From NCBI GenBank assembly GCA_964016885.1, contig OZ024741.1, forward strand, positions 25,420,001 to 25,484,000: a stretch of DNA of 64,000 nt. Reading direction: 5' to 3'. Position 1 is the stretch's first letter, and each line of letters starts with the position of its first letter. A program made the translations under genes and the position numbers. Positions 1 through 64,000 of the stretch are shown piece after piece. Below the pieces are notes generated by a model. The model made no database searches. It saw only the letters and a list, made by a program, of their open reading frames with translations, and was not told the DNA's origin. The DNA is from Eledone cirrhosa (taxonomy: Eukaryota).

Positions 1-3000
1 TTGTGAGAAACTCAAATGTCTTCTCTGTCTCAATGGTCAACTAAAGACACTATTGTGAGAAACTCAAATGTCAACTGTCTCAATGGTCAACTAAAGACAC
101 TATTGTGAGAAACTCAAATGTCTTCTGTCTCAATGGTCAACTAAAGACACTATTGTGAGAAACTCAAATGTCTACTCTGTCTCAATGGACAACTCAAGAC
201 ACTGTTGTGAGAAACTCAAATGTCTTCTCTGTCTCAATGGTCAACTAAAGACACTATTGTGAGAAACTCAAATGTCTTCTGTCTCAATGGTCAACTAAAG
301 ACACTATTGTGAGAAACTCAAATGTCTTCTGTCTCAATGGTCAACTAAAGACACTATTGTGAGAAACTCAAATGTCTTCTCTGTCTCAATGGTCAACTAA
401 AGACACTATTGTGAGAAACTCAAATGTCAACTGTCTCAATGGTTAACTAAAGACACTATTGTGAGAAACTCAAATGTCTTCTGTCTCAATGGTCAACTAA
501 AGACACTATTGTGAGAAACTCAAATGTCTGCTCTGTCTCAATGGTCAACTCAAGACACTGTTGTGAGAAACTCAAATGTCTTCTCTGTCTCAATGGTCAA
601 CTAAAGACACTATTGTGAGAAACTCAAATGTCTTCTCTGTCTCAATGGTCAACTAAAGACACTATTGTGAGAAACACAAATGTCTTCTGTCTCAATGGTC
701 AACTAAAGACACTATTGTGAGAAACTCAAATATCTTCTCTGTCTCAATGGTCAACTAAAGACACTATTGTGAGAAACTCAAATGTCTTCTGTCTCAATGG
801 TCAACTAAAGACACTATTGTGAGAAACTCAAATGTCTGCTCTGTCTCAATGGTCAACTCAAGACACTGTTGTGAGAAACTCAAATGTCTTCTGTCTCAAT
901 GGTCAACTAAAGACACTATTGTGAGAAACTCAAATGTCTGCTCTGTCTCAATGGTCAACTCAAGACACTGTTGTGAGAAACTCAAATGTCTTCTCCGTCT
1001 CAATGGTCAACTAAAGACACTATTGTGAGAAACTCAAATGTTTTCTCTGTCTCAATGATCAACTAAAGACACTATTGTGAGAAACTTAATGGTCAACTGC
1101 CTCAATGGTCAACTAAAGACACTATTGTGAGAAACTCAAATGTCTTCTCTGTCTCAATGGTCAACTAAACACACTATTGTGAGAAACTCAAATGTCTTCT
1201 GTCTCAATGGTCAACTAAAGACACTATTGTGAGAAACTCAAATGTCTTCTCTGTCTCAATGGTCAACTAAAGACACTATTGTGAGAAACTCAAATGTCAA
1301 CTGTCTCAATGGTCAACTAAAGACACTATTGTGAGAAACTCAAATGTCTTCTGTCTCAATGGTCAACTAAAGACACTATTGTGAGAAACTCAAATGTCTA
1401 CTCTGTCTCAATGGACAACTCAAGACACTGTTGTGAGAAACTCAAATGTCTTCTGTCTCAATGGTCAACTAAAGACACTATTGTGAGAAACTCAAATGTC
1501 TTCTCTGTCTCAATGGTCAACTAAAGACACTATTGTGAGAAACTCAAATGTCTTCTGTCTCAATGGTCAACTAAAGACACTATTGTGAGAAACTCAAATG
1601 TCTTCTCTGTCTCAATGGTCAACTAAAGACACTATTGTGAGAAACTCAAATGTCAACTGTCTCAATGGTTAACTAAAGACACTATTGTGAGAAACTCAAA
1701 TGTCTTCTCTGTCTCAATGGTCAACTAAAGACACTATTGTGAGAAACTCAAATGTCTTCTCTGTCTCAATGGTCAACTAAAGACACTATTGTGAGAAACT
1801 CAAATGTCTTCTCTGTCTCAATGGTCAACTAAAGACACTGTTGTGAGAAACTCAAATGTCTTCTGTCTCAATGGTCAACTAAAGACACTATTGTGAGAAA
1901 CTCAAATGTCTTCTGTCTCAATGGTCAACTAAAGACACTATTGTGAGAAACTCAAATGTCTTCTGTCTCAATGGTCAACTAAAGACACTATTGTGAGAAA
2001 CTCAAATGTCTGCTCTGTCTCAATGGTCAACTAAAGACTGTTGTGAGAAACTCAAATGTCTTCTGTCTCAATGGTCAACTAAAGACACTATTGTGAGAAA
2101 CTCAAATGTCTTCTGTCTCAATGGTCAACTAAAGACACTGTTGTGAGAAACTCAAATGTCTGCTCTGTCTCAATGGTCAACTAAAGACACTGTTGTGAGA
2201 AACTCAAATGTCTTCTGTCTCAATGGTCAACTAAAGACACTATTGTGAGAAACTCAAATGTCTTCTGTCTCAATGGTCAACTAAAGACACTATTGTGAGA
2301 AACTCAAATGTCAACTGTCTCAATGGTCAACTAAAGACACTATTGTGAGAAACTCAAATGTCTTCTGTCTCAATGGTCAACTAAAGACACTATTGTGAGA
2401 AACTCAAATGTCAACTCTGTCTCAATGGTCAACTAAAGACACTATTGTGAGAAACTCAAATGTCTTCTGTCTCAATGGTCAACTAAAGACACTATTGTGA
2501 GAAACTCAAATGTCTTCTCTGTCTCAATGGTCAACTAAAGACACTATTGTGAGAAACTCAAATGTCAACTGTCTCAATGGTCAACTAAAGACACTATTGT
2601 GAGAAACTCAAATGTCTTCTGTCTCAATGGTCAACTAAAGACACTATTGTGAGAAACTCAAATATCTTCTCTGTCTCAATGGTCAACTAAAGACACTATT
2701 GTGAGAAACTCAAATGTCTTCTCTGTCTCAATGGTCAACTAAAGACACTATTGTGAGAAACTCAAATGTCTTCTGTCTCAATGGTCAACTAAAGACACTA
2801 TTGTGAGAAACTCAAATGTCAACTGTCTCAATGGTCAACTAAAGACATTATTGTGAGAAACTCAAATGTCTTCTGTCTCAATGGTCAACTAAAGACACTA
2901 TTGTGAGAAACTCAAATGTCTACTCTGTCTCAATGGTCAACTAAAGACACTATTGTGAGAAACTCAAATGTCAACTGTCTCAATGGTCAACTAAAGACAC

Positions 3001-6000
3001 TATTGTGAGAAACTCAAATGTCTTCTGTCTCAATGGTCAACTAAAGACACTATTGTGAGAAACTCAAATGTCAACTCTGTCTCAATGGTCAACTAAAGAC
3101 ACTATTGTGAGAAACTCAAATGTCTTCTGTCTCAATGGTCAACTAAAGACACTATTGTGAGAAACTCAAATGTCAACTGTCTCAATGGTTAACTAAAGAC
3201 ACTATTGTGAGAAACTCAAATGTCTTCTGTCTCAATGGTCAACTAAAGACACTATTGTGAGAAACTCAAATGTCAACTGTCTCAATGGTCAACTAAAGAC
3301 ATTATTGTGAGAAACTCAAATGTCTTCTGTCTCAATGGTCAACTAAAGACACTATTGTGAGAAACTCAAATGTCTACTCTGTCTCAATGGTCAACTAAAG
3401 ACACTATTGTGAGAAACTCAAATGTCAACTGTCTCAATGGTCAACTAAAGACACTATTGTGAGAAACTCAAATGTCTTCTGTCTCAATGGTCAACTAAAG
3501 ACACTATTGTGAGAAACTCAAATGTCAACTCTGTCTCAATGGTCAACTAAAGACACTATTGTGAGAAACTCAAATGTCTTCTGTCTCAATGGTCAACTAA
3601 AGACACTATTGTGAGAAACTCAAATGTCTTCTGTCTCAATGGTCAACTAAAGACACTATTGTGAGAAACTCAAATGTCTTCTCTGTCTCAATGGTCAACT
3701 AAAGACACTATTGTGAGAAACTCAAATGTCATCTGTCTCAATGGTCAACTAAAGACACTATTGTGAGAAACTCAAATGTCTTCTGTCTCAATGGTCAACT
3801 AAAGACACTATTGTGAGAAACTCAAATGTCTACTCTGTCTCAATGGTCAACTCAAGACACTGTTGTGAGAAACTCAAATGTCTTCTCTGTCTCAATGGTC
3901 AACTAAAGACACTATTGTGAGAAACACAAATGTCTTCTCTGTCTCAATGGTCAACTAAAGACACTATTGTGAGAAACTCAAATATCTTCTCTGTCTCAAT
4001 GGTCAACTAAAGACACTATTGTGAGAAACTCAAATGTCAACTGTCTCAATGGTCAACTAAAGACACTATTGTGAGAAACTCAAATGTCTTCTGTCTCAAT
4101 GGTCAACTAAAGACACTATTGTGAGAAACTCAAATGTCTGCTCTGTCTCAATGGTCAACTCAAGACACTGTTGTGAGAAACTCAAATGTCTTCTCCGTCT
4201 CAATGGTCAACTAAAGACACTATTGTGAGAAACTCAAATGTTTTCTCTGTCTCAATGATCAACTAAAGACACTATTGTGAGAAACTTAATGGTCAACTGC
4301 CTCAATGGTCAACTAAAGACACTATTGTGAGAAACTCAAATGTCTTCTCTGTCTCAATGGTCAACTAAACACACTATTGTGAGAAACTCAAATGTCTTCT
4401 GTCTCAATGGTCAACTAAAGACACTATTGTGAGAAACTCAAATGTCTTCTCTGTCTCAATGGTCAACTAAAGACACTATTGTGAGAAACTCAAATGTCAA
4501 CTGTCTCAATGGTCAACTAAAGACACTATTGTGAGAAACTCAAATGTCTTCTGTCTCAATGGTCAACTAAAGACACTATTGTGAGAAACTCAAATGTCTA
4601 CTCTGTCTCAATGGACAACTCAAGACACTGTTGTGAGAAACTCAAATGTCTTATCTGTCTCAATGGTCAACTAAAGACACTATTGTGAGAAACTCAAATG
4701 TCTTCTGTCTCAATGGTCAACTAAAGACACTATTGTGAGAAACTCAAATGTCTTCTGTCTCAATGGTCAACTAAAGACACTATTGTGAGAAACTCAAATG
4801 TCTTCTCTGTCTCAATGGTCAACTAAAGACACTATTGTGAGAAACTCAAATGTCAACTGTCTCAATGGTTAACTAAAGACACTATTGTGAGAAACTCAAA
4901 TGTCTTCTGTCTCAATGGTCAACTAAAGACACTATTGTGAGAAACTCAAATGTCTGCTCTGTCTCAATGGTCAACTCAAGACACTGTTGTGAGAAACTCA
5001 AATGTCTTCTCTGTCTCAATGGTCAACTAAAGACACTATTGTGAGAAACTCAAATGTCTTCTCTGTCTCAATGGTCAACTAAAGACACTATTGTGAGAAA
5101 CTCAAATGTCTTCTCTGTCTCAATGGTCAACTAAAGACACTTGTGAGAAACTCAAATGTCTTCTGTCTCAATGGTCAACTAAAGACACTATTGTGAGAAA
5201 CTCAAATGTCTTCTGTCTCAATGGTCAACTAAAGACACTATTGTGAGAAACTCAAATGTCTTCTGTCTCAATGGTCAACTAAAGACACTATTGTGAGAAA
5301 CTCAAATGTCTGCTCTGTCTCAATGGTCAACTAAAGACACTGTTGTGAGAAACTCAAATGTCTTCTGTCTCAATGGTCAACTAAAGACACTATTGTGAGA
5401 AACTCAAATGTCTTCTGTCTCAATGGTCAACTAAAGACACTGTTGTGAGAAACTCAAATGTCTGCTCTGTCTCAATGGTCAACTAAAGACACTGTTGTGA
5501 GAAACTCAAATGTCTTCTGTCTCAATGGTCAACTAAAGACACTATTGTGAGAAACTCAAATGTCTTCTGTCTCAATGGTCAACTAAAGACACTATTGTGA
5601 GAAACTCAAATGTCAACTGTCTCAATGGTCAACTAAAGACACTATTGTGAGAAACTCAAATGTCTTCTGTCTCAATGGTCAACTAAAGACACTATTGTGA
5701 GAAACTCAAATGTCAACTGTCTCAATGGTCAACTAAAGACACTATTGTGAGAAACTCAAATGTCTTCTGTCTCAATGGTCAACTAAAGACACTATTGTGA
5801 GAAACTCAAATGTCTTCTCTGTCTCAATGGTCAACTAAAGACACTATTGTGAGAAACTCAAATGTCTTCTCTGTCTCAATGGTCAACTAAAGACACTATT
5901 GTGAGAAACTCAAATGTCTTCTCTGTCTCAATGGTCAACTAAAGACACTATTGTGAGAAACTCAAATGTCAACTGTCTCAATGGTCAACTAAAGACACTA

Positions 6001-9000
6001 TTGTGAGAAACTCAAATGTCTTCTGTCTCAATGGTCAACTAAAGACACTATTGTGAGAAACTCAAATGCCTGCTCTGTCTCAATGGTCAACTCAAGACAC
6101 TGTTGTGAGAAACTCAAATGTCTTCTCTGTCTCAATGGTCAACTAAAGACACTATTGTGAGAAACTCAAATGTCTTCTGTCTCAATGGTCAACTAAAGAC
6201 ACTATTGTGAGAAACTTAATGGTCAACTGCCTCAATGGTCAACTAAAGACACTTTTGTGAGAAACTCAAATGTCTTCTGTCTCAATGGTCAACTAAAGAC
6301 ACTATTGTGAGAAACTCAAATGTCTTCTGTCTCAATGGTCAACTAAAGACACTATTGTGAGAAACTCAAATGTCTTCTCTGTCTCAATGGTCAACTAAAG
6401 ACACTATTGTGAGAAACTCAAATGTCAACTGTCTCAATGGTCAACTAAAGACACTATTGTGAGAAACTCAAATGTCTTGTCTCAATGGTCAACTAAAGAC
6501 ACTATTGTGAGAAACTCAAATGTCTGCTCTGTCTCAATGGTCAACTCAAGACACTGTTGTGAGAAACTCAAATGTCTTCTGTCTCAATGGTCAACTCAAG
6601 ACACTATTGTGAGAAACTCAATGGTCTTCTCAGTCTCAATGGTCAACTCAAGACACTATTGTGAGAAACTCAAATGTCTTCTCAGTCTCAATGGTCAACT
6701 CAAGACACTATTGTGAGAAACTCAAATGTCTTCTCAGTCTCAATGGTCAACTAAAGACACTATTGTGAGAAACTCAAACGTCTTCTCAGTCTCAATGGTC
6801 AACTAAAGACACTGTTGTGAGAAACTCAATGGTCTTCTCAGTCTCAATGGTCAACTAAAGACACTATTGTGAGAAACTCAAATGTCTTCTCAGTCTCAAT
6901 GGTCAACTAAAAACACTGTTGTGAGAAACTCAATGGTCTTCTCTGTCTCAATGGTCAACTAAAGACACTATTGTGAGAAACTCAAATGTCTACTCTGTCT
7001 CAATGGACAACTCAAGACACTGTTGTGAGAAACTCAAATGTCTTCTCTGTCTCAATGGTCAACTAAAGACACTATTGTGAGAAACTCAAATGTCTTCTGT
7101 CTCAATGGTCAATTAAAGACACTATTGTGAGAAACTCAAATGTCTTCTGTCTCAATGGTCAACTAAAGACACAATTGTGAGAAACTCAAATGTCTTCTCT
7201 GTCTCAATGGTCAACTAAAGACACTATTGTGAGAAACTCAAATGTCAACTGTCTCAATGGTTAACTAAAGACACTATTGTGAGAAACTCAAATGTCTTCT
7301 GTCTCAATGGTCAACTAAAGACACTATTGTGAGAAACTCAAATGTCTGCTCTGTCTCAATGGTCAACTCAAGACACTGTTGTGAGAAACTCAAATGTCTT
7401 CTCTGTCTCAATGGTCAACTAAAGACACTATTGTGAGAAACTCAAATGTCTTCTCTGTCTCAATGGTCAACTAAAGACACTATTGTGAGAAACTCAAATG
7501 TCTTCTCTGTCTCAATGGTCAACTAAAGACACTTGTGAGAAACTCAAATGTCTTCTGTCTCAATGGTCAACTAAAGACACTATTGTGAGAAACTCAAATG
7601 TCTGCTCTGTCTCAATGGTCAACGAAAGACACTATTGTGAGAAACTCAAATGTCTTCTCTGTCTCAATGGTCAACTAATGACACTATTGTGAGAAACTCA
7701 TATGTCTTCTCTGTCTCAATGGTCAACTAAAGACACTATTGTGAGAAACTCAAATGTCTTCTCTGTCTCAATGGTCAACTAAAGACACTATTGTGAGAAA
7801 CTCAAATGTCTTCTCTGTCTCAATGGTCAACTAAAGACACTTGTGAGAAACTCAAATGTCTTCTGTCTCAATGGTCAACTAAAGACACTATTGTGAGAAA
7901 CTCAAATGTCTTCTGTCTCAATGGTCAACTAAAGACACTATTGTGAGAAACTCAAATGTCTTCTGTCTCAATGGTCAACTAAAGACACTATTGTGAGAAA
8001 CTCAAATGTCTGCTCTGTCTCAATGGTCAACTAAAGACACTGTTGTGAGAAACTCAAATGTCTTCTGTCTCAATGGTCAACTAAAGACACTATTGTGAGA
8101 AACTCAAATGTCTTCTGTCTCAATGGTCAACTAAAGACACTGTTGTGAGAAACTCAAATGTCTGCTCTGTCTCAATGGTCAACTAAAGACACTGTTGTGA
8201 GAAACTCAAATGTCTTCTGTCTCAATGGTCAACTAAAGACACTATTGTGAGAAACTCAAATGTCTTCTGTCTCAATGGTCAACTAAAGACACTATTGTGA
8301 GAAACTCAAATGTCAACTGTCTCAATGGTCAACTAAAGACACTATTGTGAGAAACTCAAATGTCTTCTGTCTCAATGGTCAACTAAAGACACTATTGTGA
8401 GAAACTCAAATGTCAACTGTCTCAATGGTCAACTAAAGACACTATTGTGAGAAACTCAAATGTCTTCTGTCTCAATGGTCAACTAAAGACACTATTGTGA
8501 GAAACTCAAATGTCTTCTCTGTCTCAATGGTCAACTAAAGACACTATTGTGAGAAACTCAAATGTCTTCTCTGTCTCAATGGTCAACTAAAGACACTATT
8601 GTGAGAAACTCAAATGTCTTCTCTGTCTCAATGGTCAACTAAAGACACTATTGTGAGAAACTCAAATGTCAACTGTCTCAATGGTCAACTAAAGACACTA
8701 TTGTGAGAAACTCAAATGTCTTGTCTCAATGGTCAACTAAAGACACTATTGTGAGAAACTCAAATGTCTGCTCTGTCTCAATGGTCAACTCAAGACACTG
8801 TTGTGAGAAACTCAAATGTCTTCTGTCTCAATGGTCAACTCAAGACACTATTGTGAGAAACTCAATGGTCTTCTCAGTCTCAATGGTCAACTCAAGACAC
8901 TATTGTGAGAAACTCAAATGTCTTCTCAGTCTCAATGGTCAACTCAAGACACTATTGTGAGAAACTCAAATGTCTTCTCAGTCTCAATGGTCAACTAAAG

Positions 9001-12000
9001 ACACTATTGTGAGAAACTCAAACGTCTTCTCAGTCTCAATGGTCAACTAAAGACACTGTTGTGAGAAACTCAATGGTCTTCTCAGTCTCAATGGTCAACT
9101 AAAGACACTATTGTGAGAAACTCAAATGTCTTCTCAGTCTCAATGGTCAACTAAAAACACTGTTGTGAGAAACTCAATGGTCTTTTCTGTCTCAATGGTC
9201 AACTAAAGACACTATTGTGAGAAACTCAAATGTCTACTCTGTCTCAATGGACAACTCAAGACACTGTTGTGAGAAACTCAAATGTCTTCTCTGTCTCAAT
9301 GGTCAACTAAAGACACTATTGTGAGAAACTCAAATGTCTTCTGTCTCAATGGTCAATTAAAGACACTATTGTGAGAAACTCAAATGTCTTCTGTCTCAAT
9401 GGTCAACTAAAGACACTATTGTGAGAAACTCAAATGTCTTCTCTGTCTCAATGGTCAACTAAAGACACTATTGTGAGAAACTCAAATGTCAACTGTCTCA
9501 ATGGTTAACTAAAGACACTATTGTGAGAAACTCAAATGTCTTCTGTCTCAATGGTCAACTAAAGACACTATTGTGAGAAACTCAAATGTCTGCTCTGTCT
9601 CAATGGTCAACTCAAGACACTGTTGTGAGAAACTCAAATGTCTTCTCTGTCTCAATGGTCAACTAAAGACACTATTGTGAGAAACTCAAATGTCTTCTCT
9701 GTCTCAATGGTCAACTAAAGACACTATTGTGAGAAACTCAAATGTCTTCTCTGTCTCAATGGTCAACTAAAGACACTTGTGAGAAACTCAAATGTCTTCT
9801 GTCTCAATGGTCAACTAAAGACACTATTGTGAGAAACTCAAATGTCTTCTGTCTCAATGGTAAACTAAAGACACTATTGTGAGAAACTCAAATGTCTTCT
9901 GTCTCAATGGTCAACTAAAGACACTATTGTGAGAAACTCAAATGTCTGCTCTGTCTCAATGGTCAACTAAAGACACTGTTGTGAGAAACTCAAATGTCTT
10001 CTGTCTCAATGGTCAACTAAAGACACTATTGTGAGAAACTCAAATGTCTTCTGTCTCAATGGTCAACTAAAGACACTGTTGTGAGAAACTCAAATGTCTG
10101 CTCTGTCTCAATGGTCAACTAAAGACACTGTTGTGAGAAACTCAAATGTCTTCTGTCTCAATGGTCAACTAAAGACACTATTGTGAGAAACTCAAATGTC
10201 TTCTGTCTCAATGGTCAACTAAAGACACTATTGTGAGAAACTCAAATGTCAACTGTCTCAATGGTCAACTAAAGACACTATTGTGAGAAACTCAAATGTC
10301 TTCTGTCTCAATGGTCAACTAAAGACACTATTGTGAGAAACTCAAATGTCAACTGTCTCAATGGTCAACTAAAGACACTATTGTGAGAAACTCAAATGTC
10401 TTCTGTCTCAATGGTCAACTAAAGACACTATTGTGAGAAACTCAAATGTCTTCTCTGTCTCAATGGTCAACTAAAGACACTATTGTGAGAAACTCAAATG
10501 TCTTCTCTGTCTCAATGGTCAACTAAAGACACTATTGTGAGAAACTCAAATGTCTTCTGTCTCAATGGTCAACTAAAGACACTATTGTGAGAAACTCAAA
10601 TGTCAACTGTCTCAATGGTCAACTAAAGACACTATTGTGAGAAACTCAAATGTCTTCTGTCTCAATGGTCAACTAAAGACACTATTGTGAGAAACTCAAA
10701 TGCCTGCTCTGTCTCAATGGTCAACTCAAGACACTGTTGTGAGAAACTCAAATGTCTTCTCTGTCTCAATGGTCAACTAAAGACACTATTGTGAGAAACT
10801 CAAATGTCTTCTGTCTCAATGGTCAACTAAAGACACTATTGTGAGAAACTTAATGGTCAACTGCCTCAATGGTCAACTAAAGACACTTTTGTGAGAAACT
10901 CAAATGTCTTCTGTCTCAATGGTCAACTAAAGACACTATTGTGAGAAACTCAAATGTCTTCTGTCTCAATGGTCAACTAAAGACACTATTGTGAGAAACT
11001 CAAATGTCTTCTCTGTCTCAAATGTCTTCTCTGTCTCAATGGTCAACTAAAGACACTATTGTGAGAAACTCAAATGTCAACTGTCTCAATGGTCAACTAA
11101 AGACACTATTGTGAGAAACTCAAATGTCTTGTCTCAATGGTCAACTAAAGACACTATTGTGAGAAACTCAAATGTCTGCTCTGTCTCAATGGTCAACTCA
11201 AGACACTGTTGTGAGAAACTCAAATGTCTTCTGTCTCAATGGTCAACTCAAGACACTATTGTGAGAAACTCAATGGTCTTCTCAGTCTCAATGGTCAACT
11301 CAAGACACTATTGTGAGAAACTCAAATGTCTTCTCAGTCTCAATGGTCAACTCAAGACACTATTGTGAGAAACTCAAATGTCTTCTCAGTCTCAATGGTC
11401 AACTAAAGACACTATTGTGAGAAACTCAAACGTCTTCTCAGTCTCAATGGTCAACTAAAGACACTGTTGTGAGAAACTCAATGGTCTTCTCAGTCTCAAT
11501 GGTCAACTAAAGACACTATTGTGAGAAACTCAAATGTCTTCTCAGTCTCAATGGTCAACTAAAAACACTGTTGTGAGAAACTCAATGGTCTTCTCTGTCT
11601 CAATGGTCAACTAAAGACACTATTGTGAGAAACTCAAACGTCTTCTCAGTCTCAATGGTCAACTAAAGACACTGTTGTGAGAAACTCAATGGTCTTCTCA
11701 GTCTCAATGGTCAACTAAAGACACTATTGTGAGAAACTCAAATGTCTTCAGTCTCAATGGTCAACTAAAAACACTGTTGTGAGAAACTCAATGGTCTTCT
11801 GTCTCAATGGTCAACTCAAGACACTATTGTGAGAAACTCAAATGTCTTCTCAGTCTCAATGGTCAACTCAAGACACTTGTGAGAAACTCAATGGTCAACT
11901 CTGTCTCAATGGTCAACTAAAGACACTATTGTGAGAAACTCAAATGTCTTCTCAGTCTCAATGGTCAACTAAAGACACTATTGTGAGAAACTCAAATGTC

Positions 12001-15000
12001 TTCTCAGTCTCAATGGTCAACTAAAGACACTATTGTGAGAAACTCAAATGTCTTCTCAGTCTCAATGGTCAACTAAAGACACTATTGTGAGAAACTCAGA
12101 TGTCTTCTCCGTCTCAATGGTCAACTAAAGACACTATTGTGAGAAACTCAAATGTCTTCTCTGTCTCAATGGTCAACTAAAGACAATTGTGAGAAACTCA
12201 AATGTCTGCTCTGTCTCAATGGTCAACTCAAGACACTGTTGTGAGAAACTCAAATGTCTTCTCTGTCTCAATGGTCAACTAAAGACACTATTGTGAGAAA
12301 CTCAAATGTCTTCTCAGTCTCAATGGTCAACTAAAGACACTATTGTGAGAAACTCAAATGTCTTCTCAGTCTGAATGGTCAACTCAAGAAACTGTTGTGA
12401 GAAACTCAAATGTCTTCTGTCTCAATGGTCAACTAAAGACACTATTGTGAGAAACTCAAATGTCTTCTCAGTCTCAATGGTCAACTCAAGAAACTGTTGT
12501 GAGAAACTCAATGGTCAACTCTGTCTCAATGGTCAACTCAAGACACTGTGAGAAACTCAAATGTCTTCTGTCTCAATGGTCAACTCAAGACACTGTTGTG
12601 AGAAACTCAAATGTCTGCTCTGTCTCAATGGTCAACTCAAGACACTGTTGTGAGAAACTCAATGGTCAACTCTGTCTCAATGGTCAACTCAAGACACTGT
12701 GAGAAACTCAAATGTCTTCTGTCTCAATGGTCAACTCAAGACACTGTTGTGAGAAACTCAAATGTCTTCTCAGTCTCAATGGTCAACTCAAGACACTATT
12801 GTGAGAAACTCAATGGTCTTCTCAGTCTCAATGGTCAACTCAAGACACTATTGTGAGAAACTCAAATGTCTTCTCAGTCTCAATGGTCAACTAAAGACAC
12901 TGTTGTGAGAAACTCAATGGTCTTCTCTGTCTCAATGGTCAACTAAAGACACTATTGTGAGAAACTCAAATGTCTTCTGTCTCAATGGTCAACTCAAGAC
13001 ACTATTGTGAGAAACTCAAATGTCTTCTCAGTCTCAATGGTCAACTAAAGACACTATTGTGAGAAACTCAAATGTCTTCTCAGTCTCAATGGTCAACTAA
13101 AGACACTGTTGTGAGAAACTCAATGGTCTTCTCAGTCTCAATGGTCAACTCAAGACACTTGTGAGAAACTCAATGGTCAACTCTGTCTCAATGGTCAACT
13201 AAAGACACTATTGTGAGAAACTCAAATGTCTTCTCAGTCTCAATGGTCAACTAAAGACACTATTGTGAGAAACTCAAATGTCTTCTCAGTCTCAATGGTC
13301 AACTAAAGACACTGTTGTGAGAAACTCAATGGTCTTCTCAGTCTCAATGGTCAACTAAAGACACTATTGTGAGAAACTCAAATGTCTTCTCTGTCTCAAT
13401 GGTCAACTAAAGACACTATTGTGAGAAACTCAAATGTCTTCTGTCTCAATGGTCAACTAAAGACACTATTGTGAGAAACTCAAATGTCTTCTGTCTCAAT
13501 GGTCAACTAAAGACACTATTGTGAGAAACTTAATGGTCAACTGCCTCAATGGTCAACTAAAGACACTATTGTGAGAAACTCAAATGTCAACTCTGTCTCA
13601 ATGGTCAACTAAAGACACTATTGTGAGAAACTCAAATGTCTTCTGTCTCAATGGTCAACTAAAGACACTATTGTGAGAAACTCAAATGTCTTCTGTCTCA
13701 ATGGTCAACTAAAGACACTATTGTGAGAAACTCAAATGTCAACTGTCTCAATGGTCAACTAAAGACACTATTGTGAGAAACTCAAATGTCTTCTGTCTCA
13801 ATGGTCAACTAAAGACACTATTGTGAGAAACTCAAATGTCTGCTCTGTCTCAATGGTCAACTCAAGACACTGTTGTGAGAAACTCAAATGTCTTCTGTCT
13901 CAATGGTCAACTAAAGACACTATTGTGAGAAACTCAAATGTCCTCTGTCTCAATGGTCAACTAAAGACACTATTGTGAGAAACTCAAATGTCAACTGTCT
14001 CAATGGTCAACTAAAGACACTATTGTGAGAAACTCAAATGTCAACTGTCTCAATGGTCAACTAAAGACACTATTGTGAGAAACTCAAATGTCTTCTGTCT
14101 CAATGGTCAACTAAAGACACTATTGTGAGAAACTCAAATGTCTGCTCTCTCTCAATGGTCAACTCAAGACACTGTTGTGAGAAACTCAAATGTCTTCTCT
14201 GTCTCAATGGTCAACTAAAGACACTATTGTGAGAAACTCAAATGTCTGCTCTGTCTCAATGGTCAACTAAAGACACTATCGTGAGAAACTCAAATGTCTT
14301 CTCTGTCTCAATGGTCAACTAAAGACACTATTGTGAGAAACTCAAATGTCAACTGTCTCAATGGTCAACTAAAGACACTATTGTGAGAAACTCAAATGTC
14401 TTCTGTCTCAATGGTCAACTAAAGACACTTTTGTGAGAAACTCAAATGTCTTCTCTGTCTCAATGGTCAACTAAAGACACTATTGTGAGAAACTCAAATG
14501 TCTTCTCAGTCTCAATGGTCAACTAAAGACACTATTGTGAGAAACTCAAATGTCTTCTCAGTCTGAATGGTCAACTCAAGAAACTGTTGTGAGAAACTCA
14601 AATGTCTTCTGTCTCAATGGTCAACTAAAGACACTATTGTGAGAAACTCAAATGTCTTCTCAGTCTCAATGGTCAACTCAAGAAACTGTTGTGAGAAACT
14701 CAATGGTCAACTCTGTCTCAATGGTCAACTCAAGACACTGTGAGAAACTCAAATGTCTTCTGTCTCAATGGTCAACTCAAGACACTGTTGTGAGAAACTC
14801 AAATGTCTGCTCTGTCTCAATGGTCAACTCAAGACACTGTTGTGAGAAACTCAATGGTCAACTCTGTCTCAATGGTCAACTCAAGACACTGAGAAACTCA
14901 AATGTCTTCTGTCTCAATGGTCAACTCAAGACACTGTTGTGAGAAACTCAAATGTCTTCTGTCTCAATGGTCAACTCAAGACACTGTGAGAAACTCAAAT

Positions 15001-16264
15001 GTCTTCTGTCTCAATGGTCAACTAAAGACACTATTGTGAGAAACTCAAATGTCTTCTCAGTCTCAATGGTCAACTAAAGACACTTGTGAGAAACTCAAAT
15101 GTCTTCTCAGTCTCAATGGTCAACTCAAGACACTATTGTGAGAAACTCAATGGTCTTCTCAGTCTCAATGGTCAACTCAAGACACTATTGTGAGAAACTC
15201 AAATGTCTTCTCAGTCTCAATGGTCAACTAAAGACACTGTTGTGAGAAACTCAATGGTCTTCTCTGTCTCAATGGTCAACTCAAGACACTATTGTGAGAA
15301 ACTCAAATGTCTTCTGTCTCAATGCTCAACTCAAGACACTATTGTGAGAAACTCAATGGTCTTCTCAGTCTCAATGGTCAACTCAAGACACTATTGTGAG
15401 AAACTCAAATGTCTTCTCAGTCTCAATGGTCAACTAAAGACACTATTGTGAGAAACTCAAATGTCTTCTCAGTCTCAATGGTCAACTAAAGACACTGTTG
15501 TGAGAAACTCAATGGTCTTCTCAGTCTCAATGGTCAACTAAAGACACTATTGTGAGAAACTCAAATGTCTTCTCAGTCTCAATGGTCAACTAAAGACACT
15601 GTTGTGAGAAACACAATGGTCTTCTCTGTCTCAATGGTCAACTCAAGACACTATTGTGAGAAACTCAAATGTCTTCTCAGTCTCAATGGTCAACTCAAGA
15701 CACTTGTGAGAAACTCAATGGTCAACTCTGTCTCAATGGTCAACTAAAGACACTATTGTGAGAAACTCAAATGTTTTCTCAGTCTCAATGGTCAACTAAA
15801 GACACTATTGTGAGAAACTCAAATGTCTTCTCAGTCTCAATGATCAACTAAAGACACTATTGTGAGAAACTCAAATGTCTTCTCAGTCTCAATGGTCAAC
15901 TAAAGACACTGTTGTGAGAAACTCAATGGTCTTCTCAGTCTCAATGGTCAACTAAAGACACTATTGTGAGAAACTCAAATGTCTTCTCTGTCTCAAAGGT
16001 CAACTAAAGACACTATTGTGAGAAACTCAAATGTCTTCTCTGTCTCAATGGTCAACTAAAGACACTATTGTGAGAAACTCAAATGTCTTCTGTCTCAATG
16101 GTCAACTAAAGACACTATTGTGAGAAACTCAAATGTCTTCTCTGTCTCAATGGTCAACTCAAGACACTGTTGTGAGAAACTCAAATGTCTTCTCAGTCTC
16201 AATGGTCAACTCAAGACACTATTGTGAGAAACTCAATGGTCAACTCAAGACATTATTGTGAGAA
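1..16264. repeat. Satellite array 1, 50/52-bp monomer (TTGTGAGAAACTCAAATGTCTTCT[CT]GTCTCAATGGTCAACTAAAGACACTA), roughly 320 copies, runs off the left edge
   Basis: Head-to-tail repeats read directly. Length variants differ by a CT dinucleotide. Recurrent variants (TCAACT, TCTGCT, CTCAAG, CAGTCT) occur in repeated orders. The array degrades at about 16240-16264. Confidence 0.98.
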
Positions 16265-16334
16265 TCTTCAATCAGTGTTTCTTCAATCAGTCACAATGGT
16301 TAATAAGCTGAAAAAATCCAAGTAAAAAACTTAC

Positions 16335-16411
16335 CGAGCTTTTTTAGCAACTGGAGAGTTTGTTTTCACTTTCATCCCTTTCATAACAGGCATGGCACAT
16401 GATGCAACAGG
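16335..16411 (-). CDS. NDUFS1: Internal coding exon (77 bp) of NADH:ubiquinone oxidoreductase 75-kDa subunit; PVASCAMPVMKGMKVKTNSPVAKKA(R)
   Basis: Manual translation of the minus strand matches the NDUFS1/NuoG motif A[A/S]CAMPVMKG...TNS...KKAR. Acceptor cttgctctgtctaatctcttgtAG has a CTAAT branch-like motif; donor is CG|GTAAGT. Starts in phase 0, ends in phase 2. Confidence 0.95.
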
Positions 16412-16499
16412 CTACAAGAGATTAGACAGAGCAAGATTGTATTACAGACAACTTTTGATACTATGGAGTAGTGGTGAAAGAAAGAGAAGGATTACTTAG

Positions 16500-16545
16500 T
16501 CATCATCATCAGTTTCGTATCCACTTTTCCATGCTAGCATGGGCT
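16500..16545 (-). mobile_element. Very short 3'-terminal remnant of an RTE LINE (or of an RTE-tailed SINE)
   Basis: (CAT)n followed by ...tccacttttccatgctagcatggg, similar to the 3' end of the intact element at 37125-37190. Confidence 0.7.
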
Positions 16546-16569
16546 ATCTAAATTCTAAAGTATGTCTCA

Positions 16570-16800
16570 AGCCTGGAGGCTTATCAGGCCAGTGCTTATC
16601 CCACTTTCAGTGGCATGAAGCAACTGAGAGTACATGACTCCCACTTGAACAAGAAGCTAGTCCTTTGTAGAGTTAAACCCCCAGTTATTGCTGGTACTCA
16701 TTTTCAGTTGAGTATATTGAGGTAACTTGAAATGAAATTATTTTCTCAAAAAAAAAACAACACATAACCCAGTTCAGGAATCAAACCCATAACATTATGG
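16570..16800 (-). mobile_element. Degenerate tRNA-derived SINE
   Basis: Minus-strand B-box-like GGTTTGATTCC at 16787-16777. The body (gctggtactcattttcag..., gcttatccc...gaagcaactgagagtacatgactcc) resembles invertebrate SINEs with a conserved central domain. Family assignment is from memory and not verified. Confidence 0.6.
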
Positions 16801-17015
16801 CACTTCTTTACACAATGATCATCATCTATATATATATATCACAACCATACCAGCACTAGCTTCTCTCAAGGACACTACATCAGAATCCTTTTATATCCAA
16901 ATTTTCTCTCAGCTCATCCACACATTATTGTTCAAACACAACAAAGCATGCTTGGTTTCATTTCTCTCCAGCCTTCGTAAACATGAGCAGCAATGGTCAA
17001 TAAATTCAGTTAGCA

Positions 17016-17078
17016 CATCATCATCATTGTCATTGTTTTTACGTCCGCTTTCCTTGCTAGCAAGGGTTAGACAGGTCT
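17016..17078 (-). mobile_element. Short 3'-terminal remnant of an RTE LINE
   Basis: (CAT)n...tttacgtccgctttccttgctagcaagggttagacagg aligns by eye with the intact element's tttaacgtccgtgttccacgcttgcatgggtttggacgg. Confidence 0.75.
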
Positions 17079-17302
17079 ACATAGTAGTGGCTACTGATCT
17101 CCCAGACAAGGAGTAATAAAATCTTAATGTTTCAGACATGACCTTCAACAGAATGAACCCATGTCTAAAATGTTGAAATTGCTTCACTCCTGAGGGTAAA
17201 GACATTTTCTGGGATTTGGTGAAGACTGCAACTGAGATGGCAATAGAAGACTCACCTTACCTGATTACTCCACTTCAACAAATATAGAGATATAAGACTC
17301 AC

Positions 17303-17410
17303 CTTTGCTGCTCGCTCCACTTCAACTAAACACATACGGCAGTTTCCTGCCACCGATAAACGGTCATGGTAACAAAATCTTGGAATTTCAACTCCAGCCG
17401 CAGCACATGC
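17303..17410 (-). CDS. NDUFS1: Internal coding exon (108 bp) of NADH:ubiquinone oxidoreductase 75-kDa subunit; [36 protein letters not shown]
   Basis: Contains the diagnostic [21 protein letters not shown] 2Fe-2S (N1b) motif of NDUFS1/NuoG. Acceptor ttccccttgttttaatttcAG, donor AAG|GTGAGT. Splices in frame to the 16335-16411 exon across an 891-bp intron. Confidence 0.97.
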
Positions 17411-17592
17411 CTGAAATTAAAACAAGGGGAAATGTAATAACATTGTTTCTACATTCACTTTTCCATGTATGTATGACTGTAAGTATATTCCAAGTTCCAT
17501 GTCTTAGTTTTGCACTTCAGTAGTTAGAATTTTCATAGGACATTTCTTTTCAAGGTCATAAGCAATGTAACTTTTTCTGATATATCCTATAA

Positions 17593-17622
17593 ACCCAGGA
17601 AAGGCCAGGTAGTGCTACTAGT
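17593..17622 (+). mobile_element. Possible Helitron-like 3' terminus remnant
   Basis: acccaggaaaggccaggtagtgctaCTAGt: an imperfect GC-rich hairpin-like stretch about 10 nt before CTAG followed by T. Very degenerate. Confidence 0.25.
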
Positions 17623-17780
17623 ATTTTATACTACTAAGTTTCACAGTTGTTTGTCACACACCTACAACCAGGTCACTGATATTCTACTTTATTGTATCTG
17701 TTAGAAGTTAGTTGTTGCCTAGTTTTTATAGGACAGAGAGTATAACTGGAACCTGGTCATTGAATTGTAACATATATTGA

Positions 17781-17828
17781 TCATCATCATCGTTTAATGT
17801 CTATCTTCCCCGCTAGCTTGGATATGGA
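17781..17828 (-). mobile_element. Short 3'-terminal remnant of an RTE LINE
   Basis: tcatcatcatcgtttaatgtctatcttccccgctagcttgg has the same architecture as the intact element's tail. Confidence 0.65.
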
Positions 17829-17869
17829 ATTTTTTTAGCTATTTTAAGAAGCCAGACCCAACATTTAAT

Positions 17870-18002
17870 GCAAACTATGGCCTGCGAGCCACATGCAGCC
17901 CGTTTGGCTTTCTTAATGACACACCTAATTTCAAAATTGCCTTGAATTTGTTATCAGTGCTGCCAATGTGGCTCACTGCTCAATAAAGGTTGCCCATGTC
18001 TG
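17870..18002. mobile_element. Degenerate hAT (Charlie-like) non-autonomous DNA transposon / MITE
   Basis: Left part gcaaactatggcctgcgagccacatgcagccc and right end aaaggttgcccatgtctg resemble the terminal and subterminal pattern of hAT-Charlie MITEs. The left terminus is eroded. Confidence 0.55.
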
Positions 18003-18342
18003 ATTTAATGCTTGCTGTCAACTGAGGATAGACTTAAACCAACAAAGAAAGACAGTCTCTATATTCTGGCAGATATATTCCTGTCAACCATAATGTAGTG
18101 TCAATAGCAAATAAGAGATTAACGAAGTTAAGTAAAACAGGTACTAGGTGATGTACAGGTAAGTGTGGTAAAGTAGAAATGTCTTGTTTAAGAAGCAGAG
18201 ATTGCAGAGTAGAGGTAACACCACAAATGGAAATACAGCTCAACCAAAGACATCAGCTGTGACTGTAACACAGAATCACAAACTGTTGAATTGCCTTCTA
18301 TTGACCTTTCTATGTATAATGAAGTTGCCGAAACATATGTAG

Positions 18343-20511
18343 TATAGACACATACTATGGAACACATATTAATGGGATACTATATAGGCACATACTATAG
18401 AACACATATTAATGAGATACCATATAGACACATACTATGCAACACATTAATGAGATACTATATAGACACATACTATGGAACACATATTAATGGGATACTA
18501 TATAGACACATACTATGGAACACATATTAATGGGATACTATATAACACATATTAATGGGATACTATATAGACACATATTAATGGGATACTAAAAAGACAT
18601 ATTATGGAACACATTAATGGGATACTATATAGACACATACTATGGAACACATTAATGAGATACTATATAGACACATACTATAGAACATATTAATGGGATA
18701 CTATATAGACACATACTATGGAACACATTAATTACTATATAGACATACTATGGAACACATATTAATGGGATACTATATAGACACATACTATAGAACACAT
18801 ATTAATGGGATACTATATAGACACATACTATGGAACACATTAATGGGATACTATATAGTCACATACTATAGAACACATTAATGGGATGCTATATAGACAC
18901 ATACTATGGAACACATTAATGGGATACTATATAGACATACTATGGAACACATTAATGAGATACTATATAGACACATACTATGGAACACATTAATGGGATA
19001 CTATATAGACACATATTAATGGGATACTATATAGACATACTATGGAACACATTAATGAGATACTATATAGACACATACTATAGAACACATTAATGGGATA
19101 CTATATAAACACATACTATGGAACACATTAATGGGATACTATATAGACACATACTATGGAACACATTAATGGGATACTATATAGACACATACTATGGAAC
19201 ACATTAATGGGATACTATATAGACACACTATAGAACACATATTAATAGGATACTATATAGACACATACTATAGAATACATATTAATGGGATACTATATAG
19301 ACACATACTATGGAACACATATAAATGGGACACTATATAGACACATACTATGGAACACACAATGGGATACTATATAGACACATACTATAGAACATATTAA
19401 TGGGATACTATATAGACACACACTATGGAACACATTAATGGGATACTATATAGAACACATATTAATAGGATACTATATAGACACATACTATAGAATACAT
19501 ATTAATGGGATACTATATAGACACATACTATGGAACACATAAATGGGACACTATATAGACACATACTATGGAACACACAATGGGATACTATATAGACACA
19601 TACTATAGAACATATTAATGGGATACTATATAGACACATACTATGGAACACATTAATGGGATACTATATAGACACATACTATAGAACACATATTAATAGG
19701 ATACTATATAGACACATACTATAGAATACATATTAATGGGATACTATATAGACACATACTATGGAACACATATAAATGGGACACTATATAGACACATACT
19801 ATGGAACACACAATGGGATACTATATAGACACATACTATAGAACATATTAATAGGATACTATATAGACACATACTATAGAACACATATTAATGAGATACT
19901 ATATAGACACATACTATAGAACACATATTAATGGGATACTATATAGACACATACTATAGAACACATATTAATGGGATATTATATAGACACATACTATGGA
20001 ACACATATTAATGGGATACTATATAGACATATACTATAGAACACATATTAATGGGATACTATATAGACACACTATAGAACATATATTAATTAGATACTAT
20101 ATAGACACATACTATGGAACACATATTAATGAGATATTATATAGACACACACTATAGAACACATATTAATGGGATACTATATAGACACATACTATAGAAC
20201 ATATATTAATTAGCTACTATATAGACACATACTATGGAACACATATTGAGATACTATGGAACACATTAATGGGATACTATATAGACACATACTATAGAAC
20301 ACATTAATGGGATACTATATAGACACATACTATAGAACACATATTAATGGGATACTATATAGACACATACTATAGAACATATATTAATTAGATACTATAT
20401 AGACACATACTATAGAATACATATTAATGGGATGTTATATAAACACATACTATAGAATACATATTAATGAGATACCATATAGACATACTACAGAACACAT
20501 ATTAATAAGAT
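18343..20511. repeat. Satellite/minisatellite array 2, 38/40-bp monomer (TATATAGACACATACTATGGAACAC[AT]ATTAATGGGATAC), about 55 copies
   Basis: Direct tandem repeats, more heterogeneous than arrays 1 and 3, with partial monomers. Confidence 0.95.
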
Positions 20512-20718
20512 GTGTTCTAATGTAAGAACCATACATTTTTACTAAATTTACTGTGTACAATGAAGGTGTAAAAAAATGTGTTCAACTTTGGCTGAATAAA
20601 ATTTAGCTGAATGTGAAGTGGACTCAATAAGAAGATAAGAACTGGCCACTGGGATAGAATACTAATCTACCTCCAGTTTAAATGGCTAACAGACACACAA
20701 ACTCCTGCTAAACTAGAG

Positions 20719-20758
20719 TAATATATATACATACACACACACATACATATATATATAC
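20719..20758. repeat. Compound (TA)n/(CA)n microsatellite
   Basis: atatatatacatacacacacacatacatatatatatac directly abuts the truncated LINE. Confidence 0.85.
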
Positions 20759-20760
20759 TT

Positions 20761-22765
20761 AATCGGGGTTGCCAGACGAACTTAAGGATAGATTTTACGA
20801 GTCCCTAATGCACACTACTGCTCTAACAAACGACAATGACTTCCTAATAATCGCAGGAGATTTTAACGGACACATAGGTAAACACTGTGACGGCTTCAAT
20901 AGAGTCCATGGAGGCCATGGGGTTGGCCCAAGAAATGAGGAAGGATTCAGACTTCTAGAATTCTGCGACGCCAATGACATGTCGATATGTAACACAAACT
21001 ACAAAAAACCAGACAACCACCTGATCACCTATAGATCAGGGGAGCATTCTAGTCAGATAGATTTTATCCTCATCAGAGGACGTGACAGATGGACGGTCGT
21101 AAACACAAAAGCCCTCCCTAATGAGGAATGTACATCCCAACATAGCTTAGTTGTCAGCGACCTCACCGTCAGAACTAGACGAACCTGGAAACAGAGGCCA
21201 ACCTGGAGAAGAAAGATCTGGAAGCTGAAAGACCCCTCAACCAGTAACAGATTTAAAGATATTTTACTCAACGCCTACAACAGTAAAGAAGAACAGATAG
21301 AGACATTCAATGTAGAAGAGAACTGGGAGTTCCTAAAAAATAACTTACTAGAGGCGACGGATGAGGTCTGTGGCTGGAGTAAGACCACAAGCAGGAGGAG
21401 AGTGACTTGGTGGTGGAACAATAAGGTAGATGAGGCAGTTAAGGCCAAGAGACAGGCATGGAAAGAATGGAAGAACGGGGGGGGGGGGAGCAGGGTACAT
21501 TACATAGAGACCAAGAGGGAAGCTAGGCGACAAGTATACTTAGCTAGGAGGGAAGCAGAGGATAGAAAATTCAAGCATGTTTTGCAACGTGAGGACCAGA
21601 AACAGGAGGTGTTCAAGATTGCGAGGCAGTGTGTCAGAGATAGTTGTGATGTCATTGGAGAGAAGTGTATCCGGAATGATAAAGGTGAGCTTGCCCTCAC
21701 AAATGCTGAGAAGAAAGATGCATGGAAGAGTCATTATAATAGATTACTAAATGAGGAGAATGCATGGGAAGAAGAGACCCTACCCCACGTAGACCCTATA
21801 GAGGGACCAGCAGTACAAGTCAGCGGCAGCGTAGTAAGTAAGGCAATCAGAGATATGAAGATAGGGAAGGCAACCGGTCCATCGGGTATAGCTGCCGAGA
21901 TGCTGAAGGCATCTGGGTCTGTAGGTCACACTATAACCACACGTATCGTTAACCAGGTAATACTAGAAGGGGCCATACCAAAAGATTGGTGCAGTAGCAT
22001 CATTGTCAACTGCTATAAAGGCAAAGGTGATGCACTAAATAGAGGAAACTATAGAGGTATAAAGCTGATGGACCAGGTCATGAAAGTAACAGAAAGAGTC
22101 ATAGCACAGTTGATTAGGGACCGGGTGAAACTAGACGAGATGCAATTTGGGTTTGTACCAGGGAAGAGGCACCACTGATGCCCTCTTCCTTGTCAGGCAG
22201 TTACAGGAAAAGTACCTAGCTAAAAGTAAGCCACTCTACCTGGCATTTGTCGATCTTGAGAAAGCCTTTGACAGAGTTCCACGTGCTGTAATATGGTGGG
22301 CCCTTAGAAGACTAGGAGTAGATGAATGGCTTGTGAAAGCGGTACAAGCCATGTATAGGGGAGCAGTCAGCAAAGTTAGGATTAGCAATGAGTATAGCGA
22401 GGAATTTAGCGTACAGGTTGGGGTCCACCAGGGCTCTGTTCTTAGCCCCCTACTGTTCATCATAGTCCTGCAGGCAATAACGGAGGAGTTTAAGACCGGA
22501 TGCCCATGGGAACTCCTGTATGCTGATGACCTCGCACTTATAGCTGAATCTATGGTAGAACTAGAGAAGAAATTCCAAACTTGGAAGCAGGGACTAGAAA
22601 GAAAGGGTCTCAAAGTCAACATGACAAAGACTAAGGTCCTTGCAAGTAGACAAGAAAACAGAACCCAGATCCCCTCAGGGAAATGGCCTTGCTCAGTATG
22701 TAGGACAGGTGTAGGTAGGAACTCCATTCTCTGCTCCAAATGCAAACAATGGGTACACAAAATGA
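20761..22765 (+). pseudogene. RTE-clade LINE fragment: C-terminal part of APE endonuclease plus most of RT; truncated at both ends, with one frameshift near 22163
   Basis: ORFs 20769-22178 and 22147-22773 carry AGDFNGH, SQIDF, FVDLEKAFDRV, GVHQGSVLSPLLF and YADD. It is colinear with the intact ORF at 37516-40878. One extra base in cca ggg aag agg cac breaks FVPGxGTTDA. It ends in the middle of the zinc finger (WVHK) at the satellite junction and has no tail. Confidence 0.93.
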
Positions 22766-22769
22766 CACT

Positions 22770-25700
22770 CTAATAAAACACACTTTCTATGTTGTTTAAC
22801 CCTTTCATTACCATATTTCTAATAGAAGACACTGTCTATGTTGTTTAACCCTTTCATTACCATATCTCTAATAAAAGACACTGTCTATGTTGTTTAACCC
22901 TTTCATTACCATATTTCTAATAAAAGATCCTGTCTATGTTGTTTAACCCTTTCATTACCATATTTCTAATAAAAGACAGTATGTTGTTTAACCCTTTCAT
23001 TATCATATTTCTAATAAAAGACACTGTCTATGTTGTTTAACCCTTTCATTACCATATTTCTAATAAAAGACACTGTCTATGTTGTTTAACCCTTTCATTA
23101 CCATATTTCTAATAAAAGATCCTGTCTATGTTGTTTAACCCTTTCATTACCATATTTCTAATAAAAGACACTGTCTATGTTGTTTAACCCTTTTATTACC
23201 ATATTTCTAATAAAAGACAGTCTATGTTGTTTAACCCTTTCATTATCATATTTCTAATAAAAGACACTGTCTATGTTGTTTAACTCTTTCATTACCATAT
23301 TTCTAATAAAAGACACCGTCTATGTTGTTTAACCCTTTCATTATCATATTTCTAATAAAAGACACTGTCTATGTTGTTTAACCCTTTCATTACCATATTC
23401 CTAATAAAAGACACTGTCTATGTTGTTTAACCCTTTCATTACCATATTTCTAATAAAAGACACTGTCTATGTTGTTTAACCCTTTCATTACCATATTTCT
23501 AATAAAAGACACTGTCTATGATGTTTAACCATTTCATTATCATATTTCTAATAAAAGACACTGTCTATGTTGTTTAACCCTTTCATTACCATATTTCTAA
23601 TAAAAGACACTGTCTATGTTGTTTAACCCTTTCATTATCATATTTCTAATAGAAGACACTGTCTATGTTGTTTAACCCTTTCATTATCATATTTCTAATA
23701 GAAGACACTATGTTGTTTAACCCTTTCATTACCATATTTCTAATAAAAGACACTGTCTATGTTGTTTAACACTTTCATTACCATATTTCTAATAAAAGAC
23801 ACCGTCTATGTTGTTTAACCCTTTCATTATCATATTTCTAATAAAAGACACTGTCTATGTTGTTTAACCCTTTCATTACCATATTCCTAATAAAAGACAC
23901 TGTCTATGTTGTTTAACCCTTTCATTACCATATTTCTAATAAAAGACACTGTCTATGTTGTTTAACCCTTTCATTACCATATTTCTAATAAAAGACACTG
24001 TCTATGATGTTTAACCATTTCATTATCATATTTCTAATAAAAGACACTGTCTATGTTGTTTAACCCTTTCATTACCATATTTCTAATAAAAGACACTGTC
24101 TATGTTGTTTAACCCTTTCATTATCATATTTCTAATAGAAGACACTGTCTATGTTGTTTAACCCTTTCATTATCATATTTCTAATAGAAGACACTATGTT
24201 GTTTAACCCTTTCATTACCATATTTCTAATAAAAGACACTGTCTATGTTGTTTAACACTTTCATTACCATATTTCTAATAAAAGACACTGTCTATGTTGT
24301 TTAACCCTTTCATTACCATATTTCTAATAAAAGACACTGTCTATGATGTTTAACCATTTCATTATCATATTTCTAATAAAAGACACTGTCTATGTTGTTT
24401 AACCCTTTCATTACCATATTTCTAATAAAAGACACTGTCTATGTTGTTTAACCCTTTCATTACCAAATTTCTAATAAAAGACACTGTCTATGTTGTTTAA
24501 CCCTTTCATTACCATATTTCTAATAAAAGACACTGTCTATGTTGTTTAACCCTTTCATTACCATGTTTCTAATAAAAGACACTGTCTATGTTGTTTAACC
24601 CTTTCATTATCATATTTCTAATAGAAGACACTGTCTATGTTGTTTAACCCTTTCATTATCATATTTCTAATAGAAGACACTATGTTGTTTAACCCTTTCA
24701 TTACCATATTTCTAATAAAAGACACTGTCTATGTTGTTTAACACTTTCATTACCATATTTCTAATAAAAGACAATGTCTATGTTGTTTAACCCTTTCATT
24801 ACCATATTTCTAATAAAAGACACTGTCTATGATGTTTAACCATTTCATTATCATATTTCTAATAAAAGACACTGTCTATGTTGTTTAACCCTTTCATTAC
24901 CATATTTCTAATAAAAGACACTGTCTATGTTGTTTAACCCTTTCATTACCAAATTTCTAATAAAAGACACTGTCTATGTTGTTTAACCCTTTCATTACCA
25001 TATTTCTAATAAAAGACACTGTCTATGTTGTTTAACCCTTTCATTACCATGTTTCTAATAAAAGACACTGTCTATGTTGTTTAACCCTTTCATTACCATA
25101 TTTCTAATAAAAGACACTGTCTATGTTGTTTAACCCTTTCATTACCATATTTCTAATAAAAGACACTGTCCATGTTGTTTAACCCTTTCATTACCATATT
25201 TCTAATAAAAGACACTGTCTATGTTGTTTAACCCTTTCATTACCATATTTCTAATAAAAGACAGTATGTTGTTTAACCCTTTCATTATCATATTTCTAAT
25301 AAAAGACACTGTCTATGTTGTTTAACCCTTTCATTACAATATTTCTAATAAAAGACGCTGTCTATGTTGTTTAACCCTTTCATTACCATATTTCTAATAA
25401 AAGACACTGTCTATGTTGTTTAACCCTTTCATTACCATATTTCTAATAAAAGACACTGTCTATGTTGTTTAACCCTTTCATTACCATATTTCTAATAAAA
25501 GACACTGTCTATGTTGTTTAACCCTTTCATTATCATATTTCTAATAAAAGACACTGTCTATGTTGTTTAACTTTTCATTACCATATTTCTAATAAAAGAC
25601 ACTGTCTATGTTGTTTAACCCTTTCATTACCATATTTCTAATAAAAGACACTGTCTATGTTGTTTAACCCTTTCATTACCATATTTCTAATAAAAGACAC

Positions 25701-28700
25701 TGTCTATGTTGTTTAACCCTTCCATTACCATATTTCTAATAAAAGACACTGTCTATGTTGTTTAACCCTTTTATTACCATATTTCTAATAAAAGACAGTC
25801 TATGTTGTTTAACCCTTTCATTATCATATTTCTAATAAAAGACACTGTCTATGTTGTTTAACTCTTTCATTACCATATTTCTAATAAAAGACACCGTCTA
25901 TGTTGTTTAACCCTTTCATTATCATATTTCTAATAAAAGACACTGTCTATGTTGTTTAACCCTTTCATTACCATATTCCTAATAAAAGACACTGTCTATG
26001 TTGTTTAACCCTTTCATTACCATATTTCTAATAAAAGACACTGTCTATGTTGTTTAACCCTTTCATTACCATATTTCTAATAAAAGACACTGTCTATGAT
26101 GTTTAACCATTTCATTATCATATTTCTAATAAAAGACACTGTCTATGTTGTTTAACCCTTTCATTACCATATTTCTAATAAAAGACACTGTCTATGTTGT
26201 TTAACCCTTTCATTATCATATTTCTAATAGAAGACACTGTCTATGTTGTTTAACCCTTTCATTATCATATTTCTAATAGAAGACACTATGTTGTTTAACC
26301 CTTTCATTACCATATTTCTAATAAAAGACACTGTCTATGTTGTTTAACACTTTCATTACCATATTTCTAATAAAAGACACCGTCTATGTTGTTTAACCCT
26401 TTCATTATCATATTTCTAATAAAAGACACTGTCTATGTTGTTTAACCCTTTCATTACCATATTCCTAATAAAAGACACTGTCTATGTTGTTTAACCCTTT
26501 CATTACCATATTTCTAATAAAAGACACTGTCTATGTTGTTTAACCCTTTCATTACCATATTTCTAATAAAAGACACTGTCTATGATGTTTAACCATTTCA
26601 TTATCATATTTCTAATAAAAGACACTGTCTATGTTGTTTAACCCTTTCATTACCATATTTCTAATAAAAGACACTGTCTATGTTGTTTAACCCTTTCATT
26701 ATCATATTTCTAATAGAAGACACTGTCTATGTTGTTTAACCCTTTCATTATCATATTTCTAATAGAAGACACTATGTTGTTTAACCCTTTCATTACCATA
26801 TTTCTAATAAAAGACACTGTCTATGTTGTTTAACACTTTCATTACCATATTTCTAATAAAAGACACTGTCTATGTTGTTTAACCCTTTCATTACCATATT
26901 TCTAATAAAAGACACTGTCTATGTTGTTTAACCCTTTCATTACCAAATTTCTAATAAAAGACACTGTCTATGTTGTTTAACCCTTTCATTACCATATTTC
27001 TAATAAAAGACACTGTCTATGTTGTTTAACCCTTTCATTACCATGTTTCTAATAAAAGACACTGTCTATGTTGTTTAACCCTTTCATTATCATATTTCTA
27101 ATAGAAGACACTGTCTATGTTGTTTAACCCTTTCATTATCATATTTCTAATAGAAGACACTATGTTGTTTAACCCTTTCATTACCATATTTCTAATAAAA
27201 GACACTGTCTATGTTGTTTAACACTTTCATTACCATATTTCTAATAAAAGACAATGTCTATGTTGTTTAACCCTTTCATTACCATATTTCTAATAAAAGA
27301 CACTGTCTATGATGTTTAACCATTTCATTATCATATTTCTAATAAAAGACACTGTCTATGTTGTTTAACCCTTTCATTACCATATTTCTAATAAAAGACA
27401 CTGTCTATGTTGTTTAACCCTTTCATTACCAAATTTCTAATAAAAGACACTGTCTATGTTGTTTAACCCTTTCATTACCATATTTCTAATAAAAGACACT
27501 GTCTATGTTGTTTAACCCTTTCATTACCATGTTTCTAATAAAAGACACTGTCTATGTTGTTTAACCCTTTCATTACCATATTTCTAATAAAAGACACTGT
27601 CTATGTTGTTTAACCCTTTCATTACCATATTTCTAATAAAAGACACTGTCCATGTTGTTTAACCCTTTCATTACCATATTTCTAATAAAAGACACTGTCT
27701 ATGTTGTTTAACCCTTTCATTACCATATTTCTAATAAAAGACACTGTCTATGTTGTTTAACCCTTTCATTATCATATTTCTAATAAAAGACACTGTCTAT
27801 GTTGTTTAACTTTTCATTACCATATTTCTAATAAAAGACACTGTCTATGTTGTTTAACCCTTTCATTACCATATTTCTAATAAAAGACACTGTCTATGTT
27901 GTTTAACCCTTTCATTACCATATTTCTAATAAAAGACACTGTCTATGTTGTTTAACCCTTCCATTACCATATTTCTAATAAAAGACACTGTCTATGTTGT
28001 TTAACCCTTTCATTACCATATTTCTAATAAAAGACAGTATGTTGTTTAACCCTTTCATTATCATATTTCTAATAAAAGACACTGTCTATGTTGTTTAACC
28101 CTTTCATTACAATATTTCTAATAAAAGACGCTGTCTATGTTGTTTAACCCTTTCATTACCATATTTCTAATAAAAGACACTGTCTATGTTGTTTAACCCT
28201 TTCATTACCATATTCCTAATAAAAGACACTGTCTATGTTGTTTAACCCTTTCATTACCATATTTCTAATAAAAGACACTGTCTATGTTGTTTAACCCTTT
28301 CATTACCATATTTCTAATAAAAGACACTGTCTATGATGTTTAACCATTTCATTATCATATTTCTAATAAAAGACACTGTCTATGTTGTTTAACCCTTTCA
28401 TTACCATATTTCTAATAAAAGACACTGTCTATGTTGTTTAACCCTTTCATTATCATATTTCTAATAGAAGACACTGTCTATGTTGTTTAACCCTTTCATT
28501 ACCATATTTCTAATAAAAGACACTGTCTATGTTGTTTAACCCTTTCATTACCATATTTCTAATAAAAGACACTGTCTATGTTGTTTAACCCTTCCATTAC
28601 CATATTTCTAATAAAAGACACTGTCTATGTTGTTTAACCCTTTTATTACCATATTTCTAATAAAAGACAGTCTATGTTGTTTAACCCTTTCATTATCATA

Positions 28701-31700
28701 TTTCTAATAAAAGACACTGTCTATGTTGTTTAACTCTTTCATTACCATATTTCTAATAAAAGACACCGTCTATGTTGTTTAACCCTTTCATTATCATATT
28801 TCTAATAAAAGACACTGTCTATGTTGTTTAACCCTTTCATTACCATATTCCTAATAAAAGACACTGTCTATGTTGTTTAACCCTTTCATTACCATATTTC
28901 TAATAAAAGACACTGTCTATGTTGTTTAACCCTTTCATTACCATATTTCTAATAAAAGACACTGTCTATGATGTTTAACCATTTCATTATCATATTTCTA
29001 ATAAAAGACACTGTCTATGTTGTTTAACCCTTTCATTACCATATTTCTAATAAAAGACACTGTCTATGTTGTTTAACCCTTTCATTATCATATTTCTAAT
29101 AGAAGACACTGTCTATGTTGTTTAACCCTTTCATTATCATATTTCTAATAGAAGACACTATGTTGTTTAACCCTTTCATTACCATATTTCTAATAAAAGA
29201 CACTGTCTATGTTGTTTAACACTTTCATTACCATATTTCTAATAAAAGACACCGTCTATGTTGTTTAACCCTTTCATTATCATATTTCTAATAAAAGACA
29301 CTGTCTATGTTGTTTAACCCTTTCATTACCATATTCCTAATAAAAGACACTGTCTATGTTGTTTAACCCTTTCATTACCATATTTCTAATAAAAGACACT
29401 GTCTATGTTGTTTAACCCTTTCATTACCATATTTCTAATAAAAGACACTGTCTATGATGTTTAACCATTTCATTATCATATTTCTAATAAAAGACACTGT
29501 CTATGTTGTTTAACCCTTTCATTACCATATTTCTAATAAAAGACACTGTCTATGTTGTTTAACCCTTTCATTATCATATTTCTAATAGAAGACACTGTCT
29601 ATGTTGTTTAACCCTTTCATTATCATATTTCTAATAGAAGACACTATGTTGTTTAACCCTTTCATTACCATATTTCTAATAAAAGACACTGTCTATGTTG
29701 TTTAACACTTTCATTACCATATTTCTAATAAAAGACACTGTCTATGTTGTTTAACCCTTTCATTACCATATTTCTAATAAAAGACACTGTCTATGTTGTT
29801 TAACCCTTTCATTACCAAATTTCTAATAAAAGACACTGTCTATGTTGTTTAACCCTTTCATTACCATATTTCTAATAAAAGACACTGTCTATGTTGTTTA
29901 ACCCTTTCATTACCATGTTTCTAATAAAAGACACTGTCTATGTTGTTTAACCCTTTCATTATCATATTTCTAATAGAAGACACTGTCTATGTTGTTTAAC
30001 CCTTTCATTATCATATTTCTAATAGAAGACACTATGTTGTTTAACCCTTTCATTACCATATTTCTAATAAAAGACACTGTCTATGTTGTTTAACACTTTC
30101 ATTACCATATTTCTAATAAAAGACAATGTCTATGTTGTTTAACCCTTTCATTACCATATTTCTAATAAAAGACACTGTCTATGATGTTTAACCATTTCAT
30201 TATCATATTTCTAATAAAAGACACTGTCTATGTTGTTTAACCCTTTCATTACCATATTTCTAATAAAAGACACTGTCTATGTTGTTTAACCCTTTCATTA
30301 CCAAATTTCTAATAAAAGACACTGTCTATGTTGTTTAACCCTTTCATTACCATATTTCTAATAAAAGACACTGTCTATGTTGTTTAACCCTTTCATTACC
30401 ATGTTTCTAATAAAAGACACTGTCTATGTTGTTTAACCCTTTCATTACCATATTTCTAATAAAAGACACTGTCTATGTTGTTTAACCCTTTCATTACCAT
30501 ATTTCTAATAAAAGACACTGTCCATGTTGTTTAACCCTTTCATTACCATATTTCTAATAAAAGACACTGTCTATGTTGTTTAACCCTTTCATTACCATAT
30601 TTCTAATAAAAGACACTGTCTATGTTGTTTAACCCTTTCATTATCATATTTCTAATAAAAGACACTGTCTATGTTGTTTAACTTTTCATTACCATATTTC
30701 TAATAAAAGACACTGTCTATGTTGTTTAACCCTTTCATTACCATATTTCTAATAAAAGACACTGTCTATGTTGTTTAACCCTTTCATTACCATATTTCTA
30801 ATAAAAGACACTGTCTATGTTGTTTAACCCTTCCATTACCATATTTCTAATAAAAGACACTGTCTATGTTGTTTAACCCTTTCATTACCATATTTCTAAT
30901 AAAAGACAGTATGTTGTTTAACCCTTTCATTATCATATTTCTAATAAAAGACACTGTCTATGTTGTTTAACCCTTTCATTACAATATTTCTAATAAAAGA
31001 CGCTGTCTATGTTGTTTAACCCTTTCATTACCATATTTCTAATAAAAGACACTGTCTATGTTGTTTAACCCTTTCATTACCATATTCCTAATAAAAGACA
31101 CTGTCTATGTTGTTTAACCCTTTCATTACCATATTTCTAATAAAAGACACTGTCTATGTTGTTTAACCCTTTCATTACCATATTTCTAATAAAAGACACT
31201 GTCTATGATGTTTAACCATTTCATTATCATATTTCTAATAAAAGACACTGTCTATGTTGTTTAACCCTTTCATTACCATATTTCTAATAAAAGACACTGT
31301 CTATGTTGTTTAACCCTTTCATTATCATATTTCTAATAGAAGACACTGTCTATGTTGTTTAACCCTTTCATTATCATATTTCTAATAGAAGACACTATGT
31401 TGTTTAACCCTTTCATTACCATATTTCTAATAAAAGACACTGTCTATGTTGTTTAACACTTTCATTACCATATTTCTAATAAAAGACACCGTCTATGTTG
31501 TTTAACCCTTTCATTATCATATTTCTAATAAAAGACACTGTCTATGTTGTTTAACCCTTTCATTACCATATTCCTAATAAAAGACACTGTCTATGTTGTT
31601 TAACCCTTTCATTACCATATTTCTAATAAAAGACACTGTCTATGTTGTTTAACCCTTTCATTACCATATTTCTAATAAAAGACACTGTCTATGATGTTTA

Positions 31701-34700
31701 ACCATTTCATTATCATATTTCTAATAAAAGACACTGTCTATGTTGTTTAACCCTTTCATTACCATATTTCTAATAAAAGACACTGTCTATGTTGTTTAAC
31801 CCTTTCATTATCATATTTCTAATAGAAGACACTGTCTATGTTGTTTAACCCTTTCATTATCATATTTCTAATAGAAGACACTATGTTGTTTAACCCTTTC
31901 ATTACCATATTTCTAATAAAAGACACTGTCTATGTTGTTTAACACTTTCATTACCATATTTCTAATAAAAGACACTGTCTATGTTGTTTAACCCTTTCAT
32001 TACCATATTTCTAATAAAAGACACTGTCTATGATGTTTAACCATTTCATTATCATATTTCTAATAAAAGACACTGTCTATGTTGTTTAACCCTTTCATTA
32101 CCATATTTCTAATAAAAGACACTGTCTATGTTGTTTAACCCTTTCATTACCAAATTTCTAATAAAAGACACTGTCTATGTTGTTTAACCCTTTCATTACC
32201 ATATTTCTAATAAAAGACACTGTCTATGTTGTTTAACCCTTTCATTACCATGTTTCTAATAAAAGACACTGTCTATGTTGTTTAACCCTTTCATTATCAT
32301 ATTTCTAATAGAAGACACTGTCTATGTTGTTTAACCCTTTCATTATCATATTTCTAATAGAAGACACTATGTTGTTTAACCCTTTCATTACCATATTTCT
32401 AATAAAAGACACTGTCTATGTTGTTTAACACTTTCATTACCATATTTCTAATAAAAGACAATGTCTATGTTGTTTAACCCTTTCATTACCATATTTCTAA
32501 TAAAAGACACTGTCTATGATGTTTAACCATTTCATTATCATATTTCTAATAAAAGACACTGTCTATGTTGTTTAACCCTTTCATTACCATATTTCTAATA
32601 AAAGACACTGTCTATGTTGTTTAACCCTTTCATTACCAAATTTCTAATAAAAGACACTGTCTATGTTGTTTAACCCTTTCATTACCATATTTCTAATAAA
32701 AGACACTGTCTATGTTGTTTAACCCTTTCATTACCATGTTTCTAATAAAAGACACTGTCTATGTTGTTTAACCCTTTCATTACCATATTTCTAATAAAAG
32801 ACACTGTCTATGTTGTTTAACCCTTTCATTACCATATTTCTAATAAAAGACACTGTCCATGTTGTTTAACCCTTTCATTACCATATTTCTAATAAAAGAC
32901 AGTATGTTGTTTAACCCTTTCATTATCATATTTCTAATAAAAGACACTGTCTATGTTGTTTAACCCTTTCATTACAATATTTCTAATAAAAGACGCTGTC
33001 TATGTTGTTTACCCTTTCATTACCATATTTCTAATAAAAGACACTGTCTATGTTGTTTAACCCTTTCATTACCATATTTCTAATAAAAGACACTGTCTAT
33101 ATTGTTTAACCCTTTCATTACCATATTTCTAATAAAAGACACTGTCTATGTTGTTTAACCCTTTCATTATCATATTTCTAATAAAAGACACTGTCTATGT
33201 TGTTTAACTTTTCATTACCATATTTCTAATAAAAGACACTGTCTATGTTGTTTAACCCTTTCATTACCATATTTCTAATAAAAGACACTGTCTATGTTGA
33301 TTAACCCTTTCATTACCATATTTCTAATAAAAGACACTGTCTATGTTGTTTAACCCTTTCATTACCATATTTCTAATAAAAGACACTGTCTATGTTGTTT
33401 AACCCTTTCATTACCATATTTCTAATAAAAGACACTGTCTATGTTGTTTAACCCTTTCATTACCATATTTCTAATAGAAGACACTGTCTATGTTGTTTAA
33501 CCCTTTCATTATCATATTTCTAATAAAAGACACTGTCTATGTTGTTTAACCCTTTCATTACCATATTTCTAATAAAAGACACTGTCTATGTTGTTTAACC
33601 CTTTCATTACCATATTTCTAATAAAAGACACTGTCTATGTTGTTTAACCCTTTCATTACCATATTTCTAATAAAAGACACTGTCTATGTTGTTTAACCCT
33701 TTCATTATCATATTTCTAATAAAAGACACTGTCTATGTTGTTTAACCCTTTCATTACCATATTTCTAATAAAAGACACTGTCTATGTTGTTTAACCCTTT
33801 CATTACCATATTTCTAATAAAAGACACTGTCTACGTTGTTTAACCCTTTCATTACCATATTTCTAATAAAAGACACTGTCTATGTTGTTTAACCCTTTCA
33901 TTACCATATTTCTAATAAAAGACACTGTCTATGTTGTTTAACCCTTTCATTACCATATTTCTAATAGAAGACACTGTCTATGTTGTTTAACCCTTTTATT
34001 ATCATATTTCTAATAAAAGACACTGTCTATGTTGTTTAACCCTTTCATTACCATATTTCTAATAAAAGACACTGTCTATGTTGTTTAACCCTTTCATTAC
34101 CATATTTCTAATAAAAGACACTGTCTATGTTGTTTAACCCTTTCATTACCATATTTCTAATAAAAAACACTGTCTGTTGTTTAACCCTTTCATTACCATA
34201 TTTCTAATAAAAGACACTGTCTATGTTGTTTAACCCTTTCATTACCATATTTCTAATAAAAGACACTGTCTATGTTGTTTAACCCTTTCATTACCATATT
34301 TCTAATAAAAGACACTGTCTATGTTGTTTAACCCTTTCATTACCATATTTCTAATAAAAGACACTGTCTATGTTGTTTAACCCTTTCATTACCATATTTC
34401 TAATAAAAGACACTGTCTATGTTGTTTAACCCTTTCATTACCATATTTCTAATAAAAGACACTGTCTATGTTGTTTAACCCTTTCATTACCATGTTTCTA
34501 ATAAAAGACACTGTCTATGTTGTTTAACCCTTTCATTACCATATTTCTAATAAAAGACACTGTCTATGTTGTTTAACCCTTTCATTACCATATTTCTAAT
34601 AAAAGACACTGTCCATGTTGTTTAACCCTTTCATTACCATATTTCTAATAAAAGACACTGTCTATGTTGTTTAACCCTTTCATTACCATATTTCTAATAA

Positions 34701-37124
34701 AAGACACTGTCTATGTTGTTTAACCCTTTCATTACCATATTTCTAATAAAAGACACTGTCTATGTTGTTTAACCCTTTCATTACCATATTTCTAATAAAA
34801 GACACTGTCTATGTTGTTTAACCCTTTCATTACCATATTTCTAATAAAAGACACTGTCTATGTTGTTTAACCCTTTCATTATCATATTTCTAATAAAAGA
34901 CACTGTCTATGTTGTTTAACTTTTCATTACCATATTTCTAATAAAAGACACTGTCTATGTTGTTTAACCCTTTCATTACCATATTTCTAATAAAAGACAC
35001 TGTCTATGTTGTTTAACCCTTTCATTACCATATTTCTAATAAAAGACACTGTCTATGTTGTTTAACCCTTCCATTACCATATTTCTAATAAAAGACACTG
35101 TCTATGTTGTTTAACCCTTTTATTACCATATTTCTAATAAAAGACAGTCTATGTTGTTTAACCCTTTCATTATCATATTTCTAATAAAAGACACTGTCTA
35201 TGTTGTTTAACTCTTTCATTACCATATTTCTAATAAAAGACACCGTCTATGTTGTTTAACCCTTTCATTATCATATTTCTAATAAAAGACACTGTCTATG
35301 TTGTTTAACCCTTTCATTACCATATTCCTAATAAAAGACACTGTCTATGTTGTTTAACCCTTTCATTACCATATTTCTAATAAAAGACACTGTCTATGTT
35401 GTTTAACCCTTTCATTACCATATTTCTAATAAAAGACACTGTCTATGATGTTTAACCATTTCATTATCATATTTCTAATAAAAGACACTGTCTATGTTGT
35501 TTAACCCTTTCATTACCATATTTCTAATAAAAGACACTGTCTATGTTGTTTAACCCTTTCATTATCATATTTCTAATAGAAGACACTGTCTATGTTGTTT
35601 AACCCTTTCATTATCATATTTCTAATAGAAGACACTATGTTGTTTAACCCTTTCATTACCATATTTCTAATAAAAGACACTGTCTATGTTGTTTAACACT
35701 TTCATTACCATATTTCTAATAAAAGACACCGTCTATGTTGTTTAACCCTTTCATTATCATATTTCTAATAAAAGACACTGTCTATGTTGTTTAACCCTTT
35801 CATTACCATATTCCTAATAAAAGACACTGTCTATGTTGTTTAACCCTTTCATTACCATATTTCTAATAAAAGACACTGTCTATGTTGTTTAACCCTTTCA
35901 TTACCATATTTCTAATAAAAGACACTGTCTATGATGTTTAACCATTTCATTATCATATTTCTAATAAAAGACACTGTCTATGTTGTTTAACCCTTTCATT
36001 ACCATATTTCTAATAAAAGACACTGTCTATGTTGTTTAACCCTTTCATTATCATATTTCTAAGAGAAGACACTGTCTATGTTGTTTAACCCTTTCATTAT
36101 CATATTTCTAATAGAAGACACTATGTTGTTTAACCCTTTCATTACCATATTTCTAATAAAAGACACTGTCTATGTTGTTTAACACTTTCATTACCATATT
36201 TCTAATAAAAGACACTGTCTATGTTGTTTAACCCTTTCATTACCATATTTCTAATAAAAGACACTGTCTATGTTGTTTAACCCTTTCATTACCAAATTTC
36301 TAATAAAAGACACTGTCTATGTTGTTTAACCCTTTCATTACCATATTTCTAATAAAAGACACTGTCTATGTTGTTTAACCCTTTCATTACCATGTTTCTA
36401 ATAAAAGACACTGTCTATGTTGTTTAACCCTTTCATTATCATATTTCTAATAGAAGACACTGTCTATGTTGTTTAACCCTTTCATTATCATATTTCTAAT
36501 AGAAGACACTATGTTGTTTAACCCTTTCATTACCATATTTCTAATAAAAGACACTGTCTATGTTGTTTAACACTTTCATTACCATATTTCTAATAAAAGA
36601 CAATGTCTATGTTGTTTAACCCTTTCATTACCATATTTCTAATAAAAGACACTGTCTATGATGTTTAACCATTTCATTATCATATTTCTAATAAAAGACA
36701 CTGTCTATGTTGTTTAACCCTTTCATTACCATATTTCTAATAAAAGACACTGTCTATGTTGTTTAACCCTTTCATTACCAAATTTCTAATAAAAGACACT
36801 GTCTATGTTGTTTAACCCTTTCATTACCATATTTCTAATAAAAGACACTGTCTATGTTGTTTAACCCTTTCATTACCATGTTTCTAATAAAAGACACTGT
36901 CTATGTTGTTTAACCCTTTCATTACCATATTTCTAATAAAAGACACTGTCTATGTTGTTTAACCCTTTCATTACCATATTTCTAATAAAAGACACTGTCC
37001 ATGTTGTTTAACCCTTTCATTACCATATTTCTAATAAAAGACACTGTCTATGTTGTTTAACCCTTTCATTACCATATTTCTAATAAAAGACACTGTCTAT
37101 GTTGTTTAACCCTTTCATTATCAT
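22770..37124. repeat. Satellite array 3 (left part), 49-bp monomer TCTAATAAAAGACACTGTCTATGTTGTTTAACCCTTTCATTACCATATT, about 290 copies
   Basis: Period 49 read directly (e.g. 23041 to 23090). Recurrent shorter monomers and substitution variants form higher-order repeats. Confidence 0.98.
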
Positions 37125-37143
37125 CATCATCATCATCATCATC
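37120..37143 (-). repeat. (GAT)8 3' tail of the RTE element
   Basis: (ATC)8 on the plus strand; its first bases overlap the satellite variant CATTATCAT. Confidence 0.9.
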
Positions 37144-37515
37144 AGCGTTTAACGTCCGTGTTCCACGCTTGCATGGGTTTGGACGGGGGTAGTCCCACTT
37201 GAGGCAAGAGTGATTGTCTTGCTCGCATAGGACTGTCTGGCAGGTTTTCTACAGTTGGATGCCCTTCCTAACACCAACCACATTTACAGTGTGGGTCTGG
37301 GAGGTTTTTACCGTGTTGCCTACACGGCCACATTACAGCGTGGACTGTGTGTTTTTTTGTCGTGACACCTACACGATCTCATTTGTTTCGGCCTCGATGG
37401 CGCGGCACCAACATAACTTTACCTAGAACGGGGGGGGTGTGGATCGGGTGGGGGTGGTGGGACGGGGTGTATTTGTTAGAGATGCCTACTGGCTGGAGTA
37501 GGTTTTACTATATAT

Positions 37516-40500
37516 TTAGGTAAGGCGGGTCTTCTCTGTTACTGAGTACCGCCAAAGGTCTCGGTCCAGTGACATTGTCTTGGAGAGGTGTAAGTGTGTG
37601 ATGTCGGAGTTTATCAGCTCGTCCCAGGTTTTTCTAGGTCTGCCTATTCCGTGACTACCGTCTATCTTTATTGCCCTGCACTTTGTTATACAGCTATCGA
37701 CTTTCATGCGCATCACGTGTCCATACCAACGTAGCCTTCTCTCGAGTAAACAACATCTGATCCCTCTTATCTCTAATTTATTCCTTAGTTCGTTTATGCT
37801 TTGCCGTTCACGTATATTACTGTTACACATCCAGCGGAGCATGCAAGCTTCGTTCCTCTCTAGTCTGCGTATATCCTCTGCACACAATGCCCAGGTCTCA
37901 CTGCCATGCAGCATTGCTGTTCGTATGCAGGCATCGTACAACCTGCCTTTCATTTTTAGTGAGAACCCTTTAGCAGCTAATAGTGGTATAAGCTCTCTGA
38001 ACTTTTTCCAACCAGTTCTGACTCTAGCTACAGTACTTTCAGAGCACCCTCCCCCACTGCTGATTTTATCGCCCAGGTAACGGAAGCTGTCCACTATTTC
38101 TATAGAACCCTCTGCGCAATTGAAAGAGCTAGTAGTTTGTGGGCACTTGCTGCTACTTATTGCACCAGAGCACCGGCCACATGTAAAATCTATGTTCTTA
38201 GTTAGCCTACCTGTGATCCCACTACATCTTTTATGCACCCATACTTTGCATTTAGGACATAAAATGGAGTTTCTACCTACGCCTTTCCTACACACCGAGC
38301 ACGACCATTTCCCAGAAGGGACCGCCGCCTTGTTTTCTTTCCTACAAACTAGTACTTTGGTCTTAGCCAGGTTAATTTTAAGTCCTTTTGACTCTAGGCC
38401 GTGCTTCCATGTTTGGAATTTCTTCTCTAGCTCGGCCATTGATTCCGCTATGAGTGTCAGGTCGTCTGCGTATAGGAGTTCCCATGGGCAGCCTGTCTTG
38501 AACTCCTCTGTTATGGCCTGAAGGGCAATAATAAATAGTAGTGGACTGAGAACAGAGCCCTGATGGACGCCGACTTTTACGCTAAACTCTTCACTATATT
38601 CGTTGTTAATTCTAACCTTGCTGACTGTTTCTTTATACATGGCTTGTATAGCCCTCACAAGCCATTCGTCAACGCCTAGTTTTCTAAGAGCCCACCAGAT
38701 AATGGAGCGGGGGACTCTGTCGAAGGCTTTCTCCAAGTCGACAAAAGCTAAGTAGAGGGGTTTACCTTTAGCTAGGTACTTCTCTTGTAGTTGTCGTACT
38801 ATGAAAAGAGCGTCTGTGGTACTTTTGCCTGACACAAACCCGAACTGCATTTCATCTAGGTCAATTCTCTCTCTGATTAGCTGCGCTATTACTCTTTCCG
38901 TGACCTTCATGACCTGGTCGATTAATTTAATGCCTCTATAGTTACTCCTATCTAGGGCGTCTCCTTTACCCTTATAACAGTTAACGATGATGCTGCTATG
39001 CCAGTCCTTCGGAACAACCCCGTTTTGTACGACTTGGTTAACTATGCGGGTGACCATGGTGTGTCCCACCGTGCCAGATGCCTTCAGCATCTCAGCAACT
39101 ATTTCCGAAGGCCCAGCCGCCTTACCAGTCTTCATATCCTTGATTGCCTTACTTATTATACTCCCCTCGACTAACACTGCTGGTCCCTCTATTGGGTCGA
39201 TATGGGGGAGACTGCCTTTCTCCCAATTATTCTCCTCATTTAGAAGCCTTTCATAGTGACACTTCCAAGCTACCTTCTTATCAGCGTCGGTGATGGCAAG
39301 TGTGCCATCGTCGTTTAGTACACACTTCTCCCCGACAATATCACGGTTTTCCTTGACGCATTGCCTAGCAATCCTGAACACCTCACGTTTTTGGTCATCG
39401 CGTTGTAGAACATGCTTGAACTTTCTTTCCTCAGCTTCCCTTCTTGCTAAGTACACTTGTCTCCTAGCTTCCCTCCTGGCCACTTGATAGTCCTCTCTAC
39501 TTCCCCCATCCCGCCATACTTTCCAAGCCTGCTTTTTGGCCTTAATTGACCCCTCCACCTTACTGTTCCACCACCATGTTACTCTCCTCCTGCCTACAGG
39601 CCTGCTCCAGCCACAGACCTCGTCTGTCGCCAGCAGCAGGTTTGCTTTCAGAAATTCCCACTCTCCCTCTATATTGTCCGACTCTAAATGTTCTTCCTTA
39701 CTGTCGAAAGCATCAAGTAATATGCTTTGAAATTTATTCCTGGCTGTGGGGTCCTTTAACTTCCATATTTTCCTCCTGAGGATAGTCCTCTTCTGTTGTC
39801 GAGTACGTCTCGTCCTGACTATGAGGTCGCTAATTATCAGTCTATGTTGGGAGTTGCATTCTTCATGGGGGAGGGATTTAGTGTTAACAACAGACACTCT
39901 GTCACGTCTTCTGGTAAGGATATAATCTACCTGGCTTGTGTGTTCCCCGGATCTATAGGTGATCAGGTGATTGTCACGTTTTTTGAAGTTAGTGTTACAG
40001 ATAGTTAGGTTATTTGCATCACAGAATTCCAGGATTCTGGAGCCTTCCTCATTTCTAGTACCAAACCCATAGCCTCCATGGATTTCGTCGTAGCCGTCAC
40101 AATGTTGTCCAACGTGACCATTTAGGTCGCCTGCGATAATTATATAGTCACTGTCGGATATTTGGGAGGTAGTTAGCATCAGTGTCTCATAGAATCTGTC
40201 TTTTATAGTGCCGGGCAGTCCGGATTGGGGTGCGTACGCAGATATTACTGTCACCGTAGTTCTATTGAGGACAAGTCGTATTTTAATTATTCTGTCGTTC
40301 ACTCTATTTACGTCTATTATCTTATCTGCCCACTTTTCTGCTACCATGATTCCTACTCCACCCAGCCCATCGTCGTTTCCCACCCAGAAAAGCTTATAAC
40401 AACGTTTTTTACCCTCAATGAACCTAGCAGACCCACCCCTCCACCTGGTCTCTTGAATACAACAAACATCGACCTCCTTACGTTCAAGCATTTCTACAAC

Positions 40501-40746
40501 CTCGTTAGCGCGACCCTTTAGGGTGCCTACATTTATGGTACCAACTCTGAAGTTTTGGATTGCGTTTGGGGGTTGGGGGCGGTGAGGGGCGGGGGGCGAT
40601 GGTGTTATGTTAGCCGTCCGTGGTCGAAACAATGAGGAGTGCTCGCATTCTCGTCCAAGGGGTGAATTTGTCTTTATCTTTGGCATTGTCGCTGAGCGTC
40701 CAGATTTTTCTCTCTCACCTCCACTCTCCAGGATTCCGCAGTCCAT
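37516..40746 (-). CDS. RTE LINE ORF: APE endonuclease, reverse transcriptase with an embedded C4HC3 PHD-like finger, and C-terminal RTE-type domain (1076 aa from the first ATG at 40746; 1056 aa from the ATG at 40686)
   Basis: APE motifs GTINVGTL, CIQETRW, SAYAPQ, AGDLNGH, SQVDY, SQHR. RT motifs NYRGIKL, QFGF, FVDLEKAFDRV, GVHQGSVLSPLLF, YADD, FRYLG. RTE-typical C-terminus RLRWYGHVMR and GRPRKTW. The frame is open to 40878; the true start is uncertain. Confidence 0.95.
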   Translation of the reverse strand: MDCGILESGGEREKSGRSATMPKIKTNSPLGRECEHSSLFRPRTANITPSPPAPHRPQPPNAIQNFRVGTINVGTLKGRANEVVEMLERKEVDVCCIQETRWRGGSARFIEGKKRCYKLFWVGNDDGLGGVGIMVAEKWADKIIDVNRVNDRIIKIRLVLNRTTVTVISAYAPQSGLPGTIKDRFYETLMLTTSQISDSDYIIIAGDLNGHVGQHCDGYDEIHGGYGFGTRNEEGSRILEFCDANNLTICNTNFKKRDNHLITYRSGEHTSQVDYILTRRRDRVSVVNTKSLPHEECNSQHRLIISDLIVRTRRTRQQKRTILRRKIWKLKDPTARNKFQSILLDAFDSKEEHLESDNIEGEWEFLKANLLLATDEVCGWSRPVGRRRVTWWWNSKVEGSIKAKKQAWKVWRDGGSREDYQVARREARRQVYLARREAEERKFKHVLQRDDQKREVFRIARQCVKENRDIVGEKCVLNDDGTLAITDADKKVAWKCHYERLLNEENNWEKGSLPHIDPIEGPAVLVEGSIISKAIKDMKTGKAAGPSEIVAEMLKASGTVGHTMVTRIVNQVVQNGVVPKDWHSSIIVNCYKGKGDALDRSNYRGIKLIDQVMKVTERVIAQLIRERIDLDEMQFGFVSGKSTTDALFIVRQLQEKYLAKGKPLYLAFVDLEKAFDRVPRSIIWWALRKLGVDEWLVRAIQAMYKETVSKVRINNEYSEEFSVKVGVHQGSVLSPLLFIIALQAITEEFKTGCPWELLYADDLTLIAESMAELEKKFQTWKHGLESKGLKINLAKTKVLVCRKENKAAVPSGKWSCSVCRKGVGRNSILCPKCKVWVHKRCSGITGRLTKNIDFTCGRCSGAISSSKCPQTTSSFNCAEGSIEIVDSFRYLGDKISSGGGCSESTVARVRTGWKKFRELIPLLAAKGFSLKMKGRLYDACIRTAMLHGSETWALCAEDIRRLERNEACMLRWMCNSNIRERQSINELRNKLEIRGIRCCLLERRLRWYGHVMRMKVDSCITKCRAIKIDGSHGIGRPRKTWDELINSDITHLHLSKTMSLDRDLWRYSVTEKTRLT

Positions 40747-40810
40747 CCATCCATCATATATCGTATATCGAAAGGCAACCAGGCAAGCGATAGTATAGGC
40801 CTCTGGTTTC

Positions 40811-40874
40811 TGATTGGTCCGCGTAATAATACTGGTGATACGTGGGGGCTGTTTTATGATTGGTCCACGTAATA
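40811..40874. promoter_or_regulatory. Duplicated 18-bp motif TGATTGGTCCRCGTAATA (CCAAT box plus bZIP-like site; ERSE-II-like) upstream of the LINE ORF
   Basis: Copies at 40811-40828 and 40857-40874 differ by one base. 40859-40869 is ATTGG-T-CCACG. Function is not demonstrated. Confidence 0.5.
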
Positions 40875-40914
40875 GCAATGGTGGTGTGTGGGGGTGGGAG
40901 GGAGGGGTGTTGGG

Positions 40915-42383
40915 TAGCTAGCAAGAAGGTAATGATTTGATTTGAGATGGGTCTATGCATTTAACAAGCGATTAACAAAAATACAAAATTTGTTCAGTTA
41001 AATACGTCCAAAAACCTAAACGTATTTAGCACTTAATAGGAACAGAAAATGTGTAGTTTGTTTTAGCGATAGAATGGCTATTTGGACTTGAAATACGAAA
41101 TGAGAGAGAGAGAGGAGAGAGAGATGAAGTCTGTACCTTATGTTTACATGATTTTCTTTCGGACAGCAGGCAAAGAAATGAAATTTGGCGAAGTGAATTC
41201 CTATCATATATTTATAGGGAGAGAGAGAGAGAGAGAGAGAGTGCGAGGGTAGGGGGCCACATGATGGCTGTGGGTGTTAGGCGTTTGACCGCCCCGTGCC
41301 TTCGAAGAAGGAAGAAGGAAAGGATTTTGCTTTTTTGCTTTTTTTGGGGTTTGAAAATACGTTAGGAATTAAGGTTTGAAAATAGCTAGCTAGCAAGAAG
41401 GTAATGATTTGATTGAGATGGGTCTATGCATTTAACAAGCGATTAACAAAAATACAAAATTTGTTCAGTTAAATACGTCCAAAAACCTAAACGTATTTAG
41501 CACTTAATAGGAACAGAAAATGTGTAGTTTGTTTTAGCGATAGAATGGCTATTTGGACTTGAAATACGAAATGAGAGAGAGAGAGGAGAGAGAGATGAAG
41601 TCTGTACCTTATGTTTACATGATTTTCTTTCGGACAGCAGGCAAAGAAATGAAATTTGGCGAAGTGAATTCCTATCATATATTTATAGGGAGAGAGAGAG
41701 AGAGAGAGAGAGTGCGAGGGTAGGGGGCCACATGATGGCTGTGGGTGTTAGGCGTTTGACCGCCCCGTGCCTTCGAAGAAGGAAGAAGGAAAGGATTTTG
41801 CTTTTTTGCTTTTTTTGGGGTTTGAAAATACGTTAGGAATTAAGGTTTGAAAATAGCTAGCTAGCAAGAAGGTAATGATTTGATTGAGATGGGTCTATGC
41901 ATTTAACAAGCGATTAACAAAAATACAAAATTTGTTCAGTTAAATACGTCCAAAAACCTAAACGTATTTAGCACTTAATAGGAACAGAAAATGTGTAGTT
42001 TGTTTTAGCGATAGAATGGCTATTTGGACTTGAAATACGAAATGAGAGAGAGAGAGGAGAGAGAGATGAAGTCTGTACCTTATGTTTACATGATTTTCTT
42101 TCGGACAGCAGGCAAAGAAATGAAATTTGGCGAAGTGAATTCCTATCATATATTTATAGGGAGAGAGAGAGAGAGAGAGAGAGTGCGAGGGTAGGGGGCC
42201 ACATGATGGCTGTGGGTGTTAGGCGTTTGACCGCCCCGTGCCTTCGAAGAAGGAAGAAGGAAAGGATTTTGCTTTTTTGCTTTTTTTGGGGTTTGAAAAT
42301 ACGTTAGGAATTAAGGTTTGAAAATAGCTAGCTAGCAAGAAGGTAATGATTTGATTGAGATGGGTCTATGCATTTAACAAGCG
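40915..42383 (-). repeat. Tandem 471-bp monomers at the LINE 5' end: 3 full copies (40915-41386, 41387-41857, 41858-42328) plus a 55-bp partial copy
   Basis: Identical 63-aa ORFs recur at 41016, 41487 and 41958 (period 471). By eye the only difference is one extra T in the ORF-proximal copy. Confidence 0.97.
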
Positions 42384-45300
42384 TTTAACTTTTCATTACC
42401 ATATTTCTAATAAAAGACACTGTCTATGTTGTTTAACCCTTTCATTACCATATTTCTAATAAAAGACACTGTCTATGTTGTTTAACCCTTTCATTACCAT
42501 ATTTCTAATAAAAGACACTGTCTATGTTGTTTAACCCTTCCATTACCATATTTCTAATAAAAGACACTGTCTATGTTGTTTAACCCTTTCATTACCATAT
42601 TTCTAATAAAAGACAGTATGTTGTTTAACCCTTGCATTATCATATTTCTAATAAAAGACACTGTCTATGTTGTTTAACCCTTTCATTACAATATTTCTAA
42701 TAAAAGACGCTGTCTATGTTGTTTAACCCTTTCATTACCATATTTCTAATAAAAGACACTGTCTATGTTGTTTAACCCTTTCATTACCATATTTCTAATA
42801 AAAGACACTGTCTATGTTGTTTAACCCTTTCATTACCATATTTCTAATAAAAGACACTGTCTATGTTGTTTAACCCTTTCATTATCATATTTCTAATAAA
42901 AGACACTGTCTATGTTGTTTAACTTTTCATTACCATATTTCTAATAAAAGACACTGTCTATGTTGTTTAACCCTTTCATTACCATATTTCTAATAAAAGA
43001 CACTGTCTATGTTGTTTAACCCTTTCATTACCATATTTCTAATAAAAGACACTGTCTATGTTGTTTAACCCTTTCATTACCATATTTCTAATAAAAGACA
43101 CTGTCTATGATGTTTAACCATTTCATTATCATATTTCTAATAAAAGACACTGTCTATGTTGTTTAACCCTTTCATTACAATATTTCTAATAAAAGACGCT
43201 GTCTATGTTGTTTAACCCTTTCATTACCATATTTCTAATAAAAGACACTGTCTATGTTGTTTAACCCTTTCATTACCATATTTCTAATAAAAGACACTGT
43301 CTATGTTGTTTAACCCTTTCATTACCATATTTCTAATAAAAGACACTGTCTATGTTGTTTAACCCTTTCATTATCATATTTCTAATAAAAGACACTGTCT
43401 ATGTTGTTTAACTTTTCATTACCATATTTCTAATAAAAGACACTGTCTATGTTGTTTAACCCTTTCATTACCATATTTCTAATAAAAGACACTGTCTATG
43501 TTGTTTAACCCTTTCATTACCATATTTCTAATAAAAGACACTGTCTATGTTGTTTAACCCTTTCATTACCATATTTCTAATAAAAGATCCTGTCTATGTT
43601 GTTTAACCCTTTCATTACCATATTTCTAATAAAAGACACTGTCTATGTTGTTTAACCCTTTTATTACCATATTTCTAATAAAAGACAGTCTATGTTGTTT
43701 AACCCTTTCATTATCATATTTCTAATAAAAGACACTGTCTATATTGTTTAACTCTTTCATTACCATATTTCTAATAAAAGACACCGTCTATGTTGTTTAA
43801 CCCTTTCATTATCATATTTCTACTAAAAGACACTGTCTATGTTGTTTAACCCTTTCATTACCATATTCCTAATAAAAGACACTGTCTATGTTGTTTAACC
43901 CTTTCATTACCATATTTCTAATAAAAGACACTGTCTATGTTGTTTAACCCTTTCATTACCATATTTCTAATAAAAGACACTGTCTATGATGTTTAACCAT
44001 TTCATTATCATATTTCTAATAAAAGACACTGTCTATGTTGTTTAACCCTTTCATTACCATATTTCTAATAAAAGACACTGTCTATGTTGTTTAACCCTTT
44101 CATTATCATATTTCTAATAGAAGACACTGTCTATGTTGTTTAACCCTTTCATTATCATATTTCTAATAGAAGACACTATGTTGTTTAACCCTTTCATTAC
44201 CATATTTCTAATAAAAGACACTGTCTATGTTGTTTAACACTTTCATTACCATATTTCTAATAAAAGACACCGTCTATGTTGTTTAACCCTTTCATTATCA
44301 TATTTCTAATAAAAGACACTGTCTATGTTGTTTAACCCTTTCATTACCATATTCCTAATAAAAGACACTGTCTATGTTGTTTAACCCTTTCATTACCATA
44401 TTTCTAATAAAAGACACTGTCTATGTTGTTTAACCCTTTCATTACCATATTTCTAATAAAAGACACTGTCTATGATGTTTAACCATTTCATTATCATATT
44501 TCTAATAAAAGACACTGTCTATGTTGTTTAAACCTTTCATTACCATATTTCTAATAAAAGACACTGTCTATGTTGTTTAACCCTTTCATTACCATATTTC
44601 TAATAAAAGACACTGTCTATGTTGTTTAACCCTTTCATTACCATATTTCTAATAAAAGACACTGTCTATGTTGTTTACCCCTTTCATTATCATATTTCTA
44701 ATAAAAGACACTGTCTATGTTGTTTAACTTTTCATTACCATATTTCTAATAAAAGACACTGTCTATGTTGTTTAACCCTTTCATTACCATATTTCTAATA
44801 AAAGACACTGTCTATGTTGTTTAACCCTTTCATTACCATATTTCTAATAAAAGACACTGTCTATGTTGTTTAACCCTTTCATTACCATATTTCTAATAAA
44901 AGATCCTGTCTATGTTGTTTAACCCTTTCATTACCATATTTCTAATAAAAGACACTGTCTATGTTGTTTAACCCTTTTATTACCATATTTCTAATAAAAG
45001 ACAGTCTATGTTGTTTAACCCTTTCATTATCATATTTCTAATAAAAGACACTGTCTATATTGTTTAACTCTTTCATTACCATATTTCTAATAAAAGACAC
45101 CGTCTATGTTGTTTAACCCTTTCATTATCATATTTCTACTAAAAGACACTGTCTATGTTGTTTAACCCTTTCATTACCATATTCCTAATAAAAGACACTG
45201 TCTATGTTGTTTAACCCTTTCATTACCATATTTCTAATAAAAGACACTGTCTATGTTGTTTAACCCTTTCATTACCATATTTCTAATAAAAGACACTGTC

Positions 45301-48300
45301 TATGATGTTTAACCATTTCATTATCATATTTCTAATAAAAGACACTGTCTATGTTGTTTAACCCTTTCATTACCATATTTCTAATAAAAGACACTGTCTA
45401 TGTTGTTTAACCCTTTCATTATCATATTTCTAATAGAAGACACTGTCTATGTTGTTTAACCCTTTCATTATCATATTTCTAATAGAAGACACTATGTTGT
45501 TTAACCCTTTCATTACCATATTTCTAATAAAAGACACTGTCTATGTTGTTTAACACTTTCATTACCATATTTCTAATAAAAGACACCGTCTATGTTGTTT
45601 AACCCTTTCATTATCATATTTCTAATAAAAGACACTGTCTATGTTGTTTAACCCTTTCATTACCATATTCCTAATAAAAGACACTGTCTATGTTGTTTAA
45701 CCCTTTCATTACCATATTTCTAATAAAAGACACTGTCTATGTTGTTTAACCCTTTCATTACCATATTTCTAATAAAAGACACTGTCTATGATGTTTAACC
45801 ATTTCATTATCATATTTCTAATAAAAGACACTGTCTATGTTGTTTAAACCTTTCATTACCATATTTCTAATAAAAGACACTGTCTATGTTGTTTAACCCT
45901 TTCATTATCATATTTCTAATAGAAGACACTGTCTATGTTGTTTAACCCTTTCATTATCATATTTCTAATAGAAGACACTATGTTGTTTAACCCTTTCATT
46001 ATCATATTTCTAATAAAAGACACTGTCTATGTTGTTTAACCCTTTCATTACCATATTTCTAATAAAAGACACTGTCTATGTTGTTTAACCCTTTCATTAT
46101 CATATTTCTAATAAAAGACACTGTCTATGTTGTTTAACCCTTTCATTACCATATTTCTTATAAAAGACACTGTCTATGTTGTTTAACCCTTTCATTACCA
46201 AATTTCTAATAAAAGACACTGTCTATGTTGTTTAACCCTTTCATTACCATATTTCTAATAAAAGACACTGTCTATGTTGTTTAACCCTTTCATTATCATG
46301 TTTCTAATAAAAGACACTGCCTATGTTGTTTAACCCTTTCATTATCATATTTCTAATAGAAGACACTGTCTATGTTGTTTAACCCTTTCATTATCATATT
46401 TCTAATAGAAGACACTATGTTGTTTAACCCTTTCATTACCATATTTCTAATAAAAGACATTGTCTATGTTGTTTAACACTTTCATTACCATATTTCTAAT
46501 AAAAGACAATGTCTATGTTGTTTAACCCTTTCATTACCATATTTCTAATAAAAGACACTGTCTATGATGTTTAACCATTTCATTATCATATTTCTAATAA
46601 AAGACACTGTCTATGTTGTTTAACCCTTTCATTACCATATTTCTAATAAAAGACACTGTCTATGTTGTTTAACCCTTTCATTACCAAATTTCCAATAAAA
46701 GACACTGTCTATGTTGTTTAACCCTTTCATTACCATATTTCTAATAAAAGACACTGTCTATGTTGTTTAACCCTTTCATTACCATGTTTCTAATAAAAGA
46801 CACTGTCTATGTTGTTTAACCCTTTCATTACCATATTTCTAAGAAAAGACAGTCTATGTTGTTTAACCCTTTCATTATCATATTTCTAATAAAAGACACT
46901 GTCTATGTTGTTTAACCCTTTCATTATCATATTTCTAATAAAAGACACTGTCTATGTTGTTTAACCCTTTCATTACCATATTTCTAATAAAAGACACTGT
47001 CTATGTTGTTTAACCCTTTCATTACCATATTTCTAATAAAAGACACTGTCCATGTTGTTTAACCCTTTCATTACCATATTTCTAATAAAAGACACTGTCT
47101 ATGTTGTTTAACCCTTTCATTACCATATTTCTAATAAAAGACAGTATGTTGTTTAACCCTTTCATTATCATATTTCTAATAAAAGACACTGTCTATGTTG
47201 TTTAACCCTTTCATTACAATATTTCTAATAAAAGACGCTGTCTATGTTGTTTAACCCTTTCATTACCATATTTCTAATAAAAGACACTGTCTATGTTGTT
47301 TAACCCTTTCATTACCATATTTCTAATAAAAGACACTGTCTATATTGTTTAACCCTTTCATTACCATATTTCTAATAAAAGACACTGTCTATGTTGTTTA
47401 ACCCTTTCATTATCATATTTCTAATAAAAGACACTGTCCATGTTGTTTAACTTTTCATTACCATATTTCTAATAAAAGACACTGTCTATGTTGTTTAACC
47501 CTTTCATTACCATATTTCTAATAAAAGACACTGTCTATGTTGATTAACCCTTTCATTACCATATTTCTAATAAAAGACACTGTCTATGTTGTTTAACCCT
47601 TTCATTACCATATTTCTAATAAAAGACACTGTCTATGTTGTTTAACCCTTTCATTACCATATTTCTAATAAAAGACACTGTCTATGTTGTTTAACCCTTT
47701 CATTACCATATTTCTAATAGAAGACACTGTCTATGTTGTTTAACCCTTTCATTATCATATTTCTAATAAAAGACACTGTCTATGTTGTTTAACCCTTTCA
47801 TTACCATATTTCTAATAAAAGACACTGTCTATGTTGTTTAACCCTTTCATTACCATATTTCTAATAAAAGACACTGTCTATGTTGTTTAACCCTTTCATT
47901 ACCATATTTCTAATAAAAGACACTGTCTATGTTGTTTAACCCTTTCATTATCATATTTCTAATAAAAGACACTGTCTATGTTGTTTAACCCTTTCATTAC
48001 CATATTTCTAATAAAAGACACTGTCTATGTTGTTTAACCCTTTCATTACCATATTTCTAATAAAAGACACTGTCTATGTTGTTTAACCCTTTCATTACCA
48101 TATTTCTAATAAAAGACACTGTCTATGTTGTTTAACCCTTTCATTACCATATTTCTAATAAAAGACACTGTCTATGTTGTTTAACCCTTTCATTACCATA
48201 TTTCTAATAGAAGACACTGTCTATGTTGTTTAACCCTTTTATTATCATATTTCTAATAAAAGACACTGTCTATGTTGTTTAACCCTTTCATTACCATATT

Positions 48301-51300
48301 TCTAATAAAAGACACTGTCTATGTTGTTTAACCCTTTCATTACCATATTTCTAATAAAAGACACTGTCTATGTTGTTTAACCCTTTCATTACCATATTTC
48401 TAATAAAAGACACTGTCTGTTGTTTAACCCTTTCATTACCATATTTCTAATAAAAGACACTGTCTATGTTGTTTAACCCTTTCATTACCATATTTGTAAT
48501 AAAAGACAGTGTGTTGTTTAACCCTTTCATTATCATATTTCTAATAAAAGACACTGTCTATGTTGTTTAATCCTTTCATTACCATATTTCTAATAAAAGA
48601 CGCTGTCTATGTTGTTTAACCCTTTCATTACCATATTTCTAATAAAAGACACTGTCTATGTTGTTTAACCCTTTCATTACCATATTTGTAATAAAAGACA
48701 GTGTGTTGTTTAACCCTTTCATTATCATATTTCTAATAAAAGACACTGTCTATGTTGTTTAATCCTTTCATTACCATATTTCTAATAAAAGACGCTGTCT
48801 ATGTTGTTTAACCCTTTCATTACCATATTTCTAATAAAAGACACTGTCTATGTTGTTTAACCCTTTCATTACCATATTTCTAATAAAAGACACTGTCTAT
48901 GTTGTTTAACCCTTTCATTACCATATTTCTAATAAAAGACACTGTCTATCTTGTTTAACCCTTTCATTACCATATTTCTAATAGAAGACACTGTCTATGT
49001 TGTTTAACCCTTTCATTACCATATTTCTAATAAAAGACACTGTCTATGTTGTTTAACCCTTTCATTACCATATTTCTAATAAAAGACACTGTCTATGTTG
49101 TTTAACCCTTTCATTACCATATTTCTAATAAAAGACACTGTCTATGTTGTTTAACCCTTTCATTATCATATTTCTAATAAAAGACACTGTCTATGTTGTT
49201 TAACCCTTTCATTATCATATTTCTAATAAAAGACACTGTCTATGTTGTTTAACCCTTTCATTACCATATTTCTAATAAAAGACACTGTCTATGTTGTTTA
49301 ACCCTTTCATTACCATATTTCTAATAAAAGACACTGTCCATGTTGTTTAACCCTTTCATTACCATATTTCTAATAAAAGACACTGTCTATGTTGTTTAAC
49401 CCTTTCATTACCATATTTCTAATAAAAGACAGTATGTTGTTTAACCCTTTCATTATCATATTTCTAATAAAAGACACTGTCTATGTTGTTTAACCCTTTC
49501 ATTACAATATTTCTAATAAAAGACGCTGTCTATGTTGTTTAACCCTTTCATTACCATATTTCTAATAAAAGACACTGTCTATGTTGTTTAACCCTTTCAT
49601 TACCATATTTCTAATAAAAGACACTGTCTATATTGTTTAACCCTTTCATTACCATATTTCTAATAAAAGACACTGTCTATGTTGTTTAACCCTTTCATTA
49701 TCATATTTCTAATAAAAGACACTGTCCATGTTGTTTAACTTTTCATTACCATATTTCTAATAAAAGACACTGTCTATGTTGTTTAACCCTTTCATTACCA
49801 TATTTCTAATAAAAGACACTGTCTATGTTGATTAACCCTTTCATTACCATATTTCTAATAAAAGACACTGTCTATGTTGTTTAACCCTTTCATTACCATA
49901 TTTCTAATAAAAGACACTGTCTATGTTGTTTAACCCTTTCATTACCATATTTCTAATAAAAGACACTGTCTATGTTGTTTAACCCTTTCATTACCATATT
50001 TCTAATAGAAGACACTGTCTATGTTGTTTAACCCTTTCATTATCATATTTCTAATAAAAGACACTGTCTATGTTGTTTAACCCTTTCATTACCATATTTC
50101 TAATAAAAGACACTGTCTATGTTGTTTAACCCTTTCATTACCATATTTCTAATAAAAGACACTGTCTATGTTGTTTAACCCTTTCATTACCATATTTCTA
50201 ATAAAAGACACTGTCTATGTTGTTTAACCCTTTCATTATCATATTTCTAATAAAAGACACTGTCTATGTTGTTTAACCCTTTCATTACCATATTTCTAAT
50301 AAAAGACACTGTCTATGTTGTTTAACCCTTTCATTACCATATTTCTAATAAAAGACACTGTCTATGTTGTTTAACCCTTTCATTACCATATTTCTAATAA
50401 AAGACACTGTCTATGTTGTTTAACCCTTTCATTACCATATTTCTAATAAAAGACACTGTCTATGTTGTTTAACCCTTTCATTACCATATTTCTAATAGAA
50501 GACACTGTCTATGTTGTTTAACCCTTTTATTATCATATTTCTAATAAAAGACACTGTCTATGTTGTTTAACCCTTTCATTACCATATTTCTAATAAAAGA
50601 CACTGTCTATGTTGTTTAACCCTTTCATTACCATATTTCTAATAAAAGACACTGTCTATGTTGTTTAACCCTTTCATTACCATATTTCTAATAAAAGACA
50701 CTGTCTGTTGTTTAACCCTTTCATTACCATATTTCTAATAAAAGACACTGTCTATGTTGTTTAACCCTTTCATTACCATATTTGTAATAAAAGACAGTGT
50801 GTTGTTTAACCCTTTCATTATCATATTTCTAATAAAAGACACTGTCTATGTTGTTTAATCCTTTCATTACCATATTTCTAATAAAAGACGCTGTCTATGT
50901 TGTTTAACCCTTTCATTACCATATTTCTAATAAAAGACACTGTCTATGTTGTTTAACCCTTTCATTACCATATTTGTAATAAAAGACAGTGTGTTGTTTA
51001 ACCCTTTCATTATCATATTTCTAATAAAAGACACTGTCTATGTTGTTTAATCCTTTCATTACCATATTTCTAATAAAAGACGCTGTCTATGTTGTTTAAC
51101 CCTTTCATTACCATATTTCTAATAAAAGACACTGTCTATGTTGTTTAACCCTTTCATTACCATATTTCTAATAAAAGACACTGTCTATGTTGTTTAACCC
51201 TTTCATTACCATATTTCTAATAAAAGACACTGTCTATCTTGTTTAACCCTTTCATTACCATATTTCTAATAGAAGACACTGTCTATGTTGTTTAACCCTT

Positions 51301-54300
51301 TCATTACCATATTTCTAATAAAAGACACTGTCTATGTTGTTTAACCCTTTCATTACCATATTTCTAATAAAAGACACTGTCTATGTTGTTTAACCCTTTC
51401 ATTACCATATTTCTAATAAAAGACACTGTCTATGTTGTTTAACCCTTTCATTACCATATTTCTAATAGAAGACACTGTTTTATGTTGTTTAACCCTTTCA
51501 TTATCATATTTCTAATAAAAGACACTGTCTATGTTGTTTAACCCTTTCATTACCATATTTCTAATAAAAGACACTGTCTATGTTGTTTAACCCTTTCATT
51601 ACCATATTTCTAATAAAAGACACTGTCTATGTTGTTTAACCCTTTCATTACCATATTTCTAATAAAAGACACTGTCTATGTTGTTTAACCCTTTCATTAC
51701 CATATTTCTAATAAAAGACACTGTCTATGTTGTTTAACCCTTTCATTACCATATTTCTAATAAAAGACAGTGTGTTGTTTAACCCTTTCATTATCATATT
51801 TCTAATAAAAGACACTGTCTATGTTGTTTAATCCTTTCATTACCATATTTCTAATAAAAGACGCTGTCTATGTTGTTTAACCCTATGTTGTTTAACCCTT
51901 TCATTACCATATTTCTAATAAAAGACACTGTCTATGTTGTTTAACCCTTTCATTACCATATTTCTAATAAAAGACACTGTCTATGATGTTTAACCATTTC
52001 ATTATCATATTTCTAATAAAAGACACTGTCTATGTTGTTTAACCCTTTCATTACCATATTTCTAATAAAAGACACTGTCTATGTTGTTTAACCCTTTCAT
52101 TACCAAATTTCTAATAAAAGACACTGTCTATGTTGTTTAACCCTTTCATTACCATATTTCTAATAAAAGACACTGTCTATGTTGTTTAACCCTTTCATTA
52201 CCATGTTTCTAATAAAAGACACTGTCTATGTTGTTTAACCCTTTCATTACCATATTTCTAATAAAAGACACTGTCTATGTTGTTTAACCCTTTCATTACC
52301 ATATTTCTAATAAAAGACACTGTCCATGTTGTTTAACCCTTTCATTACCATATTTCTAATAAAAGACACTGTCTATGTTGTTTAACCCTTTCATTACCAT
52401 ATTTCTAATAAAAGACAGTATGTTGTTTAACCCTTTCATTATCATATTTCTAATAAAAGACACTGTCTATGTTGTTTAACCCTTTCATTACAATATTTCT
52501 AATAAAAGACGCTGTCTATGTTGTTTAACCCTTTCATTACCATATTTCTAATAAAGGACACTGTCTATGTTGTTTAACCCTTTCATTACCATATTTCTAA
52601 TAAAAGACACTATCTATGTTGTTTAACCCTTTCATTACCATATTTCTAATAAAAGACACTGTCTATGTTGTTTAACCCTTTCATTATCATATTTCTAATA
52701 AAAGACACTGTCTATGTTGTTTAACTTTTCATTACCATATTTCTAATAAAAGACACTGTCTATGTTGTTTAACCCTTTCATTACCATATTTCTAATAAAA
52801 GACACTGTCTATGTTGTTTAACCCTTTCATTACCATATTTCTAATAAAAGACACTGTCTATGTTGTTTAACCCTTCCATTACCATATTTCTAATAAAAGA
52901 CACTGTCTATGTTGTTTAACCCTTTCATTACCATATTTCTAATAAAAGACACTGTCTATGTTGTTTAACCCTTTCATTACCATATTTCTAATAGAAGACA
53001 CTGTCTATGTTGTTTAACCCTTTCATTATCATATTTCTAATAAAAGACACTGTCTATGTTGTTTAACCCTTTCATTACCATATTTCTAATAAAAGACACT
53101 GTCTATGTTGTTTAACCCTTTCATTACCATATTTCTAATAAAAGATCCTGTCTATGTTGTTTAACCCTTTCATTACCATATTTCTAATAAAAGACACTGT
53201 CTATGTTGTTTAACCCTTTTATTACCATATTTCTAATAAAAGACAGTCTATGTTGTTTAACCCTTTCATTATCATATTTCTAATAAAAGACACTGTCTAT
53301 GTTGTTTAACCCTTTCATTACCATATTTCTAATAAAAGACACTGTCTATGTTGTTTAACTCTTTCATTACCATATTTCTAATAAAAGACACCGTCTATGT
53401 TGTTTAACCCTTTCATTATCATATTTCTAATAAAAGACACTGTCTATGTTGTTTAACCCTTTCATTACCATATTCCTAATAAAAGACACTGTCTATGTTG
53501 TTTAACCCTTTCATTACCATATTTCTAATAAAAGACACTGTCTATGTTGTTTAACCCTTTCATTACCATATTTCTAATAAAAGACACTGTCTATGATGTT
53601 TAACCATTTCATTATCATATTTCTAATAAAAGACACTGTCTATGTTGTTTAACCCTTTCATTACCATATTTCTAATAAAAGACACTGTCTATGTTGTTTA
53701 ACCCTTTCATTATCATATTTCTAATAGAAGACACTGTCTATGTTGTTTAACCCTTTCATTATCATATTTCTAATAGAAGACACTATGTTGTTTAACCCTT
53801 TCATTACCATATTTCTAATAAAAGACACTGTCTATGTTGTTTAACACTTTCATTACCATATTTCTAATAAAAGACACCGTCTATGTTGTTTAACCCTTTC
53901 ATTATCATATTTCTAATAAAAGACACTGTCTATGTTGTTTAACCCTTTCATTACCATATTCCTAATAAAAGACACTGTCTATGTTGTTTAACCCTTTCAT
54001 TACCATATTTCTAATAAAAGACACTGTCTATGTTGTTTAACCCTTTCATTACCATATTTCTAATAAAAGACACTGTCTATGATGTTTAACCATTTCATTA
54101 TCATATTTCTAATAAAAGACACTGTCTATGTTGTTTAACCCTTTCATTACCATATTTCTAATAAAAGACACTGTCTATGTTGTTTAACCCTTTCATTATC
54201 ATATTTCTAATAGAAGACACTATGTTGTTTAACCCTTTCATTACCATATTTCTAATAAAAGACACTGTCTATGTTGTTTAACACTTTCATTACCATATTT

Positions 54301-57300
54301 CTAATAAAAGACACTGTCTATGTTGTTTAACCCTTTCATTACCATATTTCTAATAAAAGACACTGTCTATGATGTTTAACCATTTCATTATCATATTTCT
54401 AATAAAAGACACTGTCTATGTTGTTTAACCCTTTCATTACCATATTTCTTATAAAAGACACTGTCTATGTTGTTTAACCCTTTCATTACCAAATTTCTAA
54501 TAAAAGACACTGTCTATGTTGTTTAACCCTTTCATTACCATATTTCTAATAAAAGACACTGTCTATGTTGTTTAACCCTTTCATTACCATGTTTCTAATA
54601 AAAGACACTGTCTATGTTGTTTAACCCTTTCATTATCATATTTCTAATAGAAGACACTGTCTATGTTGTTTAACCCTTTCATTATCATATTTCTAATAGA
54701 AGACACTATGTTGTTTAACCCTTTCATTACCATATTTCTAATAAAAGACACTGTCTATGTTGTTTAACACTTTCATTACCATATTTCTAATAAAAGACAC
54801 TGTCTATGTTGTTTAACCCTTTCATTACCATATTTCTAATAAAAGACACTGTCTATGTTGTTTAACCCTTTCATTACCATGTTTCTAATAAAAGACACTG
54901 TCTATGTTGTTTAACCCTTTCATTATCATATTTCTAATAGAAGACACTGTCTATGTTGTTTAACCCTTTCATTATCATATTTCTAATAGAAGACACTATG
55001 TTGTTTAACCCTTTCATTACCATATTTCTAATAAAAGACACTGTCTATGTTGTTTAACACTTTCATTACCATATTTCTAATAAAAGACACTGTCTATGTT
55101 GTTTAACCCTTTCATTACCATATTTCTAATAAAAGACACTGTCTATGATGTTTAACCATTTCATTATCATATTTCTAATAAAAGACACTGTCTATGTTGT
55201 TTAACCCTTTCATTACCATATTTCTAATAAAAGACACTGTCTATGTTGTTTAACCCTTTCATTACCAAATTTCTAATAAAAGACACTGTCTATGTTGTTT
55301 AACCCTTTCATTACCATATTTCTAATAAAAGACACTGTCTATGTTGTTTAACCCTTTCATTACCATGTTTCTAATAAAAGACACTGTCTATGTTGTTTAA
55401 CCCTTTCATTACCATATTTCTAAGAAAAGACAGTCTATGTTGTTTAACCCTTTCATTATCATATTTCTAATAAAAGACACTGTCTATGTTGTTTAACCCT
55501 TTCATTATCATATTTCTAATAAAAGACACTGTCTATGTTGTTTAACCCTTTCATTACCATATTTCTAATAAAAGACACTATCTATGTTGTTTAACCCTTT
55601 CATTACCATATTTCTAATAAAAGACACTGTCCATGTTGTTTAACCCTTTCATTACCATATTTCTAATAAAAGACACTGTCTATGTTGTTTAACCCTTTCA
55701 TTACCATATTTCTAATAAAAGACAGTATGTTGTTTAACCCTTTCATTATCATATTTCTAATAGAAGACACTATGTTGTTTAACCCTTTCATTACCATATT
55801 TCTAATAAAAGACATTGTCTATGTTGTTTAACACTTTCATTACCATATTTCTAATAAAAGACAATGTCTATGTTGTTTAACCCTTTCATTACCATATTTC
55901 TAATAAAAGACACTGTCTATGATGTTTAACCATTTCATTATCATATTTCTAATAAAAGACACTGTCTATGTTGTTTAACCCTTTCATTACCATATTTCTA
56001 ATAAAAGACACTGTCTATGTTGTTTAACCCTTTCATTACCAAATTTCCAATAAAAGACACTGTCTATGTTGTTTAACCCTTTCATTACCATATTTCTAAT
56101 AAAAGACACTGTCTATGTTGTTTAACCCTTTCATTACCATGTTTCTAATAAAAGACACTGTCTATGTTGTTTAACCCTTTCATTACCATATTTCTAAGAA
56201 AAGACAGTCTATGTTGTTTAACCCTTTCATTATCATATTTCTAATAAAAGACACTGTCTATGTTGTTTAACCCTTTCATTATCATATTTCTAATAAAAGA
56301 CACTGTCTATGTTGTTTAACCCTTTCATTACCATATTTCTAATAAAAGACACTGTCTATGTTGTTTAACCCTTTCATTACCATATTTCTAATAAAAGACA
56401 CTGTCCATGTTGTTTAACCCTTTCATTACCATATTTCTAATAAAAGACACTGTCTATGTTGTTTAACCCTTTCATTACCATATTTCTAATAAAAGACAGT
56501 ATGTTGTTTAACCCTTTCATTATCATATTTCTAATAAAAGACACTGTCTATGTTGTTTAACCCTTTCATTACAATATTTCTAATAAAAGACGCTGTCTAT
56601 GTTGTTTAACCCTTTCATTACCATATTTCTAATAAAAGACACTGTCTATGTTGTTTAACCCTTTCATTACCATATTTCTAATAAAAGACACTGTCTATAT
56701 TGTTTAACCCTTTCATTACCATATTTCTAATAAAAGACACTGTCTATGTTGTTTAACCCTTTCATTATCATATTTCTAATAAAAGACACTGTCTATGTTG
56801 TTTAACTTTTCATTACCATATTTCTAATAAAAGACACTGTCTATGTTGTTTAACCCTTTCATTACCATATTTCTAATAAAAGACACTGTCTATGTTGATT
56901 AACCCTTTCATTACCATATTTCTAATAAAAGACACTGTCTATGTTGTTTAACCCTTTCATTACCATATTTCTAATAAAAGACACTGTCTATGTTGTTTAA
57001 CCCTTTCATTACCATATTTCTAATAAAAGACACTGTCTATGTTGTTTAACCCTTTCATTACCATATTTCTAATAGAAGACACTGTCTATGTTGTTTAACC
57101 CTTTCATTATCATATTTCTAATAAAAGACACTGTCTATGTTGTTTAACCCTTTCATTACCATATTTCTAATAAAAGACACTGTCTATGTTGTTTAACCCT
57201 TTCATTACCATATTTCTAATAAAAGACACTGTCTATGTTGTTTAACCCTTTCATTACCATATTTCTAATAAAAGACACTGTCTATGTTGTTTAACCCTTT

Positions 57301-60300
57301 CATTATCATATTTCTAATAAAAGACACTGTCTATGTTGTTTAACCCTTTCATTACCATATTTCTAATAAAAGACACTGTCTATGTTGTTTAACCCTTTCA
57401 TTACCATATTTCTAATAAAAGACACTGTCTATGTTGTTTAACCCTTTCATTACCATATTTCTAATAAAAGACACTGTCTATGTTGTTTAACCCTTTCATT
57501 ACCATATTTCTAATAAAAGACACTGTCTATGTTGTTTAACCCTTTCATTACCATATTTCTAATAGAAGACACTGTCTATGTTGTTTAACCCTTTTATTAT
57601 CATATTTCTAATAAAAGACACTGTCTATGTTGTTTAACCCTTTCATTACCATATTTCTAATAAAAGACACTGTCTATGTTGTTTAACCCTTTCATTACCA
57701 TATTTCTAATAAAAGACACTGTCTATGTTGTTTAACCCTTTCATTACCATATTTCTAATAAAAGACACTGTCTGTTGTTTAACCCTTTCATTACCATATT
57801 TCTAATAAAAGACACTGTCTATGTTGTTTAACCCTTTCATTACCATATTTGTAATAAAAGACAGTGTGTTGTTTAACCCTTTCATTATCATATTTCTAAT
57901 AAAAGACACTGTCTATGTTGTTTAATCCTTTCATTACCATATTTCTAATAAAAGACGCTGTCTATGTTGTTTAACCCTTTCATTACCATATTTCTAATAA
58001 AAGACACTGTCTATGTTGTTTAACCCTTTCATTACCATATTTGTAATAAAAGACAGTGTGTTGTTTAACCCTTTCATTATCATATTTCTAATAAAAGACA
58101 CTGTCTATGTTGTTTAATCCTTTCATTACCATATTTCTAATAAAAGACGCTGTCTATGTTGTTTAACCCTTTCATTACCATATTTCTAATAAAAGACACT
58201 GTCTATGTTGTTTAACCCTTTCATTACCATATTTCTAATAAAAGACACTGTCTATGTTGTTTAACCCTTTCATTACCATATTTCTAATAAAAGACACTGT
58301 CTATCTTGTTTAACCCTTTCATTACCATATTTCTAATAGAAGACACTGTCTATGTTGTTTAACCCTTTCATTACCATATTTCTAATAAAAGACACTGTCT
58401 ATGTTGTTTAACCCTTTCATTACCATATTTCTAATAAAAGACACTGTCTATGTTGTTTAACCCTTTCATTACCATATTTCTAATAAAAGACACTGTCTAT
58501 GTTGTTTAACCCTTTCATTACCATATTTCTAATAGAAGACACTGTTTTATGTTGTTTAACCCTTTCATTATCATATTTCTAATAAAAGACACTGTCTATG
58601 TTGTTTAACCCTTTCATTACCATATTTCTAATAAAAGACACTGTCTATGTTGTTTAACCCTTTCATTACCATATTTCTAATAAAAGACACTGTCTATGTT
58701 GTTTAACCCTTTCATTACCATATTTCTAATAAAAGACACTGTCTATGTTGTTTAACCCTTTCATTACCATATTTCTAATAAAAGACACTGTCTATGTTGT
58801 TTAACCCTTTCATTACCATATTTCTAATAAAAGACAGTGTGTTGTTTAACCCTTTCATTATCATATTTCTAATAAAAGACACTGTCTATGTTGTTTAATC
58901 CTTTCATTACCATATTTCTAATAAAAGACGCTGTCTATGTTGTTTAACCCTATGTTGTTTAACCCTTTCATTACCATATTTCTAATAAAAGACACTGTCT
59001 ATGTTGTTTAACCCTTTCATTACCATATTTCTAATAAAAGACACTGTCTATGATGTTTAACCATTTCATTATCATATTTCTAATAAAAGACACTGTCTAT
59101 GTTGTTTAACCCTTTCATTACCATATTTCTAATAAAAGACACTGTCTATGTTGTTTAACCCTTTCATTACCAAATTTCTAATAAAAGACACTGTCTATGT
59201 TGTTTAACCCTTTCATTACCATATTTCTAATAAAAGACACTGTCTATGTTGTTTAACCCTTTCATTACCATGTTTCTAATAAAAGACACTGTCTATGTTG
59301 TTTAACCCTTTCATTACCATATTTCTAATAAAAGACACTGTCTATGTTGTTTAACCCTTTCATTACCATATTTCTAATAAAAGACACTGTCCATGTTGTT
59401 TAACCCTTTCATTACCATATTTCTAATAAAAGACACTGTCTATGTTGTTTAACCCTTTCATTACCATATTTCTAATAAAAGACAGTATGTTGTTTAACCC
59501 TTTCATTATCATATTTCTAATAAAAGACACTGTCTATGTTGTTTAACCCTTTCATTACAATATTTCTAATAAAAGACGCTGTCTATGTTGTTTAACCCTT
59601 TCATTACCATATTTCTAATAAAGGACACTGTCTATGTTGTTTAACCCTTTCATTACCATATTTCTAATAAAAGACACTATCTATGTTGTTTAACCCTTTC
59701 ATTACCATATTTCTAATAAAAGACACTGTCTATGTTGTTTAACCCTTTCATTATCATATTTCTAATAAAAGACACTGTCTATGTTGTTTAACTTTTCATT
59801 ACCATATTTCTAATAAAAGACACTGTCTATGTTGTTTAACCCTTTCATTACCATATTTCTAATAAAAGACACTGTCTATGTTGTTTAACCCTTTCATTAC
59901 CATATTTCTAATAAAAGACACTGTCTATGTTGTTTAACCCTTCCATTACCATATTTCTAATAAAAGACACTGTCTATGTTGTTTAACCCTTTCATTACCA
60001 TATTTCTAATAAAAGACACTGTCTATGTTGTTTAACCCTTTCATTACCATATTTCTAATAGAAGACACTGTCTATGTTGTTTAACCCTTTCATTATCATA
60101 TTTCTAATAAAAGACACTGTCTATGTTGTTTAACCCTTTCATTACCATATTTCTAATAAAAGACACTGTCTATGTTGTTTAACCCTTTCATTACCATATT
60201 TCTAATAAAAGATCCTGTCTATGTTGTTTAACCCTTTCATTACCATATTTCTAATAAAAGACACTGTCTATGTTGTTTAACCCTTTTATTACCATATTTC

Positions 60301-63300
60301 TAATAAAAGACAGTCTATGTTGTTTAACCCTTTCATTATCATATTTCTAATAAAAGACACTGTCTATGTTGTTTAACCCTTTCATTACCATATTTCTAAT
60401 AAAAGACACTGTCTATGTTGTTTAACTCTTTCATTACCATATTTCTAATAAAAGACACCGTCTATGTTGTTTAACCCTTTCATTATCATATTTCTAATAA
60501 AAGACACTGTCTATGTTGTTTAACCCTTTCATTACCATATTCCTAATAAAAGACACTGTCTATGTTGTTTAACCCTTTCATTACCATATTTCTAATAAAA
60601 GACACTGTCTATGTTGTTTAACCCTTTCATTACCATATTTCTAATAAAAGACACTGTCTATGATGTTTAACCATTTCATTATCATATTTCTAATAAAAGA
60701 CACTGTCTATGTTGTTTAACCCTTTCATTACCATATTTCTAATAAAAGACACTGTCTATGTTGTTTAACCCTTTCATTATCATATTTCTAATAGAAGACA
60801 CTGTCTATGTTGTTTAACCCTTTCATTATCATATTTCTAATAGAAGACACTATGTTGTTTAACCCTTTCATTACCATATTTCTAATAAAAGACACTGTCT
60901 ATGTTGTTTAACACTTTCATTACCATATTTCTAATAAAAGACACCGTCTATGTTGTTTAACCCTTTCATTATCATATTTCTAATAAAAGACACTGTCTAT
61001 GTTGTTTAACCCTTTCATTACCATATTCCTAATAAAAGACACTGTCTATGTTGTTTAACCCTTTCATTACCATATTTCTAATAAAAGACACTGTCTATGT
61101 TGTTTAACCCTTTCATTACCATATTTCTAATAAAAGACACTGTCTATGATGTTTAACCATTTCATTATCATATTTCTAATAAAAGACACTGTCTATGTTG
61201 TTTAACCCTTTCATTACCATATTTCTAATAAAAGACACTGTCTATGTTGTTTAACCCTTTCATTATCATATTTCTAATAGAAGACACTATGTTGTTTAAC
61301 CCTTTCATTACCATATTTCTAATAAAAGACACTGTCTATGTTGTTTAACACTTTCATTACCATATTTCTAATAAAAGACACTGTCTATGTTGTTTAACCC
61401 TTTCATTACCATATTTCTAATAAAAGACACTGTCTATGATGTTTAACCATTTCATTATCATATTTCTAATAAAAGACACTGTCTATGTTGTTTAACCCTT
61501 TCATTACCATATTTCTTATAAAAGACACTGTCTATGTTGTTTAACCCTTTCATTACCAAATTTCTAATAAAAGACACTGTCTATGTTGTTTAACCCTTTC
61601 ATTACCATATTTCTAATAAAAGACACTGTCTATGTTGTTTAACCCTTTCATTACCATGTTTCTAATAAAAGACACTGTCTATGTTGTTTAACCCTTTCAT
61701 TATCATATTTCTAATAGAAGACACTGTCTATGTTGTTTAACCCTTTCATTATCATATTTCTAATAGAAGACACTATGTTGTTTAACCCTTTCATTACCAT
61801 ATTTCTAATAAAAGACACTGTCTATGTTGTTTAACACTTTCATTACCATATTTCTAATAAAAGACACTGTCTATGTTGTTTAACCCTTTCATTACCATAT
61901 TTCTAATAAAAGACACTGTCTATGTTGTTTAACCCTTTCATTACCATGTTTCTAATAAAAGACACTGTCTATGTTGTTTAACCCTTTCATTATCATATTT
62001 CTAATAGAAGACACTGTCTATGTTGTTTAACCCTTTCATTATCATATTTCTAATAGAAGACACTATGTTGTTTAACCCTTTCATTACCATATTTCTAATA
62101 AAAGACACTGTCTATGTTGTTTAACACTTTCATTACCATATTTCTAATAAAAGACACTGTCTATGTTGTTTAACCCTTTCATTACCATATTTCTAATAAA
62201 AGACACTGTCTATGATGTTTAACCATTTCATTATCATATTTCTAATAAAAGACACTGTCTATGTTGTTTAACCCTTTCATTACCATATTTCTAATAAAAG
62301 ACACTGTCTATGTTGTTTAACCCTTTCATTACCAAATTTCTAATAAAAGACACTGTCTATGTTGTTTAACCCTTTCATTACCATATTTCTAATAAAAGAC
62401 ACTGTCTATGTTGTTTAACCCTTTCATTACCATGTTTCTAATAAAAGACACTGTCTATGTTGTTTAACCCTTTCATTACCATATTTCTAAGAAAAGACAG
62501 TCTATGTTGTTTAACCCTTTCATTATCATATTTCTAATAAAAGACACTGTCTATGTTGTTTAACCCTTTCATTATCATATTTCTAATAAAAGACACTGTC
62601 TATGTTGTTTAACCCTTTCATTACCATATTTCTAATAAAAGACACTATCTATGTTGTTTAACCCTTTCATTACCATATTTCTAATAAAAGACACTGTCCA
62701 TGTTGTTTAACCCTTTCATTACCATATTTCTAATAAAAGACACTGTCTATGTTGTTTAACCCTTTCATTACCATATTTCTAATAAAAGACAGTATGTTGT
62801 TTAACCCTTTCATTATCATATTTCTAATAAAAGACACTGTCTATGTTGTTTAACCCTTTCATTACCATATTTCTAATAAAAGACACTGTCTATGTTGTTT
62901 AACCCTTTCATTACCATATTTCTAATAAAAGACACTGTCTATGTTGTTTAACCCTTCCATTACCATATTTCTAATAAAAGACACTGTCTATGTTGTTTAA
63001 CCCTTTCATTACCATATTTCTAATAAAAGACACTGTCTATGTTGTTTAACCCTTTCATTACCATATTTCTAATAGAAGACACTGTCTATGTTGTTTAACC
63101 CTTTCATTAATATATATCTAATAAAAGACACTGTCTATGTTGTTTAACCCTTTCATTACCATATTTCTAATAAAAGACACTGTCTATGTTGTTTAACCCT
63201 TTCATTACCATATTTCTAATAAAAGATCCTGTCTATGTTGTTTAACCCTTTCATTACCATATTTCTAATAAAAGACACTGTCTATGTTGTTTAACCCTTT

Positions 63301-64000
63301 TATTACCATATTTCTAATAAAAGACAGTCTATGTTGTTTAACCCTTTCATTATCATATTTCTAATAAAAGACACTGTCTATGTTGTTTAACTCTTTCATT
63401 ACCATATTTCTAATAAAAGACACCGTCTATGTTGTTTAACCCTTTCATTATCATATTTCTAATAAAAGACACTGTCTATGTTGTTTAACCCTTTCATTAC
63501 CATATTCCTAATAAAAGACACTGTCTATGTTGTTTAACCCTTTCATTACCATATTTCTAATAAAAGACACTGTCTATGTTGTTTAACCCTTTCATTACCA
63601 TATTTCTAATAAAAGACACTGTCTATGTTGTTTAACCCTTTCATTATCATATTTCTAATAGAAGACACTGTCTATGTTGTTTAACCCTTTCATTATCATA
63701 TTTCTAATAGAAGACACTATGTTGTTTAACCCTTTCATTACCATATTTCTAATAAAAGACACTGTCTATGTTGTTTAACACTTTCATTACCATATTTCTA
63801 ATAAAAGTACACCGTCTATGTTGTTTAACCCTTTCATTATCATATTTCTAATAAAAGACACTGTCTATGTTGTTTAACCCTTTCATTACCATATTCCTAA
63901 TAAAAGACACTGTCTATGTTGTTTAACCCTTTCATTACCATATTTCTAATAAAAGACACTGTCTATGTTGTTTAACCCTTTCATTACCATATTTCTAATA
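42384..64000. repeat. Satellite array 3 (right part), 49-bp monomer, about 440 copies, runs off the right edge
   Basis: Same monomer and variant set as 22770-37124. The order of variants continues across the LINE insertion. Confidence 0.98.

What the first reader, a model, noticed from the sequence alone, without database searches (positions are those of the whole stretch)
16335..17410. Hidden host gene: NDUFS1 exons embedded in more than 50 kb of intronic satellite DNA
Seen: two spliceable, stop-free exons absent from the ORF track encode part of the N1b Fe-S region of complex I 75-kDa subunit. I found neither neighbouring exon (the upstream one typically ending in ...TTVLQ, the downstream one starting ...EGVMEFLL) in the unique sequence. 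That implies flanking introns of at least 46 kb and at least 16 kb, made almost wholly of homogeneous satellite. Satellite 1 starts only about 70 bp from a donor site. Inference: an essential housekeeping gene is transcribed through more than 1000 satellite monomers, reminiscent of the satellite-filled giant introns of Drosophila Y-loop genes.
Basis: partly seen in the sequence, partly recalled or inferred. Interest (0 to 1): 0.75.

Follow-up and report, generated by a model that had tools for sequence, protein, structure and literature searches.

The report
Octopod NDUFS1 with satellite-swollen introns
In an octopus relative, the intact respiratory-chain gene NDUFS1 is stretched over 268,000 bases because five introns each hold a different tandem-repeat block (up to 127,000 bases), a spliced transcript of the gene exists, and the blocks likely grew by unequal exchange in a repeat-rich stretch near a chromosome end rather than as a control device.

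Summary
Confirmed and extended. The two minus-strand exons are coding exons 3 and 4 of an intact 19-exon NDUFS1 (723 aa, 18 of 18 introns GT-AG, 88.8% identical to Octopus bimaculoides), colinear over 268 kb of gap-free assembly. The flanking introns are 135.5 and 27.1 kb; three more are 44.1, 24.6 and 11.4 kb. About 87% of intron DNA is tandem array, one unit per large intron. One public run holds a spliced 2,754-nt contig that skips introns 5-10 exactly and joins exon 11 to exon 12 across the 44-kb array; junctions of exons 2-5 are inferred. The 52- and 32-bp arrays are private to their introns; the 49-bp unit also forms an inverted 375-kb array nearby and a variant array at the far chromosome end. 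Eleven control housekeeping genes span 4-32 kb; arrays fill 12 of 25 distal against 4 of 30 interior samples. Best reading: tolerated runaway minisatellite growth in a distal domain, closer to avian 'sequence stuttering' than to Drosophila Y-loops, but larger and not GC-rich. The scan noted the same pattern in six other genes of this genome.

The parts
17303..17410 (-). NDUFS1 coding exon 3 (108 bp, phase 0/0), three of the four cysteines of the first 2Fe-2S site (assignment to cluster N1b recalled)
16335..16411 (-). NDUFS1 coding exon 4 (77 bp, phase 0/2), fourth cysteine of that site (recalled)
16412..17302 (-). intron 3, 891 bp, GT-AG, no tandem array
1..16272 (.). 52-bp minisatellite array in intron 4 (27,111 bp; array C2:25,409,535-25,436,272, about 26.7 kb, continues left of the window); private: 359 of 359 exact genome-wide matches of a 30-mer lie here
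18343..20506 (.). 38/40-bp minisatellite array (2.2 kb) in intron 2, 932 bp from the exon-3 acceptor
20784..22762 (+). LINE fragment cut off at the array edge; member of an abundant family (40 of 1,812 candidates scored, 96-98% identical)
22769..64000 (.). 49-bp satellite array in intron 2 (135,525 bp; array C2:25,442,769-25,570,155, 127.4 kb including one LINE, about 2,500 monomers, 98% identical to the commonest one; continues 86 kb right of the window)
37121..42390 (-). full-length LINE inserted in the 49-bp array, same direction as NDUFS1; one open frame of 1,133 codons (37516-40917) with endonuclease, reverse transcriptase and PHD-like domains; about three 470-bp repeats at its 5' end

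Best explanation
The exons belong to an intact, spliced NDUFS1 gene of an octopod whose five large introns are each filled by a different tandem array, likely grown by unequal exchange in a repeat-rich distal chromosome domain and likely tolerated because polymerase would read through and the arrays would be spliced out. Shown: gene structure, array sizes in the assembly, privacy of the 52- and 32-bp units, the spliced transcript, multi-kb exact duplications inside arrays, distal enrichment of arrays on this chromosome. Inferred: (1) a 22-52-bp piece of intron DNA duplicates in place and expands in blocks of several kb by unequal crossover, gene conversion or break-induced copying; (2) the 49-bp array was instead seeded from a family that also forms the inverted 375-kb array 242 kb away; (3) selection removes only expansions that touch exons or present strong splice or poly(A) signals on the transcribed strand; (4) the exons are joined co-transcriptionally by exon definition, with no gene-specific role for the arrays.
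For: 19 exons colinear on C2 minus, 723 aa, no stop, no gap against O. bimaculoides, 18 of 18 introns GT-AG; all 9 NuoG-profile matches in the genome lie in this locus (a floor); no N in C2:25,280,001-25,630,000. Run X4, record 9 (2,754 nt) skips introns 5-10 at the predicted 427, 136, 1247, 594, 637 and 1221 bp with GT-AG ends; none of these six joints is listed for run X3, whose contigs run through the introns; its loose end after exon 11 equals the first 30 of 30 nt of exon 12, across the 44.1-kb array. Private arrays: 359 of 359 and 464 of 464 exact matches local. Exact internal duplications of 9.4, 9.1, 6.0 kb (49-bp), 4.6 kb (22/47-bp), 3.0 kb (32-bp). Arrays cover at least half of 12 of 25 distal and 4 of 30 interior 5-kb samples of C2, Fisher p=0.007, almost each with its own unit. 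No array reaches an exon; nearest edge 12 bp from a donor. 0 of 8 arrays carry a per-unit AATAAA or GTRAG on the transcribed strand, 3 of 8 on the other.
Against: The length of the 127-kb array rests on the assembly alone. X4 is another sample, its intron lengths unknown and its kind not on record. The strand bias is not significant: 9 of 70 strand-units of other arrays carry such a signal, so 0 of 8 is expected about one time in three, and variant monomers still give 0.76 sense AATAAA per kb in the 49-bp array, like ordinary intron DNA at 0.71. Position is not sufficient: chaperonin genes within 6 Mb of an end of C12, C19 and C21 span only 6-10 kb. The distal boundary was set after the first 15 of 55 samples were seen, on one chromosome. 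Recombination rate, length polymorphism and relatives' introns were not measured.
Confidence: 0.78

Rival explanations
1. Y-loop-like functional intron gigantism: the arrays are kept as a timer or scaffold and need dedicated RNA-binding factors.
For: Essential gene, 87% of intron DNA in arrays; 4 of 8 arrays begin within 170 bp of a donor; 11 of 11 control housekeeping genes are compact, 4-32 kb.
Against: Units differ from intron to intron and look young (98% monomer identity); equally large arrays lie outside the coding span (about 103 kb of 21-bp unit, 375 kb of 49-bp unit) and throughout the distal domain; a housekeeping gene has no evident use for a delay (inference).
Confidence: 0.07
2. 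Assembly inflation or mis-join: real but much shorter arrays, with the 49-bp block lengthened by reads from the neighbouring inverted array.
For: Very homogeneous monomers; exact internal duplications of 9.4 and 9.1 kb; a sister array 242 kb away shares the commonest monomer.
Against: No gap in 350 kb; exons colinear on both sides; 0 reverse-strand matches inside the gene; only 304 of 547 sampled sister monomers occur in the intronic array, so the two are separately homogenised; contigs of X1 and X2 cross the exon-4/52-bp boundary with one mismatch (possibly the assembly's own sample).
Confidence: 0.1
3. NDUFS1 lies inside a centromere-like or heterochromatic satellite block (about 750 kb, with about 500 kb of the 49-bp family), like Drosophila heterochromatic genes, and the arrays are structural DNA.
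For: The 49-bp family forms arrays of 375 and 127 kb here and a variant array at C2:412 Mb.
Against: Many unrelated units form similar blocks over the first 34 Mb and last 11 Mb of C2; four of five large introns hold other units, two shown to be private.
Confidence: 0.05

Closest known systems
NDUFS1 / NuoG, 75-kDa subunit of mitochondrial complex I (TIGR01973; octopod records P0010, P0003, P0004)
   Same: 723 aa, 88.8% identical to O. bimaculoides without gaps, 86.6% to Argonauta, 84.1% to the O. sinensis record; all Fe-S cysteine motifs present in the translation.
   Different: Protein ordinary; only the gene span (268 kb) is unusual. Intron sizes of the relatives could not be read here.
Avian intron 'sequence stuttering' on dot chromosomes (Hron et al. 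2026, PMC12954441; abstract, section 7 whole, first part of Discussion read)
   Same: Each intron holds its own locally expanded motif of tens of bases, blocks never cross exons, coding sequence intact, driven by chromosomal position, intergenic DNA affected too.
   Different: Arrays here reach 127 kb (exon-stuttering spans there 112-23,555 bp); coding GC 45%, GC3 37%, not GC-rich; LINEs are present; no exon-derived copies; the largest array is not local in origin; distal arm of a 416-Mb chromosome of an invertebrate.
Drosophila Y-loop fertility genes kl-3, kl-5 (PMC6508613 main text read; PMC11207136 abstract only)
   Same: Small exons separated by satellite-filled introns that must be transcribed and spliced.
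   Different: There Y-linked, spermatocyte-specific, genes over 4 Mb, needing blanks and heph; here a housekeeping gene of 268 kb with 22-52-bp units.
Mouse pseudoautosomal genes with minisatellite-filled introns (bioRxiv 10.1101/2022.03.26.485930, passages) and zebra finch dot-chromosome euchromatin (10.1101/2025.10.14.682431, passages)
   Same: Minisatellite-dense introns in distal or small, highly recombining DNA, ascribed to unequal crossover in the mouse paper.
   Different: Mouse PAR introns are short and exons very GC-rich; here introns are very long and AT-rich.

Membership tests
NDUFS1 (complex I 75-kDa subunit) | Full-length homology to the family | tested here: met
   NuoG profile matches 9 exons; 723 aa, 88.8% to O. 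bimaculoides, no gaps
NDUFS1 (complex I 75-kDa subunit) | Intact frame and splice sites, spliced transcript | tested here: met
   No stop, 18 of 18 GT-AG; six joints and exon 11-12 junction in X4
NDUFS1 (complex I 75-kDa subunit) | The genome's only functional copy | tested here: inconclusive
   9 of 9 matches in this locus, but the search used a stricter first look
Avian-type sequence stuttering | Introns dominated by tandem motifs that do not cross exons | tested here: met
   5 large introns 88-97% tandem by TRF; 8 arrays, none touching an exon
Avian-type sequence stuttering | Strictly local origin of each motif | tested here: inconclusive
   Met for the 52- and 32-bp units, not met for the 49-bp unit, 5 of 8 arrays not tested; exact probes miss diverged relatives
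Avian-type sequence stuttering | Extensive intron length variation between individuals | not testable with these tools
   No long reads of other individuals were available
Avian-type sequence stuttering | Occasional exon-derived copies in introns | tested here: not met
   19 exons against 18 introns: best hits 12-16 bp, E at least 0.3; the feature is occasional in birds too
Avian-type sequence stuttering | GC-rich coding sequence, no interspersed repeats (associated traits) | tested here: not met
   GC 0.448, GC3 0.369; several LINEs in the introns
Drosophila Y-loop intron gigantism | Satellite-filled introns of hundreds of kb to Mb, gene span of Mb | tested here: not met
   Largest intron 135.5 kb, coding span 268 kb
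Drosophila Y-loop intron gigantism | Germline-restricted gene on a sex-limited chromosome | tested here: not met
   The gene is a core complex I subunit; chromosome type and tissue pattern themselves not tested
Drosophila Y-loop intron gigantism | Lampbrush-like loops and dedicated RNA-binding factors | not testable with these tools
   Needs FISH and genetics

The most novel reading that the evidence does not exclude
The distal tens of megabases of this octopod's giant chromosomes form an AT-rich 'stuttering' compartment, about half minisatellite, in which private and mobile arrays inflate even essential single-copy genes to hundreds of kb, and an orientation filter lets survive only arrays whose transcribed strand lacks per-unit poly(A) and splice signals; the intronic 49-bp array is inverted relative to its neighbour in just the sense that hides about 2,100 AATAAA hexamers from the polymerase.
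Probability: 0.3. Interest if true: 0.72.

Novelty: new variant of a known kind. Interest (0 to 1): 0.5.

Why it matters
Satellite-filled giant introns are best known from a few germline genes of flies. Here a gene that every respiring cell needs carries about 230 kb of homogeneous arrays and is still spliced correctly, so somatic cells would routinely transcribe such arrays. That makes testable, without germline confounders, how polymerase and the spliceosome cope with long homogeneous repeats, whether arrays are filtered by strand for cryptic signals, and how much of octopod genome size comes from minisatellite growth rather than transposons. It also warns that such genes will be fragmented in window-based or short-read annotation.

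Tried and rejected
No RNA holder was listed for the two window exons, and X4 showed no cover on exons 3-4; the tool says a filter drops records and a hole proves nothing, so this is no evidence either way. X4's share of 0.13 was not used. Summed contig depth over the 52-bp array (1,244-5,505 against 11-16 on unique DNA) and the 32-bp edge (2,856 against 7-8) is of the order expected but is no copy number. Idea that the two LINE pieces flanking the 49-bp array are one element duplicated around it: rejected; they differ at 3.6% of 1,452 columns, the right arm is closer to 4 of 18 other copies (2.5-3.5%), and they share 2 rare states, within the 0-4 seen for unrelated copies. Idea that the 49-bp unit is the end of a dispersed transposon (recalled resemblance): no dispersed copy in the loci sampled, only another array; open. 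DNA searches of the genome with satellite stretches gave a blank or were not scored. Proteasome-ATPase search scored 48 of 127 candidates and gave partial genes only; not counted among controls. Two single-exon matches were left out of the span count. Search for a host gene around the sister array: 49 of 100 open frames scanned, only a LINE found, so its strand context is unknown. Phage collection: no match, uninformative. Literature searches for this pattern in cephalopods listed no such report; subscription papers and supplements were not seen and may bear on novelty.

Full report
Observation. The window is C2:25,420,001-25,484,000 of G000, a 3.0-Gb genome. Two minus-strand exons at window 17410-17303 and 16411-16335 have AG/GT boundaries and encode residues matching the complex I 75-kDa subunit. 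The rest of the window is a 52-bp array (1-16272), a 38/40-bp array (18343-20506), LINE sequence and a 49-bp array (22769-64000). The closest named proteins are from Octopus and Argonauta, so the animal is an octopod, though none of those records is identical (84-89%).

The gene. With neighbouring stretches all 19 coding exons were found in order on the minus strand, from C2:25,578,160 to 25,309,773. Joined, they give 723 aa without stop or gap against O. bimaculoides; 18 of 18 introns are GT-AG (one search had one boundary wrong by a base, corrected). There is no N in the 350 kb read. Intron lengths: 5,075; 135,525; 891; 27,111; 427; 136; 1,247; 594; 637; 1,221; 44,101; 2,508; 11,380; 24,560; 919; 3,469; 3,170; 3,245 bp. 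Long arrays cover 235.7 kb by TRF, 230.4 kb after removing the LINE inside the largest, about 87% of 266 kb of intron. Units: 48 bp (intron 1), 49 and 38/40 bp (2), 52 bp (4), 32 bp (11), 34/40 bp (13), 22/47 bp (14), 44 bp (18). All 9 profile matches in the genome fall in this locus (a floor).

Expression. Run X4 (kind not on record, another sample of the same species label) holds a 2,754-nt contig that skips introns 5-10 at exactly the predicted lengths with GT-AG ends, while contigs of X3 run through those introns. Its loose end after exon 11 is the first 30 nt of exon 12, a junction across the 44.1-kb 32-bp array. Its record coordinates fit the model throughout; 215 letters precede exon 5, equal to exon 4, exon 3 and 30 letters of exon 2, and the implied end 702 nt after the stop falls in a TA microsatellite. 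The junctions around the window's own exons are therefore inferred from length, not displayed.

Origin of the arrays. Exact 30-mers of the 52- and 32-bp arrays occur 359 and 464 times in the genome, all inside their introns. The 49-bp unit differs: 1,352 of 1,388 forward matches are local, but 2,595 reverse matches exist, the first listed ones in an inverted array sampled from C2:24,825,749 to 25,200,904 (about 375 kb by 13 sampled stretches), and a variant array turned up at C2:412 Mb. Between sister array and gene lies about 103 kb of a 21-bp unit (sampled). The intronic 49-bp array has 2,505 monomers, 942 of the 2,157 full-length ones identical, with exact block duplications up to 9.4 kb; 304 of 547 sampled sister monomers occur in it. 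That is the pattern expected from block-wise unequal exchange with separate homogenisation (inference). No array derives from an exon. The LINE pieces at both edges are not one duplicated element.

Context. ACO2 spans 32 kb, SDHA 12.5 kb and nine multi-exon chaperonin genes 4-31 kb between first and last matched exon, so 0 of 11 controls resemble NDUFS1; three of them lie within 6 Mb of an end of smaller chromosomes and are compact. On C2, arrays cover at least half of 12 of 25 samples from the first 30 and last 30 Mb and 4 of 30 between (p=0.007; two of the four are at 32 and 34 Mb; boundary set after 15 of 55 samples were seen). Earlier unchecked notes of this scan report the same build in SRA1, LHPP, unc79, APLF, REXO5-like and SPAG17 genes of this genome; I did not re-test those genes.

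Signals. On the transcribed strand 0 of 8 arrays carry a per-unit AATAAA or GTRAG; on the other strand three do (49-bp: 17 AATAAA per kb; 52- and 44-bp: about 20 GTRAG per kb). The background is 9 of 70 strand-units, so this is suggestive only.

Mechanism. Most likely short intron or flank sequence duplicates and expands in blocks in a distal domain; arrays that spare exons and offer few cryptic signals are tolerated; polymerase would traverse about 270 kb, hours at usual elongation rates (recalled), with co-transcriptional splicing as reported for gigantic fly genes (PMC11207136, abstract). Rivals are assembly inflation of the 49-bp array (0.10), Y-loop-like function (0.07) and a centromere-like block (0.05).

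Comparison and novelty. It works like avian sequence stuttering (PMC12954441) and the minisatellite introns of mouse PAR and finch dot chromosomes (passages), but fails or leaves open several defining features and is larger and AT-rich; it is not a Y-loop gene (PMC6508613). The Octopus minor paper mentions enlarged introns (mean 5.4 kb) and 14.7% simple repeats but no such arrays in the passages seen (PMC6279123). Searches for a cephalopod report listed none; closed journals and supplements were not seen. Verdict: real, new variant of a known kind, interest 0.5.

Noticed in passing
window 37121-42390 (-): Full-length LINE with an intact 1,133-codon endonuclease-RT-PHD frame and three 470-bp 5' repeats, inserted in the 49-bp array in the same direction as NDUFS1; likely young. 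A 96%-identical copy lies in intron 17.
   Followed up: partly
G000:C2:24,825,749-25,200,904 (L062-L074, L139): About 375-kb inverted array of the same 49-bp unit, with 273/322-bp higher-order structure at one end; no host gene found.
   Followed up: partly
L119 (G000:C2:412,000,001-412,005,000): Variant 49-bp array at the opposite chromosome end, differing at two positions that remove the AATAAA hexamer in most monomers.
   Followed up: partly
G000:C2: about 25,203,768-25,307,127 (L139, L140, L075, L076, L045, L044, L001): About 103-kb 21/39-bp array beginning 2.6 kb beyond the NDUFS1 stop codon.
   Followed up: no
window 20663-20733 and L021:8764-8823: A 60-70-bp direct repeat (57 of 59 aligned bases identical) lies outside the LINE pieces on both sides of the 49-bp array; target duplication or common repeat, unresolved.
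   Followed up: partly
introns 4, 13, 14, 18: 4 of 8 arrays start within 12-163 bp of a splice donor, only one within 140 bp of an acceptor; too few to test.
   Followed up: no
L061:5700-10000: A different two-frame LINE (387 and over 1,056 codons open) just outside the sister array, next to a 200-N gap.
   Followed up: no
P0003 (database record): The O. sinensis record carries what looks like intron read-through in place of exon 11, a likely annotation error.
   Followed up: no
G000:C22:6.84-6.88 Mb and C2:77.59-77.63 Mb: Tandem pairs of AAA-ATPase genes or repeated domains about 35-40 kb apart.
   Followed up: no
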